Below, one piece after another: positions 1-64,000 of a DNA stretch of 64,000 bases. The stretch comes from an uncultured Desulfosarcina sp. (lineage in GTDB: Bacteria; Desulfobacterota; Desulfobacteria; Desulfobacterales; Desulfosarcinaceae). Both the position numbers and the translations under genes were made by a program. The notes beneath the pieces are model-generated. The model was not told the origin of the DNA and did not search any database. It saw nothing but the letters and a program-made list of their open reading frames with translations. The stretch is from assembly GCA_963674945.2 (NCBI GenBank), contig CAXXWQ010000003.1, positions 256,001-320,000 of the forward strand. The letters are read 5' to 3'. Position 1 is the first letter of the stretch; the number at the start of each line of letters is the position of its first letter.

Positions 1-71
1 ATGTTAATCATCGCCCCAAAGACATAGTCGTATATATCTACTGGTTCATTTAATGGGCTCTCAAGTTTATA
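1..71 (-). pseudogene. Continuation of the interrupted DUF1329 gene (runs off the window)
   Basis: With the IS removed the frame reads MY-KLESPLNEPVDIYDYVFGAMIN, aligning to paralog MYKIEGDEQFDPQSYVYGNIVEM. Confidence 0.85.
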
Positions 72-1822
72 CCTGAATTTTGCACGCAATTAGCTTTAAT
101 TGGCCACGGTGGCCAATTTTTTCAAAATGACGAAGAGTTCGTTTTCTACTCTAACACATGATCGTTGCCTTTAGTGTGAAGTATACGGTTTGCACGTGTT
201 TCGTTTAACTGCCCATATACAAAGGAAATTGTCGTGAAAAAAAATTCTTGCATGATATTTTCCCGAGTTACGCAGACGTTCAACATGCCACTTGTCTCCA
301 CGGCTTCGGTTTCAATCGCGCTTGATCCAGGAAGTCGAGAAAATGGATCATCGCGGGCGTTCTCGCATCGTGTACGGAGAACTTGACCTTGTCACGGTTT
401 TGATCTTTGACAACTTTTGCGGCAATGAAAAGCAGCTTCAACCTGGCGATCCGGATTGTATTGGATGCCACCGTTTTTAAATGCGGCATCTTTTTTCTGT
501 CCTGGCTCATGGCGGCAAGCATCTTGATGTAACGCCAAATGTTATACGACAGCACTACAAGTTGAAAGAACGCATAATTGTTTTTGAACTTTGCTGATGG
601 GATGGCCTCAAGCCCTTCACGTTTGGCCTCACCCACCAGGTTTTCAACGTCAGCGCGTTTATCATACTTGCTGACCACCTCATGGGCCGGCCCTGAAAGG
701 TTCGTGCAGAATATCCGGTATGTATAGTTGTCGTCTTCAAAGAGTAGGCATTGCACTTGCTGGTTTGAAGTTGATTTGGCTTTCGGTATACGCATGGCCA
801 CAAACCGGCACGGGGTATCCCAACCAAGGGGCTGATAGACGCAGCTGTTATACTCAACATCCTTGCGTTTCCAGGGCCGATACCAACCTCTCGGATCAAA
901 GGGCGGGTCGCATCTCTTGTTGGCGATGATGAAGTCATAGCCGCAGTGTCTTGCAGTCTGGACACTTTCCCAGCTCAGGAACTCTCCATCGGCCCGCAGC
1001 AGGACTTGGCGAACACAACCGGGTAAATGGGATTTTGTCTGGAGGATAAAGGCAGCGGTCTGTTTGCCACTGAGTGTTTCACCTTTTCGAAGCTTTCCGA
1101 TAAGACACTCCCGGGTCTGCTCAATGAAGCACAGCACCGGACGGTAACCTTTCTTTCCCCGGTTTTTGGTGTTATGGCCTTTCCTGCCTCCTTGCTGATT
1201 GCCGTACAGCGTCTCGACGGTGGTGTCGATATCGATGCATATCCGGTAATAATTGAAACCCAGTTGTTGCCACACCCGTTCTCGCAGAATGCTCATGAGC
1301 TTCTGAAGGGACTGGGCTTGGTTAATTCCCAAGCTGTCAAGGTATCGCCAGAAGGTGCTCGACACCGGCAACTTTGTCAGTCGGAAAAATCCACACAGCA
1401 TGGCATCGAGTCGGATGTAGGTAAAATGCCAGATTCTGTTAAAGCCTATAAACAGTAGCATCAGAAGTCCTGCCACCATCGAATAGTGGCCCAGCTTTGG
1501 CTGCCGGACAGGCGCATGATAGGTGGAGTTAAATATTTGTTTGAAATCGATCAAATCGAAAAATTTGATCATCGCTAAAAGCCCGCCAAATGGACTTAGT
1601 TGCTCGCTGCATGTCTCATGCGGCGTAGAAGCGTTGATTTTTCTGGCCTTGGCAGCGTTTTTCTTAAACCCTTTGTTCTTGCGGTTTTTACGGCTTTTTG
1701 ATTTACTTGATTTTACCATCTGGGTACCTCCTGTTTTTATTGTGGAAGCATGTCACCTCCCTTTATAACAGGATTCCCAGATGGTTTCTTCCTTATTTAT
1801 GATTCGTCGTGCAAAATTTAGG
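72..1822 (-). mobile_element. IS1380-family insertion sequence, copy 1 (1751 bp)
   Basis: Terminal IRs CCTGAATTTTGCACG (72-86) / CCTAAATTTTGCACG (revcomp of 1808-1822). 5-bp target duplication TTATA at 67-71 and 1823-1827. Same sequence recurs at 52533-54283. Confidence 0.95.
280..1719 (-). CDS. IS1380-family DDE transposase
   Basis: 479 aa; motifs DIDTTVETLYGNQQG, GYRP, LRADGEF, YDKRADVENLVGEAK; AGGAGG RBS. Confidence 0.93.
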   Translation of the reverse strand: MVKSSKSKSRKNRKNKGFKKNAAKARKINASTPHETCSEQLSPFGGLLAMIKFFDLIDFKQIFNSTYHAPVRQPKLGHYSMVAGLLMLLFIGFNRIWHFTYIRLDAMLCGFFRLTKLPVSSTFWRYLDSLGINQAQSLQKLMSILRERVWQQLGFNYYRICIDIDTTVETLYGNQQGGRKGHNTKNRGKKGYRPVLCFIEQTRECLIGKLRKGETLSGKQTAAFILQTKSHLPGCVRQVLLRADGEFLSWESVQTARHCGYDFIIANKRCDPPFDPRGWYRPWKRKDVEYNSCVYQPLGWDTPCRFVAMRIPKAKSTSNQQVQCLLFEDDNYTYRIFCTNLSGPAHEVVSKYDKRADVENLVGEAKREGLEAIPSAKFKNNYAFFQLVVLSYNIWRYIKMLAAMSQDRKKMPHLKTVASNTIRIARLKLLFIAAKVVKDQNRDKVKFSVHDARTPAMIHFLDFLDQARLKPKPWRQVAC

Positions 1823-2469
1823 TTATACATATACACATTCCTTGCACTCATTTCCGTCGATCTACCGTTCGCTTGTATAACCCCGCCGCCCATAGAACAA
1901 ATTATAAATTCTACGCCTACCGGCCTGAGAACAAAATTTATCATGGCTTCGGCACCGCTTTTGGCAATAGGAAACGGAATCCCCTTACAGATATTTTTTA
2001 CGCTGCCATACTCATCGACAATTTCTCCCGTTAGGGCATTTTTATATGTCCCTTCATAATGTTCCTTGGAATATGCAGCGGACCTTCTGGTGGGATAGAT
2101 GTGCATCTTGAAGGTCTCCGGGTATCGTTTGAACAATCTCGCAATACCCGGAGATAGTTTGTCTTTATATTGATCGACATTTTGCGCTGTAATGGTAAAC
2201 AGGATCTTGTCTTCGGCAAACGGATTCGGGATGGGCAAGCCGGATTTGGCCACATAATCTATGCCTTCGGGAATTTTGGAGACTCCGCCGGTCCATTCAG
2301 GGATAGTCCCTTCCTTGTTTCCCGCACGCTCGCCTCCCATGGGATTTAATTCTGTTCTCAGTTTCGCTGCCTCTTCTACAGCCACTTTCGCAAGCGACGG
2401 CATTGCCGGAAACACCAGCAGGATCGCCAACATCCCGGACAATATTGTTCTACATGCGGTATTGTTCAT
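1823..2469 (-). pseudogene. DUF1329-family periplasmic protein, 5' part, interrupted by IS1380
   Basis: Signal peptide plus LNPMGGERAGNKEGTIPEWTGG; close paralog of 2867-4240. Similarity stops at ...NVYMY, the IS boundary. Confidence 0.9.
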
Positions 2470-2866
2470 GAAGTTCTCCTTTCCCCTTTTGTAATGACTT
2501 CTTCAAAATGAATAGGACAGTGTAAAGAAAATCGTGTTGCGGCCCGCAAGAAAATGGTCTTTCATTCAGGTTACGTACAATCTTTATGGGTTTTGTTTAA
2601 TTAAATTTTTTGAATAATATTCAGTTCAATGGCGATAGTCTCACGAGCAACGAGCATAGCGCAAAAGGTATGCATCGTTGGATATTTTCTGCGACGCTTT
2701 TCACGGTATTAGTGAACCGTGACAATCAATGGATCGTTAGGTTTTGCTCGTATCTGCTTTGAGTAAAAGACAATTTTCTTCATGAAATGAGAAATTTGGT
2801 TGTTTCACAGACGCCTCATTTTCTTTACAGCGCACATGCTTTCCCTGGTTCCTTTATGGTTGGCTA

Positions 2867-4240
2867 TTACCGCCTGCCCATTTTTCGTAAATTTTGAACT
2901 GAGAAGAAGTCTTCCGGTATATCACCATAAGAAATGGGCGGAAGACCGTTGAAAAAAGTAAATGCGGGATAAAAGTCCACCTGGAAATCAAAATGCCAGT
3001 ACTGGGTCAGATTGAATGCCGGAAGGTCATAAAATTGTGTTCCACAAGCATATGACAGTCGCCACAGGTTTCCGCGCTTATCGTATTTGTCGATAATGGA
3101 AATCAGCCACGAGTCTTCATCCAGATAATAATGTCTTTTACCGTATATATGGCGAGCACCTTCCTTGAGAGTCCCCACGACCTCCCATACCCGATGAAGC
3201 TCCCAACGGATATATTCCGGGTTGGGATGACGGGGTGTCATCATCGGTTCATAGCCAGGAAGCAAGTCGATTTTGTATGTGTTATAGGGGATGTACATCT
3301 CTTTTTTCCCGACAATTTTCCAATCAAACCGGTCTAGTTTGCCCTTCCACATCCACGATCCGTCACTGGTCCCGATGCCACCGGCGGAAGAATCGAGTCC
3401 ATCGTAAAACATGTTGGGGTTCCGGCGCACCCTGCGCATTCCTGGTACATAGGACCATCCGATCGCGTCGTTTTTCGTATAGTCTGCCGGGTCCATCATC
3501 AGATACAATTCACCCACGCGGCCGGCCATTGTCATTTCAACGATATTCCCATAAACATAGCTTTGTGGATCAAATTGTTCATCGCCCTCAATTTTATACA
3601 TAAAATAATCTTTTGCAGATTGATCACTCCATTTACCGTTGCCCTGTACAATGCCTCCTCCTACATAATATGTCCAACATTTTGCGCCGTGCGGTCTTAA
3701 TATGAAATTACACATAACCTCTATGCCGCTTTTGGGGATTGGAAACGGAAACCCTTTGGTAAAATTACGTACACTGCCATATTCGTCGATACACTCTGCC
3801 GTCAAGGCATTGCTATACATTCCTTCATAATATTTTTCGCCGTATGCGGCGGATCTTCTGGAGGGATAGACGTGAATCTTGAAGGTATCCGGGTATATTT
3901 CGAACATCTTCAATATACCCGGGGATAATTTGTCTTTATATTGGTCTACATTCTGCGCTGTAATGGTAAACAGGATCTTGTCTTCGGCATACGGATCCGG
4001 GTGAGGCAATCCGGATTTGACCTCATAATCGATGCTTTCGGGAATTGTTGAAAGTCCGCCGGTCCAGGCAGGGATGGTTCCTTCTTTATTTCCCGCCCGC
4101 TCGCCTCCCATGGGATTGAATTCTGATTTCAGTTTTGCTGCCTCTTCAGACGTCACTTTTGAAAAGGCTGGTGTTGCCGTACCCAACAGTAGAATCACCG
4201 ACATCAAAAAGAATAAGGTTTTACCGATAGTACCGTTCAT
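2867..4240 (-). CDS. DUF1329-family periplasmic protein (LolA-like, linked to hydrophobic substrate uptake)
   Basis: 457 aa; signal peptide; GERAGNKEGTIPAWTGG, WSYVPGMRRVRR, RWELHRVWEV, YYLDEDSW motifs. Confidence 0.9.
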   Translation of the reverse strand: MNGTIGKTLFFLMSVILLLGTATPAFSKVTSEEAAKLKSEFNPMGGERAGNKEGTIPAWTGGLSTIPESIDYEVKSGLPHPDPYAEDKILFTITAQNVDQYKDKLSPGILKMFEIYPDTFKIHVYPSRRSAAYGEKYYEGMYSNALTAECIDEYGSVRNFTKGFPFPIPKSGIEVMCNFILRPHGAKCWTYYVGGGIVQGNGKWSDQSAKDYFMYKIEGDEQFDPQSYVYGNIVEMTMAGRVGELYLMMDPADYTKNDAIGWSYVPGMRRVRRNPNMFYDGLDSSAGGIGTSDGSWMWKGKLDRFDWKIVGKKEMYIPYNTYKIDLLPGYEPMMTPRHPNPEYIRWELHRVWEVVGTLKEGARHIYGKRHYYLDEDSWLISIIDKYDKRGNLWRLSYACGTQFYDLPAFNLTQYWHFDFQVDFYPAFTFFNGLPPISYGDIPEDFFSVQNLRKMGRR

Positions 4241-4714
4241 TCAATACTCCTTTCTTAATCAGCGTAGCAATGGCAGGTCTAACCATCATCATCTTCGTCT
4301 TCATCCATTTTATTTAAGTTTATGCAAAGCGTTCTTCAGCGCACAAACCATAACCCTTCATCGTTCCATCATAATATTGGAAGTTCTAATACATATATAC
4401 GTATTCGCATGATAAGCCGAAAGTCGGCCAATGACTTCTTTTCTCTTTTGATAAGATTCCCGGAGGTGAGTTCTAAAAAATTGATTTTTTATTACTAAAC
4501 TGGCAATTGAATAGCGCAATGTAACCGAAGCAGTATTCGTATAAATCCTTATAAACCGTAGATTCGAAACAAGAACTATAACCTAAGGTTGGTACTCTTA
4601 ATGCTGGCTTAATACTTTTCCCATAACGAATCGGGTGCTTGATTCATCGGAAGGGCCGTTTGAATGAATTACTATTTATATATCAAATATTTTCATGCAC
4701 TGCTCTTATTATCA

Positions 4715-5251
4715 TTATGCCAAGCCATGCTTTTTGAGATGTCGATCGACCGCTTCAAAGTACTCTTCGTGTCCATTAACATATGGTCCTTGCGACCCGA
4801 TTGCTTCTTGGAGGAAGACACCGTAATCGTAGTCAGCGACAAAAGTTTGCCAGTTTGTAATTTCATAATTTTCATTGGTTTCGACAAAACCAGTAGAGTA
4901 AAAACTCCACTCTTCACCGGTATCCACGTGATGTCCGGCGAAATGTGTTCGCATAACGAAACCATTTTCGGATGGCCAGCAGTTGAATTCTTTTGGTGCC
5001 CAATCGGGAAACTTGACTGAATAAGAAAGTGCTTCCATGGTCGCGTAGGTGGCCACATCTACGACCATTCCTCCTAATTTTACAGTATTTTGGCGTCCTC
5101 CGGTAAAATATGGTGACCAGAATATGGCGTCCTCCGCGAACTTCCATTCCTCATATTTTTCTCCATCTTTTACGACTAGACGCTTGTAAGCATCACGGTA
5201 GGCTTCGGCCATTCGTCGATGTTTGGCGACCCGTTCCTCAACCTTTGACAT
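4715..5251 (-). CDS. Hypothetical protein, possibly NTF2/SnoaL-like fold
   Basis: 178 aa with GGAGG RBS; FAEDAIFWSPY...FPDW...FVMRTHFAG...GFVETNENYEITNW pattern resembles NTF2-like proteins. Confidence 0.65.
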   Translation of the reverse strand: MSKVEERVAKHRRMAEAYRDAYKRLVVKDGEKYEEWKFAEDAIFWSPYFTGGRQNTVKLGGMVVDVATYATMEALSYSVKFPDWAPKEFNCWPSENGFVMRTHFAGHHVDTGEEWSFYSTGFVETNENYEITNWQTFVADYDYGVFLQEAIGSQGPYVNGHEEYFEAVDRHLKKHGLA

Positions 5252-5295
5252 AATTTTGCCTCCTTTGACCTTACTCGCTTAGTATATTATATAAA

Positions 5296-6108
5296 TTAAC
5301 ACTCCGGTAATTCCTGACGTAGATTATTGCCCAATAAGGGTTTCAAATTATCTTTTATAAAAACAGGTTTTCCAGCCTTATCCGCACATTTGACGATCGC
5401 CCGGACCCATTCTACCTTCGGGGGCTTATAAGGTTTAGTCTGACTTCCTATGATGATCCAATCCGCTTTCGGAACAATACTCGGGCCGAACGCCGGAGGC
5501 AGTTCCATCACATCCTCGAGCAGGGGCTCGAAGGAGAGGTATTTCAGTTTGGCCTTCACTCTACCACTGAAATAATACCACCATGCGTGATAAGCGGTCC
5601 GTGCGTCGCAAACAGTAGACCCTATCCAACAATTGTCTGGAAAGGGAGAACATTTTGTTAAATTCCACGGCCGCTTGGTAAGAAAATAGAAACGGTGCTG
5701 AGGATTGGATCTGATTGCTTTAAATATCTCCCTTTGCCAGTCATAAGGAATCCATTCGGCAAACATTTCGCACATGTTTCCTACAAAGATACCTTTTGGC
5801 TTCCTTTGCCGATTACGAATTACACGGCCTCTTCTTTCTCCGATACACAACGATTTTTTCCCCCGCATTTCTTTCAGCCGTTCAGGCCAGAAACGAGGAT
5901 AAAAAGGATCGGCCAAATGCTGTCTGCGATTTGGATCATCATTTGAAGGTAAGTTTTTATTCGCCAAGAATCTCGTTTTCAAACGCCCGTTTGCTATCTT
6001 CCGAGCATAGCAGTACGCGCAACCTACAAGGCAGCCGGTTATTGGATTCCAGCTATACCCCTGGCTACCATCCGGATTTTTTACCCATTCGACTTTGGTC
6101 CTGTTCAT
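5296..6108 (-). CDS. DUF5131 (phage Gp37/Gp68-like) radical-SAM-related protein
   Basis: 270 aa; TKVEW...WNPITGCLVGCAYCYA, IFVGNM, LTKRP, LSFEPLL, DWIIIG. Confidence 0.88.
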   Translation of the reverse strand: MNRTKVEWVKNPDGSQGYSWNPITGCLVGCAYCYARKIANGRLKTRFLANKNLPSNDDPNRRQHLADPFYPRFWPERLKEMRGKKSLCIGERRGRVIRNRQRKPKGIFVGNMCEMFAEWIPYDWQREIFKAIRSNPQHRFYFLTKRPWNLTKCSPFPDNCWIGSTVCDARTAYHAWWYYFSGRVKAKLKYLSFEPLLEDVMELPPAFGPSIVPKADWIIIGSQTKPYKPPKVEWVRAIVKCADKAGKPVFIKDNLKPLLGNNLRQELPEC

Positions 6109-6141
6109 TCCTGTTCACAAGTGAAGGGGATGCTATATAGA

Positions 6142-6188
6142 AAGGCAGGTTTGGTTGAATAGTAAATATATTCAACCAAACCTGCCTT
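6142..6188 (-). terminator. 20-bp perfect inverted repeat closing the corrinoid operon
   Basis: AAGGCAGGTTTGGTTGAATA-gtaaata-TATTCAACCAAACCTGCCTT, just after the stop at 6196. Confidence 0.75.
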
Positions 6189-6195
6189 ACTCATT

Positions 6196-6885
6196 TTATT
6201 TATTTCTTTCCACCCACCGTTCCATCTTGCCAGCCATCAGCGCCTTGACCTTTTCCAGTGCCTCGAAGGCGGTTTCGCCGTAAGTGTCGGCGCCGATCTC
6301 GTCACACCACTCGGGCGTCATTCCCCATCCGCCGGTGATATAGATCACGTCGTCTCTGACGCCGGCTTCGACCATGGCCTTGTGGATGACACCGCAATAC
6401 GGCGTCACCGGACCGATGATGGCCGAGGCGCCTACGATGTCTGGCTTGTACTTCTTGATCGCCGCAACGAAATCGTCGGCCGACTTGTTCTCTCCGATAT
6501 CGATGGACTTGATGCCTGCACCGGAAAAGAAGGCGGAGACGATTCTCTTGCCGACGTTGTGAAGATCGCCTTCTACCGTGCCGATGATCATCACCTTATC
6601 CTCCGGCTTCCGATTCATTATGGAGGCTTCGACATCCGCTGTCGGCAGCAACTTCTCCATGGCGTCGTTCATGATCTGTCCCGAGATCATCAGGTCGCTC
6701 ATGAACCGGTCATTGGCTTCGTACTCATCGCCGATAATGGTCAACCCGGGGCTTAACCCCTTAACAATGACATCCAGGGCAGGAATCTTGGCATCCATGC
6801 ACTCCTGAACCAGCTGGGCGACCAGGTCGTCATCCAGATCGATAATCGCCTCTTTTAGTTTCTCGAGTATTTCTTCATTTGCCAC
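6196..6885 (-). CDS. Corrinoid (cobalamin-binding) methyl-carrier protein, MtaC/MttC-like (module B)
   Basis: B12-binding_2 cap plus GTVEGDLHNVGK (DxHxxG), VGASA, GG motifs. Confidence 0.93.
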   Translation of the reverse strand: MANEEILEKLKEAIIDLDDDLVAQLVQECMDAKIPALDVIVKGLSPGLTIIGDEYEANDRFMSDLMISGQIMNDAMEKLLPTADVEASIMNRKPEDKVMIIGTVEGDLHNVGKRIVSAFFSGAGIKSIDIGENKSADDFVAAIKKYKPDIVGASAIIGPVTPYCGVIHKAMVEAGVRDDVIYITGGWGMTPEWCDEIGADTYGETAFEALEKVKALMAGKMERWVERNK

Positions 6886-6944
6886 TGGGATCCGAATCCT
6901 TTAATCGAAGTCGAAGCACGTCAGTGCTTCCGGCGTTCGGGTTG

Positions 6945-6969
6945 AAGCCGGGTGCAAAACGCCCGGCTT
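6945..6969. terminator. Intra-operon stem-loop
   Basis: AAGCCGGGTG-caaaa-CGCCCGGCTT between the URO-D and corrinoid genes. Confidence 0.45.
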
Positions 6970-7001
6970 GAATAAAACGAATCAAAAATTGAGATTTCGG
7001 G

Positions 7002-8252
7002 TTATTCATACCTTCCGTATTTTTTCTGCGTTTTGATCGCGGCGTCAATGTGCTCCGCCGGCGCCCAATACGGCGGGAAGATATCGATCGTGAATTTGGG
7101 CATGTGCTTGTGCTTGAGGACGATATCCTTCACCTCTTCCTCAATGGCTGAGATTGGGCCGTTTTCCATGATTTCATCATGGCCGGAAAAACTCATGAAA
7201 CATTCATGTTCGTGATGCCAATCCGCCACCGCTTCCAGGTCACATTCACCGCGTCCGCCGGCACCACCATTCCACATTTCTCCTGCAGGCCCAAGTGCGC
7301 CTTGCTCCCAGACAATCGGAAGCGCTTTCATCGTCATGCCTGTGAGGGGATAACCATGGGATAAGTGGATCGGTCTTCCGAGTTTTTCTTTTGCATAATC
7401 ACTCAGCGCTTTGCCGAGTGTTCTATAAGAATCAAGCATCCATTCTTTGCCACCCAACGGGTAGCTGTCCCACATCGCTCACATCCATATCCCGTCTGGT
7501 TCACACTCATCGATCATGGCTTTACCGAATCCGATGAGAAACTCGGTGGCGATCTCATGGCCTTTCTTTATTATCTCCGGTTGCTTTCGCAGGAAATTGG
7601 GAAACTCCATCCAACCCAACATCCCCATCATCATCAAAAGGTCCGGACCTGGGCAGATTGAAGTCCAAAGCGGCATGGGTATCTTGTACTCGGTGAGTAT
7701 TCGTCTGAACTCCCGGTTGGCCCAGATATAACCTGGATACAAGCCATCCTTGCGAGTATCCGGCACGGGCATGCCCTCTAAATCATCGATGGTTTTGATC
7801 GGCATGGGCGGTTCGATAATCGGGTTTCCATAGTCGATCATGATCGACTGACCGCCCCACATATCCTCGCCGTAATTGATGTTATGAAAGTTGCAATAGT
7901 CCAGTCCGAAACGGGCAGCCGTTGCCAGATGGGTCAATATCCACAGCTTCGGATACAAAAGCGTATCCACCGGCTTTATCGCATCGGAAGAGTGATCCAT
8001 GGCATGACTGATGTAGACGGAGGTCGTCGCAAGGTACGTCAACGTGCGATCCTTATCCTCACCATACATCGTCGCTTTCCAGCGCTCGAGAGGGGTCATC
8101 CCTCCCTCATCCTTAATATTGTTGAGAATCTTTTCACAGTAGCGATCTATCAGTACTTTTTCTTCACGGCTCCACTCAAAATCCAGCTTATCGAGATGCG
8201 TGTTGTACCAATAGGGCGCCGGTTTAATCGGTTTTCTTCCTTGAAAAGCCAT
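7002..8252 (-). CDS. URO-D-family (MtaA/CmuA-like) corrinoid methyltransferase with in-frame TGA at 7479-7481; putative selenoprotein, 416 aa (module B)
   Basis: ORFs 7479-8252 and 7002-7475 share a frame. Joined, they align end to end with paralog 12075-13286 (MTPLERW, YGEDMWG, GLYPGY, PAEHIDAAIKTQKKYGRY). A SECIS-like hairpin follows the TGA. Confidence 0.8.
7449..7465 (-). promoter_or_regulatory. Candidate bacterial SECIS element
   Basis: mRNA UGA-GCGAUGUGGGACA-GCUACCC-GUU-GGGUGGC: 7-bp stem, apical loop starting with G, 20 nt between UGA and loop. Confidence 0.65.
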
Positions 8253-8277
8253 AACTCACCGACCTCCTTTTAAATAA

Positions 8278-8619
8278 TTACATCGTTGCAGGCAACACCT
8301 TCATCAAGGCCTCATCGGATTTCCGAGACTTCATTTTACCCTCGGTATACGCTTCCATTGGGGGGACTGTTTTATTATTAATACCTACCCATGTGTCACT
8401 GTCCATTTCAAGGACGCCGTCGGCGGCATCCTCATCGATCTTTTCTTCGCAGTTTTCCACCGTTCCGTCCATGGCCATCTTTAACAGCCAGCCGGTGTTC
8501 AGATCGGAAATGACGAACTGGATAGAGCCACCCCAATCCGCTGAAGAAAATGGGCCTACTTCGTTAATCTTTTCGACCATCGTCTGCATGGCATTTGCCG
8601 CCTCTTCCATCGTTGCCAT
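8278..8619 (-). CDS. SCP2 sterol/lipid-binding domain protein (module B)
   Basis: 113 aa; WGGSIQFVISD...ADGVLEMDSDTWVGI...PMEAYTEGKMK, typical SCP2 pattern. Confidence 0.82.
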   Translation of the reverse strand: MATMEEAANAMQTMVEKINEVGPFSSADWGGSIQFVISDLNTGWLLKMAMDGTVENCEEKIDEDAADGVLEMDSDTWVGINNKTVPPMEAYTEGKMKSRKSDEALMKVLPATM

Positions 8620-8638
8620 TTACTTTCCCCCGTTTCTA

Positions 8639-9841
8639 TTATGCTTTGGTGATCCCGGCCTCCAATGCCAGTTCCAAGATGTCCAGTGTATCTATATCGG
8701 AGCCTGCTGCATCGATACCATCGATGATGTTTCTCTTGCAGGAAGGGCATGCGGATAGGACGACTTCTGCGCCGACTTCTTCGGCCTGGGCCGCCTTGTC
8801 CATTCCAATCTCCACCGCCAAGTCGTAGTTGATACCCTTGACGCCACCACCGCCGCCACAACACCAGGTTTTTTCACGGTTTCTGACGAATTCCACAATC
8901 TCGATTCCTGGGATGGCTTCGAGAATCTTCCTCGGCTCGTCAAAAACCCGCATGTCACGCCCCAGTTCACAAGGATCGTGATAGACCACCTTCTTTTTCA
9001 CCTCCTTGGTAAACTTCACCTTACCTTGCTCGATCTGCTCTGCCAGTATCTGAACGATGTGTTTTGCCTGGATCTTGTAATCGTCGCCCTCCAACTTCAG
9101 CATCTTGGGATAATCCTGAACGAGGATCCGATAGCAACCGGCGCAGGAAGCGATCACCTTCTTGCCCTTCATCAGCTCATAATTATGCCGCATCAAATCC
9201 CTTGCCAAAAACAGGTTTCCCATCATCAGCATGGGATTGCCGCAACAATGCTCTTCCTCTCCCAGGATGTTAAAGGGGATGTCCAGTATGTTGAGGATCT
9301 TTCCCGTTGCCTGAGCGATCTCTATTTCCCGAAAACTCGACAGGCACCCGACGAAATAGGTAGTATCGGCATTGGGATCCAGTTTGATGTCGGCATCCTC
9401 CGCCCACTCGCCTCTCTCCTCGTTGGGATAGCCCATTACATTCTGTGATTTCTCAACGGTATCGCAGAACATGTGGACCTCATCGGGAAGTTTGGCACCG
9501 GAAGAATATAGTTCGGCTCTTATTGCCTTAACGATGTGCGGATGATCGATCAGCGGGCCAAAGGTTTCCATATCCACGGCACCGCAGGTTTCACGACAGT
9601 TTCCACAGAGAAGACACTCGTAGATCGCCTGGACCGGAGCATCGGTGATATCGTATCTACCCTCTAAGACGTTCCTGCCTACCTCTACCCTGCCAATGGG
9701 GAAATTGGTCCAGAATCCCGCCGTATGCTCACCCGCAGGGCACACCCTGAACACCTTCTGTTCCAAACTATACTTTGAACGACATACGCCACATCGGACG
9801 CACCTCGTCACGCCTTTACGATATTTCTCTAACTCACCCAT
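8639..9841 (-). CDS. Fe-S oxidoreductase, GlcF/HdrD-like (2x 4Fe-4S plus 2 CCG domains) (module B)
   Basis: CVRCGVC...CP, CLLCGNCRETC, YFVGC, CCG, SCAGC, YHDPCELGR, CCGGGGG, ACPSC. Confidence 0.92.
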   Translation of the reverse strand: MGELEKYRKGVTRCVRCGVCRSKYSLEQKVFRVCPAGEHTAGFWTNFPIGRVEVGRNVLEGRYDITDAPVQAIYECLLCGNCRETCGAVDMETFGPLIDHPHIVKAIRAELYSSGAKLPDEVHMFCDTVEKSQNVMGYPNEERGEWAEDADIKLDPNADTTYFVGCLSSFREIEIAQATGKILNILDIPFNILGEEEHCCGNPMLMMGNLFLARDLMRHNYELMKGKKVIASCAGCYRILVQDYPKMLKLEGDDYKIQAKHIVQILAEQIEQGKVKFTKEVKKKVVYHDPCELGRDMRVFDEPRKILEAIPGIEIVEFVRNREKTWCCGGGGGVKGINYDLAVEIGMDKAAQAEEVGAEVVLSACPSCKRNIIDGIDAAGSDIDTLDILELALEAGITKA

Positions 9842-9853
9842 TCTGCCGCCTCC

Positions 9854-11308
9854 TTACGCAAAGAATACACCGGGATTCATGATGTTATTGGGGTCCATAG
9901 TTTTCTTCATGGTCTTGACAAAGTGATAGAATTCCGGCGTCCAATACCTTGCCTGGACCCTGGACATGTGACCCTGGGTGGCCTCCATCACATATCCGCG
10001 CTTAGCAGATTCTTCCAGGAAATCCGCCCACATTTCATAAACTTCCCTGTGAAGCTCTTTATCGGTTTCATCCAGAAACGGGATAAAGGTTGTCATCCCA
10101 TAGCCTGGCCCCGATGACAGAAGGCCGGTGATCAACTGCATTTTGTCGTCGATGCCTCTGTCCTTCAGCCGTTTGAAGAAAAACTCGCGGCCCCACTTGT
10201 AGTTATCCAGAATGTCTCTTCGCGATACGATGAGCTCCAATAACGGTACGCTGCCCATCGTGGCCATATTGTTCATGTCATGGGCAAAATCGAGAAAGGT
10301 CTGGGTGAAAGTCACCACACCCGGCGTAGCCTGTGTTCCTCCGTGCCGTGTGTAACATTCGTCGGCAATCTTGTACTTTAAATCGACCTCTTCCTCGCTG
10401 AGGCCGATATTGATGAAAAACAAGATCCACTTTTTTGGCCCCCCGGGATCGATCATATCGATGTACTCCGGACCGAGCAGCATCCCACTGGTGTATGGCT
10501 GTATATACAAATAGGGGTCCACATTCCACAATTCACTATAGGCTGCAAACGCTTGATCCACCGTATCGAAAAAGTAAGCGTTGCCTTTGCGCGCTTTGGG
10601 CAGTGGGAACATGCGATAGGTTGCCTCGACCTTTATTCCGAACATCCCCCCGTCACCGACGAATAGACCGGCCATGTCCGGGCCATGCATTCCCCTGGCC
10701 CAGCTGTTGCCTCGATACTGGCTAAGCGTCCCCTGGCCCGTTCCGGTGTCCACGATTTCCCCATTGGGCAGAACCACCTTTACGCCATTCAGGTAATGAT
10801 AATTCCATCCGATGGAGTAACTGTACCGGCCGAATCCCCCACCCGGTTCCCCGCTGATGTGACCGCCGAGTGTGTTGATATAGTGGGGAACGCCGGCAGT
10901 GTGGATATCATATCCCTTCTCGTTAACTTTACTGGCCAGCTCGCCCAGGGTTATGCCGCACTGAGCGGTTACCGCCGTATTTTCCTCATCGATCTCAAGT
11001 ACTTTGTCCATTCGCCGCATGTCTACGATAATAGCCCTTCCCGGTTGTCCCTTGGGCACACCGGAAATCGAGGCTTTTCCTCCCATGGGAACCAGAGGGG
11101 TGCGCGTCTGGTTTGCCAGCCTGACAATCTCGACAACCTCCTCCGTTGAACCGGGGCGTGCTACGACACCCTGGGCACTTGCCGGTGGAACACAACTTGT
11201 ATCCTTGGTATAGGATAAAAGAACGGAATAATCATCCGAGACATATGTGGAACCAACGATCGACTGCAATTCCTGATATAGCTCGTGATGTGCTCTAGCT
11301 AATACCAT
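9854..11308 (-). CDS. FAD-binding oxidoreductase, GlcD/D-lactate dehydrogenase/ADPS (VAO) family (module B)
   Basis: RPGSTEEV, PMGGKAS, VDMRRMDKV, TLGGHI, GDGGMFGI, MDPNNIMNPG. Confidence 0.92.
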   Translation of the reverse strand: MVLARAHHELYQELQSIVGSTYVSDDYSVLLSYTKDTSCVPPASAQGVVARPGSTEEVVEIVRLANQTRTPLVPMGGKASISGVPKGQPGRAIIVDMRRMDKVLEIDEENTAVTAQCGITLGELASKVNEKGYDIHTAGVPHYINTLGGHISGEPGGGFGRYSYSIGWNYHYLNGVKVVLPNGEIVDTGTGQGTLSQYRGNSWARGMHGPDMAGLFVGDGGMFGIKVEATYRMFPLPKARKGNAYFFDTVDQAFAAYSELWNVDPYLYIQPYTSGMLLGPEYIDMIDPGGPKKWILFFINIGLSEEEVDLKYKIADECYTRHGGTQATPGVVTFTQTFLDFAHDMNNMATMGSVPLLELIVSRRDILDNYKWGREFFFKRLKDRGIDDKMQLITGLLSSGPGYGMTTFIPFLDETDKELHREVYEMWADFLEESAKRGYVMEATQGHMSRVQARYWTPEFYHFVKTMKKTMDPNNIMNPGVFFA

Positions 11309-11371
11309 TGATCTTCCTCCGTTTGAAAATTACCGATTCTCCTTTAGCGCGTGTAAGCCATTTACGTAAGC

Positions 11372-12034
11372 TTACACACCCCTTTGGGAACGGATTGTCT
11401 TGACCTTGCCTATGGCATCGACGGCGTTTTCGCCGAAGGCGTCGGCCCCAACTTCGTCGCACCACTCCTGCGTCATTCCCCAACCACCGATTAGATAGAT
11501 CACATCATCCCTTATCCCGGCTTCCACCAAGGCTTGATTGATCACTTTGCAGTATGGCTTCAGCGGTCCGAGGATCGCCGAGGCGCCTACGACCAGTGCA
11601 TTATTCTCTTTTACCGCCTTTACGAATGCTTCGGCCGGTTGGTTCTCTCCAATATCAATTACCTTGTATCCTGCGCCGAGAAACAAAGAGGAAACGATTC
11701 GCTTGCCGATGTTGTGATCGTCACCTTCCACGGTACCAATCACCAGCGTATCCCCCGAGTATTTATCATCTCCAGCGCTGGCTTCTATGGCGGGACGCAG
11801 TATCGGCATGGCATCGCCCATCAGTTCTCCTGCGATCACCATGTCGGCCATGAACCTCTCACCGGTCTCGAAACCTTCGCCAATGATGGTCAAACCGGGG
11901 CTCAATCCGTCCATGATCATATCCATAGGCGCCAGATTCTCCGATAGACCATCTTTGAGCAGTGTATGAATGTTCTCCTCATCGAGGTCGATCATCGCCT
12001 GTTTCAGGCCGGCTAAAATTTCTTCCTTTGGCAT
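11372..12034 (-). CDS. Corrinoid methyl-carrier protein (module A)
   Basis: Start reassigned to ATG 12034 (MPKEEIL) after AAGGAG; GTVEGDDHNIGK, VGASA; paralog of 6196-6885. Confidence 0.93.
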   Translation of the reverse strand: MPKEEILAGLKQAMIDLDEENIHTLLKDGLSENLAPMDMIMDGLSPGLTIIGEGFETGERFMADMVIAGELMGDAMPILRPAIEASAGDDKYSGDTLVIGTVEGDDHNIGKRIVSSLFLGAGYKVIDIGENQPAEAFVKAVKENNALVVGASAILGPLKPYCKVINQALVEAGIRDDVIYLIGGWGMTQEWCDEVGADAFGENAVDAIGKVKTIRSQRGV

Positions 12035-12074
12035 CCTTCGGTACTCCTTCTTACCGTTTTGGTCTGGAAGTCGA

Positions 12075-13286
12075 TTAGTATTTACCGTATTTCTTTGCGG
12101 CGGCAATGGCAGCATCGACGTGCGCCTGCGGGGTATGGTAGTCAATCGCCCCGATCCCTATGGAGAACTTGGGGTGATCCTTTCCATATTCACACCGCAT
12201 TTTAACATCCTCTTCGATATCTGCGGTCGGTCCATCCAGTACGGTCTTGTCCGAAGAGAGGCAGATACATTGAATGTCGTACTCTTTAGAGCTATCGACT
12301 GTCTTTATATGATCCAATCCGCCACCGGTAACCCATCCTTTCAGGCCTTCCGGTCCCATTATCCCTCTTTCAACCACGTGTGGGAGCCACACCGCATCGG
12401 CGGCCACACCAGCCGTGTAATAGACGGGGATGTGGGCACCCACGGTTTTGCAGACCTTTTCATGGTGGTCCAGTGTCCACTCATTTCCCTTTACCGGCAA
12501 CCAGCCGAGCCCGGCAGAAATCCAGAGCGCGTCGGCTCCCATCTCATGGGCGGCAAGACATGAATTAATGTAAAGTTCGTCCGCCATCTCCACGCACTTC
12601 TTAAGCAATTCAGGGTTCTTACGTGTAAGCACCATCAATCCGCTGATACCCGTCATGCCCAGCATCACGATGGCAACCGGTTCGCAAAGAACACCGACCA
12701 TCATCGGCAGAGACTCGGACAAATTAAACTCGTCAAGGAATTTCCTGCACTCTCTTACGGCCCACAGGTATCCGGGGTAGAGGCCATGCTTCCTATGGTC
12801 GGGAATTTCCAGCCCCTCCAGATCCTCCATGGTCTTTATCGCAGGGTCTCCCACCACGACCGGGTTGCCATAATCGATCAACTTAGAATTTGCTCCCCAC
12901 AGATCTTCTGTATAACCGGTTGTATAGGGGAAAATCCAATCCGCTTTGAATCTGGCCGTAAAGGCAAAGTGCTGCTTTACCAGCAGTTTTGGATTTCTGT
13001 ACCCGTCTATCGGCTTTAGCGCATCTGCATTGGAATCCAGTGTTCGAATGGCGTAGACATTAAAAGGCGCCGTTGCAACGAAACAACGGTCTTTTTCCTT
13101 GCCTTCCTGTGTAGCAATCCACCGCTCACGCGGAGTCATCTCTTCTTCTTCGATATTTTTATGTATCTTCTCGCAATAGCGCTCGATTTCCAGTTTCTCT
13201 TCGGCAGACCACTCGAAATGGAGTTCATCCAAAGGCGTGTCATACCAATCGGGCGCATTTTGCATTCTGATCCGTTCTTTAGCCAA
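12075..13286 (-). CDS. URO-D-family corrinoid methyltransferase (module A)
   Basis: TTG start after AGGAGG; MTPRERW, IKTMEDLEGLEIPD, GADALWISAG, TPQAHVDAAIAAAKKYGKY. Confidence 0.88.
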   Translation of the reverse strand: MAKERIRMQNAPDWYDTPLDELHFEWSAEEKLEIERYCEKIHKNIEEEEMTPRERWIATQEGKEKDRCFVATAPFNVYAIRTLDSNADALKPIDGYRNPKLLVKQHFAFTARFKADWIFPYTTGYTEDLWGANSKLIDYGNPVVVGDPAIKTMEDLEGLEIPDHRKHGLYPGYLWAVRECRKFLDEFNLSESLPMMVGVLCEPVAIVMLGMTGISGLMVLTRKNPELLKKCVEMADELYINSCLAAHEMGADALWISAGLGWLPVKGNEWTLDHHEKVCKTVGAHIPVYYTAGVAADAVWLPHVVERGIMGPEGLKGWVTGGGLDHIKTVDSSKEYDIQCICLSSDKTVLDGPTADIEEDVKMRCEYGKDHPKFSIGIGAIDYHTPQAHVDAAIAAAKKYGKY

Positions 13287-13348
13287 GGCCTTCACCTCCT
13301 TGCTCTTTTGGGCATGGGTTTGGCAATTCGGTTACCCTTAACAGACGA

Positions 13349-13795
13349 TTACACCTCTTCTTTGGCGATCTCCGTGATGTCTTTCTTCATCCACTCGGCG
13401 GCTTCGGTAGAGTCTCCCTTCACCAGCCGGGTCATGTCGTCATCCAGGTCGGACGGCTCGATAATCACCAGCCAACCATCGCCATAAGGATCTTCGTTGA
13501 CCAGCGTCGGATTGTCCAACACCGCCTGGTTGGCCTCCACGATCGTTCCGCTTACGGGTGACAACAATGGTCCGACCCACTTGGCCGTCTCCAGAGTTCC
13601 GAATCGTTTTCCCTGCTTCACTTTCTTGCCGGCTGGGAAAAGCCTCATGAACTTGAGTTCTCCGGCCTGCTTCTGGGCAAAGTCGTCTACGCCGACTCTG
13701 ATTTTGCCGTCTTCGTTTTTCGCCCAGCTGTGCGCCGTGTCCTGCGGCCAGTAGTGAAGATCCTTGTCTACCCAATACTTACCAATCTTCGGCAT
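13349..13795 (-). CDS. GcvH-like lipoate-binding protein (module A)
   Basis: HSWA, RVGVDDFAQKQAG, LETAKWVGPLLSPVSG (lipoyl-Lys), VNEDPYGDGWL. Confidence 0.92.
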   Translation of the reverse strand: MPKIGKYWVDKDLHYWPQDTAHSWAKNEDGKIRVGVDDFAQKQAGELKFMRLFPAGKKVKQGKRFGTLETAKWVGPLLSPVSGTIVEANQAVLDNPTLVNEDPYGDGWLVIIEPSDLDDDMTRLVKGDSTEAAEWMKKDITEIAKEEV

Positions 13796-13807
13796 ATTTT
13801 ATTCTCC

Positions 13808-15004
13808 TTATGCTTTTGCGATCCCAGCTTCGATACACAGTTCAAGGACGTCCAACATGTCCAGATCGGAACCGGCGGCCTTGATGCCGTCATTGATGTT
13901 GGTCTTGCAGGATGGACAGGCGGATACGATTACCGTGGCGCCGACTTCATTGGCCTGTGCCACCTTGTCCGTAGCGATCTCCACGGAAAGGTCGAAGTCG
14001 AATCCTTTGACACCGCCACCGCCGCCACAGCACCAGGTCTGCTCTTTGTTACTGAAAAACTCCACCACCTCGAGTCCGGGAATCGCGGCAAGGATCTTCC
14101 TCGGCTCATCATACGTCTGCGTGTCTCGACCCAGTTCGCAAGGATCGTGATAGACCACCTTCTTTTTGACCTCTTTGGTGAACTTCACCTTGCCCTGCTC
14201 GATCTGCTCGGCCAGTACCTGAACGATGTGTTTGGGTGTAATCTTGTAATCGTCGCCTTCCAGTTTCAGAATCTTGGGATAATCCTGAAGGAGAACGCGA
14301 TAGCAGCCGGCACAGGAGGCGATCACCGTCTTGTCCTTCATTCTTTCATAGTTGTGACGCATCAGATCGCGGGCCAGCATCAGGTTGCCCATCATCAGCA
14401 TGGGATTGCCGCAGCAACTCTCTTCCTCTCCCAGTATGTTAAAGGGGATGTCCAGAATGTTGAGAACCTTACCCACCGCCTGGGCGATCTCCACTTCCCG
14501 AAAGCTGGAAAGGCATCCGACAAAATAGGTGGTGTCGGCATTGGGATCCAGTTTGATGCCCGCATCTTCCACCCAGTCGGCGCGCTCTTCGTTGGGAAAT
14601 CCCATGACGTTCTGGTTTTTTTCAATGGCCGTACAGAACATGTCGACGTGCTCCGGTAACTCGACCCCGGAGTTGAACAGGTCCGCTCTCAGGGCCTTGG
14701 TGATATGGGGCTGAATGATCCTGGGCTTGAATGTCTCCAGGTCCAGGCACCCGCAGGCCTGCCGGCAGTTGCCACAGAGAAGACAACTGTATGCATATTC
14801 GGCCAGCTTCGGGGTTATTTCAACGGTTCCCTCGAGAACGCCCCTGGCCATCTGATTCCTTCCACGGGATGAATAAACCTCGAAACCTTCGGTATGTTCC
14901 CGAATGGGACAGATCTTCCTGTCGCCCCAGGGGCTGTATTTATGAACGCAGACTCCGCATCGAGTGCACCCGTAGATACCTTTTACGTGTTTTTCTAATT
15001 CCAT
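13808..15004 (-). CDS. Fe-S oxidoreductase, GlcF/HdrD-like (module A)
   Basis: CTRCGVC...CP, CLLCGNCRQAC, two CCG domains; paralog of 8639-9841. Confidence 0.92.
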   Translation of the reverse strand: MELEKHVKGIYGCTRCGVCVHKYSPWGDRKICPIREHTEGFEVYSSRGRNQMARGVLEGTVEITPKLAEYAYSCLLCGNCRQACGCLDLETFKPRIIQPHITKALRADLFNSGVELPEHVDMFCTAIEKNQNVMGFPNEERADWVEDAGIKLDPNADTTYFVGCLSSFREVEIAQAVGKVLNILDIPFNILGEEESCCGNPMLMMGNLMLARDLMRHNYERMKDKTVIASCAGCYRVLLQDYPKILKLEGDDYKITPKHIVQVLAEQIEQGKVKFTKEVKKKVVYHDPCELGRDTQTYDEPRKILAAIPGLEVVEFFSNKEQTWCCGGGGGVKGFDFDLSVEIATDKVAQANEVGATVIVSACPSCKTNINDGIKAAGSDLDMLDVLELCIEAGIAKA

Positions 15005-15037
15005 TTATTTTTACCTCTCGCTTACGATAGGACGAAT

Positions 15038-16480
15038 TTATAGATCCCAAATTCCTGGATTCATGATGTTATTCGGGTCGAATGCCTTTTTAAGCTTTCT
15101 CATGAAATCGAAACGCTCTTTGGGCCAGAATTTGGCCATCATTCGCGTCCCCCAGCCCTGATGACAATCCGGGTACCATCCGTTGGAACATGCAAATTCG
15201 GTAGCATCCAAGAAGAGTTGCTGCATTACTTGTCGCGCGTGCGGGTCCTCTCCCTTGGTCCATACGGGCATGGAAACGATCCAGGCGGCCGAACCGGTGG
15301 GAATCATGGTCTCGTTGGAATTGAACGCGACACCTTCCTTGTTGAGCCTGTCGTAGATAAAGTCTCTCATCCCTTGATGGCACGCCGCCACCTGAGAACG
15401 GGCGATATAATACTCAAAAAACGCCCATGTACCCAGGCTGCCGAATTCACCCATCTCCCGGTGTCGCTGCCCATCGAGGGATTGTTTCTTCCAGTCTTCC
15501 GCCGCCGCATGCGTGGCTTCTTCAATTGAATGTTTCGACGCCAGGTCTTTAATGATCTCCAATTTGGCGTCCGTCTCTTTTTGCGTGGTTCCTTTGGCGA
15601 TAATGATGCACATGTGTTTTTTCATGCCCATCATTTCCTGGAATATCTTCACCGGCACGATGATCGCCATGCAGTAATAAGGAAGCGGTTCGACAACACT
15701 CAGCTCCCGGCAGTAATCGTATGCCTGATCCCAACTGTCGCAGTCGAAAGCCAGCGGTACTCTTATGGGAGTATCCTTATACATGCGATACGTGGCTTCC
15801 ACCTTGATCCCGAATGTGCCGGCATCGCCGATAAACATCCCGGTAAGATCCGGGTTTCCCGGATAACGATCGTAGATCATATCGCAGTGAACGTTGCTCC
15901 CCGCACCGGCGCCGGTTTGTACGATCGATCCATCGGGAAGAACCACCTTCACGCCGGGAATATGCGTGGCGTTAAATCCTGCGACAAACAATTCCATTCC
16001 GCCGCCACCGCCGGCAAAACCGGCGATTTGCCCGCCAAGCGTGTCCGGATAAAAGGGTTGAAACGCAGTATGGACATCCCATCCCCGATCCCAAATATAG
16101 GTGGAGAATTCGGATGTGGTCATGCCGGCTTCGGCGGTGACCGTCAGATTGTACTCGTCGAAGTTCAGCATCTTGTTCATGCGCGTCATGTCGACCACGA
16201 TGCCTTTTCCATGCAGCCCCTTGGGAGTGCCGTAGAAAGATGCCCTTCCCCCGCTGGGCACGATGGGAATCTTGGTAGCGTTGGCCAGTTTTACGATATC
16301 CACGACCTCGTCCGTGCATGAGGGACGTACCACGATCCCCTGCTTGTTCGGTGGTAGCGGACTGGTATCCCTGCTATAGGTCTCCAACACCACATCTTCG
16401 TCAGTGACATATTTAGGGCCGACGATTCCTCCCAGATCATAGTACAATGGGTGATGTGCTTTCCGAACGACGACAGCCAT
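15038..16480 (-). CDS. FAD-binding oxidoreductase, GlcD/VAO family (module A)
   Basis: Start reassigned to ATG 16480 (MAVVVRK) after AGGAGG; PSGGRAS, TLGGQI, GDAGTFGI, FDPNNIMNPG. Confidence 0.92.
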   Translation of the reverse strand: MAVVVRKAHHPLYYDLGGIVGPKYVTDEDVVLETYSRDTSPLPPNKQGIVVRPSCTDEVVDIVKLANATKIPIVPSGGRASFYGTPKGLHGKGIVVDMTRMNKMLNFDEYNLTVTAEAGMTTSEFSTYIWDRGWDVHTAFQPFYPDTLGGQIAGFAGGGGGMELFVAGFNATHIPGVKVVLPDGSIVQTGAGAGSNVHCDMIYDRYPGNPDLTGMFIGDAGTFGIKVEATYRMYKDTPIRVPLAFDCDSWDQAYDYCRELSVVEPLPYYCMAIIVPVKIFQEMMGMKKHMCIIIAKGTTQKETDAKLEIIKDLASKHSIEEATHAAAEDWKKQSLDGQRHREMGEFGSLGTWAFFEYYIARSQVAACHQGMRDFIYDRLNKEGVAFNSNETMIPTGSAAWIVSMPVWTKGEDPHARQVMQQLFLDATEFACSNGWYPDCHQGWGTRMMAKFWPKERFDFMRKLKKAFDPNNIMNPGIWDL

Positions 16481-16911
16481 TCTAAACCTCCTTGTGCAAA
16501 AGTTACTTTTTTGAAAGCGCTGATTGGAACGATAAATGAAATTCAGTTTGCTGATTATTTGTCCTACGCCAACATTCACTGTATCTAAGGGTTACACGAG
16601 GTTCACCGGAAGCTTACCGATGGCATTTGATTTCAACTCCATAGTATTGGAAACCGAATGGGTGAATCATCAGAAAATCTTTTCTCGGCAAAAAGTGGTC
16701 GGCGACCTTTCTCAAAGGTCGCAACAATCGAAAAGGCATCATTTTCTGCTTGATTGCGCAACACCACAGTCGTGCGAAACATTGCCCCTTTCCGGTTTGC
16801 CTTTATCCCCCATGGTTCTGAGTAGATTCAATCCAAGGGTGGCGGGCAGAAGTCAGCTCAATTTTCGCCAATTCGTTTTGTAAATAAAAACGATTCATTC
16901 TCAAAGCCAAC

Positions 16912-16939
16912 ACTATACAATCGTATATGGCCATGTCAA
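16912..16939 (-). promoter_or_regulatory. Sigma70-type promoter for the corrinoid operon
   Basis: TTGACA-N16-TATAGT on the minus strand. Confidence 0.55.
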
Positions 16940-17285
16940 GTTATTATGTCAATCTTTTTCTTATTTTTTTTGGCATTTTTCATTTTTAACAAATTTTCAA
17001 TCTATTATTGACAATTTTATATTTTTATTATTGTCATATTGTAATCTTCTACTAACCAATTTATCGTTAATAGCAATTGACACACCATATTTATTGCCAT
17101 TTTTAAATTTTTTCACTATTTTTGATGTTTTTTTACATGTTTATTCGAATTTATTTTGTCATTTTTAATTAGTTAGATGAGCTTTATTGAATAAAAGATG
17201 GCAGTTATGGTATAGGAATTTTTTACATTTCACGACACACGACAATTGATTCAAACTGTATTATCACGGAGGTTTATAAAATATA

Positions 17286-18218
17286 GTGCAACTCGATAAA
17301 GTTGATCTCATGATTATGGAAGAATTGAAGGAGGATGTAAGACAGCCCGTTCACGCACTGGCAAAAAAGCTGGGGATGAAACGAACAACCGTTACGTATC
17401 GGTTGAACAGGCTTAGATCCGAAGGTATTCTGAGAATCGCTTGTGTCGGTGACCCTGAACTTCTAGGATATCAATTTCTGCTTTTAATCGGGATCAACGT
17501 TACCCCTGGCAAGGTTGACAATGTGATCAATGAATTGGTCTGCCTGCCGGCAGTTGTCGTCGTAACCCTTACCGCTGGCAGGTACAACATTTTGGCGTGG
17601 GCTCTTTTGCGCGATCGTCCATCTTTTGCGAACTTGGTATCGGAGCATCTGACGAAGATACCTCATGTTCTGTCTCTCGATCTCATGCACTCTTTTCAAT
17701 GGATTAGAGATGATTTGAATTATTTCAAATCTCAAGTCGGCGATGTTCGCAAACCTCCGGAATATAGTCCCAGCGACACAGACTTGGCCATCGTTCGGGC
17801 CATGGAGATTGATCCCCGGCAAACTGTCGCAGCATTGGCAAAAACCGTTGGCTGCAGCAGATCCGTTGCAAAGAGAAGATTGGACAGCCTCGTGTCCGAT
17901 GGTATCATCAGGTTTGTCAGTCTTGTTGATCCAAAAGGATTGAAATACGAAATATGGGTAGTTATTTTGGTTAAATCGCAACCTGATAAACAGTATGCTG
18001 TGGCGAAAGAGCTGTCAATGCAAAGTACTTCCACTCATGTCAGCCTGATCACAGGTCAATGGCATATATTCGTAGCAGCGCGGTTTAAAAAAAATGAAGA
18101 AATGTACAATTTTATGTCGAATACACTGTCTTCAATTCCCGGCATTCTGGAGTTCGAGGTTATTCACCTATTAAAAATTCCGAAATACTCATTTAGTAGC
18201 TTTCTCGATTCGAATTAA
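17286..18218 (+). CDS. Tandem (double-domain) Lrp/AsnC transcriptional regulator
   Basis: Two HTH+RAM repeats (LDKVDLMIMEELKEDVRQ..., SDTDLAIVRAMEIDPRQ...); divergent from the operon. Confidence 0.9.
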   Translation: MQLDKVDLMIMEELKEDVRQPVHALAKKLGMKRTTVTYRLNRLRSEGILRIACVGDPELLGYQFLLLIGINVTPGKVDNVINELVCLPAVVVVTLTAGRYNILAWALLRDRPSFANLVSEHLTKIPHVLSLDLMHSFQWIRDDLNYFKSQVGDVRKPPEYSPSDTDLAIVRAMEIDPRQTVAALAKTVGCSRSVAKRRLDSLVSDGIIRFVSLVDPKGLKYEIWVVILVKSQPDKQYAVAKELSMQSTSTHVSLITGQWHIFVAARFKKNEEMYNFMSNTLSSIPGILEFEVIHLLKIPKYSFSSFLDSN

Positions 18219-18232
18219 CCGAGATACAAATA

Positions 18233-19102
18233 TTACTTTTGCTCAGCCATCTTGTGTAGCCTCTGATAAGCGATTTGTCCACCGTCAATGGTTACATCGA
18301 TTCCTGATAAAAAGGAAGCTTTATCGCTCAGCAAAAATTCAATAACATTAGCCATTTCCATGGGAGTCCCCATCCTTTTGAGAGGCGTATATGTATTCAC
18401 CATATCATCCATTCTTCCTCCGGTTTTGATAGACCTCTCCAATTCGGCACGGCTGCCTTCTGTGTCAGCGATTCCAGGCGATATGCAGTTCACTCTGATC
18501 TTATTTTCTTCCCCGAATTGTACTGCATACTTCCGAGTCATCAGGTGGATACCTCTTTTGGATATCGGGTATGCCAAGTTGCAAGCCATTTCCTCACCCA
18601 TTGACAAGATGATGGGCTTGAGTTTTTCTACAACATCAGGGTCGGTATCTGTTGCGTATAATATATCATCGATTTTCTCGAGCATCTCCCTTTTTATCAT
18701 GTATGGTGAGGAAGATCCGAAGAGCACCATGGATGAACCTGCTTCCATGACCGTAGCAAATGCTTGCACGAGGCTGTTCACGCCTACCAGACTGACGTCC
18801 ATAATCAACTTCCAGCGCCCGCAGGCCGGTGTCATGCCGGTTACCGCAACAAGCCCGGTAATTGTGCCGGCAGCAACAGCTGTCTTCACCAGATTGTGGA
18901 TGTCTTCTTTCCGCAAGACGTCACAAACCTGAGCAATAACATCAATGTTCTTTTCATTCATATAAGCGATGCCGTCATCGACCTCTTTTTGGTTTGCTCC
19001 GGTCATAACTACTTTGTAACGCTGTGACAACAGTTCTGAAACTGCAATTCCGATTCCACCGACTTTGGCACCGCCGGCGATAACAACCACATTATTATCC
19101 AT
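18233..19102 (-). CDS. SDR oxidoreductase (3alpha-HSD/carbonyl reductase-like)
   Basis: GGAKVGGIG, YPISK, RVNCISPG, SFLSGIDVTIDGG; long insertion between catalytic Ser and YxxxK. Confidence 0.85.
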   Translation of the reverse strand: MDNNVVVIAGGAKVGGIGIAVSELLSQRYKVVMTGANQKEVDDGIAYMNEKNIDVIAQVCDVLRKEDIHNLVKTAVAAGTITGLVAVTGMTPACGRWKLIMDVSLVGVNSLVQAFATVMEAGSSMVLFGSSSPYMIKREMLEKIDDILYATDTDPDVVEKLKPIILSMGEEMACNLAYPISKRGIHLMTRKYAVQFGEENKIRVNCISPGIADTEGSRAELERSIKTGGRMDDMVNTYTPLKRMGTPMEMANVIEFLLSDKASFLSGIDVTIDGGQIAYQRLHKMAEQK

Positions 19103-19143
19103 GTTTTACCTCATTCAATCGTTTTACGCCGTATTACCGGTCC

Positions 19144-19950
19144 TTACAGTAGAGTGCGGCCACCATCAACCGGGAAAAACGTGCCGGTCATGTAATCGGA
19201 AGCCCTGCTGACCAAAAAGAGCACTACCGTTGCGATTTCGTCCGGCTCGGCAAAGCGGAACCAGGGTACCTCCAGGGTCCAGCAATTCATGACCGGGTAC
19301 TCAAACTCCTTGTAGACATTCTGCATTTCTTCGATCCCCGCCATTACTCCCGGGGTGATGGAAGCCCCTGCGGCGATGGCGTTGACCTGTATATTGTAAG
19401 GTGCCAGTTCAAGCGCAAGGGCTTGCGTGAGTGCAGCGATCCCCCCTTTGGAGGCATCATAGTGAGCACAGAATCCATGTGGCCGCATGCCACCAACCGA
19501 TGATATGTTGACGATCTTACCGCCATTTCCTCCTTTTTTCATAACCTCGCAGGCAGCTTGTGAAAAGAAAAACATCGATTTGAGGTTGGTATCGATGATC
19601 TTGTCCCACTGATCTTCGGTGATTTTCGACATTTGGTTGTAAAGGCGAATACCTGCAACGTTGACCAGTATTTCGATGCTGCCAAAAGCCTCCATTGTGG
19701 CTGCGGCTACTTTTTCTGCGTTGGCTGTTGTTGCTACATCCGCCTGAATGGCTTGCGCTTTTCCTCCGGCAGCCTTGATTTCATTCACAACCTGTTCTGC
19801 TGATCCCAAACTTCTATTGGCGATCATAACGCCAGCACCGGCTTCCCCCAGTCTCAATGCGATGGCCTTTCCATAACCCGATCCTCCCCCTGTCACGATG
19901 GCGCCTTTTCCGGTGAGGTCAAATAATTCTTGAATCGATTTCATACTCAA
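19144..19950 (-). CDS. SDR oxidoreductase
   Basis: TGGGSGYG, NVAG, NISS, YDASK, VDGG. Confidence 0.92.
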   Translation of the reverse strand: MSMKSIQELFDLTGKGAIVTGGGSGYGKAIALRLGEAGAGVMIANRSLGSAEQVVNEIKAAGGKAQAIQADVATTANAEKVAAATMEAFGSIEILVNVAGIRLYNQMSKITEDQWDKIIDTNLKSMFFFSQAACEVMKKGGNGGKIVNISSVGGMRPHGFCAHYDASKGGIAALTQALALELAPYNIQVNAIAAGASITPGVMAGIEEMQNVYKEFEYPVMNCWTLEVPWFRFAEPDEIATVVLFLVSRASDYMTGTFFPVDGGRTLL

Positions 19951-20265
19951 GTGCTACCTCGTTTATGATTTGCTTTGCACTACGATTATTTGGATGCGAG
20001 TTCCTGGATTGCGCGCGTTTTGCATTTGCCATGAATCGGCTTCTGTCAAAGGTTGATATGCCGTCGACGGAAAAAGGGCAACCTGATTATGAAGTTGGCG
20101 CCCTTTTTTGCTAATGCGTCAATGTCTATTGAAGATATACGAATTTCAATTTATTTTGGACAGCAGCGATTGTATATACCATTGTCAGGCCCTCGGGCGT
20201 ATCAACCAAGTTACGAACGCTTTGCGCCTGATTCGTTTTCCGAGCCTCGCTTCCAGAGCATGGTG

Positions 20266-21285
20266 CTACTCCATGTGCACCAGCACCTTAATTCCCTCAT
20301 CCGGGGTTGTGGCGGCTTCAAATGCAGCGGTGATTTCAGATAACGGAAAATGATGCGTCACCATCTGCCTTGGATCCGCCTTACCTTCTCGCATAAATCC
20401 CATCACCTGCTCGTATTCAATATCATAGCCGCTGGAACCCTGAATGGTTAATTGTTTTGACATCACAACAATCGGATTAAACGAAATCTCTTTTTTATGA
20501 ACGCCAACGACGACAATCCTTGCCAGGTGTTTTGTGTATATCATCATCGTATCCAAAAGGATTTGCCCCACACCGGCAGCATCGATATACAGGTCCGTAT
20601 TGGAAAATGTCTCTCTGCGTGTGGCCACTTCACCGTGACACGCCTTCAAAAATTCCAGCAGATCTCCGTCTTTCTGAGGATTAAAGGTATGGGAAGCCCC
20701 CATTTCCATGGCCTTGGCCAATCGAAACGCCGAGATGTCGGAAACAGCAACATCTTTACATCCTAAGGCAATCAGACCGGCAAGAGCAGAGAGACCAATG
20801 GGGCCTGCCCCATAGATGAGCGCTTTGTCACTTGGTTTTGCCCGACCCGAATTAACACCGTGCATCCCCACGGAGAATGGTTCGACAAGGGCACCTTGGT
20901 CAAAACTCAGATCATCCGGCAAAAGATAGAGATTGTGCCCAAGCTTTGCGTCGTGAATCTTTGCATATTCAGAAAACCCGCAAGCCATGCAGGCAAAATC
21001 GCGCCCATAGGGATGGATAAACATCGGCTGCACAACGACTCTCATTCCCTCGGCAATACCCTCGACTTCGCTGCCAACCTGATGAACGATTCCTGAATAT
21101 TCATGACCAAATTCAAATCCAGGTGCAATCCCGGTCTTCATCCCGTCTACCAGATAGGCGAAGGTATCTGAACCGCATATGCCACCGGTAATAACTTTAA
21201 CCAATGCGTCTTTGGGGCCGATCTCCGGCATCGGTTTCTCTTCGATTCGGATATCCTTTGGGCCATGATAGACTGCTGCTTTCAT
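20266..21285 (-). CDS. Zn-dependent MDR dehydrogenase
   Basis: GICGSD, GHEYSG, EPFSVG, GAGPIG; structural-Zn Cys lobe absent. Confidence 0.92.
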   Translation of the reverse strand: MKAAVYHGPKDIRIEEKPMPEIGPKDALVKVITGGICGSDTFAYLVDGMKTGIAPGFEFGHEYSGIVHQVGSEVEGIAEGMRVVVQPMFIHPYGRDFACMACGFSEYAKIHDAKLGHNLYLLPDDLSFDQGALVEPFSVGMHGVNSGRAKPSDKALIYGAGPIGLSALAGLIALGCKDVAVSDISAFRLAKAMEMGASHTFNPQKDGDLLEFLKACHGEVATRRETFSNTDLYIDAAGVGQILLDTMMIYTKHLARIVVVGVHKKEISFNPIVVMSKQLTIQGSSGYDIEYEQVMGFMREGKADPRQMVTHHFPLSEITAAFEAATTPDEGIKVLVHME

Positions 21286-21358
21286 ACAAAATCCTCCTTG
21301 AAATGATCAACAGCCGGGCATTTGCCATTTTTTTCGCAAATACCCGGCTACGATCCGT

Positions 21359-21880
21359 TTAGAGATCTTCTTCGGCGATGATTTCGACCACCTTCTCCGC
21401 CGTCTTGCCCGTAACAACTTTGCATTTGTCATGAAGACCCGCCGCCGCCTTCCGCAACCCATCTATGTCGGACATCAACTGAGTAAAAAATTCTTCAGGA
21501 ATCGTATCAGCAGGGGCGTCCATCCCCATCTGGATTTTTCGGCAGACAGTGGTGCCGAATTCCTTCTCGAACCATGTCAATAGCTTGTAGGCCGGCATAA
21601 TGCCCTTAACGATACCGGGTATTTCCTCTTTTATATCCTCACGGCCACGACGAAGTCCCAGTATCATAAGTCCCGCTGCGAGCGCGCCACAGAACTTGCC
21701 GTTAAATGCCATCCCGCCACAAAGGTTGCTCGCCGACAGAAACACCTTTTCGTCCTCCATCCCCAGCGTTTCCTGCAGGGCGAGAAGGGTCGCCTGCGCA
21801 CAACCGCCATACTCAAATTCGTATCGCGCCGCCTTTTCCCGCGCCTCTTCTTTGAGCTTATCAACATCCATCTTCGCCAT
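21359..21880 (-). CDS. C-GCAxxG-C-C family redox protein
   Basis: GCAQ...GGMAFNGKFCGALAAG...GTTVC...KC; GGAGG before ATG 21880. Confidence 0.88.
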   Translation of the reverse strand: MAKMDVDKLKEEAREKAARYEFEYGGCAQATLLALQETLGMEDEKVFLSASNLCGGMAFNGKFCGALAAGLMILGLRRGREDIKEEIPGIVKGIMPAYKLLTWFEKEFGTTVCRKIQMGMDAPADTIPEEFFTQLMSDIDGLRKAAAGLHDKCKVVTGKTAEKVVEIIAEEDL

Positions 21881-21916
21881 TTCTTTGTCCTCCATTTCTC
21901 TTTGTCATCGATATCA

Positions 21917-22984
21917 CTATTCTCCAGGCAGCTTTTTCCCGTCGGTTTCAACCAACTCCCAGTGGTATCCGAAGAGTTCTTCACTATCGAGATAGGCAAT
22001 GCCGAATGGATACTCAAATCCGGCGATGCTGGCTTCAAGGTTGTTTCCTCTCGCCTTCAATCGGGTAAGCTCGGCATCTACATTTGCCACACGGCATCCG
22101 ATGTGTTGTATCCGCATAACGTTACGCTTTTTCACAAATTCGCCGTAGACACTCTCACCTTTTGTCGGCTCCATAAATTCAAAGCGGATCGGACCGGCTT
22201 TATAGTATGCCAATGCCTGCGTGCCGTCCACTTGTCTGCCGCGGATGTAGTGGTACGGCAGGGGATAGTCCCTTGTCGTGGAATAGTCTTCCGCAGGGGG
22301 CAATGTCATGTACGGCTTCCATCCGAAAACCTTATCGACCGTCTCCATGGCCTTGATTATGTCGGGTACGGCCACGGTGATCTCGAATACATGAGGACCA
22401 CTGTTCACAAACTGGTAGTCCCGGCTGGTTTCCGGAACGGGATCATTCGGGGTCGTTCCCGGCATGGGGCCGTTGGCTTCAACCAGTTCAAAGTGGAAGC
22501 CGAACAGCTCCTCCGTATCCAGATAGGCAATACTGAAAGGATATTCATGTCCGCAAAGGGTCGCCTGCACGTTGATGCCCCTTTCTTTCAGCGCGGCAAG
22601 TTCGGCCTCCAGATTTGACACGCGACATCCCACGTGTTGGATGCGCATCGCGTTATGCCTTTTGGCAAATTCGCCGTAGATGCTCTCTCCGTCTGTCCCC
22701 TCCGTGAATTCAAACCGGATCGGACCGGCTTTGTAGTAAGCAAGCGCATTGGTGCCTTTCACTTCCTTTCCTTTAAATACATGATGCGGAAGAGGATAGC
22801 TTCGGGTCGTTTCATAATCTTCCACCGGTGGCATCGTACTGTACGGGACCCACCCATACTGCTTCTCCACCGTCTCCATGGCCTTTGGAAGATCGGGGAC
22901 GGCCACGGTGATCTCAAATACGTGGGGTCCGGATCCTACAAATTTGTATTCCTGTTCTCCATAATGCTTCGTAAAATCAACCAT
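21917..22984 (-). CDS. Internally duplicated VOC (methylmalonyl-CoA epimerase-like) protein
   Basis: Two very similar repeats SGPHVFEITVAVPD...GPIRFEF...RIQH(V/I)GCRV...ELVE; GGGGAGG before ATG 22984. Confidence 0.88.
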   Translation of the reverse strand: MVDFTKHYGEQEYKFVGSGPHVFEITVAVPDLPKAMETVEKQYGWVPYSTMPPVEDYETTRSYPLPHHVFKGKEVKGTNALAYYKAGPIRFEFTEGTDGESIYGEFAKRHNAMRIQHVGCRVSNLEAELAALKERGINVQATLCGHEYPFSIAYLDTEELFGFHFELVEANGPMPGTTPNDPVPETSRDYQFVNSGPHVFEITVAVPDIIKAMETVDKVFGWKPYMTLPPAEDYSTTRDYPLPYHYIRGRQVDGTQALAYYKAGPIRFEFMEPTKGESVYGEFVKKRNVMRIQHIGCRVANVDAELTRLKARGNNLEASIAGFEYPFGIAYLDSEELFGYHWELVETDGKKLPGE

Positions 22985-23192
22985 TTTTACAGCCTCCCCA
23001 GCCTTTTCACATTGAAATATGATTTGACCCAAGGCAAGCATTCGGCCTTCAACGATTATCCGAAAACTTTTTTCCGTTGGGCATCTGTCCGTGATTCAAT
23101 GTTCACCTATTGGTTTCAACGAGAAACTTCAGCAACTCTTTACATGATGCGGCCAATCGTTCAATTTGGGTTGGATTTCAAAGATCCGTCCA

Positions 23193-23669
23193 CTAGGCGC
23201 CCATCACCGCTTTCATTTGGCTGTTAAGCAACTCCAGCATAACGCCGCCAACCTGATCGGTGTTCAGATAGGCAAATATCGTCCCCATGCCTTCTACTTT
23301 CTTTGAGAAAACCGGTTCAATGCCATCCTTGGCCAGCTCGGCGATCGTGCCGTCGACATCGTCAACGGTACACCGCAAATGCTGCAGACCTTCGCCTTTC
23401 TCCCGAAGAAATTCGGAATGGGGGGTTTCTCCTTCCAGAACCTGAATCAGTTCGAGTTCCAGTTCACCAATTTTGGCAAAAGCCAGCTTCAGACGACAGT
23501 CTTGCGTTTTTCCTTTGAAGGTATATCCCTCCATGGGAACATCCTCCATGACCTTAAAAGGTCCCCAGCCCAGGCGCTGGTAAAACGCTATGGCTTTGTC
23601 CACGTCTTTTACGACTACCCCAACATGATCCACCGGTGGTAATTTCACCCCTGATTCCTGATCCGCCAT
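23193..23669 (-). CDS. VOC family protein (methylmalonyl-CoA epimerase-like)
   Basis: DHVGVVVKD, ELELIQ, GEGLQHL, MLELL. Confidence 0.9.
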   Translation of the reverse strand: MADQESGVKLPPVDHVGVVVKDVDKAIAFYQRLGWGPFKVMEDVPMEGYTFKGKTQDCRLKLAFAKIGELELELIQVLEGETPHSEFLREKGEGLQHLRCTVDDVDGTIAELAKDGIEPVFSKKVEGMGTIFAYLNTDQVGGVMLELLNSQMKAVMGA

Positions 23670-23850
23670 CTCTTCCTCCTTTTCTGTTTGCTTTTTCACA
23701 ACTCCAGATTTACCATCTTACGGTTAATGTGCGAATTTAACTGTTAAATGAAATTACTGTGTAAGTAATCTTCTTCACACCCATTTTATTTTCGCGCTGG
23801 AAGAACGGTGGGCCTGTTCCTATCCCCTGGCAGTTACGATCCTTCTCCTT

Positions 23851-24366
23851 TTAGACACCAAAGTCGTTTTCAATACCCAACGCAAGCTTATCTAACAGCA
23901 AATTGAAAATGATGGTTTCTTCCATAGTCAATTTACTGAAACAAGGTTTCAATCTGGCGGCAATGATCTCCTTTGATATTTCTTGAAATTTTTTGCCGGC
24001 ATCCGTAATCCTGATTTTAATAACACGCTTATCATTGGGATCTCGCAATCGCTCTGCCAAACCATTCTCGACCCACCAACTGACCAGGCGATTTGTTGTT
24101 GCCGGGGGTAAACGAAGCTCTTTTGTCAACCGTCCCATGGCAACGGCGTCTCCCCTGTCAAGAATATCGCTCATAGCAGAAAAAGCGATTGGCCCGGCGA
24201 TCCTTCCAGCACCTAGTGTGATTTCCCCCAGCTTTTTCTCTGCTTCGGCACTGCTACTGTGCATTTCAGCGGCAACCTGATAAAGCAGCTTTTTAAAATT
24301 TCCAACGAAATGCCGGATCTCTCCTGTCAGCCTACCCCCCTGTTTTTCTTCGCTTTCCATGCCCAT
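23851..24366 (-). CDS. MarR family regulator
   Basis: ATTNRLV...GLAERLRDPNDKRVIKIRITDAG. Confidence 0.88.
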   Translation of the reverse strand: MGMESEEKQGGRLTGEIRHFVGNFKKLLYQVAAEMHSSSAEAEKKLGEITLGAGRIAGPIAFSAMSDILDRGDAVAMGRLTKELRLPPATTNRLVSWWVENGLAERLRDPNDKRVIKIRITDAGKKFQEISKEIIAARLKPCFSKLTMEETIIFNLLLDKLALGIENDFGV

Positions 24367-24819
24367 ATTTGTTTCCGTTATGGAATTACTTTTTCACGCG
24401 AATGCGCATTTATTCGATAAATAAGCGACTATTCTGGGGTTTTTGGTGTTTTAATCGCTCTTTTTGTTTCCGTTTTGAAATTTATTTTCACACTTATTGG
24501 CATTTGTCAATAAAAAGATCTTTAGCGATTCAAGTGGCTGCAAAAAACAGGATACACCTTCAGGAAACGAATCCCAAAAAATAGAATTTCATGGGAAAGC
24601 TGCTGGAATTATTTAAAAAGTCAAATTCGATGGCTGGATAAAGAGAACAAGAAGCGTTTTTTATCATGAATTGGTGTTGCCGAGGATACCACCCTCTCAT
24701 ACAAGTCAATGGTGATTTCCAAAAACAGGTCGAGATCAATATCGTATTTACAATTTGTACACCGCCACACCATTGGAAACAGTACTGCAGACGGGTGGAT
24801 TATCAGGGAGTGGCGGATA

Positions 24820-25659
24820 CTACCGTGCATACCTGTTTGAATAGTCAGGAATCGTTCCCGGCCGTGCCTCTTCAATGACCGTTGCCGTCCCTTTCGCACT
24901 GGCTTCGATAGCCTTGTCCAATGGCATGCTCTTCAGGGCATCGATAATAACGTTGTTCATTTCTCCAGGGACAAGCAAAGGTTGCTTGCCAAGTGCTTCC
25001 AATGCCTGACGTGTCACCTCTTCCGGGCTCATCAGATTGTCCTGAAATTGCTCGCGTTTCAGCCCGGCGGTGGTGATGGCGTCTGTATCTGTTGCACCTG
25101 GCGCCAAAACCAGAAGGTCGACACCGGTGCCCTTCAATTCACCGAAAAGAGCAAATCCGAGACGGTGAACAAAGGCTTTGCTGGCAGCGTAGACAGCCGA
25201 CCATGGACCGGGAATCTCACCCTCCATGGAGCCTGTCAGAATAATACCGCCACGGCCACGGGCCTTGAGCCGTGGCAATAGCCCATGCATCAGCTGCAGC
25301 GGCACACGCGCAATCACGTTGAAGACTGCCATCACACGATCAAGTGGGAAGGACTCGAATTCGCCCTTGAGCCCCCAGCCGGCGTTGCTGATGACCAGGC
25401 CGAGATCATGACTGCCGATGGCGGCGATGATCTGATCGACCGCATCTTCTTGTGCCAGATCGAGCCGCATGAGAACAATCTCGGTTTTGTGCCGGGCAAG
25501 CAGCTCATCCTTCAGCTTTACCATCGGCGCCAAATTGAGATCCACCAGAATCAAATTGAACCCATCTGCAGACAGATGGCGGGCATAGCATGCCCCCTGC
25601 CCGCCGGCGGCTCCTGTGACCAGCGCCCAAGAGCCGTATTTGTCAATGTCCATTGCCAT
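24820..25659 (-). CDS. SDR oxidoreductase (DltE/17beta-HSD12-like)
   Basis: KYGSWALVTGAAGGQG, SNAG, YAASKAF, PGATDT. Confidence 0.9.
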   Translation of the reverse strand: MAMDIDKYGSWALVTGAAGGQGACYARHLSADGFNLILVDLNLAPMVKLKDELLARHKTEIVLMRLDLAQEDAVDQIIAAIGSHDLGLVISNAGWGLKGEFESFPLDRVMAVFNVIARVPLQLMHGLLPRLKARGRGGIILTGSMEGEIPGPWSAVYAASKAFVHRLGFALFGELKGTGVDLLVLAPGATDTDAITTAGLKREQFQDNLMSPEEVTRQALEALGKQPLLVPGEMNNVIIDALKSMPLDKAIEASAKGTATVIEEARPGTIPDYSNRYAR

Positions 25660-25837
25660 GCATTTTCACCTTTCCAAAAGATAAGAATCCATATTATGAA
25701 TAAAATTGGAAGTGGTATGATGAATGCGGTGGAGGTCGGTACGTGGCGCACTACCGCACAGCTTCCATGGAATGTCTGAAAAGAGACACGGGCCGTGCCT
25801 CTTCAACCAACGTTAATCAGGCAGAATCCGAATTTGA

Positions 25838-26194
25838 TTACTTGAAGTTGACGTGACCGACAAGCTCCTTTTGCTTGATCATTTGGCTGATTTCCCTTTG
25901 TTTGATCTCGTCCTTGATCGGTTTGATGAATGAGATAAAATCGCCTTGCTCGGTCTGTCGAGATTTCCATTGGTCGACATATCCATAAACGGTCGCAAAC
26001 CCACTGGTCGCGGTACCACAACAGGACATATCGGCAACTTCCATCTCTGTAGTATAAAATAGTTTCCTTTCGTCAAAGTCCAGACAAACCTCATCAAATG
26101 ATCTGAATTGCACACCGGGATTTGTTATCATTTCATTGGACTCTTGCTTGGGGTTCTGGTGTATGTATTTGATTATTTCGATTTCGGTTGACAT
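25838..26194 (-). CDS. Hypothetical 118-aa protein with Cys/Ser/Thr/Gly-rich central segment
   Basis: AAGGA RBS; directly downstream of the radical SAM gene; contains SCCGTATSG. Confidence 0.6.
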   Translation of the reverse strand: MSTEIEIIKYIHQNPKQESNEMITNPGVQFRSFDEVCLDFDERKLFYTTEMEVADMSCCGTATSGFATVYGYVDQWKSRQTEQGDFISFIKPIKDEIKQREISQMIKQKELVGHVNFK

Positions 26195-26303
26195 TGGTCA
26201 ATTCCTTCATATTGAGTAAATAGGCGATTCGTTTATCTTTGGGAAATATCGTAAAACAGCAATTCGTTTGTCGAGTTTACCGCTTACTAATATTTTTGAA
26301 ACC

Positions 26304-27377
26304 TCAAAGACTTAAGCAGCAATAGTCGCAGATTCTCAGGTTCATATAGTTTTCTTCGTATAGCTTCCGAAAAAGATGATATCTCTGGCTCTTCCGAATC
26401 TCTTTCAAACTCCTGTTTCTTATATTTCCCATGGGAAATCGCAGGTATTCGCACGGAACGACTTGCCCAAAGGCATCAATTGTACAGCTATAATCAAAAA
26501 CCCTGCACTTCTTTCTCGTCCGCTTGATTCCTTTTGGAACTTCACTTGCAGGAAGAGTAAAAAATCGGGTCATGGCAAGGTGGATACCGAGTTTTTTTGC
26601 CTTTTCCTTCAATCGTTGTCGTTTTTTCTCAATGAGTCTTACATTCTTTGGTAATAAATCGGAAGGGATAATTGATCTTCGAGAGGCAACTTTTTCCTGG
26701 AATATCTCATTTGCCTCTTCTACTATATGTTCATCGATAACGGAATAGAATGCGAATTGTACATCCTGAATGCTAAGAGAATGGGCGATGTCCAGTACTT
26801 CGTCGATTCGATCAAGGTTAACTGACGAAACGTTGGTTCGAATGCTTTTATAAACCCTCTTTTCCTTGTCCTTTTCCTGGACAAACGTAATGGCATTGAT
26901 CTGTTTTTCAAATGCATCCTGTCGACCTCTAAGCCGATTGTGAAGTTCTCTTGGCCCGTCAAGAGAGAATTTAATACTTCCAAGACCTGCCGTCACAAGA
27001 GCGGCGGCCCTGTCCGCTGTCATAGAAAGGCCGTTGGTTGTCGTTCCCGTGAATATGCCAAGGTTGCTGCAATGGGCTACGAGTTCATCCAGATGGCTAT
27101 TGAGGAGTGGTTCTCCACCATGAAGTTGCACGGCACGGCAACCTTGCTCGAATAGCTGATCAAATACATTTATGTGCTCTTTACAAGCAAGCTCGTCAAA
27201 CGATGCAACTTTGTTATTTCTATCTGCACTATCCTGCAGAGGAACGTCCTGCATGCGCCATATATTGCAGCTCACACAGCGAGAATCGCACCGTTGTGTT
27301 ACCTCCACGTTGGCACTACGGAGCAAGGCCGTGGGTCGTGCCGCTGAAAAGGTTTTATCTGTGGTGAATTTGGCCAT
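26304..27377 (-). CDS. Radical SAM protein with SPASM/twitch domain
   Basis: CDSRCVSC, HGGEPLL, TTNG, FSLDG; C-terminal C...IDAFGQVVPC...GNI...CDYC. Confidence 0.92.
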   Translation of the reverse strand: MAKFTTDKTFSAARPTALLRSANVEVTQRCDSRCVSCNIWRMQDVPLQDSADRNNKVASFDELACKEHINVFDQLFEQGCRAVQLHGGEPLLNSHLDELVAHCSNLGIFTGTTTNGLSMTADRAAALVTAGLGSIKFSLDGPRELHNRLRGRQDAFEKQINAITFVQEKDKEKRVYKSIRTNVSSVNLDRIDEVLDIAHSLSIQDVQFAFYSVIDEHIVEEANEIFQEKVASRRSIIPSDLLPKNVRLIEKKRQRLKEKAKKLGIHLAMTRFFTLPASEVPKGIKRTRKKCRVFDYSCTIDAFGQVVPCEYLRFPMGNIRNRSLKEIRKSQRYHLFRKLYEENYMNLRICDYCCLSL

Positions 27378-27666
27378 TCAAAGGAGTCTACTCTCTCACA
27401 GATTCAAAAAGATGATTCGGTTTATATCTTAGTCCAATTGCACTCGAAAAGAGGGACAGTAAATGGCCCTAATGTTTCATGAACAAGATAAAAATTTGAT
27501 TGTACCGTACAAGACATTTTCCATTAATGATAACCATTCATTTTCGAAAATCGTACATATTACAAACAAAAACAGTCTGTCAATCCAAAATGACAGGAAA
27601 ATCGGGCAATATGCTTGACATTGCGCTGCAGATTATCTTTTCTGCCATGATGCATGGCACATTCTT

Positions 27667-28545
27667 TTATTTTCCAATTTCATGGATAATATCTTTTTCC
27701 AGATCTTTGAAACATGCAGGCAATGATTTATGTAGCGGCTTGAGAACGAATGGAAAATGGTAACCATTTTTTGTATCAATGGGACCGACATCAAATTGGG
27801 ATTCTATCCATTCTTCTCGTTTTTCTGAGAATCTCATAAATACATTTTCGTACCATCCTGGTCGGGTGCTCCCGGGGGTTCGCTGTTGATAATATTTCAT
27901 CTTGTTTTTAACGGATTTGGGAAGGACATAAGAAAAATGAAAATTATAAATATCCCTTTGGCATAACAATTCATCAGGAAAAAGTTTTGCACCGATTATC
28001 CTCTTTTCAGATGGATCAAAATAACCCCGAAGTGGCAAATGATTGATATAAAGCCCCTCTTTTCGTCGGTAAATGCGATCGATACCTGGAAATTCAATCA
28101 CAACATGCTCATTCTCAATGTCAACTGCACCAATGATGGTTCCGGTATCTCCCCATAAGACGATCTGACGCGGGGCCATGGCGTCATATTCCGGGTATCT
28201 TTGGAACAATTCCACCATATACGGTACGTGGCGGGGGTCAATAAACTCATCAACATCTACATGCCAGATAATATCTCCAGAGGCTACTCGGCTGTATTCA
28301 TGACACATATCGTTTTTTCTTTTCCAGCGTTTCTGAAGAAAGCAGATCTTATTTTCCGGATCTGGGAAATTTTTGATCGACGCAAGCGTTTTGTCTTTAG
28401 AATGGCGATATCCATGAAGTTGTTCCCAAACATCGTCTCCCCCCTCACATATAATAATCTCATGGGCATAAGGGTAAATCAGCATAAGTTGATGTTTGAT
28501 AAACGGCATTCCGTCAATAACAATAATACCGAAGGATATCTTCAT
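27667..28545 (-). CDS. GT-A fold (GT2-like) glycosyltransferase
   Basis: EIIICEG, SKDKT, IWHVDVDEF (DxD), HFSYV. Confidence 0.8.
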   Translation of the reverse strand: MKISFGIIVIDGMPFIKHQLMLIYPYAHEIIICEGGDDVWEQLHGYRHSKDKTLASIKNFPDPENKICFLQKRWKRKNDMCHEYSRVASGDIIWHVDVDEFIDPRHVPYMVELFQRYPEYDAMAPRQIVLWGDTGTIIGAVDIENEHVVIEFPGIDRIYRRKEGLYINHLPLRGYFDPSEKRIIGAKLFPDELLCQRDIYNFHFSYVLPKSVKNKMKYYQQRTPGSTRPGWYENVFMRFSEKREEWIESQFDVGPIDTKNGYHFPFVLKPLHKSLPACFKDLEKDIIHEIGK

Positions 28546-28755
28546 TTATTTCCCTTTCGACTGGTTCTTTTTTCCTGAAAATAAAATTGCCCCTCGGGTT
28601 GATGGAGGAAGAACTTTCAACCTGAGGGGCAAGCTTGAGTTGTATTTTCTTTGAGAGGAAATACTTTTTATATGTTTTCCTCGGTAGCAATATACAACTT
28701 ATGGATACGTAGTCATAAAAAGACGGCTACGAAAGAATGCAATATGCTATCTTCA

Positions 28756-29496
28756 TTAGTCCATGGTGATAACATGACCGGTGATCCTATCGGTTTCGTC
28801 AGCCAGGAGGAAACATGCAACCTGTGCCACCTCTTCGGGAGAATTCAAACCGCGCGGATTTCTCGGCCCCATTGTGTCATGCACAGCCTGCTCATCCATT
28901 CCCATGGCTCGGAAAGCGCCGAGCGTCAACTCGGTGGGGCAGATTCCTGGCAGGACACAATTGATGTTGATCAATTTCCCCGCGAGTTCGGCAACCATGG
29001 TTTCCATGAGACTCTTCATCACGGCTTTGCCCGCCTGGTATCCGGCAAGGCCCGCAGTTCCGCCGGTCGCCGAAATGAAGAAAAGCATCTTGCCGGTATT
29101 GCGCTCTGAAAAATGTCCCATGATATTGTGGGCGCAATTAAACATGGTGTAGCCGTTGAATTCCACTTGCTGCTTGAAGAAATCAAAATCATAATCCGGC
29201 AAACCTTTGAATACACCGCCGCCGACGGTATCGACCATATAGTCGATACAGCCCATTTCTTCGATGGTTTCCTCTGTTACACTCTTTACGCTATTATAAT
29301 CCATGGCATTGACTTTTTTCACCGCAGCCTTACCGCCGGCATCTTGTATCTCTTTGGAAGTTTTCTCGGCGCTCTCGGTATTGATGTCCCAGATGCAGAT
29401 GTCGACTCCGTTTTTTGCCAGCTCTAACGCGACGGCACGTCCGATTGAATTCTGCGCTGCACCTACGATTACTGCGTTCTTGCCTTTAAATTTCAT
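28756..29496 (-). CDS. SDR oxidoreductase
   Basis: VGAAQNSIG, YQAGK, NINCVLPG, ITGHVI. Confidence 0.88.
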   Translation of the reverse strand: MKFKGKNAVIVGAAQNSIGRAVALELAKNGVDICIWDINTESAEKTSKEIQDAGGKAAVKKVNAMDYNSVKSVTEETIEEMGCIDYMVDTVGGGVFKGLPDYDFDFFKQQVEFNGYTMFNCAHNIMGHFSERNTGKMLFFISATGGTAGLAGYQAGKAVMKSLMETMVAELAGKLININCVLPGICPTELTLGAFRAMGMDEQAVHDTMGPRNPRGLNSPEEVAQVACFLLADETDRITGHVITMD

Positions 29497-29624
29497 AATC
29501 TCCTCCCAGCATCTTTCTTAATAATATTAGGTAAAGAACGTATCCGGCTTGTGAGAATAAATCCCCACCCTCTCCTCATTGTATGAATCTCTGCTTTGCT
29601 TCAGCGTTCGATGTAAGGTATCAC

Positions 29625-29996
29625 TTAGCCTTTCGGATAATCCACTTTTTCCAACGGTTTTACTACCTCAGGATCCATCTCTTCCCACTGGTAAAACCCT
29701 TTTAACTGAAATTTATCGACGTCGAAGTGGCGTCCCTTGGGGATTGCCTCGAATGCCGTTTGAGACAACATGGCGATGCATTCGTCCATATTATCATGTT
29801 CAAATTCGTAAACCGTCAAGCTCATTGAAGGTTCATCGGAAGGATCCAGGTTTTTAAACCTTCGCGCACGAACAAGGCCCACTGTCTCTTTGAGATCGGG
29901 AAGATGCGTATGCAGGTACCATCTATCGAATTCTTCCTCCCTTTCCGGATCTGCACAACTGGTCAAAACCGTAAGCATGAATTTTTTCTTTGCCAT
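29625..29996 (-). CDS. EthD/DUF4286-like dimeric alpha-beta barrel protein
   Basis: DPEREEEFDRWYLHTHLPDL...GLVRARRF...YEF. Confidence 0.8.
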   Translation of the reverse strand: MAKKKFMLTVLTSCADPEREEEFDRWYLHTHLPDLKETVGLVRARRFKNLDPSDEPSMSLTVYEFEHDNMDECIAMLSQTAFEAIPKGRHFDVDKFQLKGFYQWEEMDPEVVKPLEKVDYPKG

Positions 29997-30209
29997 GATG
30001 ATTCCTCCACCTTTCAATTGTTAAATGCGGCTTGATAGGTATTAGTCGGAGATTGTTGAGTAATTAACTGATAAAAATGTTATAGTCAATAGTAAGTGCG
30101 CACCCAAAAACAAACGAATATCCAAAGTTCAACTCTTCTTATTTTCTCTTACCCACCTGTATCGGGTATGGTTTCTGCCTTCCATGTCTGCCGGTGACGT
30201 GGCACCATT

Positions 30210-31211
30210 CTACTTTGTCCTTTTTACAGGATCGATTCCGAGCAGACGGGCCATGTTGAGACCGAATATCTTGGCACGGTCCTCTTCACTTATCGGTTTG
30301 AATCCGTACTGCTGCTGCAAATCTTCGGGGAACTGGTAGGTCCGGAAACCTTCCACAACGATCGGTTGGGCAATGCTGTCATTGCTCCACAGCACCTTGT
30401 CTACACCGGCATACATGATGGCCTCGCCCAGAAGCTTTCCGAAAAAGCGCGGCCTCGTAAACACGGTTGCATTGAGAAAACTCATCCCGATATGCAGTCC
30501 CGGATAACATGCCGCCAGGGCGTTTAACTCGTGGTGCCACGGCCAGCCAAAATGAAAGGCAAGGATATTCAGATCATAAAAGTCCCGGCATACATCCTCC
30601 AGCGCACCGGGACGACAGGCATGGGTATTTGCGCCATAAATGTATCCATGGCCCATATGCATCCCCAGCATCACGCCCAGCTCCTGCGCCTTGGCGTAGA
30701 ACGGCCAGTACCGCTTGTCATTCAACAGCCATTTTTCTCCGGGAGGATAGATTTTTCCGTACTTGACGCCATGCTCCTTGGCACAGAACTCCAGCTCCCA
30801 GATGGCGTTTTCCACACCCCGGGTCGAGGGCTCGAACACCGGCGCCGGGATGAGTCGATCCGGATACTTGGCACAAGCGTCCAGCATCCAGCTCATGCTC
30901 GGCCCTCTGGGATCCACGTTCATATGCAGGGCCTGCCTGTGCGGTACCAGGCAGCATACGTCGATGCCAGCGTCATCCATCATTTTGATCGAGTGCTCGG
31001 GCTCGGCCGGCCACTCCTTTTTCGCCGCTTCGGGACCAAAATGCTGCTTCATCAGGTCTTTGGCCATGTTCCCATCGGCGGTCATCATCCGCATAACGCC
31101 TTCGACGCTGTTCTCAAACCGCTTCCAGTCACGGTAATGCCTATACTCCTTTGCTTGATTGGCAGGCTCGATGTGCCCCTCGTGCTCGATAATGAAATAA
31201 TCTTTTGCCAT
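30210..31211 (-). CDS. Amidohydrolase-2 family protein
   Basis: EHEGH, MDDAGID, KIYP, MHMG, AFHFGWPW, VLWSND, KIFGLNMARLL. Confidence 0.9.
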   Translation of the reverse strand: MAKDYFIIEHEGHIEPANQAKEYRHYRDWKRFENSVEGVMRMMTADGNMAKDLMKQHFGPEAAKKEWPAEPEHSIKMMDDAGIDVCCLVPHRQALHMNVDPRGPSMSWMLDACAKYPDRLIPAPVFEPSTRGVENAIWELEFCAKEHGVKYGKIYPPGEKWLLNDKRYWPFYAKAQELGVMLGMHMGHGYIYGANTHACRPGALEDVCRDFYDLNILAFHFGWPWHHELNALAACYPGLHIGMSFLNATVFTRPRFFGKLLGEAIMYAGVDKVLWSNDSIAQPIVVEGFRTYQFPEDLQQQYGFKPISEEDRAKIFGLNMARLLGIDPVKRTK

Positions 31212-31814
31212 TGATAAAACCCTCCCCTATTAATAAAAGTCCAAGTACTACCCGCCGCCTTCACCGTCAAAGCGAGCGCCGCTTTCCCTCACTTTGTTTC
31301 AGTATCTACGAACTGCGAGTAAATTCGCTGATTTCTTGCACTTTTGCAGGTTGCGTGAACTTGTTGCGTATTCCAAGAATCGACTTACGAATTGGTAGTT
31401 CTTCCTTCTGCAATGACCATTTCGTCTTCTTGCGAGTATGCTTGCATTTGATCGTGGCCCGAAATGTAATCACCGTAAAGTTTCTGAATGATTATCAATT
31501 GACTGATTATCAATTGAAATTTTATTTGTCAATAATAATAATTTTTATAACAACCCATTTCTGAGATTTATCAGTATATTTTGATAAAATGGGTATTTTA
31601 GTGTGATATATATGTACCCAGCAAACAATTATTTCGGGCATTTTGGCATATCAGATCGAATCCGTTTTGGAAAAGATTAGAGAAGGATGTGTTATTTCGG
31701 ATATGATTTTCGTTGTCGCAAAGGTCAGGGAGGCAAACGAAGGATGGCGCCATCGGCAGCAACTGATGGCATCCATACCAGGCAATTGTCTGAAATTGAT
31801 CGTTAAAGCAATGG

Positions 31815-32801
31815 CTATTGCATCAGCGGCAACGATAGCCAGTCAAAAAAATAGTTGATTTCAAACTTTACGTTTCCGAGCAGAGGAATATTGGCATATC
31901 CTGTGATGTCAGGAATCGAAGCCAACGTCTTGGAAATAAAATCATACATCTGATTGATGTCTTGAAACAGTGCTACGGTACTTATTTGCCATTTACCCGT
32001 AATCAAACTGACATGCAAAATCGCATCTAGCCTGGACAACGCATTCACCACGGCGCTTACCTTGTCTGGTTCGCACCTGATCAGTGTAACTGCCCAATGG
32101 CCATACCCCAGCACACTTGGATCGACGAGAGGGAAAAACCCGATAACACCGTCATCGATGTTTTTGTCCAGTGTCGCTTTTGCTGCCGACCTGCTGCAAC
32201 CAATCGAATCAGCCAGTTCAGTGATGGTCTGTCGAGGGTTCAGTCGCATTGCCTTAATTACGGATAAATCGAGTTCGTTCAAACGGTCCCGGGAGAAATC
32301 ATAAGCGTGATCCGTTTCATAGTCTTGAAATTTCCAGAACTCTTTGATCGAATAAATAAGGTGCATGGTTTCGATTGACGAGGCACCGGATATGCCCGAT
32401 AGATCTTTTGAAATGAAACGGGCGAAATCCGTTCGATCACGAAAGATCCCCCACACCATGATATTATAATAATTGGCCGCCAGTTGAACTGCCATGACGC
32501 CGGATAGATCCGCCAGTTGACTCGCCGCGGTGTCGCTCATGCCAGGACGGACCTTCACGCCAATCATGACCTTATACTGATATCCCAATCGTTCGGCATT
32601 GCAGACACAAATGATCTTTAAAATACCTTCGGAAATGAGCCGGTTCATCCGATACCGCACGGTTTCTCTATTCACACCGACATTTCGAGCAAGCGCACGA
32701 ACAGGCTGCCGGGCATCTTTACCGAGTTCGTTAATAAGAAGCATGTCAAGCTCATCGAGCGATTTTGGTGGTTGCTTGGTTTTCATTGGATCAATCACCA
32801 C
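31815..32801 (-). CDS. Tandem Lrp/AsnC regulator (paralog of 17286-18218)
   Basis: Two HTH+RAM repeats LDELDMLLINELGKDARQ / LNELDLSVIKAMRLNPRQ. Confidence 0.9.
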   Translation of the reverse strand: MVIDPMKTKQPPKSLDELDMLLINELGKDARQPVRALARNVGVNRETVRYRMNRLISEGILKIICVCNAERLGYQYKVMIGVKVRPGMSDTAASQLADLSGVMAVQLAANYYNIMVWGIFRDRTDFARFISKDLSGISGASSIETMHLIYSIKEFWKFQDYETDHAYDFSRDRLNELDLSVIKAMRLNPRQTITELADSIGCSRSAAKATLDKNIDDGVIGFFPLVDPSVLGYGHWAVTLIRCEPDKVSAVVNALSRLDAILHVSLITGKWQISTVALFQDINQMYDFISKTLASIPDITGYANIPLLGNVKFEINYFFDWLSLPLMQ

Positions 32802-33255
32802 ATTTTCTCTCTCTTTCCCAGCGAAAATATCGTATATGGTTAATGTGGATAGCTGACAGTGCCAGCAAAGGCGAATACTGACGAAACCGCCTCGGATGGA
32901 GAATGCGATTCCACATGAGAAGCAGACAGATAATTATTCATTTAATATACCACAATAACATTTTAAAAAGTAGGTGTAATATCAAATGGGCGTTATTAAC
33001 GAACCATTTTTTGCCAAATGCCCAACTTACACCTATCCGGAAACTGGAATGTATGACCCTGTTTGAAAACGCACGATTTTTCTAAATGCCCGGCATTGCC
33101 ATCCGACGGCTTGCCACATAGATATAAATGAAAAGCGATCAAAAACACCTCAATAATGAAATGAAATGTGCGATAACAACATATGAAAGAAATTTTTATC
33201 CCTTGTCCACGACAAAAGGGAATTCATGGCTGGTCAGGACAGATAGAGGTCAAGA

Positions 33256-35253
33256 GTGTTTAAAATAATGTCATTATTTCTATTTTTCATTGTTTTCACT
33301 GCATCGCTTTTTGCCACCGCCGATTGCCTTGCAGCCAGCAACGAAGACCTGACCCAGCTCAGCCTGGAAGATTTGATGGACATTAAAATCACTTCTGCAA
33401 GCAAGAAATCCCAACGGCTCTCCGAGGTGGCGGCAGCCGTATTCGTCATCACCCAGGAAGACATCCGCCGTTCCGGCGTAACCAGCATACCGGAGGCCCT
33501 GCGTATGGTGCCCGGAGTGCAGGTCGCCAAGATCGACGCCAATAAATGGGCGATCACAGCGAGAGGTTCCAACGGTCGTTTTGCCAACAAGCTCCTCGTC
33601 CTGATGGACGGTCGAAACGTTTACACACCGATCTACTCCGGCGTTTTTTGGGAAAACATCGACACCGTCTTGGAAGATATCGACCGCATCGAAGTGATCC
33701 GTGGTCCCGGCGCCAGCCTTTGGGGTGCCAACGCCGTCAACGGCGTCATCAACATCATTACGAAACAGGCCGATGAAACCCAGGGCATCCTGGCCAGTGG
33801 CAGTATCGGTAGCGAAGAAAAAGGAAGTGTCAGCCTGCGGTATGGCGGAAAAATCTTGGACAAGACACCTTTTCGGTTATATTTCAAAGGATTTGAACGT
33901 GACGGAGCGGTGGACGAAAATGGTGACGACACAGCCGACGATTGGCGGTACTTGCGCGGCGGTTTCCGCCTCGACCATCGGCGAGGCAGCCGCGACCATT
34001 TGACGCTTCAGGGGGACATCTTCGACGGCACCAACGGCGAAATCTTAGAATCGCCAAGCATTACGCCTCCCTACCTCGACAGACACAACAACGATCACAA
34101 GGAGAAAGGCCACAACCTTCTTGCACGCTGGACAAGGACCCTTTCCAGCCTTTCGGAAATCTCCCTGCAAGCCTATTACAACAGTAACGAGCACACCCTT
34201 CACCTGACCAAGGCCGAAATCGATACCTTTGATGTGGAATTCCAGCACCGCCTCCCCATCGGCAAACGCCACGATGTCACCTGGGGATTCGGATACCGCC
34301 TGTACCAGGATCATTACGAATCCGATGCGGCCCTTTTGACCATGGATACGGCCAGTATCGACTATTCCATTTTCAATGCCTTTATTCAGGACGAAATCGG
34401 CTTTTTTGACAAACGCCTCCGTTTAACCCTCGGATCGAAATTCGAACACAACGACTTTACCCATTCGGAGTTCCAGCCCAACGCCCGTCTGATTTGGCTG
34501 CCCAATGACAGGCACTCCACGTGGGCCTCCGTATCCCGTGCCGTGCGTACCCCCTCGCGGGTGGAAAGGGATGCCACGGCCCTCATGACCGTCATTCCCC
34601 CCGCAACCGCGGGAGGACTGCCGGCTGCTGTCACATATTATGGCTCGCAGAATTTCGATTCCGAGGAACTGATCAGTTACGAACTGGGTTATCGTGTCAA
34701 GGTAACACCCGAACTTACGCTGGATGCGGCGCTATATTACAACGACTACGAGGATTTACGGCAGACGACGATCGACGAAGCGACCATAGACGGGTGGCCG
34801 CCGACCCATGTGATTCTCTCCAGCACCGGAACGAACAATGCCCATGGAGAGGTACACGGTTTTGAGTTTGCCGCCGACTGGAAAATGACGGAATGGAGCC
34901 TGCTAGAGGCAGCCTATACCTATATGGACATGGACATGGATTACGGTGACAGCAATATCCTGGCCGAACAGGACCCTCAAAACCAGCTCTCTTTGCGCGC
35001 CTCCCTCGATCTTCCCTGGAATCTGGATCTGGATCTATGGTATCGTCATGTCTCTGAAGTGAGCGACATCGTCGACGGATACGATACCGTCGATCTCAGG
35101 CTCGGATGGAAATACGGCAAAACCGTGGAAGTTTCCGTCGTGGGGCAGAACCTTCTCGCGGAACACCATCTGGAATTTCAACCCGAAGGTCTCCACACCG
35201 TAGAAACGGAGGTTGAAAGAAGTGTCTACGGAAAGCTTACCGTCAGATTCTAG
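33256..35253 (+). CDS. TonB-dependent receptor
   Basis: Signal peptide, LSLEDLMDIKITSASK, DIDRIEVIRGPGASLWGANAVNGVINIITK, terminal Phe. Confidence 0.93.
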   Translation: MFKIMSLFLFFIVFTASLFATADCLAASNEDLTQLSLEDLMDIKITSASKKSQRLSEVAAAVFVITQEDIRRSGVTSIPEALRMVPGVQVAKIDANKWAITARGSNGRFANKLLVLMDGRNVYTPIYSGVFWENIDTVLEDIDRIEVIRGPGASLWGANAVNGVINIITKQADETQGILASGSIGSEEKGSVSLRYGGKILDKTPFRLYFKGFERDGAVDENGDDTADDWRYLRGGFRLDHRRGSRDHLTLQGDIFDGTNGEILESPSITPPYLDRHNNDHKEKGHNLLARWTRTLSSLSEISLQAYYNSNEHTLHLTKAEIDTFDVEFQHRLPIGKRHDVTWGFGYRLYQDHYESDAALLTMDTASIDYSIFNAFIQDEIGFFDKRLRLTLGSKFEHNDFTHSEFQPNARLIWLPNDRHSTWASVSRAVRTPSRVERDATALMTVIPPATAGGLPAAVTYYGSQNFDSEELISYELGYRVKVTPELTLDAALYYNDYEDLRQTTIDEATIDGWPPTHVILSSTGTNNAHGEVHGFEFAADWKMTEWSLLEAAYTYMDMDMDYGDSNILAEQDPQNQLSLRASLDLPWNLDLDLWYRHVSEVSDIVDGYDTVDLRLGWKYGKTVEVSVVGQNLLAEHHLEFQPEGLHTVETEVERSVYGKLTVRF

Positions 35254-35275
35254 TAAACTGCCTTTTTTATCCCCT

Positions 35276-37393
35276 TTATAGGTAACTTTTTTTCAATAAC
35301 GCGGCAAAAACGGCCTCCGGCACGGGGTGTTTAAAAAGATATCCCTGCCCCTCGTCGCAACCGTATTTTTTTAACACTTCAAATTGTTCATCCGTCTCGA
35401 TACCTTCTGCAACGATTTTCTTTTCCAGGCTGTGGCCCATCGCAATAATTGCCTTGATGATGACCAGGTTCTTGGATTCGGCAGCACATCCCATGACAAA
35501 GGAGCGATCGATTTTCAGGATGTCCACCGGAAAGGATATCAGATAGCTGAGAGAGGAGTACCCGGTTCCGAAATCGTCCAGCGCGATTCTGACTTTCAGG
35601 TCTTTGATCCGCTGTAACGTGTCAATGGTTTCCTCGGTATTCTGCATCAACACATTTTCGGTTATTTCGATTTCCAGGTTCTGGGGACTGCTGTCCTGCG
35701 TGCCAAGAGCCTCTTGCATCGTGCCGATGATATTCTGACTGGTGAACTTGTAGCCGGATAGGTTCACTGCGATGGTAACCGGTTCCAGACCTTGTTCATG
35801 CCACTGTTTTGTTTGTCGACAGGCCTCTTTCAGGACCCAACGATTGATATCGATGATCTGACCGGACTCTTCGGCAAAAGGGATGAACTTATCCGGAAAA
35901 ATCATCCCTTTAACGGGGTGATTCCATCGGATCAACGCCTCTGCACCGACGATTCTTCGGGTTTCAAGTGCAACCCGGGGCTGATAAAACAACTCCAGCT
36001 CACCGTTGTCCAAGGCCTTTTTCAGATCCCGCTCCAATGAGAACCGTTCGAACACCTCCATGTTCAAGGACTCTTTGTAAAACTGGAAACCGTTTCGCCC
36101 GCTTTTTTTCGCGTGGTACATGGCAGTATCCGCCTTCTGTAACAGGACACTCTTCTCTCTGCCGTCGTCGGGAAAAATGCTGATACCGATACTCGTGGTC
36201 ATGGAGACATCATGACCTTCGAGTTGGTAGTTGCCTGCAATTTCCCGTGTCAGCCGCGTAGCTACCTTGGCCAAGGATTCCGGGCCTTTGACATCTGTGA
36301 GCAAAACGGTAAACTCATCACCTCCCAGCCGGGCAATAATGGAATCGGCAGGATCCATCTTGAGCAGGGTTGCAGAATCACTACCGCGAATATTGTTTTT
36401 CAACCGGGTGGCGACCTGTTTTAACAGTAAATCACCAATGTGATGTCCCAATGTATCGTTGACCAGCTTGAACTGGTCCAGATCGAGAAAAAGCAGAGCG
36501 AATTTCCGGTGTGTACGATTGGCACTGGCGATCGTCTGTTGCAACCGGTCCATGAACAGTGCCCGGTTGGCAAGCCCCGTCAGGCCATCATAAAACGCCA
36601 GCATGCGAATTTCCGCCTCTGCCTGCTTGAGTTGGGTAACATCCTGAATCACGCCCAGCATCAATTCCGGTGTGCCATCTTCGCAGAACAGGATCTCTCC
36701 CTGATTCAAAATGTGTTTCTGTGTACCACCGGGAAGAATCACCGGGTAGTTCACAATCAACTTTTTCTGGGAGGTAACGGCCTGTTGAATCTTCTGCGCC
36801 ACGGTATCGCGCTCACTGGCAATAATCGGAGACAGAAACGCAGAAAAAGAAAATTCCTCTTCGATCCCAAGCAATCGACACGCCTTGGACGAACAACTGA
36901 ACTGTCCGCTGGCAATATCGATCTGCCAACTCCCCAGCTTGGCCAGCTCCTGGGTTTTGGCCAGATGACTTCGGCTCCGGTCAAGCTCCTTAAAGGCCTG
37001 ACCGGCGCGCAGTATGTACTTTGCCTTGTGGCCCAGCATCGCCCAATTGATGGGTTTGGAAACGAAATCGCTGGCACCGGCTTCGAAAGCCTTTTCAATG
37101 GACGCCTTGTCATCCGAACCGGTAGCCATGAGGATCTGTATATACCTCCCCCCGGGAAGGCCACGGATGATCTTACAGGCTTCGAATCCGTCCATCACAG
37201 GCATCATCAAATCCAACAGAATCAAATCCGGCTTGTCGTCTCTGAATCGTTCCAACGCTTCTTTCCCGTCCTGTGCTTCGACGATTTCAAAGCCACTTTT
37301 TTTCAATGCCGCAGACATGAACAGGCGCAGGGAGGGATCATCATCCACCACCAGGGCGAGCGGCCGATGTGACGTTTCTTTCTCAGTTCTCAT
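35276..37393 (-). CDS. REC-PAS-GGDEF-EAL response regulator
   Basis: VVDDD, DLMMP, RLGGDEF, AEALIRW, DDFGTGYSS. Confidence 0.95.
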   Translation of the reverse strand: MRTEKETSHRPLALVVDDDPSLRLFMSAALKKSGFEIVEAQDGKEALERFRDDKPDLILLDLMMPVMDGFEACKIIRGLPGGRYIQILMATGSDDKASIEKAFEAGASDFVSKPINWAMLGHKAKYILRAGQAFKELDRSRSHLAKTQELAKLGSWQIDIASGQFSCSSKACRLLGIEEEFSFSAFLSPIIASERDTVAQKIQQAVTSQKKLIVNYPVILPGGTQKHILNQGEILFCEDGTPELMLGVIQDVTQLKQAEAEIRMLAFYDGLTGLANRALFMDRLQQTIASANRTHRKFALLFLDLDQFKLVNDTLGHHIGDLLLKQVATRLKNNIRGSDSATLLKMDPADSIIARLGGDEFTVLLTDVKGPESLAKVATRLTREIAGNYQLEGHDVSMTTSIGISIFPDDGREKSVLLQKADTAMYHAKKSGRNGFQFYKESLNMEVFERFSLERDLKKALDNGELELFYQPRVALETRRIVGAEALIRWNHPVKGMIFPDKFIPFAEESGQIIDINRWVLKEACRQTKQWHEQGLEPVTIAVNLSGYKFTSQNIIGTMQEALGTQDSSPQNLEIEITENVLMQNTEETIDTLQRIKDLKVRIALDDFGTGYSSLSYLISFPVDILKIDRSFVMGCAAESKNLVIIKAIIAMGHSLEKKIVAEGIETDEQFEVLKKYGCDEGQGYLFKHPVPEAVFAALLKKSYL

Positions 37394-37394
37394 G

Positions 37395-40292
37395 CTATTT
37401 CATCTCGCTTTCCAGCGCCTGTTTCACAACTTCAAATTCCGAAACGATCGCCGAAACCATCGACTCCCTTTTTTCGTCAGACGGTTTCGAACAATTCAGT
37501 TCCAGGTTCTGACAAATGTCGGCCAGTTTCATGGCACCCACATTTGCACTGCTGGATTTCATTCTGTGGGCGATCTGTCGCATTTCTTCCATGTCGTTTC
37601 GCAAAGATGCCGACGCCAGCTGTTCAACCAGTGGCGTTGTACCATCCAGATACGTTCGTATAAGGCGATCAAGAAAGTCCGGTTCTCCTTCCAACTGCAG
37701 TTCTTTCAGGGATTCGAGAACGTCCTTGTCGATGACATCGGTATCGTTAGATTTCTTGAAGGGCGATTTCTTTTCTGAATGGGTTTTGGAATCAGTCATG
37801 GCAGGCACCCTGCTGATCGATGTTCGTTGGCGGGTCCATTTTCTGATCATCTCCTTCATCTCATTTACGCGGAAGGGTTTGCTCATGTAATCGTCCATCC
37901 CGGCTTTCAAGCATTTCTCTTTATCCCCTTCCAATGCGTGTGCAGTGAGGGCAACAATGGGGGTGTGGACAACCCGGGTATGATGCCGCTCTTCTTTTCG
38001 GATCGCCTCGGTTGCCTGATACCCATCCAAGACAGGCATCTGACAGTCCATAAAGACCATGTCGTAATTCCTATCCGAAAATGCGTAGACCGCTTCTTCG
38101 CCGTTGGGAACGATATCTACACTGCACCCAAGCGCCTTGAGCATTCCCTTGACGACTTCCTGGTTGGTTGGATTATCTTCGGCAACCAAAATGCGCAAGT
38201 CGAGCTGTTTTGATCCCTCGGCAATGCTATGCCGCGTAACAAGCCGGTCCGAACTTTCGGAAGAATTGTCGCCAAGCAAGCTGGAAATGGTTGCCCGTAA
38301 ATCTGACTGACGTACCGGTTTGGTCAGATAGGCCGACACACCGCACTGCTTGGCTGTTTGCGCATCACCGCGAAGTCCCACCGATGTTAACATGATTATC
38401 GTTGTCTGGGACAGGGACGGATCGTTTTTGATCGTTTGGGCGACATCCATACCATCCATCTCCGGCATATCCATATCCAAGATCGCCAAATCAAAGGGAG
38501 AACCTTGTTTTTGGGCCGCCGAAAGAAGTTCGATTCCGTCGATCCCCCGGCTGGCACTTTTGCCGATCATCTTCCATGATGCCATCTGGCGCAACAAAAT
38601 CTCCTGATTGGTCGTATTATCGTCAATCACCAGCACACGACGACCGCGTAACACCTGTGTATCGGAAATCGTTTTGCTTCTTTTTATTTTGGGGCTACGC
38701 TCCAGTTCGATGGAAAAGTAAAAATCGGATCCTTCTCCCGGTTCGCTTTTGCAGCCCAAGACCCCGCCCATCAAGGTGATAAGTTCCTTTGAGATGGCCA
38801 GACCCAATCCCGTCCCACCATATTTTCGGGTGGTGGAACCATCTGTCTGTGAAAATGGGGCGAATAGCCGCTGACGGTTCTCTTCACTGATACCAATACC
38901 CGTGTCCCGTGTGGAGACGAAAAGCCTCACACGATTGTCTGAAACCCGTGTTGTCGACAAACTGACGATGACTTCCCCCTCTTCCGTAAATTTAATCGCG
39001 TTTCCGACAAGATTGGTAAGCACTTGCCGAAGTCGCGTGGGATCTCCTTTTAAATATATTTCAGTGTCCGCAGGAATATAGGAAGCCAATTCGATCCGTT
39101 TGGCATGGGCCCGGGAGGCCAGAAGTTGAACAACATCCTCCACCAGCATCTGGAGATCGAAATGGATGGTTTCGAGTTCCAGCTTTCCGGCCTCAATTTT
39201 GGAAAAATCGAGGATGTCATTGATGATGGACAAAAGGGATTCTCCGGATTTTTGGATGGTCATTCCGAAGCGGTGCTGCTCTTCATCCAGCCGTGTCTGT
39301 AGCAACAATTCCACCATCCCCAGAACACCGTTCATGGGTGTACGAATTTCATGACTCATGTTCGCAAGGAACTGGGACTTTGCCCGGTTGGCGACTTCAG
39401 CCGCCTCCTTTGCCGCTTCCAGCGAAGAGACCATGGATTCCAGTTCCCCTTTTGCCTCGGATAGATCCGCCGTTCGCAGCTCCACCCGCTTTTCCAGATC
39501 CGTGCTGTAGGCTTTGAGATCTTTATCCCGGTCATGGATCTCCTGGATCATATCGTTAAAACGATCGATGAGGATACCGAATTCATCGTGACTCTGCTTT
39601 TCCACGCGTACCTGGTAATTCTTCTCACGAATGATGGTGTTGATGGAGTTCAAAAGAGCGAAAAGGGGACCGACAAACACCTTTTGCAGTCGCGTTGAAA
39701 CGAAAAGGACCACCACGAGGGTTATGCCGACGGCACAAGCCAACATCCAATAAAACAGATGCAGGCGTTCTTTTCTTTGCTGTTGATTATCGACCAACTG
39801 GATGGCGCCAACGACTGCGTTATCCACCACCACCGGCCGAACGACATGCAGATGATCGTTTGCATAAAAATAGGTTTCACCGCGGGTAATCAGATTGTGG
39901 ACGAGGGAACTGTTTTTGAGATATCGATTACGAAATTCCACGATCCGTGGTTCCACATCCACCCCATCGGGGCTGAACTGGCTGAAAACGGCTCCATTTT
40001 TATCATATAGAACTGCCGCTACGATATCTGGTTTGGCAGACAGGGAAGCCAGGTCCTCCTCGGCACTGGTCTTATCGTTGAACAAGAGGGTGGCGCCGAT
40101 ATTCAACGCGACAACGTCCCCCATGGATTGCAACTCCCGAACGATGCTCCTTCGCGTACTCCAATTTTCGCTGAAGACGACTGCAGTGGTAACCAATAAC
40201 AATGACAAAACGGATGTCACACTCAATAGTAACATCAGCTTGTTCTTGATAGACAAGTGACTGCGCCGTCTTTTTCTGAATATGTTTCGCAT
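37395..40292 (-). CDS. Hybrid sensor kinase (periplasmic CHASE-type, HAMP, HisKA, HATPase, 2xREC, Hpt)
   Basis: Two TMs, [37 protein letters not shown]. Confidence 0.95.
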
Positions 40293-40803
40293 CAATCACC
40301 TGCAATGCTTTTGGGTTCAGTAAGTCTGCAAGGAGTTTAGATTCTTTATAATTTTTAGGATTGTCGAACCTTTTCCTTTTTCGGCACCCGTCTGCGAGAT
40401 GGCCAAAATCGGTTCAAACCTTTTCGCAACACCTCATTTTAAACAAGTATCGGCCGATTTTTTCGATTCCATAAATTTCATTTTTGCCAATGGATGCGCC
40501 TTCACAATCCAATATGCTAAGCGGAATATCACCTTTCGATGATACGGCATCAATAATCAAACCATTAAATGGGAATGGTTGTATTTATCCATTCAGATTT
40601 CATTGCTTTCCTCCCATAATGAGAACTATGGCTTTTTATCATACCAATAGGAAGTTTTTGTTTTTCCATGCGTTCTCCAGTAAGTGGGGGAGTGAAGTTG
40701 TATCGGATTATCGTAAATTCGATTAGTTTTTTCAAAAGGCGGGATCGTGTGTATCAGTTTGCGAATGGGATGATTGGAAATGCCCGATTATTCACCTGGT
40801 GTG

Positions 40804-42090
40804 TTATGTTGATGCAGATTCTATTTCATTTTCGTCATTTAATAAAAAGGTTCTGTTTACATCCATGCTACTCATTATGGATTCGTCAGGCGGCACGCTG
40901 CATTTTGATTCCTTTTTCCGCAGTTTGGTCTTACTATTGCTGAAATATCTCGCAGTATAATCATGACGACATTCGATCGTATCTATGGATTCGGGCCTTC
41001 CGAAGTAAAAGCCCTGTCCCAGATCAAACCCAAGTTGCCTGCATACTTCAAATTCCTCCTCACATTCAATACCTTCTGCAAGGGCGAGTATACCAAGATC
41101 GTGAGATGCTCTGATAAATGTTTCAATCATTTGATGCAGTCGCTTTGGGGCGATGTGAATTTGGCGAATAAGAGAAATGTCGAATTTCAGATAATCTGGT
41201 GATAGATTTGAAAGTTCGACCAGCCTGGTTTGACCGACACCAAAATCGTCGAAAGCCAATGCCATATTCATCATTTCCAACGCATGACTCAACTCGGAAA
41301 GCGTATTTGCATCAGAGGCGGCCTTTTCGTCCAATTCCAGAACAATTTTATTGGATGGGGCAATATCTCTGATTCTTTCCAGCGAAGCGATAAGGCCTTT
41401 CATGTCGTATATTTCCAGCCTGTTCGTATTGACGAACAACACAGGCAATCCAGGCAAATTCTTCCCGATCTCAACACCGACTTCACGAAAAATAGAACTT
41501 AATTCCAAAACGCATCCCAAACTCTCTGCCATATCCAATAATTCAGATGGATTTGATGGCAAATCCACATCGTCAATACGTCCGAGAATTTCGTAACCGA
41601 CTTCTCTCATGTCAGAAAATCGTACGATGGGTTGAAAATGAGGGATTACGTTTCGCTCGTGAATCAACGACCGCATTTTGTCCTCTACTCCAGACAAATT
41701 ACAGATTTCTTCATTAATGGTTGAAAATACGGTATCCTGCTTTGTGTGGGGATTCGGCGCATCTATTCTTTTTGCCTTGAACTCATATTTCCCGATTGTG
41801 ACAATATCACCGGCTTCAATCATTTCAGCATGATCGATTTTTTTATTGTTGATAAATGTTCCATTGGTGCTGCCAAGATCACGAATCCATAAAAGGCCAC
41901 TGCTTATTCGAAGCTCACAGTGATATCTCGATATGCGCTTATCGAGTAGCCTGAAATTGCTGTCCTTTGCACGACCAATCACAAAAGGAACCGAATCTAT
42001 GCAGACCGGCCATTCTCTACCGATATCCGCTACAGCCTCCAAGCACCATTGGTACTTTTCATTTTCATTATGATCGTTCATTAACAACAT
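40804..42090 (-). CDS. FHA-EAL domain protein
   Basis: IGR...ISRYH...DLGSTNGTF (FHA); HFQPI, YEILGR, DDFGVG, AEGIE (EAL). Confidence 0.9.
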   Translation of the reverse strand: MLLMNDHNENEKYQWCLEAVADIGREWPVCIDSVPFVIGRAKDSNFRLLDKRISRYHCELRISSGLLWIRDLGSTNGTFINNKKIDHAEMIEAGDIVTIGKYEFKAKRIDAPNPHTKQDTVFSTINEEICNLSGVEDKMRSLIHERNVIPHFQPIVRFSDMREVGYEILGRIDDVDLPSNPSELLDMAESLGCVLELSSIFREVGVEIGKNLPGLPVLFVNTNRLEIYDMKGLIASLERIRDIAPSNKIVLELDEKAASDANTLSELSHALEMMNMALAFDDFGVGQTRLVELSNLSPDYLKFDISLIRQIHIAPKRLHQMIETFIRASHDLGILALAEGIECEEEFEVCRQLGFDLGQGFYFGRPESIDTIECRHDYTARYFSNSKTKLRKKESKCSVPPDESIMSSMDVNRTFLLNDENEIESAST

Positions 42091-42427
42091 CTTATCTCCC
42101 ATTGACAAAAGGCTATTTGAATTTGCGCCGGAATAGCCATGCAGCCGCACTAAGGGATTTCGATGGACATGATTTTATTACTTCCTCGTTACATACGAAA
42201 ATTAAATGGTTCGCCGCTCAACACGTATTTCAACCAATAATAAGCATTCTCCCAATTATCGTTTTCGGTTTTCATTAGTATTTCTTAAGTTAAAAAGTTA
42301 TCTTTTAACTTGGACGTTGTGCACAAAAATGATTGAATTTTCTTTGGGAGGTTGACCCTGCTGTGCTATACATGGCCATGGGTCGGGGATGGTTTCACAC
42401 TGGTGTTTCTCTCTATTTAAGGAATAA

Positions 42428-43051
42428 TTGATGACACTGCATCTGTATATTCCATTTGTCATGGCGGCGATCATAATTCTGATCATACCGGGGCCGACAG
42501 TCCTTTTGGTAATAAGCCAGGCCGTCACACATGGAAAAAAGTCTGTCATTCCGCTGGTGGCAGGGGTTCTTCTGGGAGATTTTACAGCAATGACGCTTTC
42601 TCTTTTGGGACTTGGGGCAATCATGTCTGCATCGGCAGCCCTTTTCACTTTTTTTAAATGGATGGGGGCTCTTTATTTGCTGTATCTTGGGATCAACCTC
42701 TGGATCGCAACTCCTGAAAATCGTTCGACCACGGACAATGAGGCATGTGTATCGTCACAATCGCTTCTGCGAAGTTCGTTCATCGTGACGGCCCTTAATC
42801 CCAAAAGCATCGCATTTTTTGTTGCTTTCCTTCCGCAGTTTGTAAGTCCCTTCAGGCCTGCACCGCTCCAGCTGACGCTGCTCGGAGTGACGTTCTTGTT
42901 CTTGGCAACCATCAACGCAGCTTTGTATGCCGTATTTGCCGGTCAGTTGCGTGAACATGTTCGGAAGAAAAAGATTCGCAGATGGTTCAACCGGTGTGGA
43001 GGGAGCGCACTGATTGGAGCGGGCATATTCACTGCCGCGATGAAAAGATGA
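42428..43051 (+). CDS. LysE/RhtB family translocator
   Basis: IPGPTV, KWMGALYLLYLG, ALNPKSIAFFVAFLPQF. Confidence 0.93.
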   Translation: MMTLHLYIPFVMAAIIILIIPGPTVLLVISQAVTHGKKSVIPLVAGVLLGDFTAMTLSLLGLGAIMSASAALFTFFKWMGALYLLYLGINLWIATPENRSTTDNEACVSSQSLLRSSFIVTALNPKSIAFFVAFLPQFVSPFRPAPLQLTLLGVTFLFLATINAALYAVFAGQLREHVRKKKIRRWFNRCGGSALIGAGIFTAAMKR

Positions 43052-43581
43052 CGAAAACAGATCAAAAAAAATGGGACACAAGATACGGCAGGAAACCGGG
43101 CGGATCGGAACCATCCTCAATCGTGAAAAAATATCATACGCTTGCAGCTTCCGGCAAAGCCCTGGATATCGCCTGCGGGAACGGCAGAAACAGCGTTTAT
43201 TTGGCGACAAAAGGCTTTGCTGTGGATGCGGTGGATATATCAACGGTGGCCACCGGCCAACTGGCAGGCAAACATCCGAACATCAACGTCATATGCGCGG
43301 ATCTGGATACATGGGATATCCCGCCGGACCGTTATGAATTGATCGTAAACATCCGGTTCTTGAACAGAAGGCTGTTTCCCATGATCCAAGACGGACTTCG
43401 ATCCGGCGGCGTCCTGATCTTTGAATCCTTCCTGGACGGGCTGACGGACAAATATTGTCTGAAGCGAAACGAACTACTCCGGGCGTTCCAATCACTCCGG
43501 ATCATCTACTATGAAGAAAAAAAGATAGATCCTGCTGAAAAGTATGATCAAATCGCATCGTTGGTATCGGTAAAAACTTAA
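43048..43581 (+). CDS. Class I SAM-dependent methyltransferase (TehB-like)
   Basis: ATGA overlap with lysE-like gene; KWDTRY, ALDIACGNGRNS. Confidence 0.88.
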   Translation: MTKTDQKKWDTRYGRKPGGSEPSSIVKKYHTLAASGKALDIACGNGRNSVYLATKGFAVDAVDISTVATGQLAGKHPNINVICADLDTWDIPPDRYELIVNIRFLNRRLFPMIQDGLRSGGVLIFESFLDGLTDKYCLKRNELLRAFQSLRIIYYEEKKIDPAEKYDQIASLVSVKT

Positions 43582-43596
43582 TCAATGAGGGGCAAA

Positions 43597-44076
43597 TCAG
43601 TAAATCATGCCCCCCACATATACACCCGCACCGACAAAAAGATCCTGATCCGGCACCCGATAAATATAGGTCAGTTTTTTGGAAGGTGTATTTTTACCGG
43701 GTTTGGGCCACATATATTCAACCCAACCATGCCCCACCTTTCGGGCAAGATTGACAAAATGCACAAACAGCGCCTTGTCCGTGGGGTCGGTGATCAACAG
43801 AACATGATCTTGTTTGGTAAGCTCTGGTTTAAACGGATGTGCCAGCATTTTACCATCCAGATTCATCAAAAATACGTAGGAATCCTTCCAGACAAAAGTG
43901 CCTTTGGGATTTGAAATCTCTTTGATGGCGGCGTCCACACCCTTTGAAATAATCATGGCCGCTGCCTCATGGCACTTGATCACACATTCATCCTTGGTGG
44001 CAGATTCACCTGCCCATCCGTTAACAGCAAAGATTCCTGCCATCAGGCAAATCGCAATGATTCTATATTTTTTCAT
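43597..44076 (-). CDS. Stand-alone periplasmic single-Cache (sCache_2) protein
   Basis: Signal peptide; YVFL...MLAHP...GWVEYMWPKPG...KKLTY...VGAGVY. Confidence 0.88.
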   Translation of the reverse strand: MKKYRIIAICLMAGIFAVNGWAGESATKDECVIKCHEAAAMIISKGVDAAIKEISNPKGTFVWKDSYVFLMNLDGKMLAHPFKPELTKQDHVLLITDPTDKALFVHFVNLARKVGHGWVEYMWPKPGKNTPSKKLTYIYRVPDQDLFVGAGVYVGGMIY

Positions 44077-44139
44077 GTCATCCTCCGTCTTTATTCATGT
44101 CGATTGTATGTTGGTGCAGGATTGAGGCACAAGAATTCC

Positions 44140-44715
44140 TCATTTTTTCGGTTTGATCCAAGGATCCCCAACGGGCAGCACATCATAACCGAAAACCTGC
44201 GCGTAGATGACATGTGCCATCATATACAGGGCGGCGGCGGCACAAAGCATCAGTTCATATCCTGCCACTTTGGTAAGCCCCGGAAAGCCGAAATGAGCCA
44301 AATCAAGAAGAATGAATCCGATCAGCAGCAAGGTGAAGGTAACAGCCATGGCACCGTGGACGCGCATGGCCGGAACCCACATGATTGCCGTATAAATGGT
44401 CCATGCGACCAAAAACCATCCAACATCCGTCGTGGAGGAATGATAGATATTGTAGTGATTCAGAATAAAAATGACACCCAATGCGATCCAAAACGCACCA
44501 TAGGAAACAAAAGCGCTGAAACCGAAATTGTTGGCACATTTGAATTCCATAAAACCAGCAATCAATTGAGCCAGTCCACCAAAAATAAATGCCATCGCGA
44601 CGATGGGACCGACACCACACCAACCAACATTGTGAAACTGGAGCAAAAAGGTGGTGATTCCAAACCCCGCCAGGCCGACAACCGCCGGATTTCCCATAGG
44701 TGTTTCGTTTCCCAT
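44140..44715 (-). CDS. satP: Acetate uptake transporter (SatP/YaaH, GPR1/FUN34 family)
   Basis: GNPAVVGLAGFG, GGLAQLIAG, YGAFW. Confidence 0.9.
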   Translation of the reverse strand: MGNETPMGNPAVVGLAGFGITTFLLQFHNVGWCGVGPIVAMAFIFGGLAQLIAGFMEFKCANNFGFSAFVSYGAFWIALGVIFILNHYNIYHSSTTDVGWFLVAWTIYTAIMWVPAMRVHGAMAVTFTLLLIGFILLDLAHFGFPGLTKVAGYELMLCAAAALYMMAHVIYAQVFGYDVLPVGDPWIKPKK

Positions 44716-45081
44716 GTTGAACTCTCCTTCCCTTGATTGGTTCATTCATTCAAATTTGTATTGTTGATCGAGACGAAAAGAATATCGATTTTTAATCAGA
44801 TCAACGCAGGAAGCGGAGTGTACGAAAAGTCGCAAAAGGCAGATTAGAGCGATGACCGATCGTGAAAATGGGTAACTGCTGCAAGTCACTTGGAATAGGA
44901 AGATTATTGATAAACTATACTCGTTTCGAGGGAATTAAGTCAAACATTATCGCGAAAACAAGCAGATGGAAATAAATGGTAAAATTCTTATAAAAAATTC
45001 CAATCCAACTGATGTAAAATGAACTGATTTTTGTAGAACAATGCCTCATTAATTGCTATACGTTTTTTCCGAGGATGATAA

Positions 45082-45842
45082 ATGAGACCGAAAACGCTTC
45101 CTGCCTTACTCCTGCTCTATTCTCTTCTTTTTCCAGGCGTGCTACTGGCAGCCAATGGCTATTTTCTCCATGGTATCGGTGCTGTGAATGAATCCATGGG
45201 AGGAGCGGCAACCGCGGGAAACCCTCAGGACCTGTTGGGTAGCCTTTACCGCAACCCGGCCAATGCAAATCTTTTTTACGGGTATTTATTCTCAATGAGT
45301 CTGGGCGTCATTATCTCGGATGCAACCGTAGAAAGTTCGTTTTCGACACTGGGAATTACCGGTTCCAGCGATTCCGATGCGGATACAATCCCAGCGGGAC
45401 ACCTGGGGATGGTCTTCAACGGTGATAACAGCCCGTTTTCCTATTATGTTGCCGTTGTCGGTGAGGCTGGTTCTTATTTGGACATTCCACAAAGCGAAAC
45501 CAATCCGATTTTCATTGCTCAGCAAGGAAAATGGGAATCCAGAAAAGTATCCACGACAGCTGGATTGTCAGGGCCGGCTACAACTACGGCAGCAATCCCA
45601 TCGGTGATGACATCACATTCTACAATGTGGGCACACCGCAGCACAACGAGCACCATTTGGCCTTGGGCGCTTCATGGATGGTTTCACGAAAAACGGCTAT
45701 CGATGTTGGCTATACCCATGCTTTTGAAAGTTCGCAATCCGGTTCATGGTATGATGCGACCGGTCAGCCCATTGGGCAGACGAACATTCACTCCTCACTG
45801 GCCTATGATCAAATTTCAGTTGGTTTCACCCATTCATTTTAG
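45082..45842 (+). pseudogene. FadL/TodX outer-membrane channel remnant with internal deletion and frameshift near 45530
   Basis: N-terminus ANGYFLHGIGAVNESMGGA...NPA in one frame; C-terminus RAGYNYGSNPI...DVGYTH...FTHSF in another; about 250 codons in total. Confidence 0.85.
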
Positions 45843-45882
45843 TATGGGTACGAGTATAAAAATATTCAAGCATGGAGGTGAC

Positions 45883-46566
45883 ATGAGAGTTATCGTCTGT
45901 TTTCTTCTTCTTACTGTGTTTTCAGCAGAAGCGATCTTTGCCGGACCGGCTGAAGAATTGGGGGAAGAGCTCAAAAAGTGCGGAACGCTAAATCCCAATA
46001 CCGTCCCCGACAACTGGGTTTCCGTTGGCGTCATGACCGGCCAGCACAAATCATGTTTTACTTATATTCCGCCCACTTTTCGCCATATCCCTTTGGGAGA
46101 GGCTTCAAATCTCTATCTTGAGGATGATTATACCAGTGCCTCAATCATCGGGGGTGTGTTACCGCCGGGATATTCATGCGATCTGAATGGTGTGATCAAT
46201 TGGTACGGCGACATTGTGTCCCAGACCGGCTGCATAAACCCGAAGCTGGAATGGTATGATGTCAATCTGTCCAGTTTTGTTTATTCCTGCACCAAGAACA
46301 ATGTCCCTCTGGTCGGCGGTGTTAAGGTTATCGTCGATGGTTCGAACGGGTTAATGTGTAGCGTGAATGTAATGGGATACGCAATGCCGCAAACCGATAT
46401 TAAAAAGACATGTCAGCTATCCCAGATTCTTAACGGTGTGAAGTGTGCTAACCCGCAATATGGTGGCAAGGTCTGTCACAAACCGATTTGCAGCAATAAC
46501 TGCAAAGCATCAGGCCATCGTGGGGGGTACTGCAATTCGTTCGAAGATTGCATCTGTGTCGAGTAA
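45883..46566 (+). CDS. Secreted Cys-rich protein with C-terminal defensin-like (CSalpha-beta) motif, 227 aa
   Basis: GGAGGTGA RBS; signal peptide MRVIVCFLLLTVFSAEAIFA; ends VCHKPICSNNCKASGHRGGYCNSFEDCICVE. Confidence 0.8.
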   Translation: MRVIVCFLLLTVFSAEAIFAGPAEELGEELKKCGTLNPNTVPDNWVSVGVMTGQHKSCFTYIPPTFRHIPLGEASNLYLEDDYTSASIIGGVLPPGYSCDLNGVINWYGDIVSQTGCINPKLEWYDVNLSSFVYSCTKNNVPLVGGVKVIVDGSNGLMCSVNVMGYAMPQTDIKKTCQLSQILNGVKCANPQYGGKVCHKPICSNNCKASGHRGGYCNSFEDCICVE

Positions 46567-46864
46567 AACGATTTCAGAGACATACACAGATCATAAGAAA
46601 ATCATCGCATCCACTATACTTCGTCTAACGTTTTTTACCAAAGTGCCGATCTTCTATAAAGCGTTGAAAAGACCGGCGGTACCAAATGGGATGAAGTAAC
46701 AACGCAATCGCGTTCAGTTACCCATTGAAGAACCACCCGGTCTCGTGTTCACCACTGCAAATGCATCGGTTTTACACACAAAGGCTGCTGCGGTGATCAC
46801 GGGTTACCAATCCAAACCGGAAGATCGACTTGGGCAACAACCATTTATTGACGCAAGGTAAACG

Positions 46865-47785
46865 ATGCAGACGATCTATTCCATAGGAGGAGGCAAAGGC
46901 GGCGTCGGCAAAAGTTTTGTCGCCGCAAGTCTGGGCGCGTTACTGGCCGATCGTGGAAAATCGGTGGTTCTGGTCGACCTGGATTTGGGGGGATCCAACC
47001 TGCACACCTTTTTGGGTATGCCGGCGCCCGAAGATGGATTGAATCGCTTTCTGGACCGAGCCGAACCGCAGCTGGAACGGGTGGCGGTCAGAACGTGTAA
47101 GGACAATCTTTTCCTTATCAGCTCCAACAACTGCTCCATGGAGATTCCCAATCTGTGCCATGCCCAAAAGATCAAACTGATCAACGCCATCCGCGGTTTG
47201 CCCTACGATTATATTATCCTGGACCTGGGAGCCGGCACCAATTTCAATACCCTTGATTTTTTTCTGGTCTCCCGGCAGGGAATTTTCATCTGTACCCCCG
47301 AACCCACCTCCATCGAAAACACGTTCCGCTTCATCAAGGCTGTCTACCTGAGAGGCTTGAAACAGATCGTCAAGGGAAACGGTTTCAAGCGGATGACCAA
47401 GGCGACAGTCACTGACAAGCGGGCCAACGGGCTGAAAGCCGACGAAATCTTCGATCTCGTATCCAGAACCGATCCGGCTCACGTGCTGCTATTGAAAGCG
47501 GCAATCGGCCGGTTTCACTTCAATCTGATCCTGAACCAGTTCCGTCGCAGCGCCGGGAGTACCCTGGGCCCCAAAATTACCGACGTGTGCAATCGTCACT
47601 TTTACTCTCCCTTTGAATTTCTGGGACAGGTCAATTTCGACGAAAGCGTCATCGATGCGATCTACACAAAAAAACTATACTCCGATAATTTCCCGAACAC
47701 GTTGACCGCCATGCAGCTGAAACAGATCGGCAGTCAGCTGCTGGCGCAATCCGCAAGACCCGATAATGACAGACTTTGTGCATGA
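46865..47785 (+). CDS. MinD/FlhG-like P-loop ATPase
   Basis: GGGKGGVGKS, DLDLGGSNLHT, DLGAGT, PEPTSIEN. Confidence 0.9.
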   Translation: MQTIYSIGGGKGGVGKSFVAASLGALLADRGKSVVLVDLDLGGSNLHTFLGMPAPEDGLNRFLDRAEPQLERVAVRTCKDNLFLISSNNCSMEIPNLCHAQKIKLINAIRGLPYDYIILDLGAGTNFNTLDFFLVSRQGIFICTPEPTSIENTFRFIKAVYLRGLKQIVKGNGFKRMTKATVTDKRANGLKADEIFDLVSRTDPAHVLLLKAAIGRFHFNLILNQFRRSAGSTLGPKITDVCNRHFYSPFEFLGQVNFDESVIDAIYTKKLYSDNFPNTLTAMQLKQIGSQLLAQSARPDNDRLCA

Positions 47786-48438
47786 AGACCTTTGAATTCG
47801 ACAATTATTACGACATTCTTCAACTCCCGCCCAATGCAGGGAAGGAAGATATCCGCCACGCCTACCAGCAGACATCAGCCCTTTACGATGCGGAGAGCCC
47901 GGCCACCTATGCCCTCTTTTCGGAACGTCAGCGAAAGACCCTGCTCAACGCCATCGAAAAGGCCTTCGAAACCCTGATCGACGATGACCAGCGTGCCGCA
48001 TACGACCGGATGCTGCTCGACACCGGTGCGCTGGATGCCAGGGATTTTTCCGATAGCTCCCCAAATGAAGAGAACCAGCGGAAGGATAATGGCGGTCCGA
48101 CGAGGGAAGAGAGCCTCGTCCAATGGACGGCAAAGCAGGCCGAGACGCAGGGCATGCGTAAACGTATCGAAGCGATCCTGTCCGAATCGCGACTTTCCGG
48201 GTCGCAGTTGAAGGAGTTGCGAAACGCCTACGGCATCGAACTGTCAGAAATCTATGCTGCGACGAGAATCAGTCAAAACGTCATGACGGCCATCGAGGAA
48301 GACCGGTTCGCCAACTTGCCGGCCACGGTTTATCTGAAGCAATTTTTGAAAAACATAGCCCAGATTCTGCAGATCGATCCCTCACACGTGGTCCGGGGCT
48401 ATCTGGAATCCATGGGCGTCAGCCAGTCGGGAGGGTGA
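47782..48438 (+). CDS. DnaJ-like plus RodZ-type HTH protein
   Basis: NYYDILQL...RAAYD; GSQLKELR...AIEEDRFANLPATVYLKQF; ATGA overlap. Confidence 0.85.
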   Translation: MKTFEFDNYYDILQLPPNAGKEDIRHAYQQTSALYDAESPATYALFSERQRKTLLNAIEKAFETLIDDDQRAAYDRMLLDTGALDARDFSDSSPNEENQRKDNGGPTREESLVQWTAKQAETQGMRKRIEAILSESRLSGSQLKELRNAYGIELSEIYAATRISQNVMTAIEEDRFANLPATVYLKQFLKNIAQILQIDPSHVVRGYLESMGVSQSGG

Positions 48439-48506
48439 CGGCCGCCAACACGGCCTGCGGCCATGTTGCCGTTTCACAGCTCCTGATGTTCATTGGATAC
48501 AATGAA

Positions 48507-49757
48507 TCAAACGATCTCTATGGCGCAAGCCATGGAAACCCCTCCGCCGCCACAAAGTGTTGCCAGCCCTAAGGTGTTGCCGCGTTTTCTCATGGCATGA
48601 ATCAAAGATACCATGATCCGGCATCCCGTGGCACCCACGGGGTGGCCCAGGCCGATACCGGAACCATTGACATTGGTGATCTCCCGGCTTAGTTTCAACT
48701 CCCGTTCGCATCCGATGTATTGGGCGGCAAAGGCCTCATTGACCTCCACCAGGTCGAAGTCTTCGACGGTCAGTCCGCTGCGCCTTTTAAGATCCCTGAC
48801 GGCTGGGACCGGCGACAGTCCCATAATGGCAGGATGGCAGGCGCCCTTTCCCACGGCCCGGATTCCGGCAAGTGGTTTGATGCCCAGTTCATCCGCTTTT
48901 TCAGCCGACATGATCACCATGGCCGCCGACCCGTCGTTGAGGCCGCTGGCATTGCCCGCGGTAACCTTGCCGATTTTGGGAACGAAGGCGGGGGGCAGGC
49001 TGCGCAACTGGTCCATGGTCAGTCTCGGTCTGAAATGTTCGTCCTTGTCGAAGATCAGCGGATCTTCTTTTCTGCGGGGCACGGAAACCGGAACGATCTC
49101 TTCGGCAAAGACCCCGTCGACGGTGGCGCGTTCGGCGTTGTTGTGGCTGCGCAGGGCCACTTCATCCATCTCTTCTCGCGTGACACCCATTTTCTGCGCA
49201 ATAAATTCGGCGGTGTGCCCCATGATGTAGGGTTTCCCCAAAAACATGCTGGCCGGTGCCGCGGCGGTATCAACGGGAGCGTCCGTTGACAATGGCGCGA
49301 AGAAGGATCCGCTGTGAAGGGCATGGATCATGGCGTCGACAAAACCCTGGTCCTGAAGCCTTGCGCCCCAACGGGCACTGGGAACCGTGTACGGGATACC
49401 GGACATGTGCTCGACCCCTCCGGCCAGGATCACGTCGGCCATCTCCGCCTGAATCATGGCCATGCCGGAAATAACGGCTTCCATGCCCGAAATGCAGACC
49501 CGGTTGATGGTGACCGCCGGTATCGTATCGGGGACGTCGGCCAGTAACGCGCCAACTCGGGCCACATTGAGATTGTCGTGATGCTCCATGCAGCAACCGA
49601 AGCGCACGTCGTCGATCATCGAAGGGTCAATCCCCGCACGTTTGATCGCCTCTTTCATGGCGATGCCGGCCAGCACCGGCCCGGTAAGGCTTTTGAGGCT
49701 TCCTCCGAAGGTGCCGATGGCCGTACGGCATGCACTTGCAATGACAACGTCTTTCAT
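48507..49757 (-). CDS. Acetyl-CoA acyltransferase (thiolase)
   Basis: NRVCISG, TAGNASG, NEAFAAQ, GHPVGATG, CGGGG. Confidence 0.95.
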   Translation of the reverse strand: MKDVVIASACRTAIGTFGGSLKSLTGPVLAGIAMKEAIKRAGIDPSMIDDVRFGCCMEHHDNLNVARVGALLADVPDTIPAVTINRVCISGMEAVISGMAMIQAEMADVILAGGVEHMSGIPYTVPSARWGARLQDQGFVDAMIHALHSGSFFAPLSTDAPVDTAAAPASMFLGKPYIMGHTAEFIAQKMGVTREEMDEVALRSHNNAERATVDGVFAEEIVPVSVPRRKEDPLIFDKDEHFRPRLTMDQLRSLPPAFVPKIGKVTAGNASGLNDGSAAMVIMSAEKADELGIKPLAGIRAVGKGACHPAIMGLSPVPAVRDLKRRSGLTVEDFDLVEVNEAFAAQYIGCERELKLSREITNVNGSGIGLGHPVGATGCRIMVSLIHAMRKRGNTLGLATLCGGGGVSMACAIEIV

Positions 49758-49962
49758 CTTCACCTCCATTGCGGGTTTCATTCAGGTCGAATTCTATCAA
49801 ATCGATTCGGTTTTTACCATCCATTCTTCGGGAGTGTGCGCCTGGCCATCCTTGATCGTCCACAACAAAGATTTGAATGCCGACAAATCTTCCAATGGAT
49901 CGTCTCGAAGGACAATAACGTATCAATTCCCATCATTTCCGCCGTGAATCATCCCAAGGCAA

Positions 49963-51202
49963 TCATACGCCATCGCCTCCCCCCCAGGCATTTTCATATT
50001 CCCTGAATAAATCAAGGGACGCCTCCGCATCTGAAAACGCCTGGTCGTAAGTGCCCATTCCATAATGGTTCAATGCACGAGCATACAGCAGCCAAACATA
50101 TTGACTGTCGTAGACCCCTTGTCTGGCGGCCATCATCAACCCTTTTTCGGCACATTCACAGCCCTGAGAATAATCAACCAGGTAATATACGGTCAACGCC
50201 GCCTGGAAATAGGTAATCGGCAGGAAATTATCCAATTCCATTTGCACGAATGTGGTAATAACTCTTTTATTCAAGGCGTCCGCTTTACGAAAATTACCGG
50301 CTACATGAAAACGGTAGGAATGACACAATTCAAGCCATGTGCGGATAAATGTCATATCGAAATTATCCGATACGGCAAATTTTCTCACGGCTGAACCGTA
50401 ATATTCGTCGGCGCCATCCACGTCGCCCGTGATGGCGGAAAAGAGAATCAAAAATCCCGCCATTTCTAACGGAAAAAACGGGTCCTTATGAGAACGGTCC
50501 CGAATGGCATCCATCTCCTGTATTGCCCTTTCCAATTTGCCTGTGAGATAATAGTGAAAGCCGATCTCCTTACGGCAATTGGCGATTCCATCGACATCAT
50601 TCTCTTCTTCGAAAAGAGATAGCGCGATTTGAAAATCGCGTATGGCCCTTTGGATCTCCCCGCCAACGGACATCACCTTCGCCCTGATGAACAGCAGTTG
50701 GGCATTATTTTCGATCAGCGCCGGCGGCAGCGTATCGAAAATTTTCTTTAGGAAGGTGATGGGGATATCTTTGAAATCGATAAGCACCAGTCCGGCAAAC
50801 AGGCGACAAACCTCTTCGTGATGCTCACCGGCGATATAGTGACGCAATATCGCAAATTTCGGGATCGAGATGGGAAAGGAGAGACGAACGCATCATAAAA
50901 TCTTGTATTTTTATAGGTTGACGTTCGACGATATCTGTTGTGGCGCGGTACCGTGAAAGCTTAAGACCAGGTTCTTTACGACTGATGATGACCAAATGGA
51001 GGGTGTTGGGCATTCTCTCCAACAACAGCTCAATCGCGCCAGGGATCTCCGTGCTCTTGCCATATCCGGCGCCGGCAATGATCAAGGCCAGTTTTTTATG
51101 TGTGATGGCCGCAAGCTGCTCTTTCAGGCGGGTACGTTGCAGGGTGCGTGCCGTGTAAGGCTTTGTCAGTTTGGATTGCAGAATCGGACGATGGGTTTTC
51201 AT
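49963..51202 (-). pseudogene. MalT-like STAND ATPase/TPR regulator remnant with several internal deletions
   Basis: ILQSKL...GAGYGKST joined directly to post-Walker-B LHLVIISR, then IQDFMMRSSLL, then a frameshifted TPR segment; no DNA-binding domain seen. Confidence 0.8.
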
Positions 51203-51777
51203 GTGGATTGAAACGTTATGATATAATTAAAATCACCAACATCAATGGATTTTTGTTTTTTAAACTCGTACCCAGTGACAATTTTTTCAACCTCATCTTC
51301 GGACAGTCGTATTTTCATGGGTGGTCCGGGCGGACCTTCCATCTTCTTGAATTCAATAACGGCAAGATGTCCATCCGGTTTGAGAAGGGTTTTGATCTGT
51401 TTCAATATTGTATCGGTTTTACCGGCTTCTTCAAAATCATGTAAAACGGTTGCCAGTAAACATAAATCGACGTGGTACGCGTCAATTTCAATCTCTTTGG
51501 TCGCATCAGCCCAAAGGGGCATTATATTCTTTATGTTTTTTTCATCAATTTGTTCCTTTAAAAGTGACAATCCTTCTTTCCAGAGGTCGACAGCGTATAC
51601 CAGCCCCTGTTCACCAACGATGTCGGAGAAGAATAAGGAATAATTCCCTTTACCGCATGCTAAATCAAGCACGACGGATCCATGTTTCACCGGCAAAATA
51701 TCCCTTACTATTTTGGGATCAATCAGTTCAAAACTACTTTTGCCGGCTCCTTTGGGATTTTTTTTTGTATTATTCAT
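51199..51777 (-). CDS. Class I SAM-dependent methyltransferase
   Basis: VLDLACGKG, YAVD, VLHD, LKPDG, GPPGPP. Confidence 0.88.
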   Translation of the reverse strand: MNNTKKNPKGAGKSSFELIDPKIVRDILPVKHGSVVLDLACGKGNYSLFFSDIVGEQGLVYAVDLWKEGLSLLKEQIDEKNIKNIMPLWADATKEIEIDAYHVDLCLLATVLHDFEEAGKTDTILKQIKTLLKPDGHLAVIEFKKMEGPPGPPMKIRLSEDEVEKIVTGYEFKKQKSIDVGDFNYIITFQST

Positions 51778-52532
51778 ATCGTCAATCTCCATCTGATTCT
51801 TCTGAGACAACCTTGCCCCTCAATCGCTTTCAAGTAAAAAGCAAACGGTTGTTATTTTAAACAGATTATGGACGATCTGTACACCCAAAAGATATGTGAG
51901 GGGCAAATTGAAGGCGGGTTCCTTACATTCTTGCACGATTCAAAGACATCAACAAACCGGAGACAGGACTATCACGATTGAGCAGTTTGGGAATAAAAGA
52001 AGGGAAGGGATAAAGCGTTGACTCCTGTTTTACTTCTTGGGTCATTTAATGGATGCAGTTCTCTTGCGTTATCTCTACTTGTCCAAGGCTATCGAAAAGC
52101 CAATATTTCCTTTATTTTTCGACGAACATAACCTTAATTGCGCTTGATACAGTCTTGACTTATCTCTTGCCTCTTTTGATATGGTAACGCGGTCCACAAC
52201 ACCAAAGTCCTGACATTCATTTACTTCCCGATTTTCGATTTTAGGAGAGAAGTTGGCGGGTGACACAAGTGGATAGATTTTCTTATTATCAACAATTATA
52301 TAGGGTGTGTCATCAGCCAATAGAATCACCTCAATCCACAAAAACAAAAAATTGAACCCCACATCAAAAACAACGGGTGAACGCATTCAGAAAGCAATTT
52401 GTTACATTGTTCGATTCGCTGAGATCTTAGATTTTGAATGTAGAGCAATCTTTATACCAAAGAAGAACAGAATTTTAGATAAAATATTTATTGCAAATAC
52501 AACAAGATAACTATTACAGCATTTAATATATA

Positions 52533-54283
52533 CCTGAATTTTGCACGCAATTAGCTTTAATTGGCCACGGTGGCCAATTTTTTCAAAATGACGAAGAGTT
52601 CGTTTTCTACTCTAACACATGATCGTTGCCTTTAGTGTGAAGTATACGGTTTGCACGTGTTTCGTTTAACTGCCCATATACAAAGGAAATTGTCGTGAAA
52701 AAAAATTCTTGCATGATATTTTCCCGAGTTACGCAGACGTTCAACATGCCACTTGTCTCCACGGCTTCGGTTTCAATCGCGCTTGATCCAGGAAGTCGAG
52801 AAAATGGATCATCGCGGGCGTTCTCGCATCGTGTACGGAGAACTTGACCTTGTCACGGTTTTGATCTTTGACAACTTTTGCGGCAATGAAAAGCAGCTTC
52901 AACCTGGCGATCCGGATTGTATTGGATGCCACCGTTTTTAAATGCGGCATCTTTTTTCTGTCCTGGCTCATGGCGGCAAGCATCTTGATGTAACGCCAAA
53001 TGTTATACGACAGCACTACAAGTTGAAAGAACGCATAATTGTTTTTGAACTTTGCTGATGGGATGGCCTCAAGCCCTTCACGTTTGGCCTCACCCACCAG
53101 GTTTTCAACGTCAGCGCGTTTATCATACTTGCTGACCACCTCATGGGCCGGCCCTGAAAGGTTCGTGCAGAATATCCGGTATGTATAGTTGTCGTCTTCA
53201 AAGAGTAGGCATTGCACTTGCTGGTTTGAAGTTGATTTGGCTTTCGGTATACGCATGGCCACAAACCGGCACGGGGTATCCCAACCAAGGGGCTGATAGA
53301 CGCAGCTGTTATACTCAACATCCTTGCGTTTCCAGGGCCGATACCAACCTCTCGGATCAAAGGGCGGGTCGCATCTCTTGTTGGCGATGATGAAGTCATA
53401 GCCGCAGTGTCTTGCAGTCTGGACACTTTCCCAGCTCAGGAACTCTCCATCGGCCCGCAGCAGGACTTGGCGAACACAACCGGGTAAATGGGATTTTGTC
53501 TGGAGGATAAAGGCAGCGGTCTGTTTGCCACTGAGTGTTTCACCTTTTCGAAGCTTTCCGATAAGACACTCCCGGGTCTGCTCAATGAAGCACAGCACCG
53601 GACGGTAACCTTTCTTTCCCCGGTTTTTGGTGTTATGGCCTTTCCTGCCTCCTTGCTGATTGCCGTACAGCGTCTCGACGGTGGTGTCGATATCGATGCA
53701 TATCCGGTAATAATTGAAACCCAGTTGTTGCCACACCCGTTCTCGCAGAATGCTCATGAGCTTCTGAAGGGACTGGGCTTGGTTAATTCCCAAGCTGTCA
53801 AGGTATCGCCAGAAGGTGCTCGACACCGGCAACTTTGTCAGTCGGAAAAATCCACACAGCATGGCATCGAGTCGGATGTAGGTAAAATGCCAGATTCTGT
53901 TAAAGCCTATAAACAGTAGCATCAGAAGTCCTGCCACCATCGAATAGTGGCCCAGCTTTGGCTGCCGGACAGGCGCATGATAGGTGGAGTTAAATATTTG
54001 TTTGAAATCGATCAAATCGAAAAATTTGATCATCGCTAAAAGCCCGCCAAATGGACTTAGTTGCTCGCTGCATGTCTCATGCGGCGTAGAAGCGTTGATT
54101 TTTCTGGCCTTGGCAGCGTTTTTCTTAAACCCTTTGTTCTTGCGGTTTTTACGGCTTTTTGATTTACTTGATTTTACCATCTGGGTACCTCCTGTTTTTA
54201 TTGTGGAAGCATGTCACCTCCCTTTATAACAGGATTCCCAGATGGTTTCTTCCTTATTTATGATTCGTCGTGCAAAATTTAGG
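52533..54283 (-). mobile_element. IS1380-family insertion sequence, copy 2 (1751 bp)
   Basis: Same IRs as copy 1; 5-bp target duplication ATATA at 52528-52532 and 54284-54288. Confidence 0.95.
52741..54180 (-). CDS. IS1380-family transposase
   Basis: Translation identical to 280-1719. Confidence 0.93.
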   Translation of the reverse strand: MVKSSKSKSRKNRKNKGFKKNAAKARKINASTPHETCSEQLSPFGGLLAMIKFFDLIDFKQIFNSTYHAPVRQPKLGHYSMVAGLLMLLFIGFNRIWHFTYIRLDAMLCGFFRLTKLPVSSTFWRYLDSLGINQAQSLQKLMSILRERVWQQLGFNYYRICIDIDTTVETLYGNQQGGRKGHNTKNRGKKGYRPVLCFIEQTRECLIGKLRKGETLSGKQTAAFILQTKSHLPGCVRQVLLRADGEFLSWESVQTARHCGYDFIIANKRCDPPFDPRGWYRPWKRKDVEYNSCVYQPLGWDTPCRFVAMRIPKAKSTSNQQVQCLLFEDDNYTYRIFCTNLSGPAHEVVSKYDKRADVENLVGEAKREGLEAIPSAKFKNNYAFFQLVVLSYNIWRYIKMLAAMSQDRKKMPHLKTVASNTIRIARLKLLFIAAKVVKDQNRDKVKFSVHDARTPAMIHFLDFLDQARLKPKPWRQVAC

Positions 54284-54654
54284 ATATAATTAAGTAGTGG
54301 GTAAACAATTACTGATTGTGAAATAAATGTCTCTGTTATTTAGAAATTAAAATCATTACCGGCTTTACTAAATTCTTTTTCTCAATCCAACTGAGTAGCT
54401 GAGGATTAAACGAGATAATCCAATTTATCCTCCGATTCTTACTTCCTCCTTTTGGCTGTACCGAAATATCTGTGGGAACTGACGGCTGTGAGAATTGGTG
54501 CTGATCAATTCCTGTGGAGAATAACTCAAATTCTTCAACACACCGATATTCGAACTTCCTCAGGGCATGTGACTGCCGGTGTGTTTATTGGCCACGCAGA
54601 CTTGCCCAATAATGAATGTCGAAATGAAAACCCACGCTCTTAACAGCGGTTTCA

Positions 54655-54966
54655 ATGGTGATGTCTTTCGGTTACACGAGATACGGTATCAAACCGTTAA
54701 ATGAAGATAATAACCTGGTCGGCATGGTTACGGAAAAAGATATTCTGAAAGTCCTGTACACTGGCAAAATCAGAGGCAAGAGAGTTGAAGACATAATGTC
54801 CACGAAGATTACTACTTTCAATGAAAACGAGGACTTGATGTCAATCATGAAATGTCTCGTTGATAATAATTTCAGACGCGTTCCCATTACATCCGGAAGC
54901 ATATTGACGGGCATTATCACCCGACGGGATATTATCAAATTTCTTTCCAGCAAGATGTCTGAATAG
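54655..54966 (+). pseudogene. CBS-pair protein, apparently lacking its N-terminal part
   Basis: NLVGMVTEKDIL...VEDIMS...FRRVPI...GIITRRDII; first CBS repeat incomplete. Confidence 0.65.
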
Positions 54967-55025
54967 GAGCATATGTCATAGGATTTTCATAAAAACCGCC
55001 GGCAAATTTCTTATATTCGCCACCA

Positions 55026-55646
55026 TCACTCCTCAATCATCCCGACGCCGGCATCGAAGGCCTCCAGATTCACCGGAACCTTGGATTCGGGCATCCGACT
55101 GCGGACCACCGCCTCGAAAATCTCCCGCCCAAGGGGCAAATCGCCGGTTTTGGCCAAGGCGCCGACGAGCATGACATTTCCGAAGATGGGATTGCCCAAC
55201 CGGGTTGCGGTTTCGGTGGTATCCAGAAACCAGGCTGCGGAGGAAAATTGATTGATCCAATCCATGATGGTCTCCGGCGCCGGATAGGTCTGCTCACCGC
55301 TGATAACCCCCATGGAGCGCACCGGCCGCATGTTCGTAATCACCTTGACGCCTGGGTTGCCATATGCCTTCAGGACCCGCAGGGCCTCTGTGGGTTCCAG
55401 GGACACCACCATGTGGGCTCGGCCCAGGGGAATCTGAGGGGACAGGCTTCCGTTCCGTGATACGCGCAGGTGACTCATCACCGATCCGCCCCGCTGGGAT
55501 GCGCCAAAGGTTTCGCCGATGGTGATGTCAAATCCCTGGCGGGAAAGCATGTCGCCGACCATCCGACTCGCCAGAACGTTTCCCTGTCCGCCCACGCCGG
55601 TGATAATCAGATTGTAGGGATCGTGTTGCAAGGATTTCGTATTCAT
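55026..55646 (-). CDS. iorB: Indolepyruvate:ferredoxin oxidoreductase subunit beta
   Basis: GVGGQG, GASQRGGSVMSH, EALR, NVMLVGA; overlaps the iorA stop. Confidence 0.9.
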   Translation of the reverse strand: MNTKSLQHDPYNLIITGVGGQGNVLASRMVGDMLSRQGFDITIGETFGASQRGGSVMSHLRVSRNGSLSPQIPLGRAHMVVSLEPTEALRVLKAYGNPGVKVITNMRPVRSMGVISGEQTYPAPETIMDWINQFSSAAWFLDTTETATRLGNPIFGNVMLVGALAKTGDLPLGREIFEAVVRSRMPESKVPVNLEAFDAGVGMIEE

Positions 55647-57595
55647 GCGTTTACCACCTTTTCCACCGTGATCGCGTTGTGTGGGCAGACCTGGGCGCAA
55701 ACGCCACATCCCACGCAAACGAATTCATCGACGCGCGTCTGTTTCGCCTCCGGATCCCAAATCAGGCCGGGGCATTTGAAAATCCGTGTGCACAACCGGT
55801 TGCAGCCGCAGGCTTCGGCAACGCATCTTTCCGGATCCACCGACACGTTCCACGCCTTCTTGCCTTTGCGGGCCGGGCTCAATGCGCATGCCTGTCTGAG
55901 CACCAGCACGCGGACACCACCGGCATCGTCAAGCAGATCCGCAATGGTCTTTCTGGCCTCGGCGAACTGGAACGGATCGGCGATTTCCACCCGCACGCCC
56001 ATGGCCCGGCAGATGGCCGGAATGTCCATGGCCGGCAGTGGTTTTCCGTCCGCGCCCACGGGAATCCCGGGGTGGGGCTGAAAACCTGTCATGGCCGTGC
56101 CGGAGTTGTCCAGGATCACCATGATGATGTCCGCCTGGTTGTGGACAGCGTTCACCAGGCCCGGCATGGCGGCATGGAAAAAGGTCGAGTCCCCGCAAAC
56201 CGTGATGACCGGCTGGTCCATGCCAAAACATTGGAACTTGCCGAATCCGGAAGCCATGCCCACACCCGATCCCATGGCGGCAACAGTTTTCACGGCCCGG
56301 AAACCGCAATCCGACACCCCCAGGGTGTAGCAGCCGATGTCGCCACTGATGAATCCACGGCGGTTATCGAGTTTGAGGGCTTCATGAATCAGCCAGAAGG
56401 ATGCTCGGTGGGGGCAGCCGGGGCAAAAGGTCATCGGCCGGTCCGGAATGCCGCCGTCCAGTTCCGCCGCAATCTGCGCCCGGTAGTCGGCTGCGGGGTC
56501 ATCGACAGACAAGCCGAGAATCTTCGCCAGGGCCTTCATCACATGGTCGGGATTCAACTCGTCCACGGAAGGGATGGTCTTGTCCGCACGCCCGTAAAAC
56601 CTTGTCGGCCCGATCTCCTGGGCCCGCTGGGCAAACAGCGCCTTGATGTTGTCTTCCATAAACGGCGTACCTTCCTCGACAATCAACACACGGTCCGCAC
56701 AAGACAGGTGTTTTTCTAAAAGGCGCGGTGGCAGCGGCCAGGTGGTACCGAGCTTTAAAAGCCCCACCCGTTTCTTGACCCCCAATATGTCCATGGCCTC
56801 CCTGCAATAGGACGTGGCCGCCGAGCTTGTGATGACAAGCAGTTCTGGACGGTCCGGCCCGACGTAGGTGTTGAAGGGGCTGTCCTCGAAACAGGAGATG
56901 GCCTTTGAAAGTCCCTCGTGCTGTCGAACGCGTTGGACCGGTGCCGTGCCGGGCAGGGTCATGACCGGGCCGGTCATCTGATCGAAAAATCCGCCGTCGC
57001 AATGAAAATCGGCCTGCGCCGTGGTTTCCGGCAGGTCGCCGATAACCACGTTGCCCGAGGCATGGGACATGCGCGTTACGGAGCGCAGCATCACCACATT
57101 GCGGATGGTCTCGGAAAGCGTGAAGGCCCAGCGGGTCATGTCCTTGGCTTCCTGGATGTCGCCGGGCTCGATCAGGGGAAACTCCATCATTTTGCTATAG
57201 GGCCGGGAGTCGCCCTCGTTGGTGCTTGACAGGGAACCGGGATCCTCGCAGGTCACCAGCACCAGTCCGGCGCGGGACCCGTATTCCGCCAGGTGAAGCA
57301 GAAAATCCGAGGCCACGTTCACCCCAACCTGCTTCATCGTGCTAAGAGCGCGAAGCCCTGCGTATGAGGCAGCAGCCGCCACTTCCAGGGAAACTTTTTC
57401 GTTGGTGGACCATTCCACATAAAGGCCCATCTCCTCTGCCACGTCCCCTAAGGCCTGGGGAATTTCCGATGACGGCGTGCCGGGATACGCCGCCACCACC
57501 TTGACGCCGGCCTCCAACGCTCCCCGGGCAATGGCCTCGTTGCCCATCATTAAGAGACGCTCTCCTTTTTTTTTCTTACCGGATATGATCGACAT
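55643..57595 (-). CDS. iorA: Indolepyruvate:ferredoxin oxidoreductase subunit alpha
   Basis: GNEAIARGA, YPGTPSSE, NEKV, CPGCPHR, GDIGCY, GDSTFFH, DNSGTAMTG, C-terminal ferredoxin. Confidence 0.92.
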   Translation of the reverse strand: MSIISGKKKKGERLLMMGNEAIARGALEAGVKVVAAYPGTPSSEIPQALGDVAEEMGLYVEWSTNEKVSLEVAAAASYAGLRALSTMKQVGVNVASDFLLHLAEYGSRAGLVLVTCEDPGSLSSTNEGDSRPYSKMMEFPLIEPGDIQEAKDMTRWAFTLSETIRNVVMLRSVTRMSHASGNVVIGDLPETTAQADFHCDGGFFDQMTGPVMTLPGTAPVQRVRQHEGLSKAISCFEDSPFNTYVGPDRPELLVITSSAATSYCREAMDILGVKKRVGLLKLGTTWPLPPRLLEKHLSCADRVLIVEEGTPFMEDNIKALFAQRAQEIGPTRFYGRADKTIPSVDELNPDHVMKALAKILGLSVDDPAADYRAQIAAELDGGIPDRPMTFCPGCPHRASFWLIHEALKLDNRRGFISGDIGCYTLGVSDCGFRAVKTVAAMGSGVGMASGFGKFQCFGMDQPVITVCGDSTFFHAAMPGLVNAVHNQADIIMVILDNSGTAMTGFQPHPGIPVGADGKPLPAMDIPAICRAMGVRVEIADPFQFAEARKTIADLLDDAGGVRVLVLRQACALSPARKGKKAWNVSVDPERCVAEACGCNRLCTRIFKCPGLIWDPEAKQTRVDEFVCVGCGVCAQVCPHNAITVEKVVNA

Positions 57596-57654
57596 GGTAC
57601 CACCACCTTATGCGGATGTGGACGAAGGAATCACGACACCCGTGTCTGTTTTTT

Positions 57655-58734
57655 TCAATTTTCAAGCAGATCGCGCAAGTTCGACCGGCCTCGCCGCCGT
57701 TTGTTCATGGAGGCGGACTTGAGCTTGGCCAGACTTTCCGGGGACACCTCCTTGAACTCCAGGATGCCCTTCTCCCTGGCAAGGGACAGCAGCTGCTCAC
57801 CGGCCATGGTTCTGACGATCACCTGGTTCCAGTGCCGGTCCACATCCCATCCCTCGGAGCTTCTTGCCGAACCCACCGAAATATCGGCGAACTCGGCGGT
57901 CATGTCCGTGCAATAATCGCAGCATCCGCGAACGCAGCAGTTGACCCGGTCGATGGGAATCTCGATCATGCCGCTGCCGGTTTCCACCTCCATGCAGGCA
58001 TGGCTGGAGGGCGGGATATCCATGCCGAGGATGGTTTCGCCCTCGGTCGCAGCAAACACCATTTGCCGCAAGCGCCGCCAGTCCAGGGTCCAGCCGCAGA
58101 ACAGGCCGATCACCAATTTGAGCCGAGCGATCCGAAAGGCGTCCTCCGCGGCAGGACTGTTTCGCATTTTGGCCAGAGCCCGGGCCTGGCACGGCGTGGC
58201 CACTACCCCCAGCGGATCCGTCCCTTGGGCCGACACGCGATTGAACTCGGCCACCGACGGCGCGTTGCCGAATTTGCTGCCGGCCGCAGCCAGCACCTCG
58301 TCCCGATGAAACGCCGTTATGCTTTGGGGCAGCATTGGCGCCTCCTCTCTTGCCACGACACAGCCGCCGATGAGCCCGTGTTCCAGGGCCGCGCAGACAA
58401 GGGCACTCACCGTCCCTCCGTGCTGGGCCTTCTCGCGGATCACGGGATCGGTTGCCCGGGTCATGAAAAGCCCTTTGAAAGAACCGATTTCGGGGGTAAG
58501 ATCGGAGGCGTCGAAAAGCGCCTGGGCAAGGCCGTCCCAATCCGTTTCCATGCGGGGACAGTAGCGCCGGCATCGTCCATCCTGTCGGTCGCACGCGAAG
58601 AGCGCCACCGTGGCGCCCCGATGACTTCGCAGATAGGGGCAAAGCCCCACGCACGCACCGCAACCGGTACAAAGCCCGGTATCAATAACGGAAGAGGATA
58701 CAAGTAAATGTCCTTTTGTTTTTTTGTCCGTCAT
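57655..58734 (-). CDS. FrhB/FdhB-like (F420 hydrogenase/dehydrogenase beta) Fe-S protein
   Basis: CTGCGACVGLCP, AQHGGTVS, AAGSKF, TPCQ, IGLFC, CDYCTDMTAEFADISVG. Confidence 0.9.
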   Translation of the reverse strand: MTDKKTKGHLLVSSSVIDTGLCTGCGACVGLCPYLRSHRGATVALFACDRQDGRCRRYCPRMETDWDGLAQALFDASDLTPEIGSFKGLFMTRATDPVIREKAQHGGTVSALVCAALEHGLIGGCVVAREEAPMLPQSITAFHRDEVLAAAGSKFGNAPSVAEFNRVSAQGTDPLGVVATPCQARALAKMRNSPAAEDAFRIARLKLVIGLFCGWTLDWRRLRQMVFAATEGETILGMDIPPSSHACMEVETGSGMIEIPIDRVNCCVRGCCDYCTDMTAEFADISVGSARSSEGWDVDRHWNQVIVRTMAGEQLLSLAREKGILEFKEVSPESLAKLKSASMNKRRRGRSNLRDLLEN

Positions 58735-58888
58735 GGCGATCCGATTCCTTTGTTGTCTTTTTTCGCATTCGGCGTTTTGCTTTTTGTCCAAAAATCGTTC
58801 TGCCAGGCGATCCTCAGGCGTTTTGTCAATTTGCCCCTTCCAGCCCTTTCAACTGGATTTGGCGAATGCATACACTTTCGCTGCAGAG

Positions 58889-59347
58889 TCAATCGTTATT
58901 GATGTTTTGCCGCATCATCCGTTTTACCGTGTAAACCACGACCTCGTCGCCGTCCTGATTTATGACCCGGTGCCGAAAGGTAACAATCCCCCGGCCCGGT
59001 TTTTTCGTCCTGCGGGTCTCCACCACCTCGATGCGCACCGACACGGTGTCGCCGATGAAGACCGGCTTGAGAACATCGAGCTGCACCCCGAGAAAGGCCA
59101 TCCCGCTATGCAAAATCCCGGAAAGAATCGCCAGTCCCTCGGCAACGGAAAAGGTCAGCGCACCGGGTACGACGGGCTTTTTGTAAGGGGTGTGGGCTGT
59201 AACGAAGTCCCGGTCCATGAAAATGGGTTCGAAAAACCCGAAACTGGTGGTGAAGTTGACGTGATCCGCCTCCGAGATCGTGCGGCGGGCCGTTTCATAG
59301 GCCTGGCCCGGTTTGAAGTCGTCGAAAAAAAAGGTCCGTGAGTGCAT
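58889..59347 (-). CDS. MaoC-family dehydratase
   Basis: FFDDFKPGQ, RTISEAD, PVFIGDTV, NQDGDEV. Confidence 0.9.
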   Translation of the reverse strand: MHSRTFFFDDFKPGQAYETARRTISEADHVNFTTSFGFFEPIFMDRDFVTAHTPYKKPVVPGALTFSVAEGLAILSGILHSGMAFLGVQLDVLKPVFIGDTVSVRIEVVETRRTKKPGRGIVTFRHRVINQDGDEVVVYTVKRMMRQNINND

Positions 59348-59616
59348 ATGGTTTTCCTTTCATCGGGTTTATCGAACAGGCGTCAATCCGATGCAAGTCC
59401 ATCGAAAAGATACGCCAGCCCGTTGACCTATATCTCATATACCATCTGCGGCATTTCGCCAAGCCTTCCAGGCGGAAACCCCTTTGGGGAAAACCAGACC
59501 ATATAGGGCCGCGGACAGGCCGATCAGGCGCCATTTCTTATATTTACCGGAGGGCATACAGATGTCGGCCAGCTTTAGGAGGACATCCGGTGCATGCCGG
59601 CGTTGTCGGTTTTCAT

Positions 59617-60021
59617 TCAACGGTCTGCAGAAGCAAAGCCGAATGTCTTGCCGTTTTTTACTGCCGCAGGATCATTGCTCCATGAATATACAGACTCACC
59701 CGTTTGCTTTCCATTCACCATCAAATATGCCTTGACCCACAAGACAAATTTCCCTTCACCGGGTAACGTGATCGTGGTTTCGGTCTCCGTTCCCCGCCAG
59801 ATCCGCCCCGGATTCGATCGATCAATACCTGCTGTCCCCACTTCGTACTCGATGGTAACCGCCCCTTCCTGGCTGTGGAAATTTGTCGACACCGGATCCC
59901 ATGCTACCGTGACCGGGTTGATCGTGTGCCATTCGGTCACCTCCGCAACGGTGAGAGTGGGGGCACAACCAAGCGAGAGAAACAAAACCAACGAAACAAC
60001 AGCCTTTATATTTGTAAACAT
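59617..60021 (-). CDS. Hypothetical secreted protein (beta-sandwich/FN3-like)
   Basis: Hydrophobic signal segment; VTVAWDPV...YEV...WVKAY...GES. Confidence 0.55.
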   Translation of the reverse strand: MFTNIKAVVSLVLFLSLGCAPTLTVAEVTEWHTINPVTVAWDPVSTNFHSQEGAVTIEYEVGTAGIDRSNPGRIWRGTETETTITLPGEGKFVLWVKAYLMVNGKQTGESVYSWSNDPAAVKNGKTFGFASADR

Positions 60022-61778
60022 ATTTCTTTTCCGTATTTTTTCGATCTTTGTTCCCTTGATCGAGGAGATCGGTGCCACCGGATAGCGCTGCATCCATGAA
60101 AGCGGCAGGCGCAGACTTGCCCCCCCGATCAAACACTGCAAGCACCAACGGTTGGCCAATAATGGTTTTGCCAATGAATTGGATATCCATTGGCGTATCG
60201 TCGGCAACGGCCCTAACACCATGTGCAAGCGGCGACTGGAAGGTAGAAATCTCCTTGATGGTACGGTTGTTCACCATGAACCCGTCTTGAACACGAAGCG
60301 CACTTTCGTGCGTACCCTCGGCGCCGGTAGAAACAGTTCGAAATTAACCGCAGAATCTTGCCCACTCACCGCTGGTAGGCCTAAGTTCTATTGATACGGG
60401 TTTGTGTTTGGACCGACCCGTCTTTGCCTCTGCAAAGACCTGCCTTAGATTTTTCACGTCTTCGTCACAATCTACTACCTGGACCATTGTCCCTTCACCG
60501 ATGAGAATATCATCGGCATTCACTCCCATGGCAACGGACTTTGCTTCGGCTCCGTCCTCTATTCTTGCGGTAAGGGTGTCATTCGCCGAACCTTGAGTAT
60601 ATGTTTTCCTGCATGTGCCTGGATATCTTACCGGGGGCTGTTTTCGCCTCCCCTGTATAGCTGTTTGCGATAATAGTGAAGTTAGCTATTCAGGTCAAAT
60701 GGAATTCTTCTGTTCTTTACTCCATAGCGACTCCCGCCCAACCTCTAAAAGTATTATCTTCATAATTTGATGATACACGAGAAGACATAGTATACAAAAA
60801 AGCACAAATATTGTGGATTGCGTGTGGGTTTCTGTTTTTGATTGTATCTACAATTGTCAGAGGTGTTTGCCGACGGTGCATACCTCAATCCGAATGTATA
60901 AGAGGCTGTTTTGCGTTCAGATTGATGGCATAACCATTCGATGGCCTCATATTTGCTTAAATCATTCTTACACTTTTAACGGAAAGGGCCGCCAATGTAT
61001 CAGGACGATGATCATGATGACGCTAAAGAAATACGCCCATCGGGTTCACAAGTGGGCGTTCCGAAATGTGAAGATCAAATGCTCGAAGAGGAAATTGGGG
61101 AACTGTTTGATGAATTGACGCAGGAGAAGCCGAAGAAATAGGAAAACATGCAGAAATCAGCCTGCGCGACTTTCTAAAACGCGTTTCCAGGCAAAACAGT
61201 ATGATGAAAAAACGCACTCTGTCATTGGCGTGTCGATGGTCAGAAGTGGGAGAAGTCTTTTTAACTTATAGTATTGAATGCGTTCCGTAGAAGTCTTTCT
61301 TTATTTGTGCGGTAATTCATCATTCATGCACCAGACATCCACTGCATCCGCAAGTGCGTGGCATCGGAAGGAATATTCACGTCGATAAGGCCAACCCGGG
61401 CGCCCAAATCAGCCAAATCGCCTGACCGCATATTCGGATGCGGTCAGTTCTGTCACGAATCAGCCCTTTGATCCCGCCTAGCACCACTTCTCGCCCAAGG
61501 ATACGGCTGCCCTTTACTTCACGCTGTGGACATACCACGATATCATCTCCGATCTCCTGCCAGGCCCTGGAGGGCAAGTTTCATTGTCTTTGACATCCCA
61601 TCCCGCGAGTTGAAGTTTTTTGATTGACAATGACAGACGATGCTGTTAATAGACATTTTTATCTATTAGATAGACATACGACGCTCCTGTTCCTGATCTT
61701 ACTGGCAACGTGATTTGAACTTCCGATAAGTGGGCTCACCGTGTGAAATGGCGCATCCGTCAACGAATAGGTAAAAAA

Positions 61779-62585
61779 ATGGCAAATGTAGGACACAGAA
61801 CAAAAGAGGCGGCCAGACATGTGGAGGCCGTGGTTAAGGCACTGGAGATATTAGATTGTCTTGCAGAAAAGGGACCTCTGTCGATCAAAGACATCATTCA
61901 GGAAACCGGTTTGACCCGAAGTCGCATCATGAGACTGATGGGGACACTGGAATCCAAGGAGTACATCATTGAAACGCACACAAACAAGGTGTTCAATCTG
62001 GGCGTTCGGGTTGCGATTTTGGGAAAGGCATTTGAAAGAAGCAATCATCTCGAAACGCTTGTCCGTCCTGCCCTGAAAGACCTCGTCGATGAGACGCAGG
62101 AATCGGCAACCTTTTACGTTACGAACGGGATTGAACGCATCGCCCTGATACGTGAGGAAGGCCTGCATGCCATCCGTTTTTCGGTCCATGAAGGGCAGCG
62201 AATCCCCCTGCACGCAGGGGCTGCCGGAAAAATCCTCATGGCTTTCGGGCCGCCGGATCTGTTTGATCATGTCACTAGAAATAGTCGTTTACAGCAAATC
62301 ACACCCAATACCATCACCAACATTGAAAAGCTGAAATCGCAACTGGATCGGATACGCGAAACCGGATATGCCCTGAGCAAGGGAGAAAATGTTATCGAAG
62401 CGTATAGTCTGGCCGCACCGGTATTCAGCGCGAAACGGGAACTTATCGGATCCATCGGAATATCGGGCCCTCTTTACCGGCTTGAAGACGGCAATATTGA
62501 TGAACGTATTGAATGTGTCGTTCGGTCGGCGGAACTGCTTTCCAACCGCTTCAGATTCAGGGAGCCCATGCTACAAGATGAGTAA
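61779..62585 (+). CDS. IclR family regulator
   Basis: VEAVVKALEIL, TQESA, PLHAGAAGK, SLAAPVF, IGISGP. Confidence 0.92.
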   Translation: MANVGHRTKEAARHVEAVVKALEILDCLAEKGPLSIKDIIQETGLTRSRIMRLMGTLESKEYIIETHTNKVFNLGVRVAILGKAFERSNHLETLVRPALKDLVDETQESATFYVTNGIERIALIREEGLHAIRFSVHEGQRIPLHAGAAGKILMAFGPPDLFDHVTRNSRLQQITPNTITNIEKLKSQLDRIRETGYALSKGENVIEAYSLAAPVFSAKRELIGSIGISGPLYRLEDGNIDERIECVVRSAELLSNRFRFREPMLQDE

Positions 62586-62702
62586 AATACGATGATTTGA
62601 TTATCTTTGTTTGGCAGGCGCCAATTTGACGGTTGCCGGAAACATGGTTCAAACGGCTGCAACGCCCATATATGCGCAGTTAACATCAGGAGGAAACAGA
62701 CA

Positions 62703-63562
62703 ATGGTAGATTTTTTTAAAATGACCGACACTTTTGGGTTTCAGCTTCCCCGGAAAATTCTATTCGGCAACCAGGCGGTCGAAAAGGTTGGCGTCGAGAT
62801 AAAAGCAGAATTTGGATCAGGAAAAATACTTCTCGTAACCGACAAAGGCATTGCCAATTCAGGATTGCTTGAGAAAGTAAAAGATCCTTTGGAAAAAGAA
62901 GGCTTTGAAGTCATCGTTTTCGACGCGGTGTTGCCTGACTCTCCCATAAAACTGGTCATGCAGGGGGCGGAAATCGCCCGCCAGGCCGGAGCAACCATCA
63001 TCCTTGCATTGGGAGGCGGCAGTTCCATCGATACGGCAAAGGCCATTTCCTTTATGGTCGACTACAGCGGTGACATCCGGGAGATTCTTGGCAGCAACCA
63101 AGTAAAGCGTGCCGGACTTCCGAAGGTTTTCATTCCGACAACGGCGGGTACGGGAAGTGAATTGAGCCATACGTTTGTTCTGTATGATGACGACAGCGGC
63201 CGAAAAATCACATCATACAGCCCATTTGCCTTCGCCGACATCTCCATTATCGATCCCACATTGACATTGAACCTTCCCCCCAGAATTACTGCTGAAAGCG
63301 GAATTGATGCATTTTCACACGCATTGGAGTCTTTTGTCACCATTAAAGCCAATCCGCTTTCCGATCTGTTTTCCTTACGGGGAATCGAGCTTATCGCAAA
63401 GAACCTCAGAAAAGCCTATGCAAAGGGACCTCATCATTTGGATGCCCGCTACGCCATGTGTCTTGGCGTTTGCATGGGTACCATGGCCATACGAAGCAGC
63501 GGCGTCGGGGCAGTGCATGCAACATGCTATCCCCTTGCAATGAAATATAAATTATCTCATGG
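62703..63562 (+). pseudogene. Iron-containing alcohol dehydrogenase, 3'-truncated
   Basis: LGGGSSIDTAK, PTTAGTGSE, DAFSHALE, GAVHA, LSHG; similarity ends abruptly after LSHG. Confidence 0.85.
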
Positions 63563-64000
63563 CTGGCCGGTCAGTGGCTTCCCTCTCACGACCCGTTTTT
63601 TGGCAAAGTCAAGCGCCTCATCCATCGCTGCCTGGGCAATGCCCAGACATGCGGCACACTGCTGGATTTTTTCGACAGCGATCCAGTATAACAAGATATC
63701 GATGCCCGATCCCGGATCACCAAGGACATTTTGCCTGCCAAGAACGATGTCATCAAGAAACACATCGACGGTCTCGATTCCGCCACTTCCCATGAGCCGG
63801 TGAAGTTCGCCTGTTGAATACCCCGTGCAGAATTTATCGATAATAAAGGCAGTGCATCGATCCTCCTCTTCCCAGGCATACACAATAGCAAAACCGGGTC
63901 TGCGTCCGAAGGTACTGAATCGTTTCGATCCGGTAACATGATACGATGCCCCCTCAATATGCGCCCTGGTCTGCAACATGGCGGGATCCGACCCAGTCAC
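63557..64000 (-). pseudogene. Acyl-CoA dehydrogenase, 3'-truncated (5' end outside the window)
   Basis: TGSD, GSKRFST, LGIAQAAMDEALDFAKKRVVRGKPL; stops before the conserved C-terminal helices. Confidence 0.85.

Follow-up and report, generated by a model that had tools for sequence, protein, structure and literature searches.

The window analysed here is a 64,000 nt stretch of DNA from an uncultured Desulfosarcina sp. (GCA_963674945.2, contig CAXXWQ010000003.1, positions 256,001–320,000, forward strand). Inspection of open reading frames and Pfam matches placed ten co-oriented genes on its minus strand (6196–16480), with intergenic gaps of 12 to 116 nt. They form two five-gene modules, each in the order flavoprotein, CCG iron-sulfur protein, GcvH or SCP2, UroD-family protein and corrinoid protein. 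Module 1 consists of FAD1 (15038–16480, with an AGGAGG site ahead of its ATG and an open frame extending to 16579), CCG1 (13808–15004), GcvH1 (13349–13795), UROD1 (12075–13295) and CP1 (11372–12034, frame extending to 12145). Module 2 consists of FAD2 (9854–11308; Pfam, tblastn), CCG2 (8639–9841; Pfam, NCBIfam, tblastn), an SCP2-like gene (8278–8619), UROD2 (7002–8252), which carries a single in-frame TGA at 7476–7478 (codon 258), and CP2 (6196–6885).

A perfect, terminator-like hairpin of 20 pairs with a loop of 7 lies 3' of CP2 (6142–6188); its Rfam matches were chance miRNA-like hits far below the gathering score. Upstream of FAD1, and divergent from module 1, a plus-strand gene (17286–18218) encodes a fused double Lrp/AsnC regulator of 310 aa with two stretches each of HTH_24, HTH_AsnC-type and AsnC_trans_reg; two other loci of the same system are preceded by similar regulators. 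A promoter-like TTGACA-16-TATAGT on the minus strand (16912–16939), a consensus match only at 11/12 positions, stands ∼430 nt ahead of FAD1. The gene order and both flanking elements described in the first-pass annotation were thus all found, and its view of the modules as two variants agrees with the deep divergence between them. Identity between the modules (tblastn) is 36% for FAD, 71% for CCG, 39% for UROD and 53% for CP and, judged from these sequences, the modules are old paralogues with no recent duplication.

Redox components and small carriers

FAD1 (480 aa) matched Pfam FAD_binding_4 (4.9e-26) and FAD-oxidase_C (6e-8), and its AF2 model (pLDDT 92.1) was equally near to D-LDH, VAO/PCMH and ADPS structures in Foldseek (TM 0.75–0.83). 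FAD2 matched FAD_binding_4 (1e-26), with PDB matches restricted to the FAD domain. Based on the modelled fold, FAD1 is a VAO/PCMH-superfamily flavoprotein without a defined subfamily, and the fold points to no substrate class. A GlcD-type identity, suggested by the GlcD/GlcF pairs named at first pass, is not supported by the GlcD and D-lactate dehydrogenase models, as both proteins scored ∼95–99 bits (FAD1 95.5) against a glcD cut-off of 568 and the D-LDH E-H motif is not kept.

CCG1 and CCG2 each contain two stretches matching Pfam CCG (3e-35 and 1e-33, respectively) and a ferredoxin-type dicluster part (Fer4_8 in CCG1); both CCG domains are intact, with an invariant Cys set in the alignment. 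The best NCBIfam match was TfrB (170 bits, cut-off 385) and the PDB match was HdrB (4e-12). The dicluster ferredoxin part and paired CCG domains are shared with TfrAB and HdrD/HdrB; however, CCG1 and CCG2 fall below all curated cut-offs, their partner is a VAO/PCMH-type flavoprotein rather than fumarate reductase or HdrA, and their proposed thiol partner would be protein-bound lipoate rather than CoM/CoB.

GcvH1 matched Pfam GCV_H (2.6e-34) and fell just under the NCBIfam cut-off (115.8 versus 117 bits). Its lipoyl Lys, within an ETAK motif, is invariant in 8/8 aligned sequences, and the protein is predicted to be an H-protein-like lipoyl carrier. The SCP2-like protein (113 aa) is a marginal Pfam SCP2 match (1.7e-4; 22.3 bits, cut-off 21.3) with paralogues adjoining GcvH2 and MtrH elsewhere in the genome and a homologue in a Chloroflexota locus (L001).

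Predicted methyltransferases, a probable selenocysteine and corrinoid proteins

UROD1 matched Pfam URO-D (8.8e-10), while neither half of UROD2 on either side of the TGA had a Pfam match. Read through the TGA, UROD2 is predicted to form a UroD barrel (pLDDT 94.4; TM 0.63–0.78 to UroD and MtaA). The MtaA type, which also works with a corrinoid protein, was the best PDB sequence-profile match (E 1e-6), and the barrel is shared with MtaA/MtbA/MtsA (PDB 4ay7; TM 0.63–0.77). Identity to these enzymes is nevertheless 17–19%, NCBIfam scores are 22–31 bits against cut-offs of 235–400, and the UROD proteins have ∼50 extra N-terminal residues. Furthermore, the H-x-C zinc motif of MtaA is not kept, the aligned UROD residues being unconserved. 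We regard UROD1 and UROD2 as predicted substrate:corrinoid methyltransferases. Their clade is small and has no characterised member: a threshold of E<=1e-30 gave 44 cluster representatives among 1.84 billion, mostly from Chloroflexota MAGs. This genome has 15 copies and 60 relatives have 0, and UROD1 is placed among 14 leaves that form a clade with support 1.0.

The TGA of UROD2 occupies a column that is Cys in 112/133 aligned rows and TGA in 5/15 of the genome's own copies, and ten database proteins terminate exactly there. A SECIS-like hairpin (7446–7462, minus strand), beginning 16 nt past the U of UGA and with the apical sequence CCGUUGG, is also present in 5/6 TGA-bearing homologues with compensatory stem changes, and the genome encodes SelB and tRNA-Sec. 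On the basis of the Cys in homologues, the hairpin with its compensatory changes and this decoding machinery, the TGA is very probably selenocysteine at the active-site Cys position of the family. The same column is Ser in UROD1 and its three closest relatives, so the residue is not essential for every member. No description of a UroD-type selenoprotein was found in the literature searched.

CP1 matched Pfam B12-binding and B12-binding_2 (5e-16 each) and carries a DDHNIG (DxHxxG) motif; its NCBIfam matches, pyl_corrinoid (151.6 bits) and the MtbC and MtgC types, were all under cut-off. CP2, which has the same two domains and a DLHNVG motif, shares 88–94% identity with five further copies that the genome carries, whereas the UROD partners of CP2-type proteins are only 50–56% identical to one another (tblastn).

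Distribution within the genome and in other genomes

The window modules lack their own MtrH (second methyltransferase), RACE activase and Lpd; these methyl-transfer and lipoate parts stand at other loci, beside further copies of the UROD system, and the window modules are presumed to use those distant copies. One of three MtrH homologues was scanned (PF02007 7e-71; best NCBIfam match MtgA, a methyl-Co:THF transferase, 386.7 bits); tblastn gives 98.7% identity between this copy and each of the other two, and all three adjoin a GcvH-type gene. An MtrH/MtgA-like gene stands beside every GcvH2 copy, which points to folate as acceptor. The genome also holds two RACE copies, Lpd (dihydrolipoyl dehydrogenase; 575 bits, cut-off 408.8), LipA (367 versus 310), LplA/B, LipS1, and LipS2-like, sLpl(AB)-like and LipT-like genes, with two lipoate-assembly gene sets. 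One minus-strand run on contig C4 reads UROD-SCP2-GcvH2-MtrH-RACE-Lpd-LplAB-LipA. Genes for FadL/TodX channels lie in another island of the genome, and DUF2284 and OsmC-related (seleno)protein genes were also seen in an island. The lipophilic substrate proposed at first pass had behind it only the FadL/TodX genes and the marginal SCP2 match, and was not upheld.

Related loci elsewhere combine the same parts variously: CP-SCP2-GcvH-MtrH-UROD (L001), UROD-CP-GcvH-MtrH-rSAM-Lpd-RACE (L021, a Desulfonema MAG), MtrH-LplAB-rSAM-UROD-Lpd-RACE (L013), UROD-MtrH-GcvH-RACE-rSAM-FAD'-CCG' (L002), FAD-CCG-GcvH-FAD'-CCG' with sLplAB-LipT further along (L122, L123) and, in the Chloroflexota locus L121, MtrH-RACE-Lpd-LplAB-LipA followed at a distance by FAD1-CCG1 (65–74% identity). 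All FAD1/FAD2-type pairs in the genome (6/6) have UROD/CP genes, or what remains of a UROD gene, as neighbours; MAGs of Chloroflexota and Dehalococcoidia show this association too (L005, L012, L121), and eight FAD1-family matches lie on contigs of exactly the same size as contigs with UROD matches. A metagenome contig (L107) places FAD/CCG pairs beside MttB-type corrinoid methyltransferases. In 19/24 related loci the available DNA, often a short contig, held no FAD/CCG gene. The first-pass proposal of a coupled (de)methylation and redox system is therefore supported as to gene linkage, but not as to a fixed five-gene order: that of module 2 was met once elsewhere (FAD-CCG-SCP2-like-UROD-..-CP in L012), and FAD-CCG-GcvH elsewhere precedes a second FAD-CCG pair rather than UROD-CP.

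Comparison with known systems

One close counterpart is the Mto O-demethylase, comprising MtoA (MtrH-like), MtoB (first methyltransferase), MtoC (corrinoid protein) and MtoD (RACE) (Kurth et al. 2021, PMC8630106). This genome and related loci encode all four kinds of parts, and Mto/Mtv-type systems likewise have a first methyltransferase of ∼46–48 kDa, several paralogues and a folate/pterin MtrH-like enzyme in common (PMC8630106). In contrast, the available portion of that paper describes no GcvH, Lpd, lipoate-assembly, CCG or VAO-type flavoprotein genes in Mto-type clusters, mentions lipoate only as a medium vitamin, and contains neither glycine cleavage nor uroporphyrinogen (PMC8630106); the Cys/Sec column belongs to the UROD clade here. 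The UROD proteins may be called O-demethylase-like by gene-set analogy only, rather than by sequence comparison to MtoB, MtvB, OdmB or VdmB.

The redox side resembles sHdr-LbpA sulfur oxidation and its sLpl(AB)-LipS1-LipS2-LipT lipoate assembly (Tanabe et al. 2023, PMC10332631, as far as its available text extends): CCG-type genes lie beside a GcvH-like lipoate-binding protein gene, with a dedicated LipS1/LipS2-like/Lpl(AB)-like/LipT-like set nearby. It differs from sHdr-LbpA in that the scanned loci yielded no HdrA, DsrE or TusA genes, in that the host reduces sulfate, and in that corrinoid methyltransferases are linked with the system. Type 1 mlp clusters (Kountz and Balskus preprint, PMC10418091), whose Mlps are ∼30% identical to MtaA-type enzymes, also pair several UroD-family methyltransferase homologues with a corrinoid protein and RACE, lack a folate methyltransferase in the cluster itself and have a link to selenium biology; in the available part of the preprint, however, Mlps are not reported as selenoproteins, and FAD, CCG, GcvH and glycine cleavage go unmentioned.

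Interpretation of the modules

We give even chances to the reading that each module is an Mto-like demethylase unit coupled with a flavoprotein-CCG oxidoreductase of TfrB/HdrD-like kind, for which lipoyl-GcvH is the partner; the literature searched held no description of a methyltransferase coupled with flavoprotein-CCG and protein-bound lipoate. A redox step is not required for ordinary methyl transfer, and lipoate, at ∼ -290 mV, accepts electrons poorly from most oxidations of alcohols or hydroxy acids, so that any role given to the redox trio is a guess.

The flavoprotein, CCG protein and GcvH could instead be an independent catabolic dehydrogenase with a thiol/disulfide acceptor, acting for example on a hydroxy acid or alcohol as a later step, or merely co-located, with no tie to methyl transfer. 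FAD/CCG pairs are indeed common as GlcD/GlcF-like dehydrogenases, FAD' is the better GlcD match (158.7 bits), and a FAD-CCG-GcvH-FAD'-CCG' unit with lipoate-assembly genes (sLplAB-LipT in L122 and L123) stands without adjacent UROD/CP in L122, L123 and the genome's own C4. Nonetheless, the association of every FAD1/FAD2-type pair with UROD/CP genes or a remnant, its presence in another phylum, the eight same-size contigs and the failure of FAD1/FAD2 against GlcD models all make this unlikely.

An electron branch for RACE, in which lipoyl-GcvH and Lpd (in the window, with CCG and flavoprotein) would keep the corrinoid as Co(I), seems improbable. RACE directly adjoins Lpd or GcvH in 5/5 loci holding it (own C4, L021, L013, L002, L121), and we know of no physiological donor for RACE-type activases generally; yet such adjacency is expected anyway inside one operon, the redox trio occurs in the window modules in the absence of RACE, and the presence in each module of a substrate-type flavoprotein whose cap domain is divergent suggests that the substrate is organic. 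A two-electron dithiol at ∼ -290 mV would, moreover, donate poorly to Co(II)/Co(I).

Less credible again is the methylating direction, with methyl passing from methyl-folate via MtrH, corrinoid protein and UROD to a thiol, selenol, metalloid or phenol, and lipoate and Sec serving as chalcogen ligands. For soft metalloids a Sec/Cys residue and a dithiol would be fitting ligands, and the DUF2284 and OsmC-related genes could be read likewise, but the fifteen paralogues, the MarR/Lrp regulators and the FadL/TodX channels have a catabolic look, and the host would, as a sulfate reducer, be capable of oxidising methyl groups (a DsrA match; the rest presumed). Corrinoid methyl transfers are reversible, with EmtAB and AbeABC as the example in the available part of PMC11912376.

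UroD-family MtaA-type enzymes methylate thiols (MtaA methylates coenzyme M), and during glycine cleavage the lipoate of GcvH bears a C1 unit. Least probable of all, despite these family precedents, the position of GcvH1 between CCG1 and UROD1 (the only window UROD without Cys/Sec) and the absence of MtrH from the window, is a lipoyl methyl carrier, with UROD methylating a dihydrolipoyl-GcvH thiol and flavoprotein-CCG oxidising the S-methyl group independently of folate, given the MtrH/MtgA-like neighbour of every GcvH2, a UROD lacking a zinc site for thiol activation, the replacement of GcvH by SCP2 in module 2 and, to our knowledge, no precedent for methyl transfer onto a lipoyl arm.

For the Mto-like reading, we infer the catalytic steps, substrate class and protein contacts from the genes, families, Sec signature, folds and neighbourhoods described above. 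The flavoprotein-CCG pair would act like thiol:fumarate reductase TfrAB or sHdr-LbpA, exchanging electrons, in one direction or the other, between the lipoyl disulfide on a GcvH-type carrier and the substrate or demethylated product, with protein-bound dihydrolipoate/lipoate as thiol/disulfide partner and dihydrolipoyl dehydrogenase as the tie to NAD(H). UROD, as substrate-specific first methyltransferase, would pass a methyl group from a possibly hydrophobic donor to the corrinoid protein's Co(I), oxidised cobalt being repaired by a RACE/AcsV-like activase encoded elsewhere. The near-identical CP2-type proteins with their divergent UROD partners fit, at the sequence level, one carrier for many such first methyltransferases. 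An MtrH/MtgA-like enzyme (three other loci) would then move the methyl group to tetrahydrofolate, where it may be oxidised by this sulfate reducer.

Array structure and genomic setting

The ten-gene, two-module array described in the first-pass annotation proved to be real: all ten genes were found, in the order it gave, on the minus strand, where they fill positions 6196–16480 with intergenic gaps of 12–116 nt and GGAG-type ribosome sites before most of them. Read along that strand, module 1 comprises a flavoprotein (FAD1, 15038–16480), an HdrD/TfrB-like iron-sulfur protein (CCG1, 13808–15004), a lipoyl carrier (GcvH1, 13349–13795), a predicted UroD-type methyltransferase (UROD1, 12075–13295) and a corrinoid protein (CP1, 11372–12034). 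Module 2 comprises FAD2 (9854–11308), CCG2 (8639–9841), an SCP2-like protein (8278–8619), UROD2 (7002–8252, with a TGA at 7476–7478) and CP2 (6196–6885). Assignments were based on Pfam, marginally so for the SCP2-like protein, and for UROD2 on the fold of the read-through product. A fused double Lrp/AsnC regulator (17286–18218) is divergent to the array, a promoter-like site lies at 16939–16912 (minus strand), and a perfect 20-bp hairpin (6142–6188) follows CP2 at the end of the array.

A search with Rfam found no known RNA families or riboswitches in 5000–18500, with the hairpin at 6142–6188 giving chance miRNA-like matches only. FAD1 is preceded by a ∼430-nt leader without an Rfam match, and the AT-rich intergenic stretch of ∼390 nt (16900–17290) from the Lrp gene to the promoter-like site carries many TGTCAAT/ATTGACA-like repeats. 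Where 116 nt separate UROD2 from CP2, a second, shorter G+C-rich hairpin without a T run (AAGCCGGG...CCCGGCTT, 6950–6995, minus strand) was spotted by eye.

Identity between the modules was 36% for the flavoproteins, 71% for the CCG proteins, 39% for the UROD proteins and 53% for the corrinoid proteins, and UROD1 and UROD2 were placed in separate well-supported clades of a tree of 121 full-length relatives. Judged by sequence, the two modules are old paralogues. Composition gave no sign of recent transfer of the module, being ordinary for the genome (GC content of 51.9% vs 51.2% genome-wide; 51% of random chunks as distant in tetranucleotides). None of the sequencing runs listed for the stretch was of RNA; contigs from the best DNA run were identical to the window, TGA region included, and a mangrove metagenome run contained pieces 90–95% alike across several of the genes.

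Several features of the surroundings were also recorded. Two identical minus-strand copies of a DDE_Tnp_1_4 transposase gene (280–1719 and 52741–54180; 0 differences in 1440 nt) flank ∼51 kb containing the modules, a layout resembling a composite transposon. Adjoining the first transposase is a truncated DUF1329 gene (1753–2469), then a full-size one (2867–4240); a DUF1302/DUF1329 pair also borders the UROD locus of a Desulfonema MAG (L010). Just downstream of CP2 lies a gene resembling DUF5131 / ‘radical SAM mobile pair protein A’ (5296–6108, minus strand; 103.9 bits vs a cut-off of 355); two further loci of this genome that encode corrinoid proteins carry copies of it, 72–74% identical (contigs C4:673423–674235 and C1:353168–353971). 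Beyond the regulator, same-strand genes at 18233–32801 encode several SDRs, a Zn-ADH, a C_GCAxxG_C_C protein, VOC/glyoxalase proteins, a radical SAM/SPASM protein and a member of Amidohydro_2, a family of aromatic-acid decarboxylases, with a second fused Lrp regulator at 31815–32801.

UroD-type proteins and a predicted selenocysteine

UROD1 weakly matched the Pfam URO-D family PF01208 (38.6 bits vs a cut-off of 23.9; 8.8e-10). The halves of UROD2 taken singly had no Pfam match; read through, the protein was modeled as a UroD barrel (pLDDT 94.4), with TM scores of 0.63–0.78 to UroD and MtaA structures alike at 14–19% identity, and so equidistant from uroporphyrinogen decarboxylases and MtaA. 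The sequence match and the modeled (beta/alpha)8 barrel together place the UROD proteins in the UroD superfamily (PF01208). Assignment as methylcobamide:thiol methyltransferases of the MtaA/MtbA type was rejected. The family profile does find MtaA (4ay7) at 1e-6; UROD1 scored 31.3 bits vs a cut-off of 235.4 with the NCBIfam model mtaA_cmuA, UROD2 had no match, and the MtaA stretch with H-x-C falls on unconserved positions of the UROD family. The H-x-C...C of MtaA is its zinc site; the only conserved His or Cys residues in the UROD family are the Cys/Sec column and C41. A phmmer search of the PDB with UROD1 alone returned nothing (best E 0.12).

The clade is rare. Among 1.84 billion cluster representatives, 44 matched at E≤1e-30, 117 at ≤1e-10 and 377 at ≤1e-3; named matches were mainly from Chloroflexota MAGs and some Desulfobacterium-like MAGs. 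A remoter tier of UroD relatives (∼420 residues) is likewise without names, and matches in the ESM Atlas carried generic names only. The present genome encodes 15 UROD copies; a search of 60 related genomes (30 congeneric, 6 from the family and 24 from the order) gave no match at E≤1e-30.

In five of the 15 copies a single TGA interrupts the frame, always at the same column. The alignment of this column has 133 rows (13 own and 120 from databases, five of the latter being the genome's own proteins, so that the rows are not all independent), with Cys in 112, Ser in 6, Ala in 1, TGA in 4 own rows and the exact protein end in 10 database rows; a TGA or called stop thus occupies 14 rows. Serine is found in UROD1 and its three closest relatives. 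In five of six TGA-bearing genes, namely three of the four distinct own copies and both genes of a Chloroflexota MAG, a hairpin with apical CCGUUGG begins 16–17 nt past the U of UGA, and its stem shows compensatory differences. The genome also yielded two matches each for SelB (374.7 and 306.9 bits vs a cut-off of 242.25) and tRNA-Sec (75.4 and 51.3 bits vs 47). With an in-frame UGA at a Cys column, a SECIS-like hairpin and Sec machinery, UROD2 is predicted to be a bacterial selenoprotein. In its model, Sec258 closes a barrel strand (E254–258), at the end where substrate binds in enzymes of the UroD fold. No description of a UroD-type selenoprotein was found in the main text of a 2026 review or of selenoproteome papers.

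Corrinoid proteins and small carriers

Both CP1 and CP2 have a B12-binding_2 cap and a Rossmann B12-binding domain by Pfam, with the DxHxxG motif present as DDHNIG and DLHNVG, and are predicted to be methyltransferase-type corrinoid proteins (MtaC/MtbC/MtgC). Every NCBIfam equivalog scored below cut-off, leaving both without a substrate-type assignment. GcvH1 matched Pfam GCV_H at 2.6e-34 and the NCBIfam model at 115.8 bits vs a cut-off of 117, and the lipoyl lysine is kept in both this type and the second GcvH type of the genome. The glycine cleavage H protein works with GcvT, GcvP and dihydrolipoyl dehydrogenase (Lpd); no GcvT or GcvP family was found among the scanned window genes, and a separate copy of GcvH is found on contig C2, close to a match for LipA. 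The SCP2 assignment of the window protein is marginal (PF02036, 22.3 bits vs a cut-off of 21.3; E 1.7e-4), with 23.6 bits for a homologue at a Chloroflexota locus (L001) and 16.8 bits for an ORF at a Dehalococcoidia locus (L012).

Flavoproteins and CCG proteins

FAD1 and FAD2 match Pfam FAD_binding_4, and sequence, for FAD1 also the modeled fold, assigns both to the VAO/PCMH flavoprotein superfamily. The FAD1 model (pLDDT 92.1) had TM scores of 0.75–0.83 to D-LDH, VAO, PCMH and ADPS (alkyl-DHAP synthase) alike; therefore, substrate class is not separated by fold. Identification as 2-hydroxy-acid dehydrogenases of the GlcD or D-lactate dehydrogenase type was rejected on score and motif. The glcD model gave 95.5 and 99.2 bits for FAD1 and FAD2 vs a cut-off of 567.9, and the D-LDH segment ‘TGEHGIG’ aligns with ‘DCHQGWG’ in FAD1 and ‘EATQGHM’ in FAD2, the E-H motif of D-LDH not being kept. 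The C-terminal half of the flavoprotein alignment held no invariant His; the His/Glu motifs of the D-LDH cap domain are metal-binding. About 90 FAD1-family proteins were found, mostly from Chloroflexota; eight come from contigs exactly as long as those of UROD matches and are taken to share these contigs.

CCG1 and CCG2 each match Pfam CCG over two stretches and Fer4_8, with the dicluster part and both CCG domains intact. Invariant cysteines are C13, C16, C19, C32, C77, C80, C84, C164, C197, C198, C231, C289, C325, C326, C363 and C366. The best curated match was the thiol:fumarate reductase subunit TfrB and, among solved structures, HdrB, with no equivalog cut-off reached. Two CCG domains, the Cys sets and a 2x[4Fe-4S] ferredoxin part mark both, by sequence, as putative HdrD/TfrB/GlcF-type proteins.

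Scanning metagenomes with the flavoprotein alignment gave 80 loci, the majority of them generic FAD/CCG pairs (23–34% identity). The sole informative locus (L107, 804–13350 of a metagenome contig) reads CP-MttB-x-FAD-CCG-x-CP-FAD-CCG-ZnADH-MttB, the pairs being interleaved with MttB-type corrinoid methyltransferases, a hint that dehydrogenases of this kind accompany corrinoid methyl transfer more generally.

Remaining parts elsewhere in the genome

Other loci of the genome were scanned with Pfam and NCBIfam. Three homologues of MtrH are encoded outside the window; among curated models the scanned copy best matched MtgA, the methyl-Co(III):tetrahydrofolate methyltransferase, at 386.7 bits and so short of the cut-off, and it shares 98.7% identity with each of the others. 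Every copy adjoins the second-type GcvH (GcvH2), often with SCP2 adjacent too. Two RACE/AcsV-like activases also lie outside the window, and the MtrH and RACE loci are located beside UROD/CP copies. Lpd and LipA scored above cut-off and an LplA/B ligase is encoded, as is a second lipoate set of LipS1, a LipS2-like protein, an Lpl(AB)-like ligase and a LipT-like reductase. Contig C4 has the run UROD-SCP2-GcvH2-MtrH-RACE-Lpd-LplAB-LipA, in an island that also holds FadL/TodX channels, MarR regulators, DUF2284 and OsmC-related genes. DsrA is present in the genome.

The C4 island bears large recent duplications (C4:659234–665408 and 695761–701888; C4:686995–693816). It contains two 100% identical copies of a second flavoprotein/CCG pair (FAD'-CCG'), a tandemly duplicated UROD-CP-UROD(TGA) triad and two identical RACE copies. 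Contig C3 has an FAD1-CCG1-type pair (66% and 92% identity) with a fused Lrp regulator upstream; behind the pair comes a short UROD remnant (547357–547701) that retains the C-terminal 67 residues at 37% identity.

Conservation of gene sets in other genomes

A tblastn-based neighborhood survey covered 24 loci in seven other assemblies, many on short contigs. CP adjoins UROD in 14 of the 24, FAD and/or CCG occurs in five, GcvH in four and SCP2 in one. The fuller loci were CP-SCP2-GcvH-MtrH-UROD (L001, Chloroflexota), UROD-CP-GcvH-MtrH-rSAM-Lpd-RACE (L021, Desulfonema MAG; rSAM, radical SAM), MtrH-LplAB-rSAM-UROD-Lpd-RACE-DUF2284 (L013), UROD-CP...UROD-MtrH-GcvH-RACE-rSAM-FAD'-CCG' (L002, Chloroflexota), FAD-CCG-(weak SCP2)-UROD-UROD-CP-UROD (L012, Dehalococcoidia MAG), MtrH-RACE-Lpd-LplAB-LipA...FAD1-CCG1 (L121, Chloroflexota; 65–74% identity to the present genome) and FAD-CCG-GcvH-FAD'-CCG'...sLplAB-LipT (L122 and L123). 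Because the gene sets recur in these loci, the association is conserved across phyla; the exact five-gene order, which the first-pass annotation had expected to recur, is not. Overall, its wider proposal, in which methyl transfer and redox chemistry are coupled in one system, finds partial support.

Two loci had additional neighbors. In an Actinomycetota MAG (L015), the segment 174–5249, which encodes an FAD_binding_2 flavoprotein and a corrinoid protein along with two non-Pyl proteins of the MtmB family, the family reported for the EmtA/AbeA steroid methyltransferases, is 5 kb away from a UROD homologue (10001–11245). In a Desulfonema limicola MAG (L010, 5913–9346), a glycyl-radical enzyme and its activase are directly upstream of a UROD homologue.

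Comparison with known systems

One likeness is to the Mto/Mtv O-demethylase design, as outlined in the available part of PMC8630106. The same core parts occur in the genome, a corrinoid protein, an MtrH-like methyltransferase and RACE accompanying a first methyltransferase, with CP in the modules and MtrH and RACE elsewhere; the likeness is one of gene sets. NCBIfam offered no matching model for MtoB/MtvB/OdmB/VdmB.

The LipS1/LipS2-like/Lpl(AB)/LipT-like set resembles the LbpA maturation set of the sHdr-LbpA system, as far as the available part of PMC10332631 describes it. That system has an HdrA/B1/B2/C1/C2-like set, LbpA and sulfur transferases, whereas the scanned loci have only single HdrD-like CCG proteins, and HdrA, DsrE and TusA families were not found in them; the modules were therefore rejected as an sHdr-LbpA system. 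Type 1 mlp clusters, in the part of PMC10418091 available, are different, having an MtaA-like set. Steroid C-19 methyl transfer (Emt/Abe) was rejected, as EmtA is reported to be MtmB-like, not UroD-like, and the EmtAB/AbeABC systems are of different enzyme families from UROD.

Proposed role and significance

On the methyl-transfer side, the system is a known design in a new and rare form, with a predicted selenoprotein member. Most of the interest lies in the proposed, as yet unexplained coupling of lipoyl carrier, CCG protein and flavoprotein; the main text of the literature searched gave no description of a corrinoid methyltransferase together with Hdr-like proteins, GcvH or lipoamide dehydrogenase. 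If TfrAB and sHdr-LbpA are taken as models, the CCG subunit would handle the dithiol/disulfide of lipoyl-GcvH, the flavoprotein would handle an organic compound and Lpd would link the lipoyl carrier to NAD(H). This division is the simplest reading, and electrons may flow in either direction.

A more far-reaching proposal, which we consider improbable at present, is a new branch of C1 biochemistry in which UroD-type corrinoid methyltransferases of a Sec/Cys-dependent clade act in concert with lipoate bound to protein. A chalcogen nucleophile would take part in cleaving an unreactive methyl-heteroatom bond; most enzymes would provide it in cis as Sec or Cys, and for those with Ser the dihydrolipoyl arm of GcvH would provide it in trans. 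The HdrD-like CCG enzyme and VAO-type flavoprotein would reset the carrier. If true, this would mean a lipoate role in methyl transfer and a new selenoprotein family that gene transfer has spread among Chloroflexota and sulfate reducers of sediments.

In anoxic sediments, methylated compounds, for example methoxylated aromatics, methyl sulfides and methylated metalloids, provide a major supply of carbon and electrons, and the enzymes with which sulfate reducers and Chloroflexota act on them are largely uncharacterized. The locus and its sister loci provide a testable system, with a rare methyltransferase clade, many paralogues and a predicted new selenoprotein family. Across these loci, corrinoid methyl transfer is repeatedly linked genetically to Hdr-like CCG proteins and to a dedicated lipoyl carrier, which has assembly genes and a dihydrolipoyl dehydrogenase of its own. 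Should the coupling prove real, the HdrD-like subunit of a flavoprotein dehydrogenase would gain a named physiological thiol/disulfide partner, and lipoate a function beyond the 2-oxoacid, glycine-cleavage and sHdr systems.

Follow-up and report, generated by a model that had tools for sequence, protein, structure and literature searches.

A CSab-type defensin module predicted to be built into a probably exported Mog1p/PsbP-like protein of Desulfosarcina

At one locus of the window analysed here (the whole stretch of 64,000 nucleotides from an uncultured Desulfosarcina sp.), an apparently exported protein ends in a six-cysteine motif like that of insect defensins, which raises the question of whether this motif is released as a peptide or serves as a domain of the larger protein. 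The first-pass annotation had placed the motif inside a spurious 494-aa ORF, a frame that spans 45082-46566 in the ORF list; this 494-aa mis-call is also found in a public protein record, P0033. Because DNA similarity to orthologues is restricted to about 45864-46569, with its onset at about 45864-45940, and because the upstream DNA consists of two out-of-frame pieces of a FadL gene, we agree that this ORF is spurious, and it can be explained as read-through from the start of the broken FadL gene. The gene itself (P0001, Table 1) has same-start full-length homologues of 227-228 aa with 77-78% identity, and two homologous loci, L001 and L002, carry purine-rich stretches at the position equivalent to its Shine-Dalgarno-like sequence. 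Comparison of P0001 with orthologues in two other genomes gave a dN/dS of 0.04-0.11 across the whole gene. In the module dS was saturated and dN was 0.095-0.139, and in the N-terminal domain dN was 0.079-0.104, so that by dN with these two orthologues the module is about as conserved as the protein body. Searches around the gene turned up neither a promoter nor a terminator above chance level, and no informative repeats on its flanks.

Table 1. Features of the P0001 locus (positions in the window)
Feature	Residues	Position	Strand	Basis or remark
Broken FadL/OmpP1-family outer-membrane transporter gene		45082..45842	+	About 160 codons missing, frame change
Shine-Dalgarno-like GGAGG		45874..45878	+	4 nt ahead of ATG 45883
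227-aa gene P0001 (start ATG 45883, stop codon 46564-46566)	1-227	45883..46566	+	Signal peptide, Mog1p/PsbP-like domain, linker, CSab module; same-start homologues
Likely Sec signal peptide	1-20	45883..45942	+	Hydropathy, by inspection
Predicted Mog1p/PsbP/DcrB-like domain, 8 Cys	21-188	45943..46446	+	Predicted structure
Family motif N39-T-V-P-x-x-W45, predicted docking site of the module	39-45	45997..46017	+	Conservation, predicted interface
Linker ANPQYGGKV	189-197	46447..46473	+	Between C188 and C198
CSab (cis-defensin-like) module	198-227 + stop	46474..46566	+	Defensin_2, model, paired Cys losses

To place the protein in a family, we assembled a working set of 63 rows (P0001-P0032, P0034-P0037 and P0039-P0065, leaving out the 494-aa record P0033 and the FadL protein P0038), in which near-duplicates are included and rows are not independent events. 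A word-index search with P0001 returned only three close relatives among 112 candidates, and a search with the full alignment A3 gave six matches of 8000 scored, swamped by low-complexity linkers. A HMMER scan of 1.84 billion representatives yielded 28 proteins at E<=0.001, mostly matched end to end, and a core-only profile confirmed 34 of 5685 candidates, 27 of them new. The resulting family is rare and comprises at least 60 larger exported proteins with the module, spanning about 25% identity. Within the taxonomic family the gene was found in 3 of 65 genomes, all in one genus; both named carrier records are Desulfosarcina, and one carrier, Desulfosarcina variabilis (WP_419660055.1), is cultured. 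A sample of the phylum, searched with the noisy A3 profile and at most six candidates scored per genome, showed the gene in 1 of 401 genomes, its own, and in none of the 400 others. The few other named sources are MAGs assigned to Thermodesulfobacteriota, to Oligoflexia and to unclassified Deltaproteobacteria. No paralogue was found in the gene's own genome and no match in a plasmid search, and a scan of one metagenome confirmed none of 35 candidates. A tree of 29 rows (seven fragments or duplicates left out) separated a 12-row clade including P0001 from a 17-row clade; for residue counts in the module we used 14 near-clade rows and 46 distant modules. A crude heuristic classed 36 N-termini as lipobox-like, each continuing into a low-complexity linker, 11 as signal-peptide-like and 16 as partial. 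The near-clade proteins P0008 and P0009 have extra N-terminal domains that on visual inspection resemble fibronectin III, for which Pfam gave only a sub-threshold match, in P0008. In a separate observation, the homologue on a metagenome contig at L010:775-1503 loses frame in its N-terminal part, through a frameshift or an assembly error.

The C-terminal residues of P0001 read K196-V-C198-HKPI-C203-SNN-C207-KASGHRGGY-C217-NSFED-C223-I-C225-VE-stop, the codons of K196 and C198 beginning at 46468 and 46474. The six cysteines, CxxxC, GGYC and CxC first described here are all present (the start noted for them, 46471, is that of V197), and the suggestion that they form a CSab/cis-defensin signature gained support from several sides. 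Residues 196-227 passed the Pfam model Defensin_2 with 22.1 bits against a cut-off of 20.4, whereas the whole protein, at 16.5, did not. In the module, the AF2 model predicts a helix at 200-209 and antiparallel strands at 214-217 and 223-226 (pLDDT 96-98), an arrangement in no conflict with the defensin topology. The motif is kept across the family, with all six cysteines in 56/60 modules and four in the remaining four, and the glycine of the gamma-core GxC (G215-Y216-C217) stands in 58/60. Among solved sequences, insect defensins come nearest (best E 3.6e-4). A search of all six frames of the 7.08-Mb genome gave a single site with a strict CSab-at-stop pattern and three with a looser one, of which the two beyond P0001 are a low-complexity repeat and a frame antisense to another ORF. 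Defensin_2 matched 13 of 32 family members at E<=1. Matches of the distant modules to Pfam defensin models were weak, since out of 27 further members three gave a Defensin_2 match at E<=0.1 and none exceeded the cut-off. Tyr occupies position 216 in 9/14 near-clade rows, and Ala replaces it in 28/46 distant modules, mostly reading G-A-C; judged from these alignments, the insect-like wording GGYCN is local to the clade around P0001. On the strength of its motif, its predicted secondary structure and the paired loss of its cysteines, we assign the module to the CSab fold.

This paired loss also bears on the state of the cysteines. C207 and C225 are lost jointly in three rows of one clade and C203 and C223 jointly in one row, neither pair ever losing a single member, and C198 and C217 are never lost in any row. 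These two loss events in the module fit bonds 3-6 and 2-5 of a cis-defensin (1-4/2-5/3-6), with 1-4 invariant. In the N-terminal domain, C117 and C136 are lost jointly in 15 rows and singly in two, which supports their pairing. Joint loss of C58 and C188 in one row, and the less clear patterns of C33/C177 and C99/C159, where single losses occur, hint weakly at pairs C58-C188, C99-C159 and C33-C177. The genome has two VKOR genes, one of them fused to DsbA, making disulfide formation plausible; a DsbB gene was not found in it. The fusion was seen at G000:C3:715379-716473 (L023, L027), where a single 405-aa frame matches both VKOR and DsbA. A further DSBA-family match, at G000:C4:2034806-2035372 (L025), contains one in-frame TGA and is possibly a selenoprotein gene or a broken gene; since the genome has a SelD homologue, selenocysteine at this codon is possible. 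We also considered that the cysteines might hold a metal such as Zn instead of forming disulfides, the protein then serving for metal handling in an anaerobe's envelope. Members of the host genus are strict anaerobes, many modules are acidic, and there is a weak metallothionein match (E 0.19). Cyanobacterial PsbP is described as zinc-binding in PMC3792639. However, cysteines lost two at a time in the pairs that the disulfide pattern predicts, an even count (14) in the mature chain, and the VKOR and DsbA genes all speak for disulfides, and we regard metal binding as very improbable.

The N-terminus begins with a hydrophobic stretch (Kyte-Doolittle 2.3), and hydropathy and inspection agree with the signal peptide proposed earlier; P0001 lacks a lipobox, and we infer cleavage between A20 and G21-P22, an A-before-GP junction preserved in four full-length close copies. 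Of the Cys-rich domain of about 175 aa that was said to follow, residues 21-188 and their eight cysteines stand, but it need no longer be called unrecognised: its predicted structure is like Mog1p/PsbP/DcrB. The structural match covers most of the domain (the fold-search rows spanned only mature residues 21-169), at 2-14% identity and a Foldseek TM by query of only about 0.43, and a common fold predicted at such identity shows no function. Neither Pfam nor NCBIfam has a family covering the domain, and the Pfam PsbP/DcrB families matched none of 32 members at E<=1 and none of 27 further members at E<=0.1. Foldseek matches to abscisic-acid receptors (PYL) came from a poor first AF2 model built on five sequences (pLDDT 55.6) and were dropped, the TM being only 0.14-0.19 with the good model. 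The ESM Atlas gave no usable match to P0001; for P0012 it returned one feature match (0.90) with no family assigned, and structural neighbours among which are domains annotated as PsbP, which is a lead only. Separately, a viral structure library contained three phage lipoproteins that matched (E<=2.4e-4, TM about 0.4). No charged or Ser residue is preserved above 81% in the family, which makes an enzymatic role unlikely.

The linker contains the NPQYGGK that was noted as joining the domain to the module, and linkers are 5-9 aa long in 60/60 module-bearing rows. Across it, the model predicts that the module docks on the N-terminal domain, whose interface residues are 38-39 and 41-47, through H199-I202, S204-N205, K208 and Y216-C217, with K200, P201 and Y216 buried. 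The docking used two halves of one protein and shared its alignment with the AF2 model, so that the two are not independent. The predicted contact falls on the family motif, in which T40 is kept in 55/57, P42 in 56/57 and W45 in 56/57 rows. The module stands at the C-terminus in 60/63 rows. Among the three rows without it, one is a 112-aa fragment, and P0061 and P0063 share an identical short ending just past the linker, possibly a natural truncation or one shared mutation; as both retain TVPxxW, the domain can occur without the module.

These features could also be read as those of a structural cap, in which a small disulfide knot, perhaps convergent with defensins, stabilises the Mog1p/PsbP-like domain at its edge and binds nothing itself. 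Between the two clades the module differs almost wholly outside Cys and Gly, its conserved residues point toward the N-terminal domain in the model, and it can lose one disulfide or be dropped, as such a cap might. Solved Mog1p/PsbP proteins, however, fold without one; the three-disulfide spacing and the GxC gamma-core are kept across about 25% identity, and in the distant clade positions 199, 200, 206, 220 and 221 are repeatedly acidic, which suggests a kept surface. A mere cap is therefore unlikely in our estimation.

P0001 lies between the FadL remnant and a MinD-like ATPase gene, with YaaH also nearby. The remnant gives a Toluene_X match at 45531-45839 (E 2.5e-8), and an intact same-genus FadL ORF (P0038) matches 45145-45504 with aa 56-177 and 45531-45839 with aa 338-465, in different frames; contigs from public runs of one study, which may represent the source sample, contain the identical remnant sequence without indels. 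At L001 and L002 the gene adjoins an ABC-class ATPase, with different downstream genes and with TM2 and adenylate cyclase among the neighbours, and the genes flanking it there are elsewhere in, or not found in, the genome of P0001; L007-L010 have unrelated neighbour genes. P0001 stands alone as an accessory gene. In a relative, a low-depth contig with a similarity of about 87% runs directly from 44960 to 46618 and skips both the remnant and the gene, a weak hint (one contig, with 42 letters on its short side) of an empty site in that relative. In seven neighbourhoods (the window, L001, L002 and L007-L010, three of them contigs of <3 kb) we found no cognate toxin or partner gene and no ABC exporter/protease cluster, and no T6SS or cognate effector gene lay beside the gene at the loci examined.

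Several other features of these loci were recorded. At L002:2202-5831 a 1209-aa CARDB-containing protein is encoded between a YedF-like gene and the ABC-class ATPase, and it is not at that place in L001. On the reverse strand of the window, a YaaH-family transporter gene is paired with a single-Cache-domain gene (43597-44745), the two occurring together in at least eight same-genus genomes with different neighbours in each; an FHA + EAL domain protein (40804-42150) is encoded upstream of a CHASE8 hybrid histidine kinase; and a 479-aa transposase (DDE_Tnp_1_4) is encoded at 52741-54180. Two overlapping reverse-strand ORFs of 125 and 294 aa at 49963-51202, with sub-threshold TPR matches only, resemble pieces of a LuxR/MalT-type TPR regulator.

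Two uses of the module had been put forward at the outset, a processed antimicrobial peptide and a lipid-binding targeting module, and our results disfavour both. In the first, the N-terminal domain would be a chaperone or self-protecting pro-domain, and a protease cut at the GG linker would free an antimicrobial or signalling CSab peptide. The module alone does pass Defensin_2 and has insect defensins as its nearest solved sequences, 44/60 linkers contain GG (bacteriocins are usually cleaved at GG/GA, PMC6989792), and P0061 and P0063 show that the module is separable; a masking pro-domain would also dock, so the predicted contact fits this reading too. However, the module is not cationic, with a net charge of 0 and a pI of 6.9 in P0001, and across the family 46/60 modules are acidic (to -7), 11/60 neutral and 3/60 at +1. 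Nor is it a small stand-alone peptide, since it follows a domain of about 170 aa in P0001 and its full-length homologues. GG is absent from 9/14 near-clade linkers and a dibasic site from all 60. Double-glycine cleavage belongs to ABC exporters acting on leader peptides, whereas this family carries Sec or lipoprotein signals, and the seven neighbourhoods, three of them short, held no double-glycine exporter or protease gene. Together with the clade-restricted insect-like residues, the predicted burial of K200, P201 and Y216 and a module as conserved as the body, these observations make release of a peptide improbable.

In the second proposal, an uncleaved module would anchor the larger domain to membranes or to the cell-wall precursor. 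For related defensins of insects and bacteria, binding to lipid II or cardiolipin is described (PMC12284004), and from the match ranges Y216 and R213 likely correspond to Y29 and K26 of plectasin. R213 is present, however, in only 1/14 near-clade rows, Y216 is replaced in most distant rows and lies within the predicted intramolecular interface, and the net charge is unfavourable for anionic lipids; we consider lipid or lipid II targeting very unlikely.

Our preferred reading, to which we give a probability of roughly 0.55, is that the Mog1p/PsbP-like domain and its docked module form, as the predicted structure suggests, one disulfide-locked unit, which is likely exported and likely acts as a non-enzymatic binding head for a protein partner in the envelope and not as the source of a released peptide. 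The protein would be exported by Sec and be soluble in the case of P0001, whereas most homologues, to judge from their N-termini, would have a lipid anchor followed by a long flexible linker. Up to seven disulfides would then be oxidised, plausibly by the VKOR-DsbA fusion encoded in the genome, and the module would pack on the N39-W45 motif through the contacts predicted above. The neutral-to-acidic composite surface so formed may bind the partner. The leading candidate for a specific role, though a tentative one, is an orphan protein that might inhibit or neutralise foreign envelope-attacking enzymes; the patchy distribution of the protein and its export point this way, as do the known examples Tsi3 and TplEi. 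An adhesin or receptor comes next and seems rather doubtful. It is also possible, though we would not favour it, that the module shares true ancestry with eukaryotic and myxobacterial defensins and is a complete cis-defensin domain with three disulfides, which provides a Mog1p/PsbP-like envelope protein with a built-in subdomain for ligand binding. The cultured carrier D. variabilis makes these proposals directly testable.

Among the top-ranked papers in our searches of the open-access literature, none gave an account of this family or domain combination, and both appear undescribed. If a structure confirms the fold, the known uses of the defensin fold would widen, and a bacterial defensin motif need not mean an antibiotic. 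If the module is moreover truly homologous to defensins, this would suggest that the fold also exists inside larger bacterial proteins, which could have released free defensins or, conversely, have taken them up, and the family might represent a new class of orphan defence (enzyme-neutralising) lipoproteins. CSH, CSab and gamma-core are defined in PMC5116183, which treats the name as no guide to activity, and a defensin-derived insect peptide is described in PMC11116330 as neutralising toxins instead of killing.

Among known systems, the arthropod cis-defensins (PF01097 Defensin_2; sapecin, lucifensin, insect defensin A) share with the module the six-Cys spacing, CxxxC, GxC, CxC, a helix-strand-strand order (predicted here) and, in P0001, GGYCN. 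They are, however, free peptides of about 40 aa, whereas the module is the C-terminal part of a 227-aa protein, neutral or acidic in the family, with a very short n-loop (4 aa), and predicted to be docked. Bacterial cis-defensins, of which PMC11561630 distinguishes five classes, are exported, three-disulfide CSab proteins with a gamma-core, as is predicted for the module-bearing protein. According to that paper, many are delta-proteobacterial and a bacterial origin of cis-defensins is proposed; it reports no activity for xanthusin-1, and its main text does not contain 'Desulf'. The 74 sequences there were selected at 30-130 aa as stand-alone peptides, so that fused CSab domains would have been invisible to the screen. 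Actifensins have a GA/GG leader and ABC-transporter operons (PMC6989792; their operon, leader and lipid II binding are covered in this paper and in PMC12284004). Only 3/36 members of the P0001 family match the actifensin/actinodefensin model NF038042 (best E 0.039). Compared with Mog1p/PsbP-like proteins (PsbP, Mog1, DcrB, SciW, MTC28, LpqN, Apa and the immunity proteins Tsi3 and TplEi; DcrB, the T6SS-linked PsbP/MOG1-like adaptors and Tsi3 are treated in PMC7716261, PMC3482391 and PMC3792639), the P0001 domain has an extra N-terminal helix and four likely disulfides, at the low identity given above, and its CSab module lies outside the matched ranges of the solved chains. Unlike Tsi3/TplEi-type immunity proteins and Eag chaperones, P0001 has no T6SS or toxin genes in view nearby.
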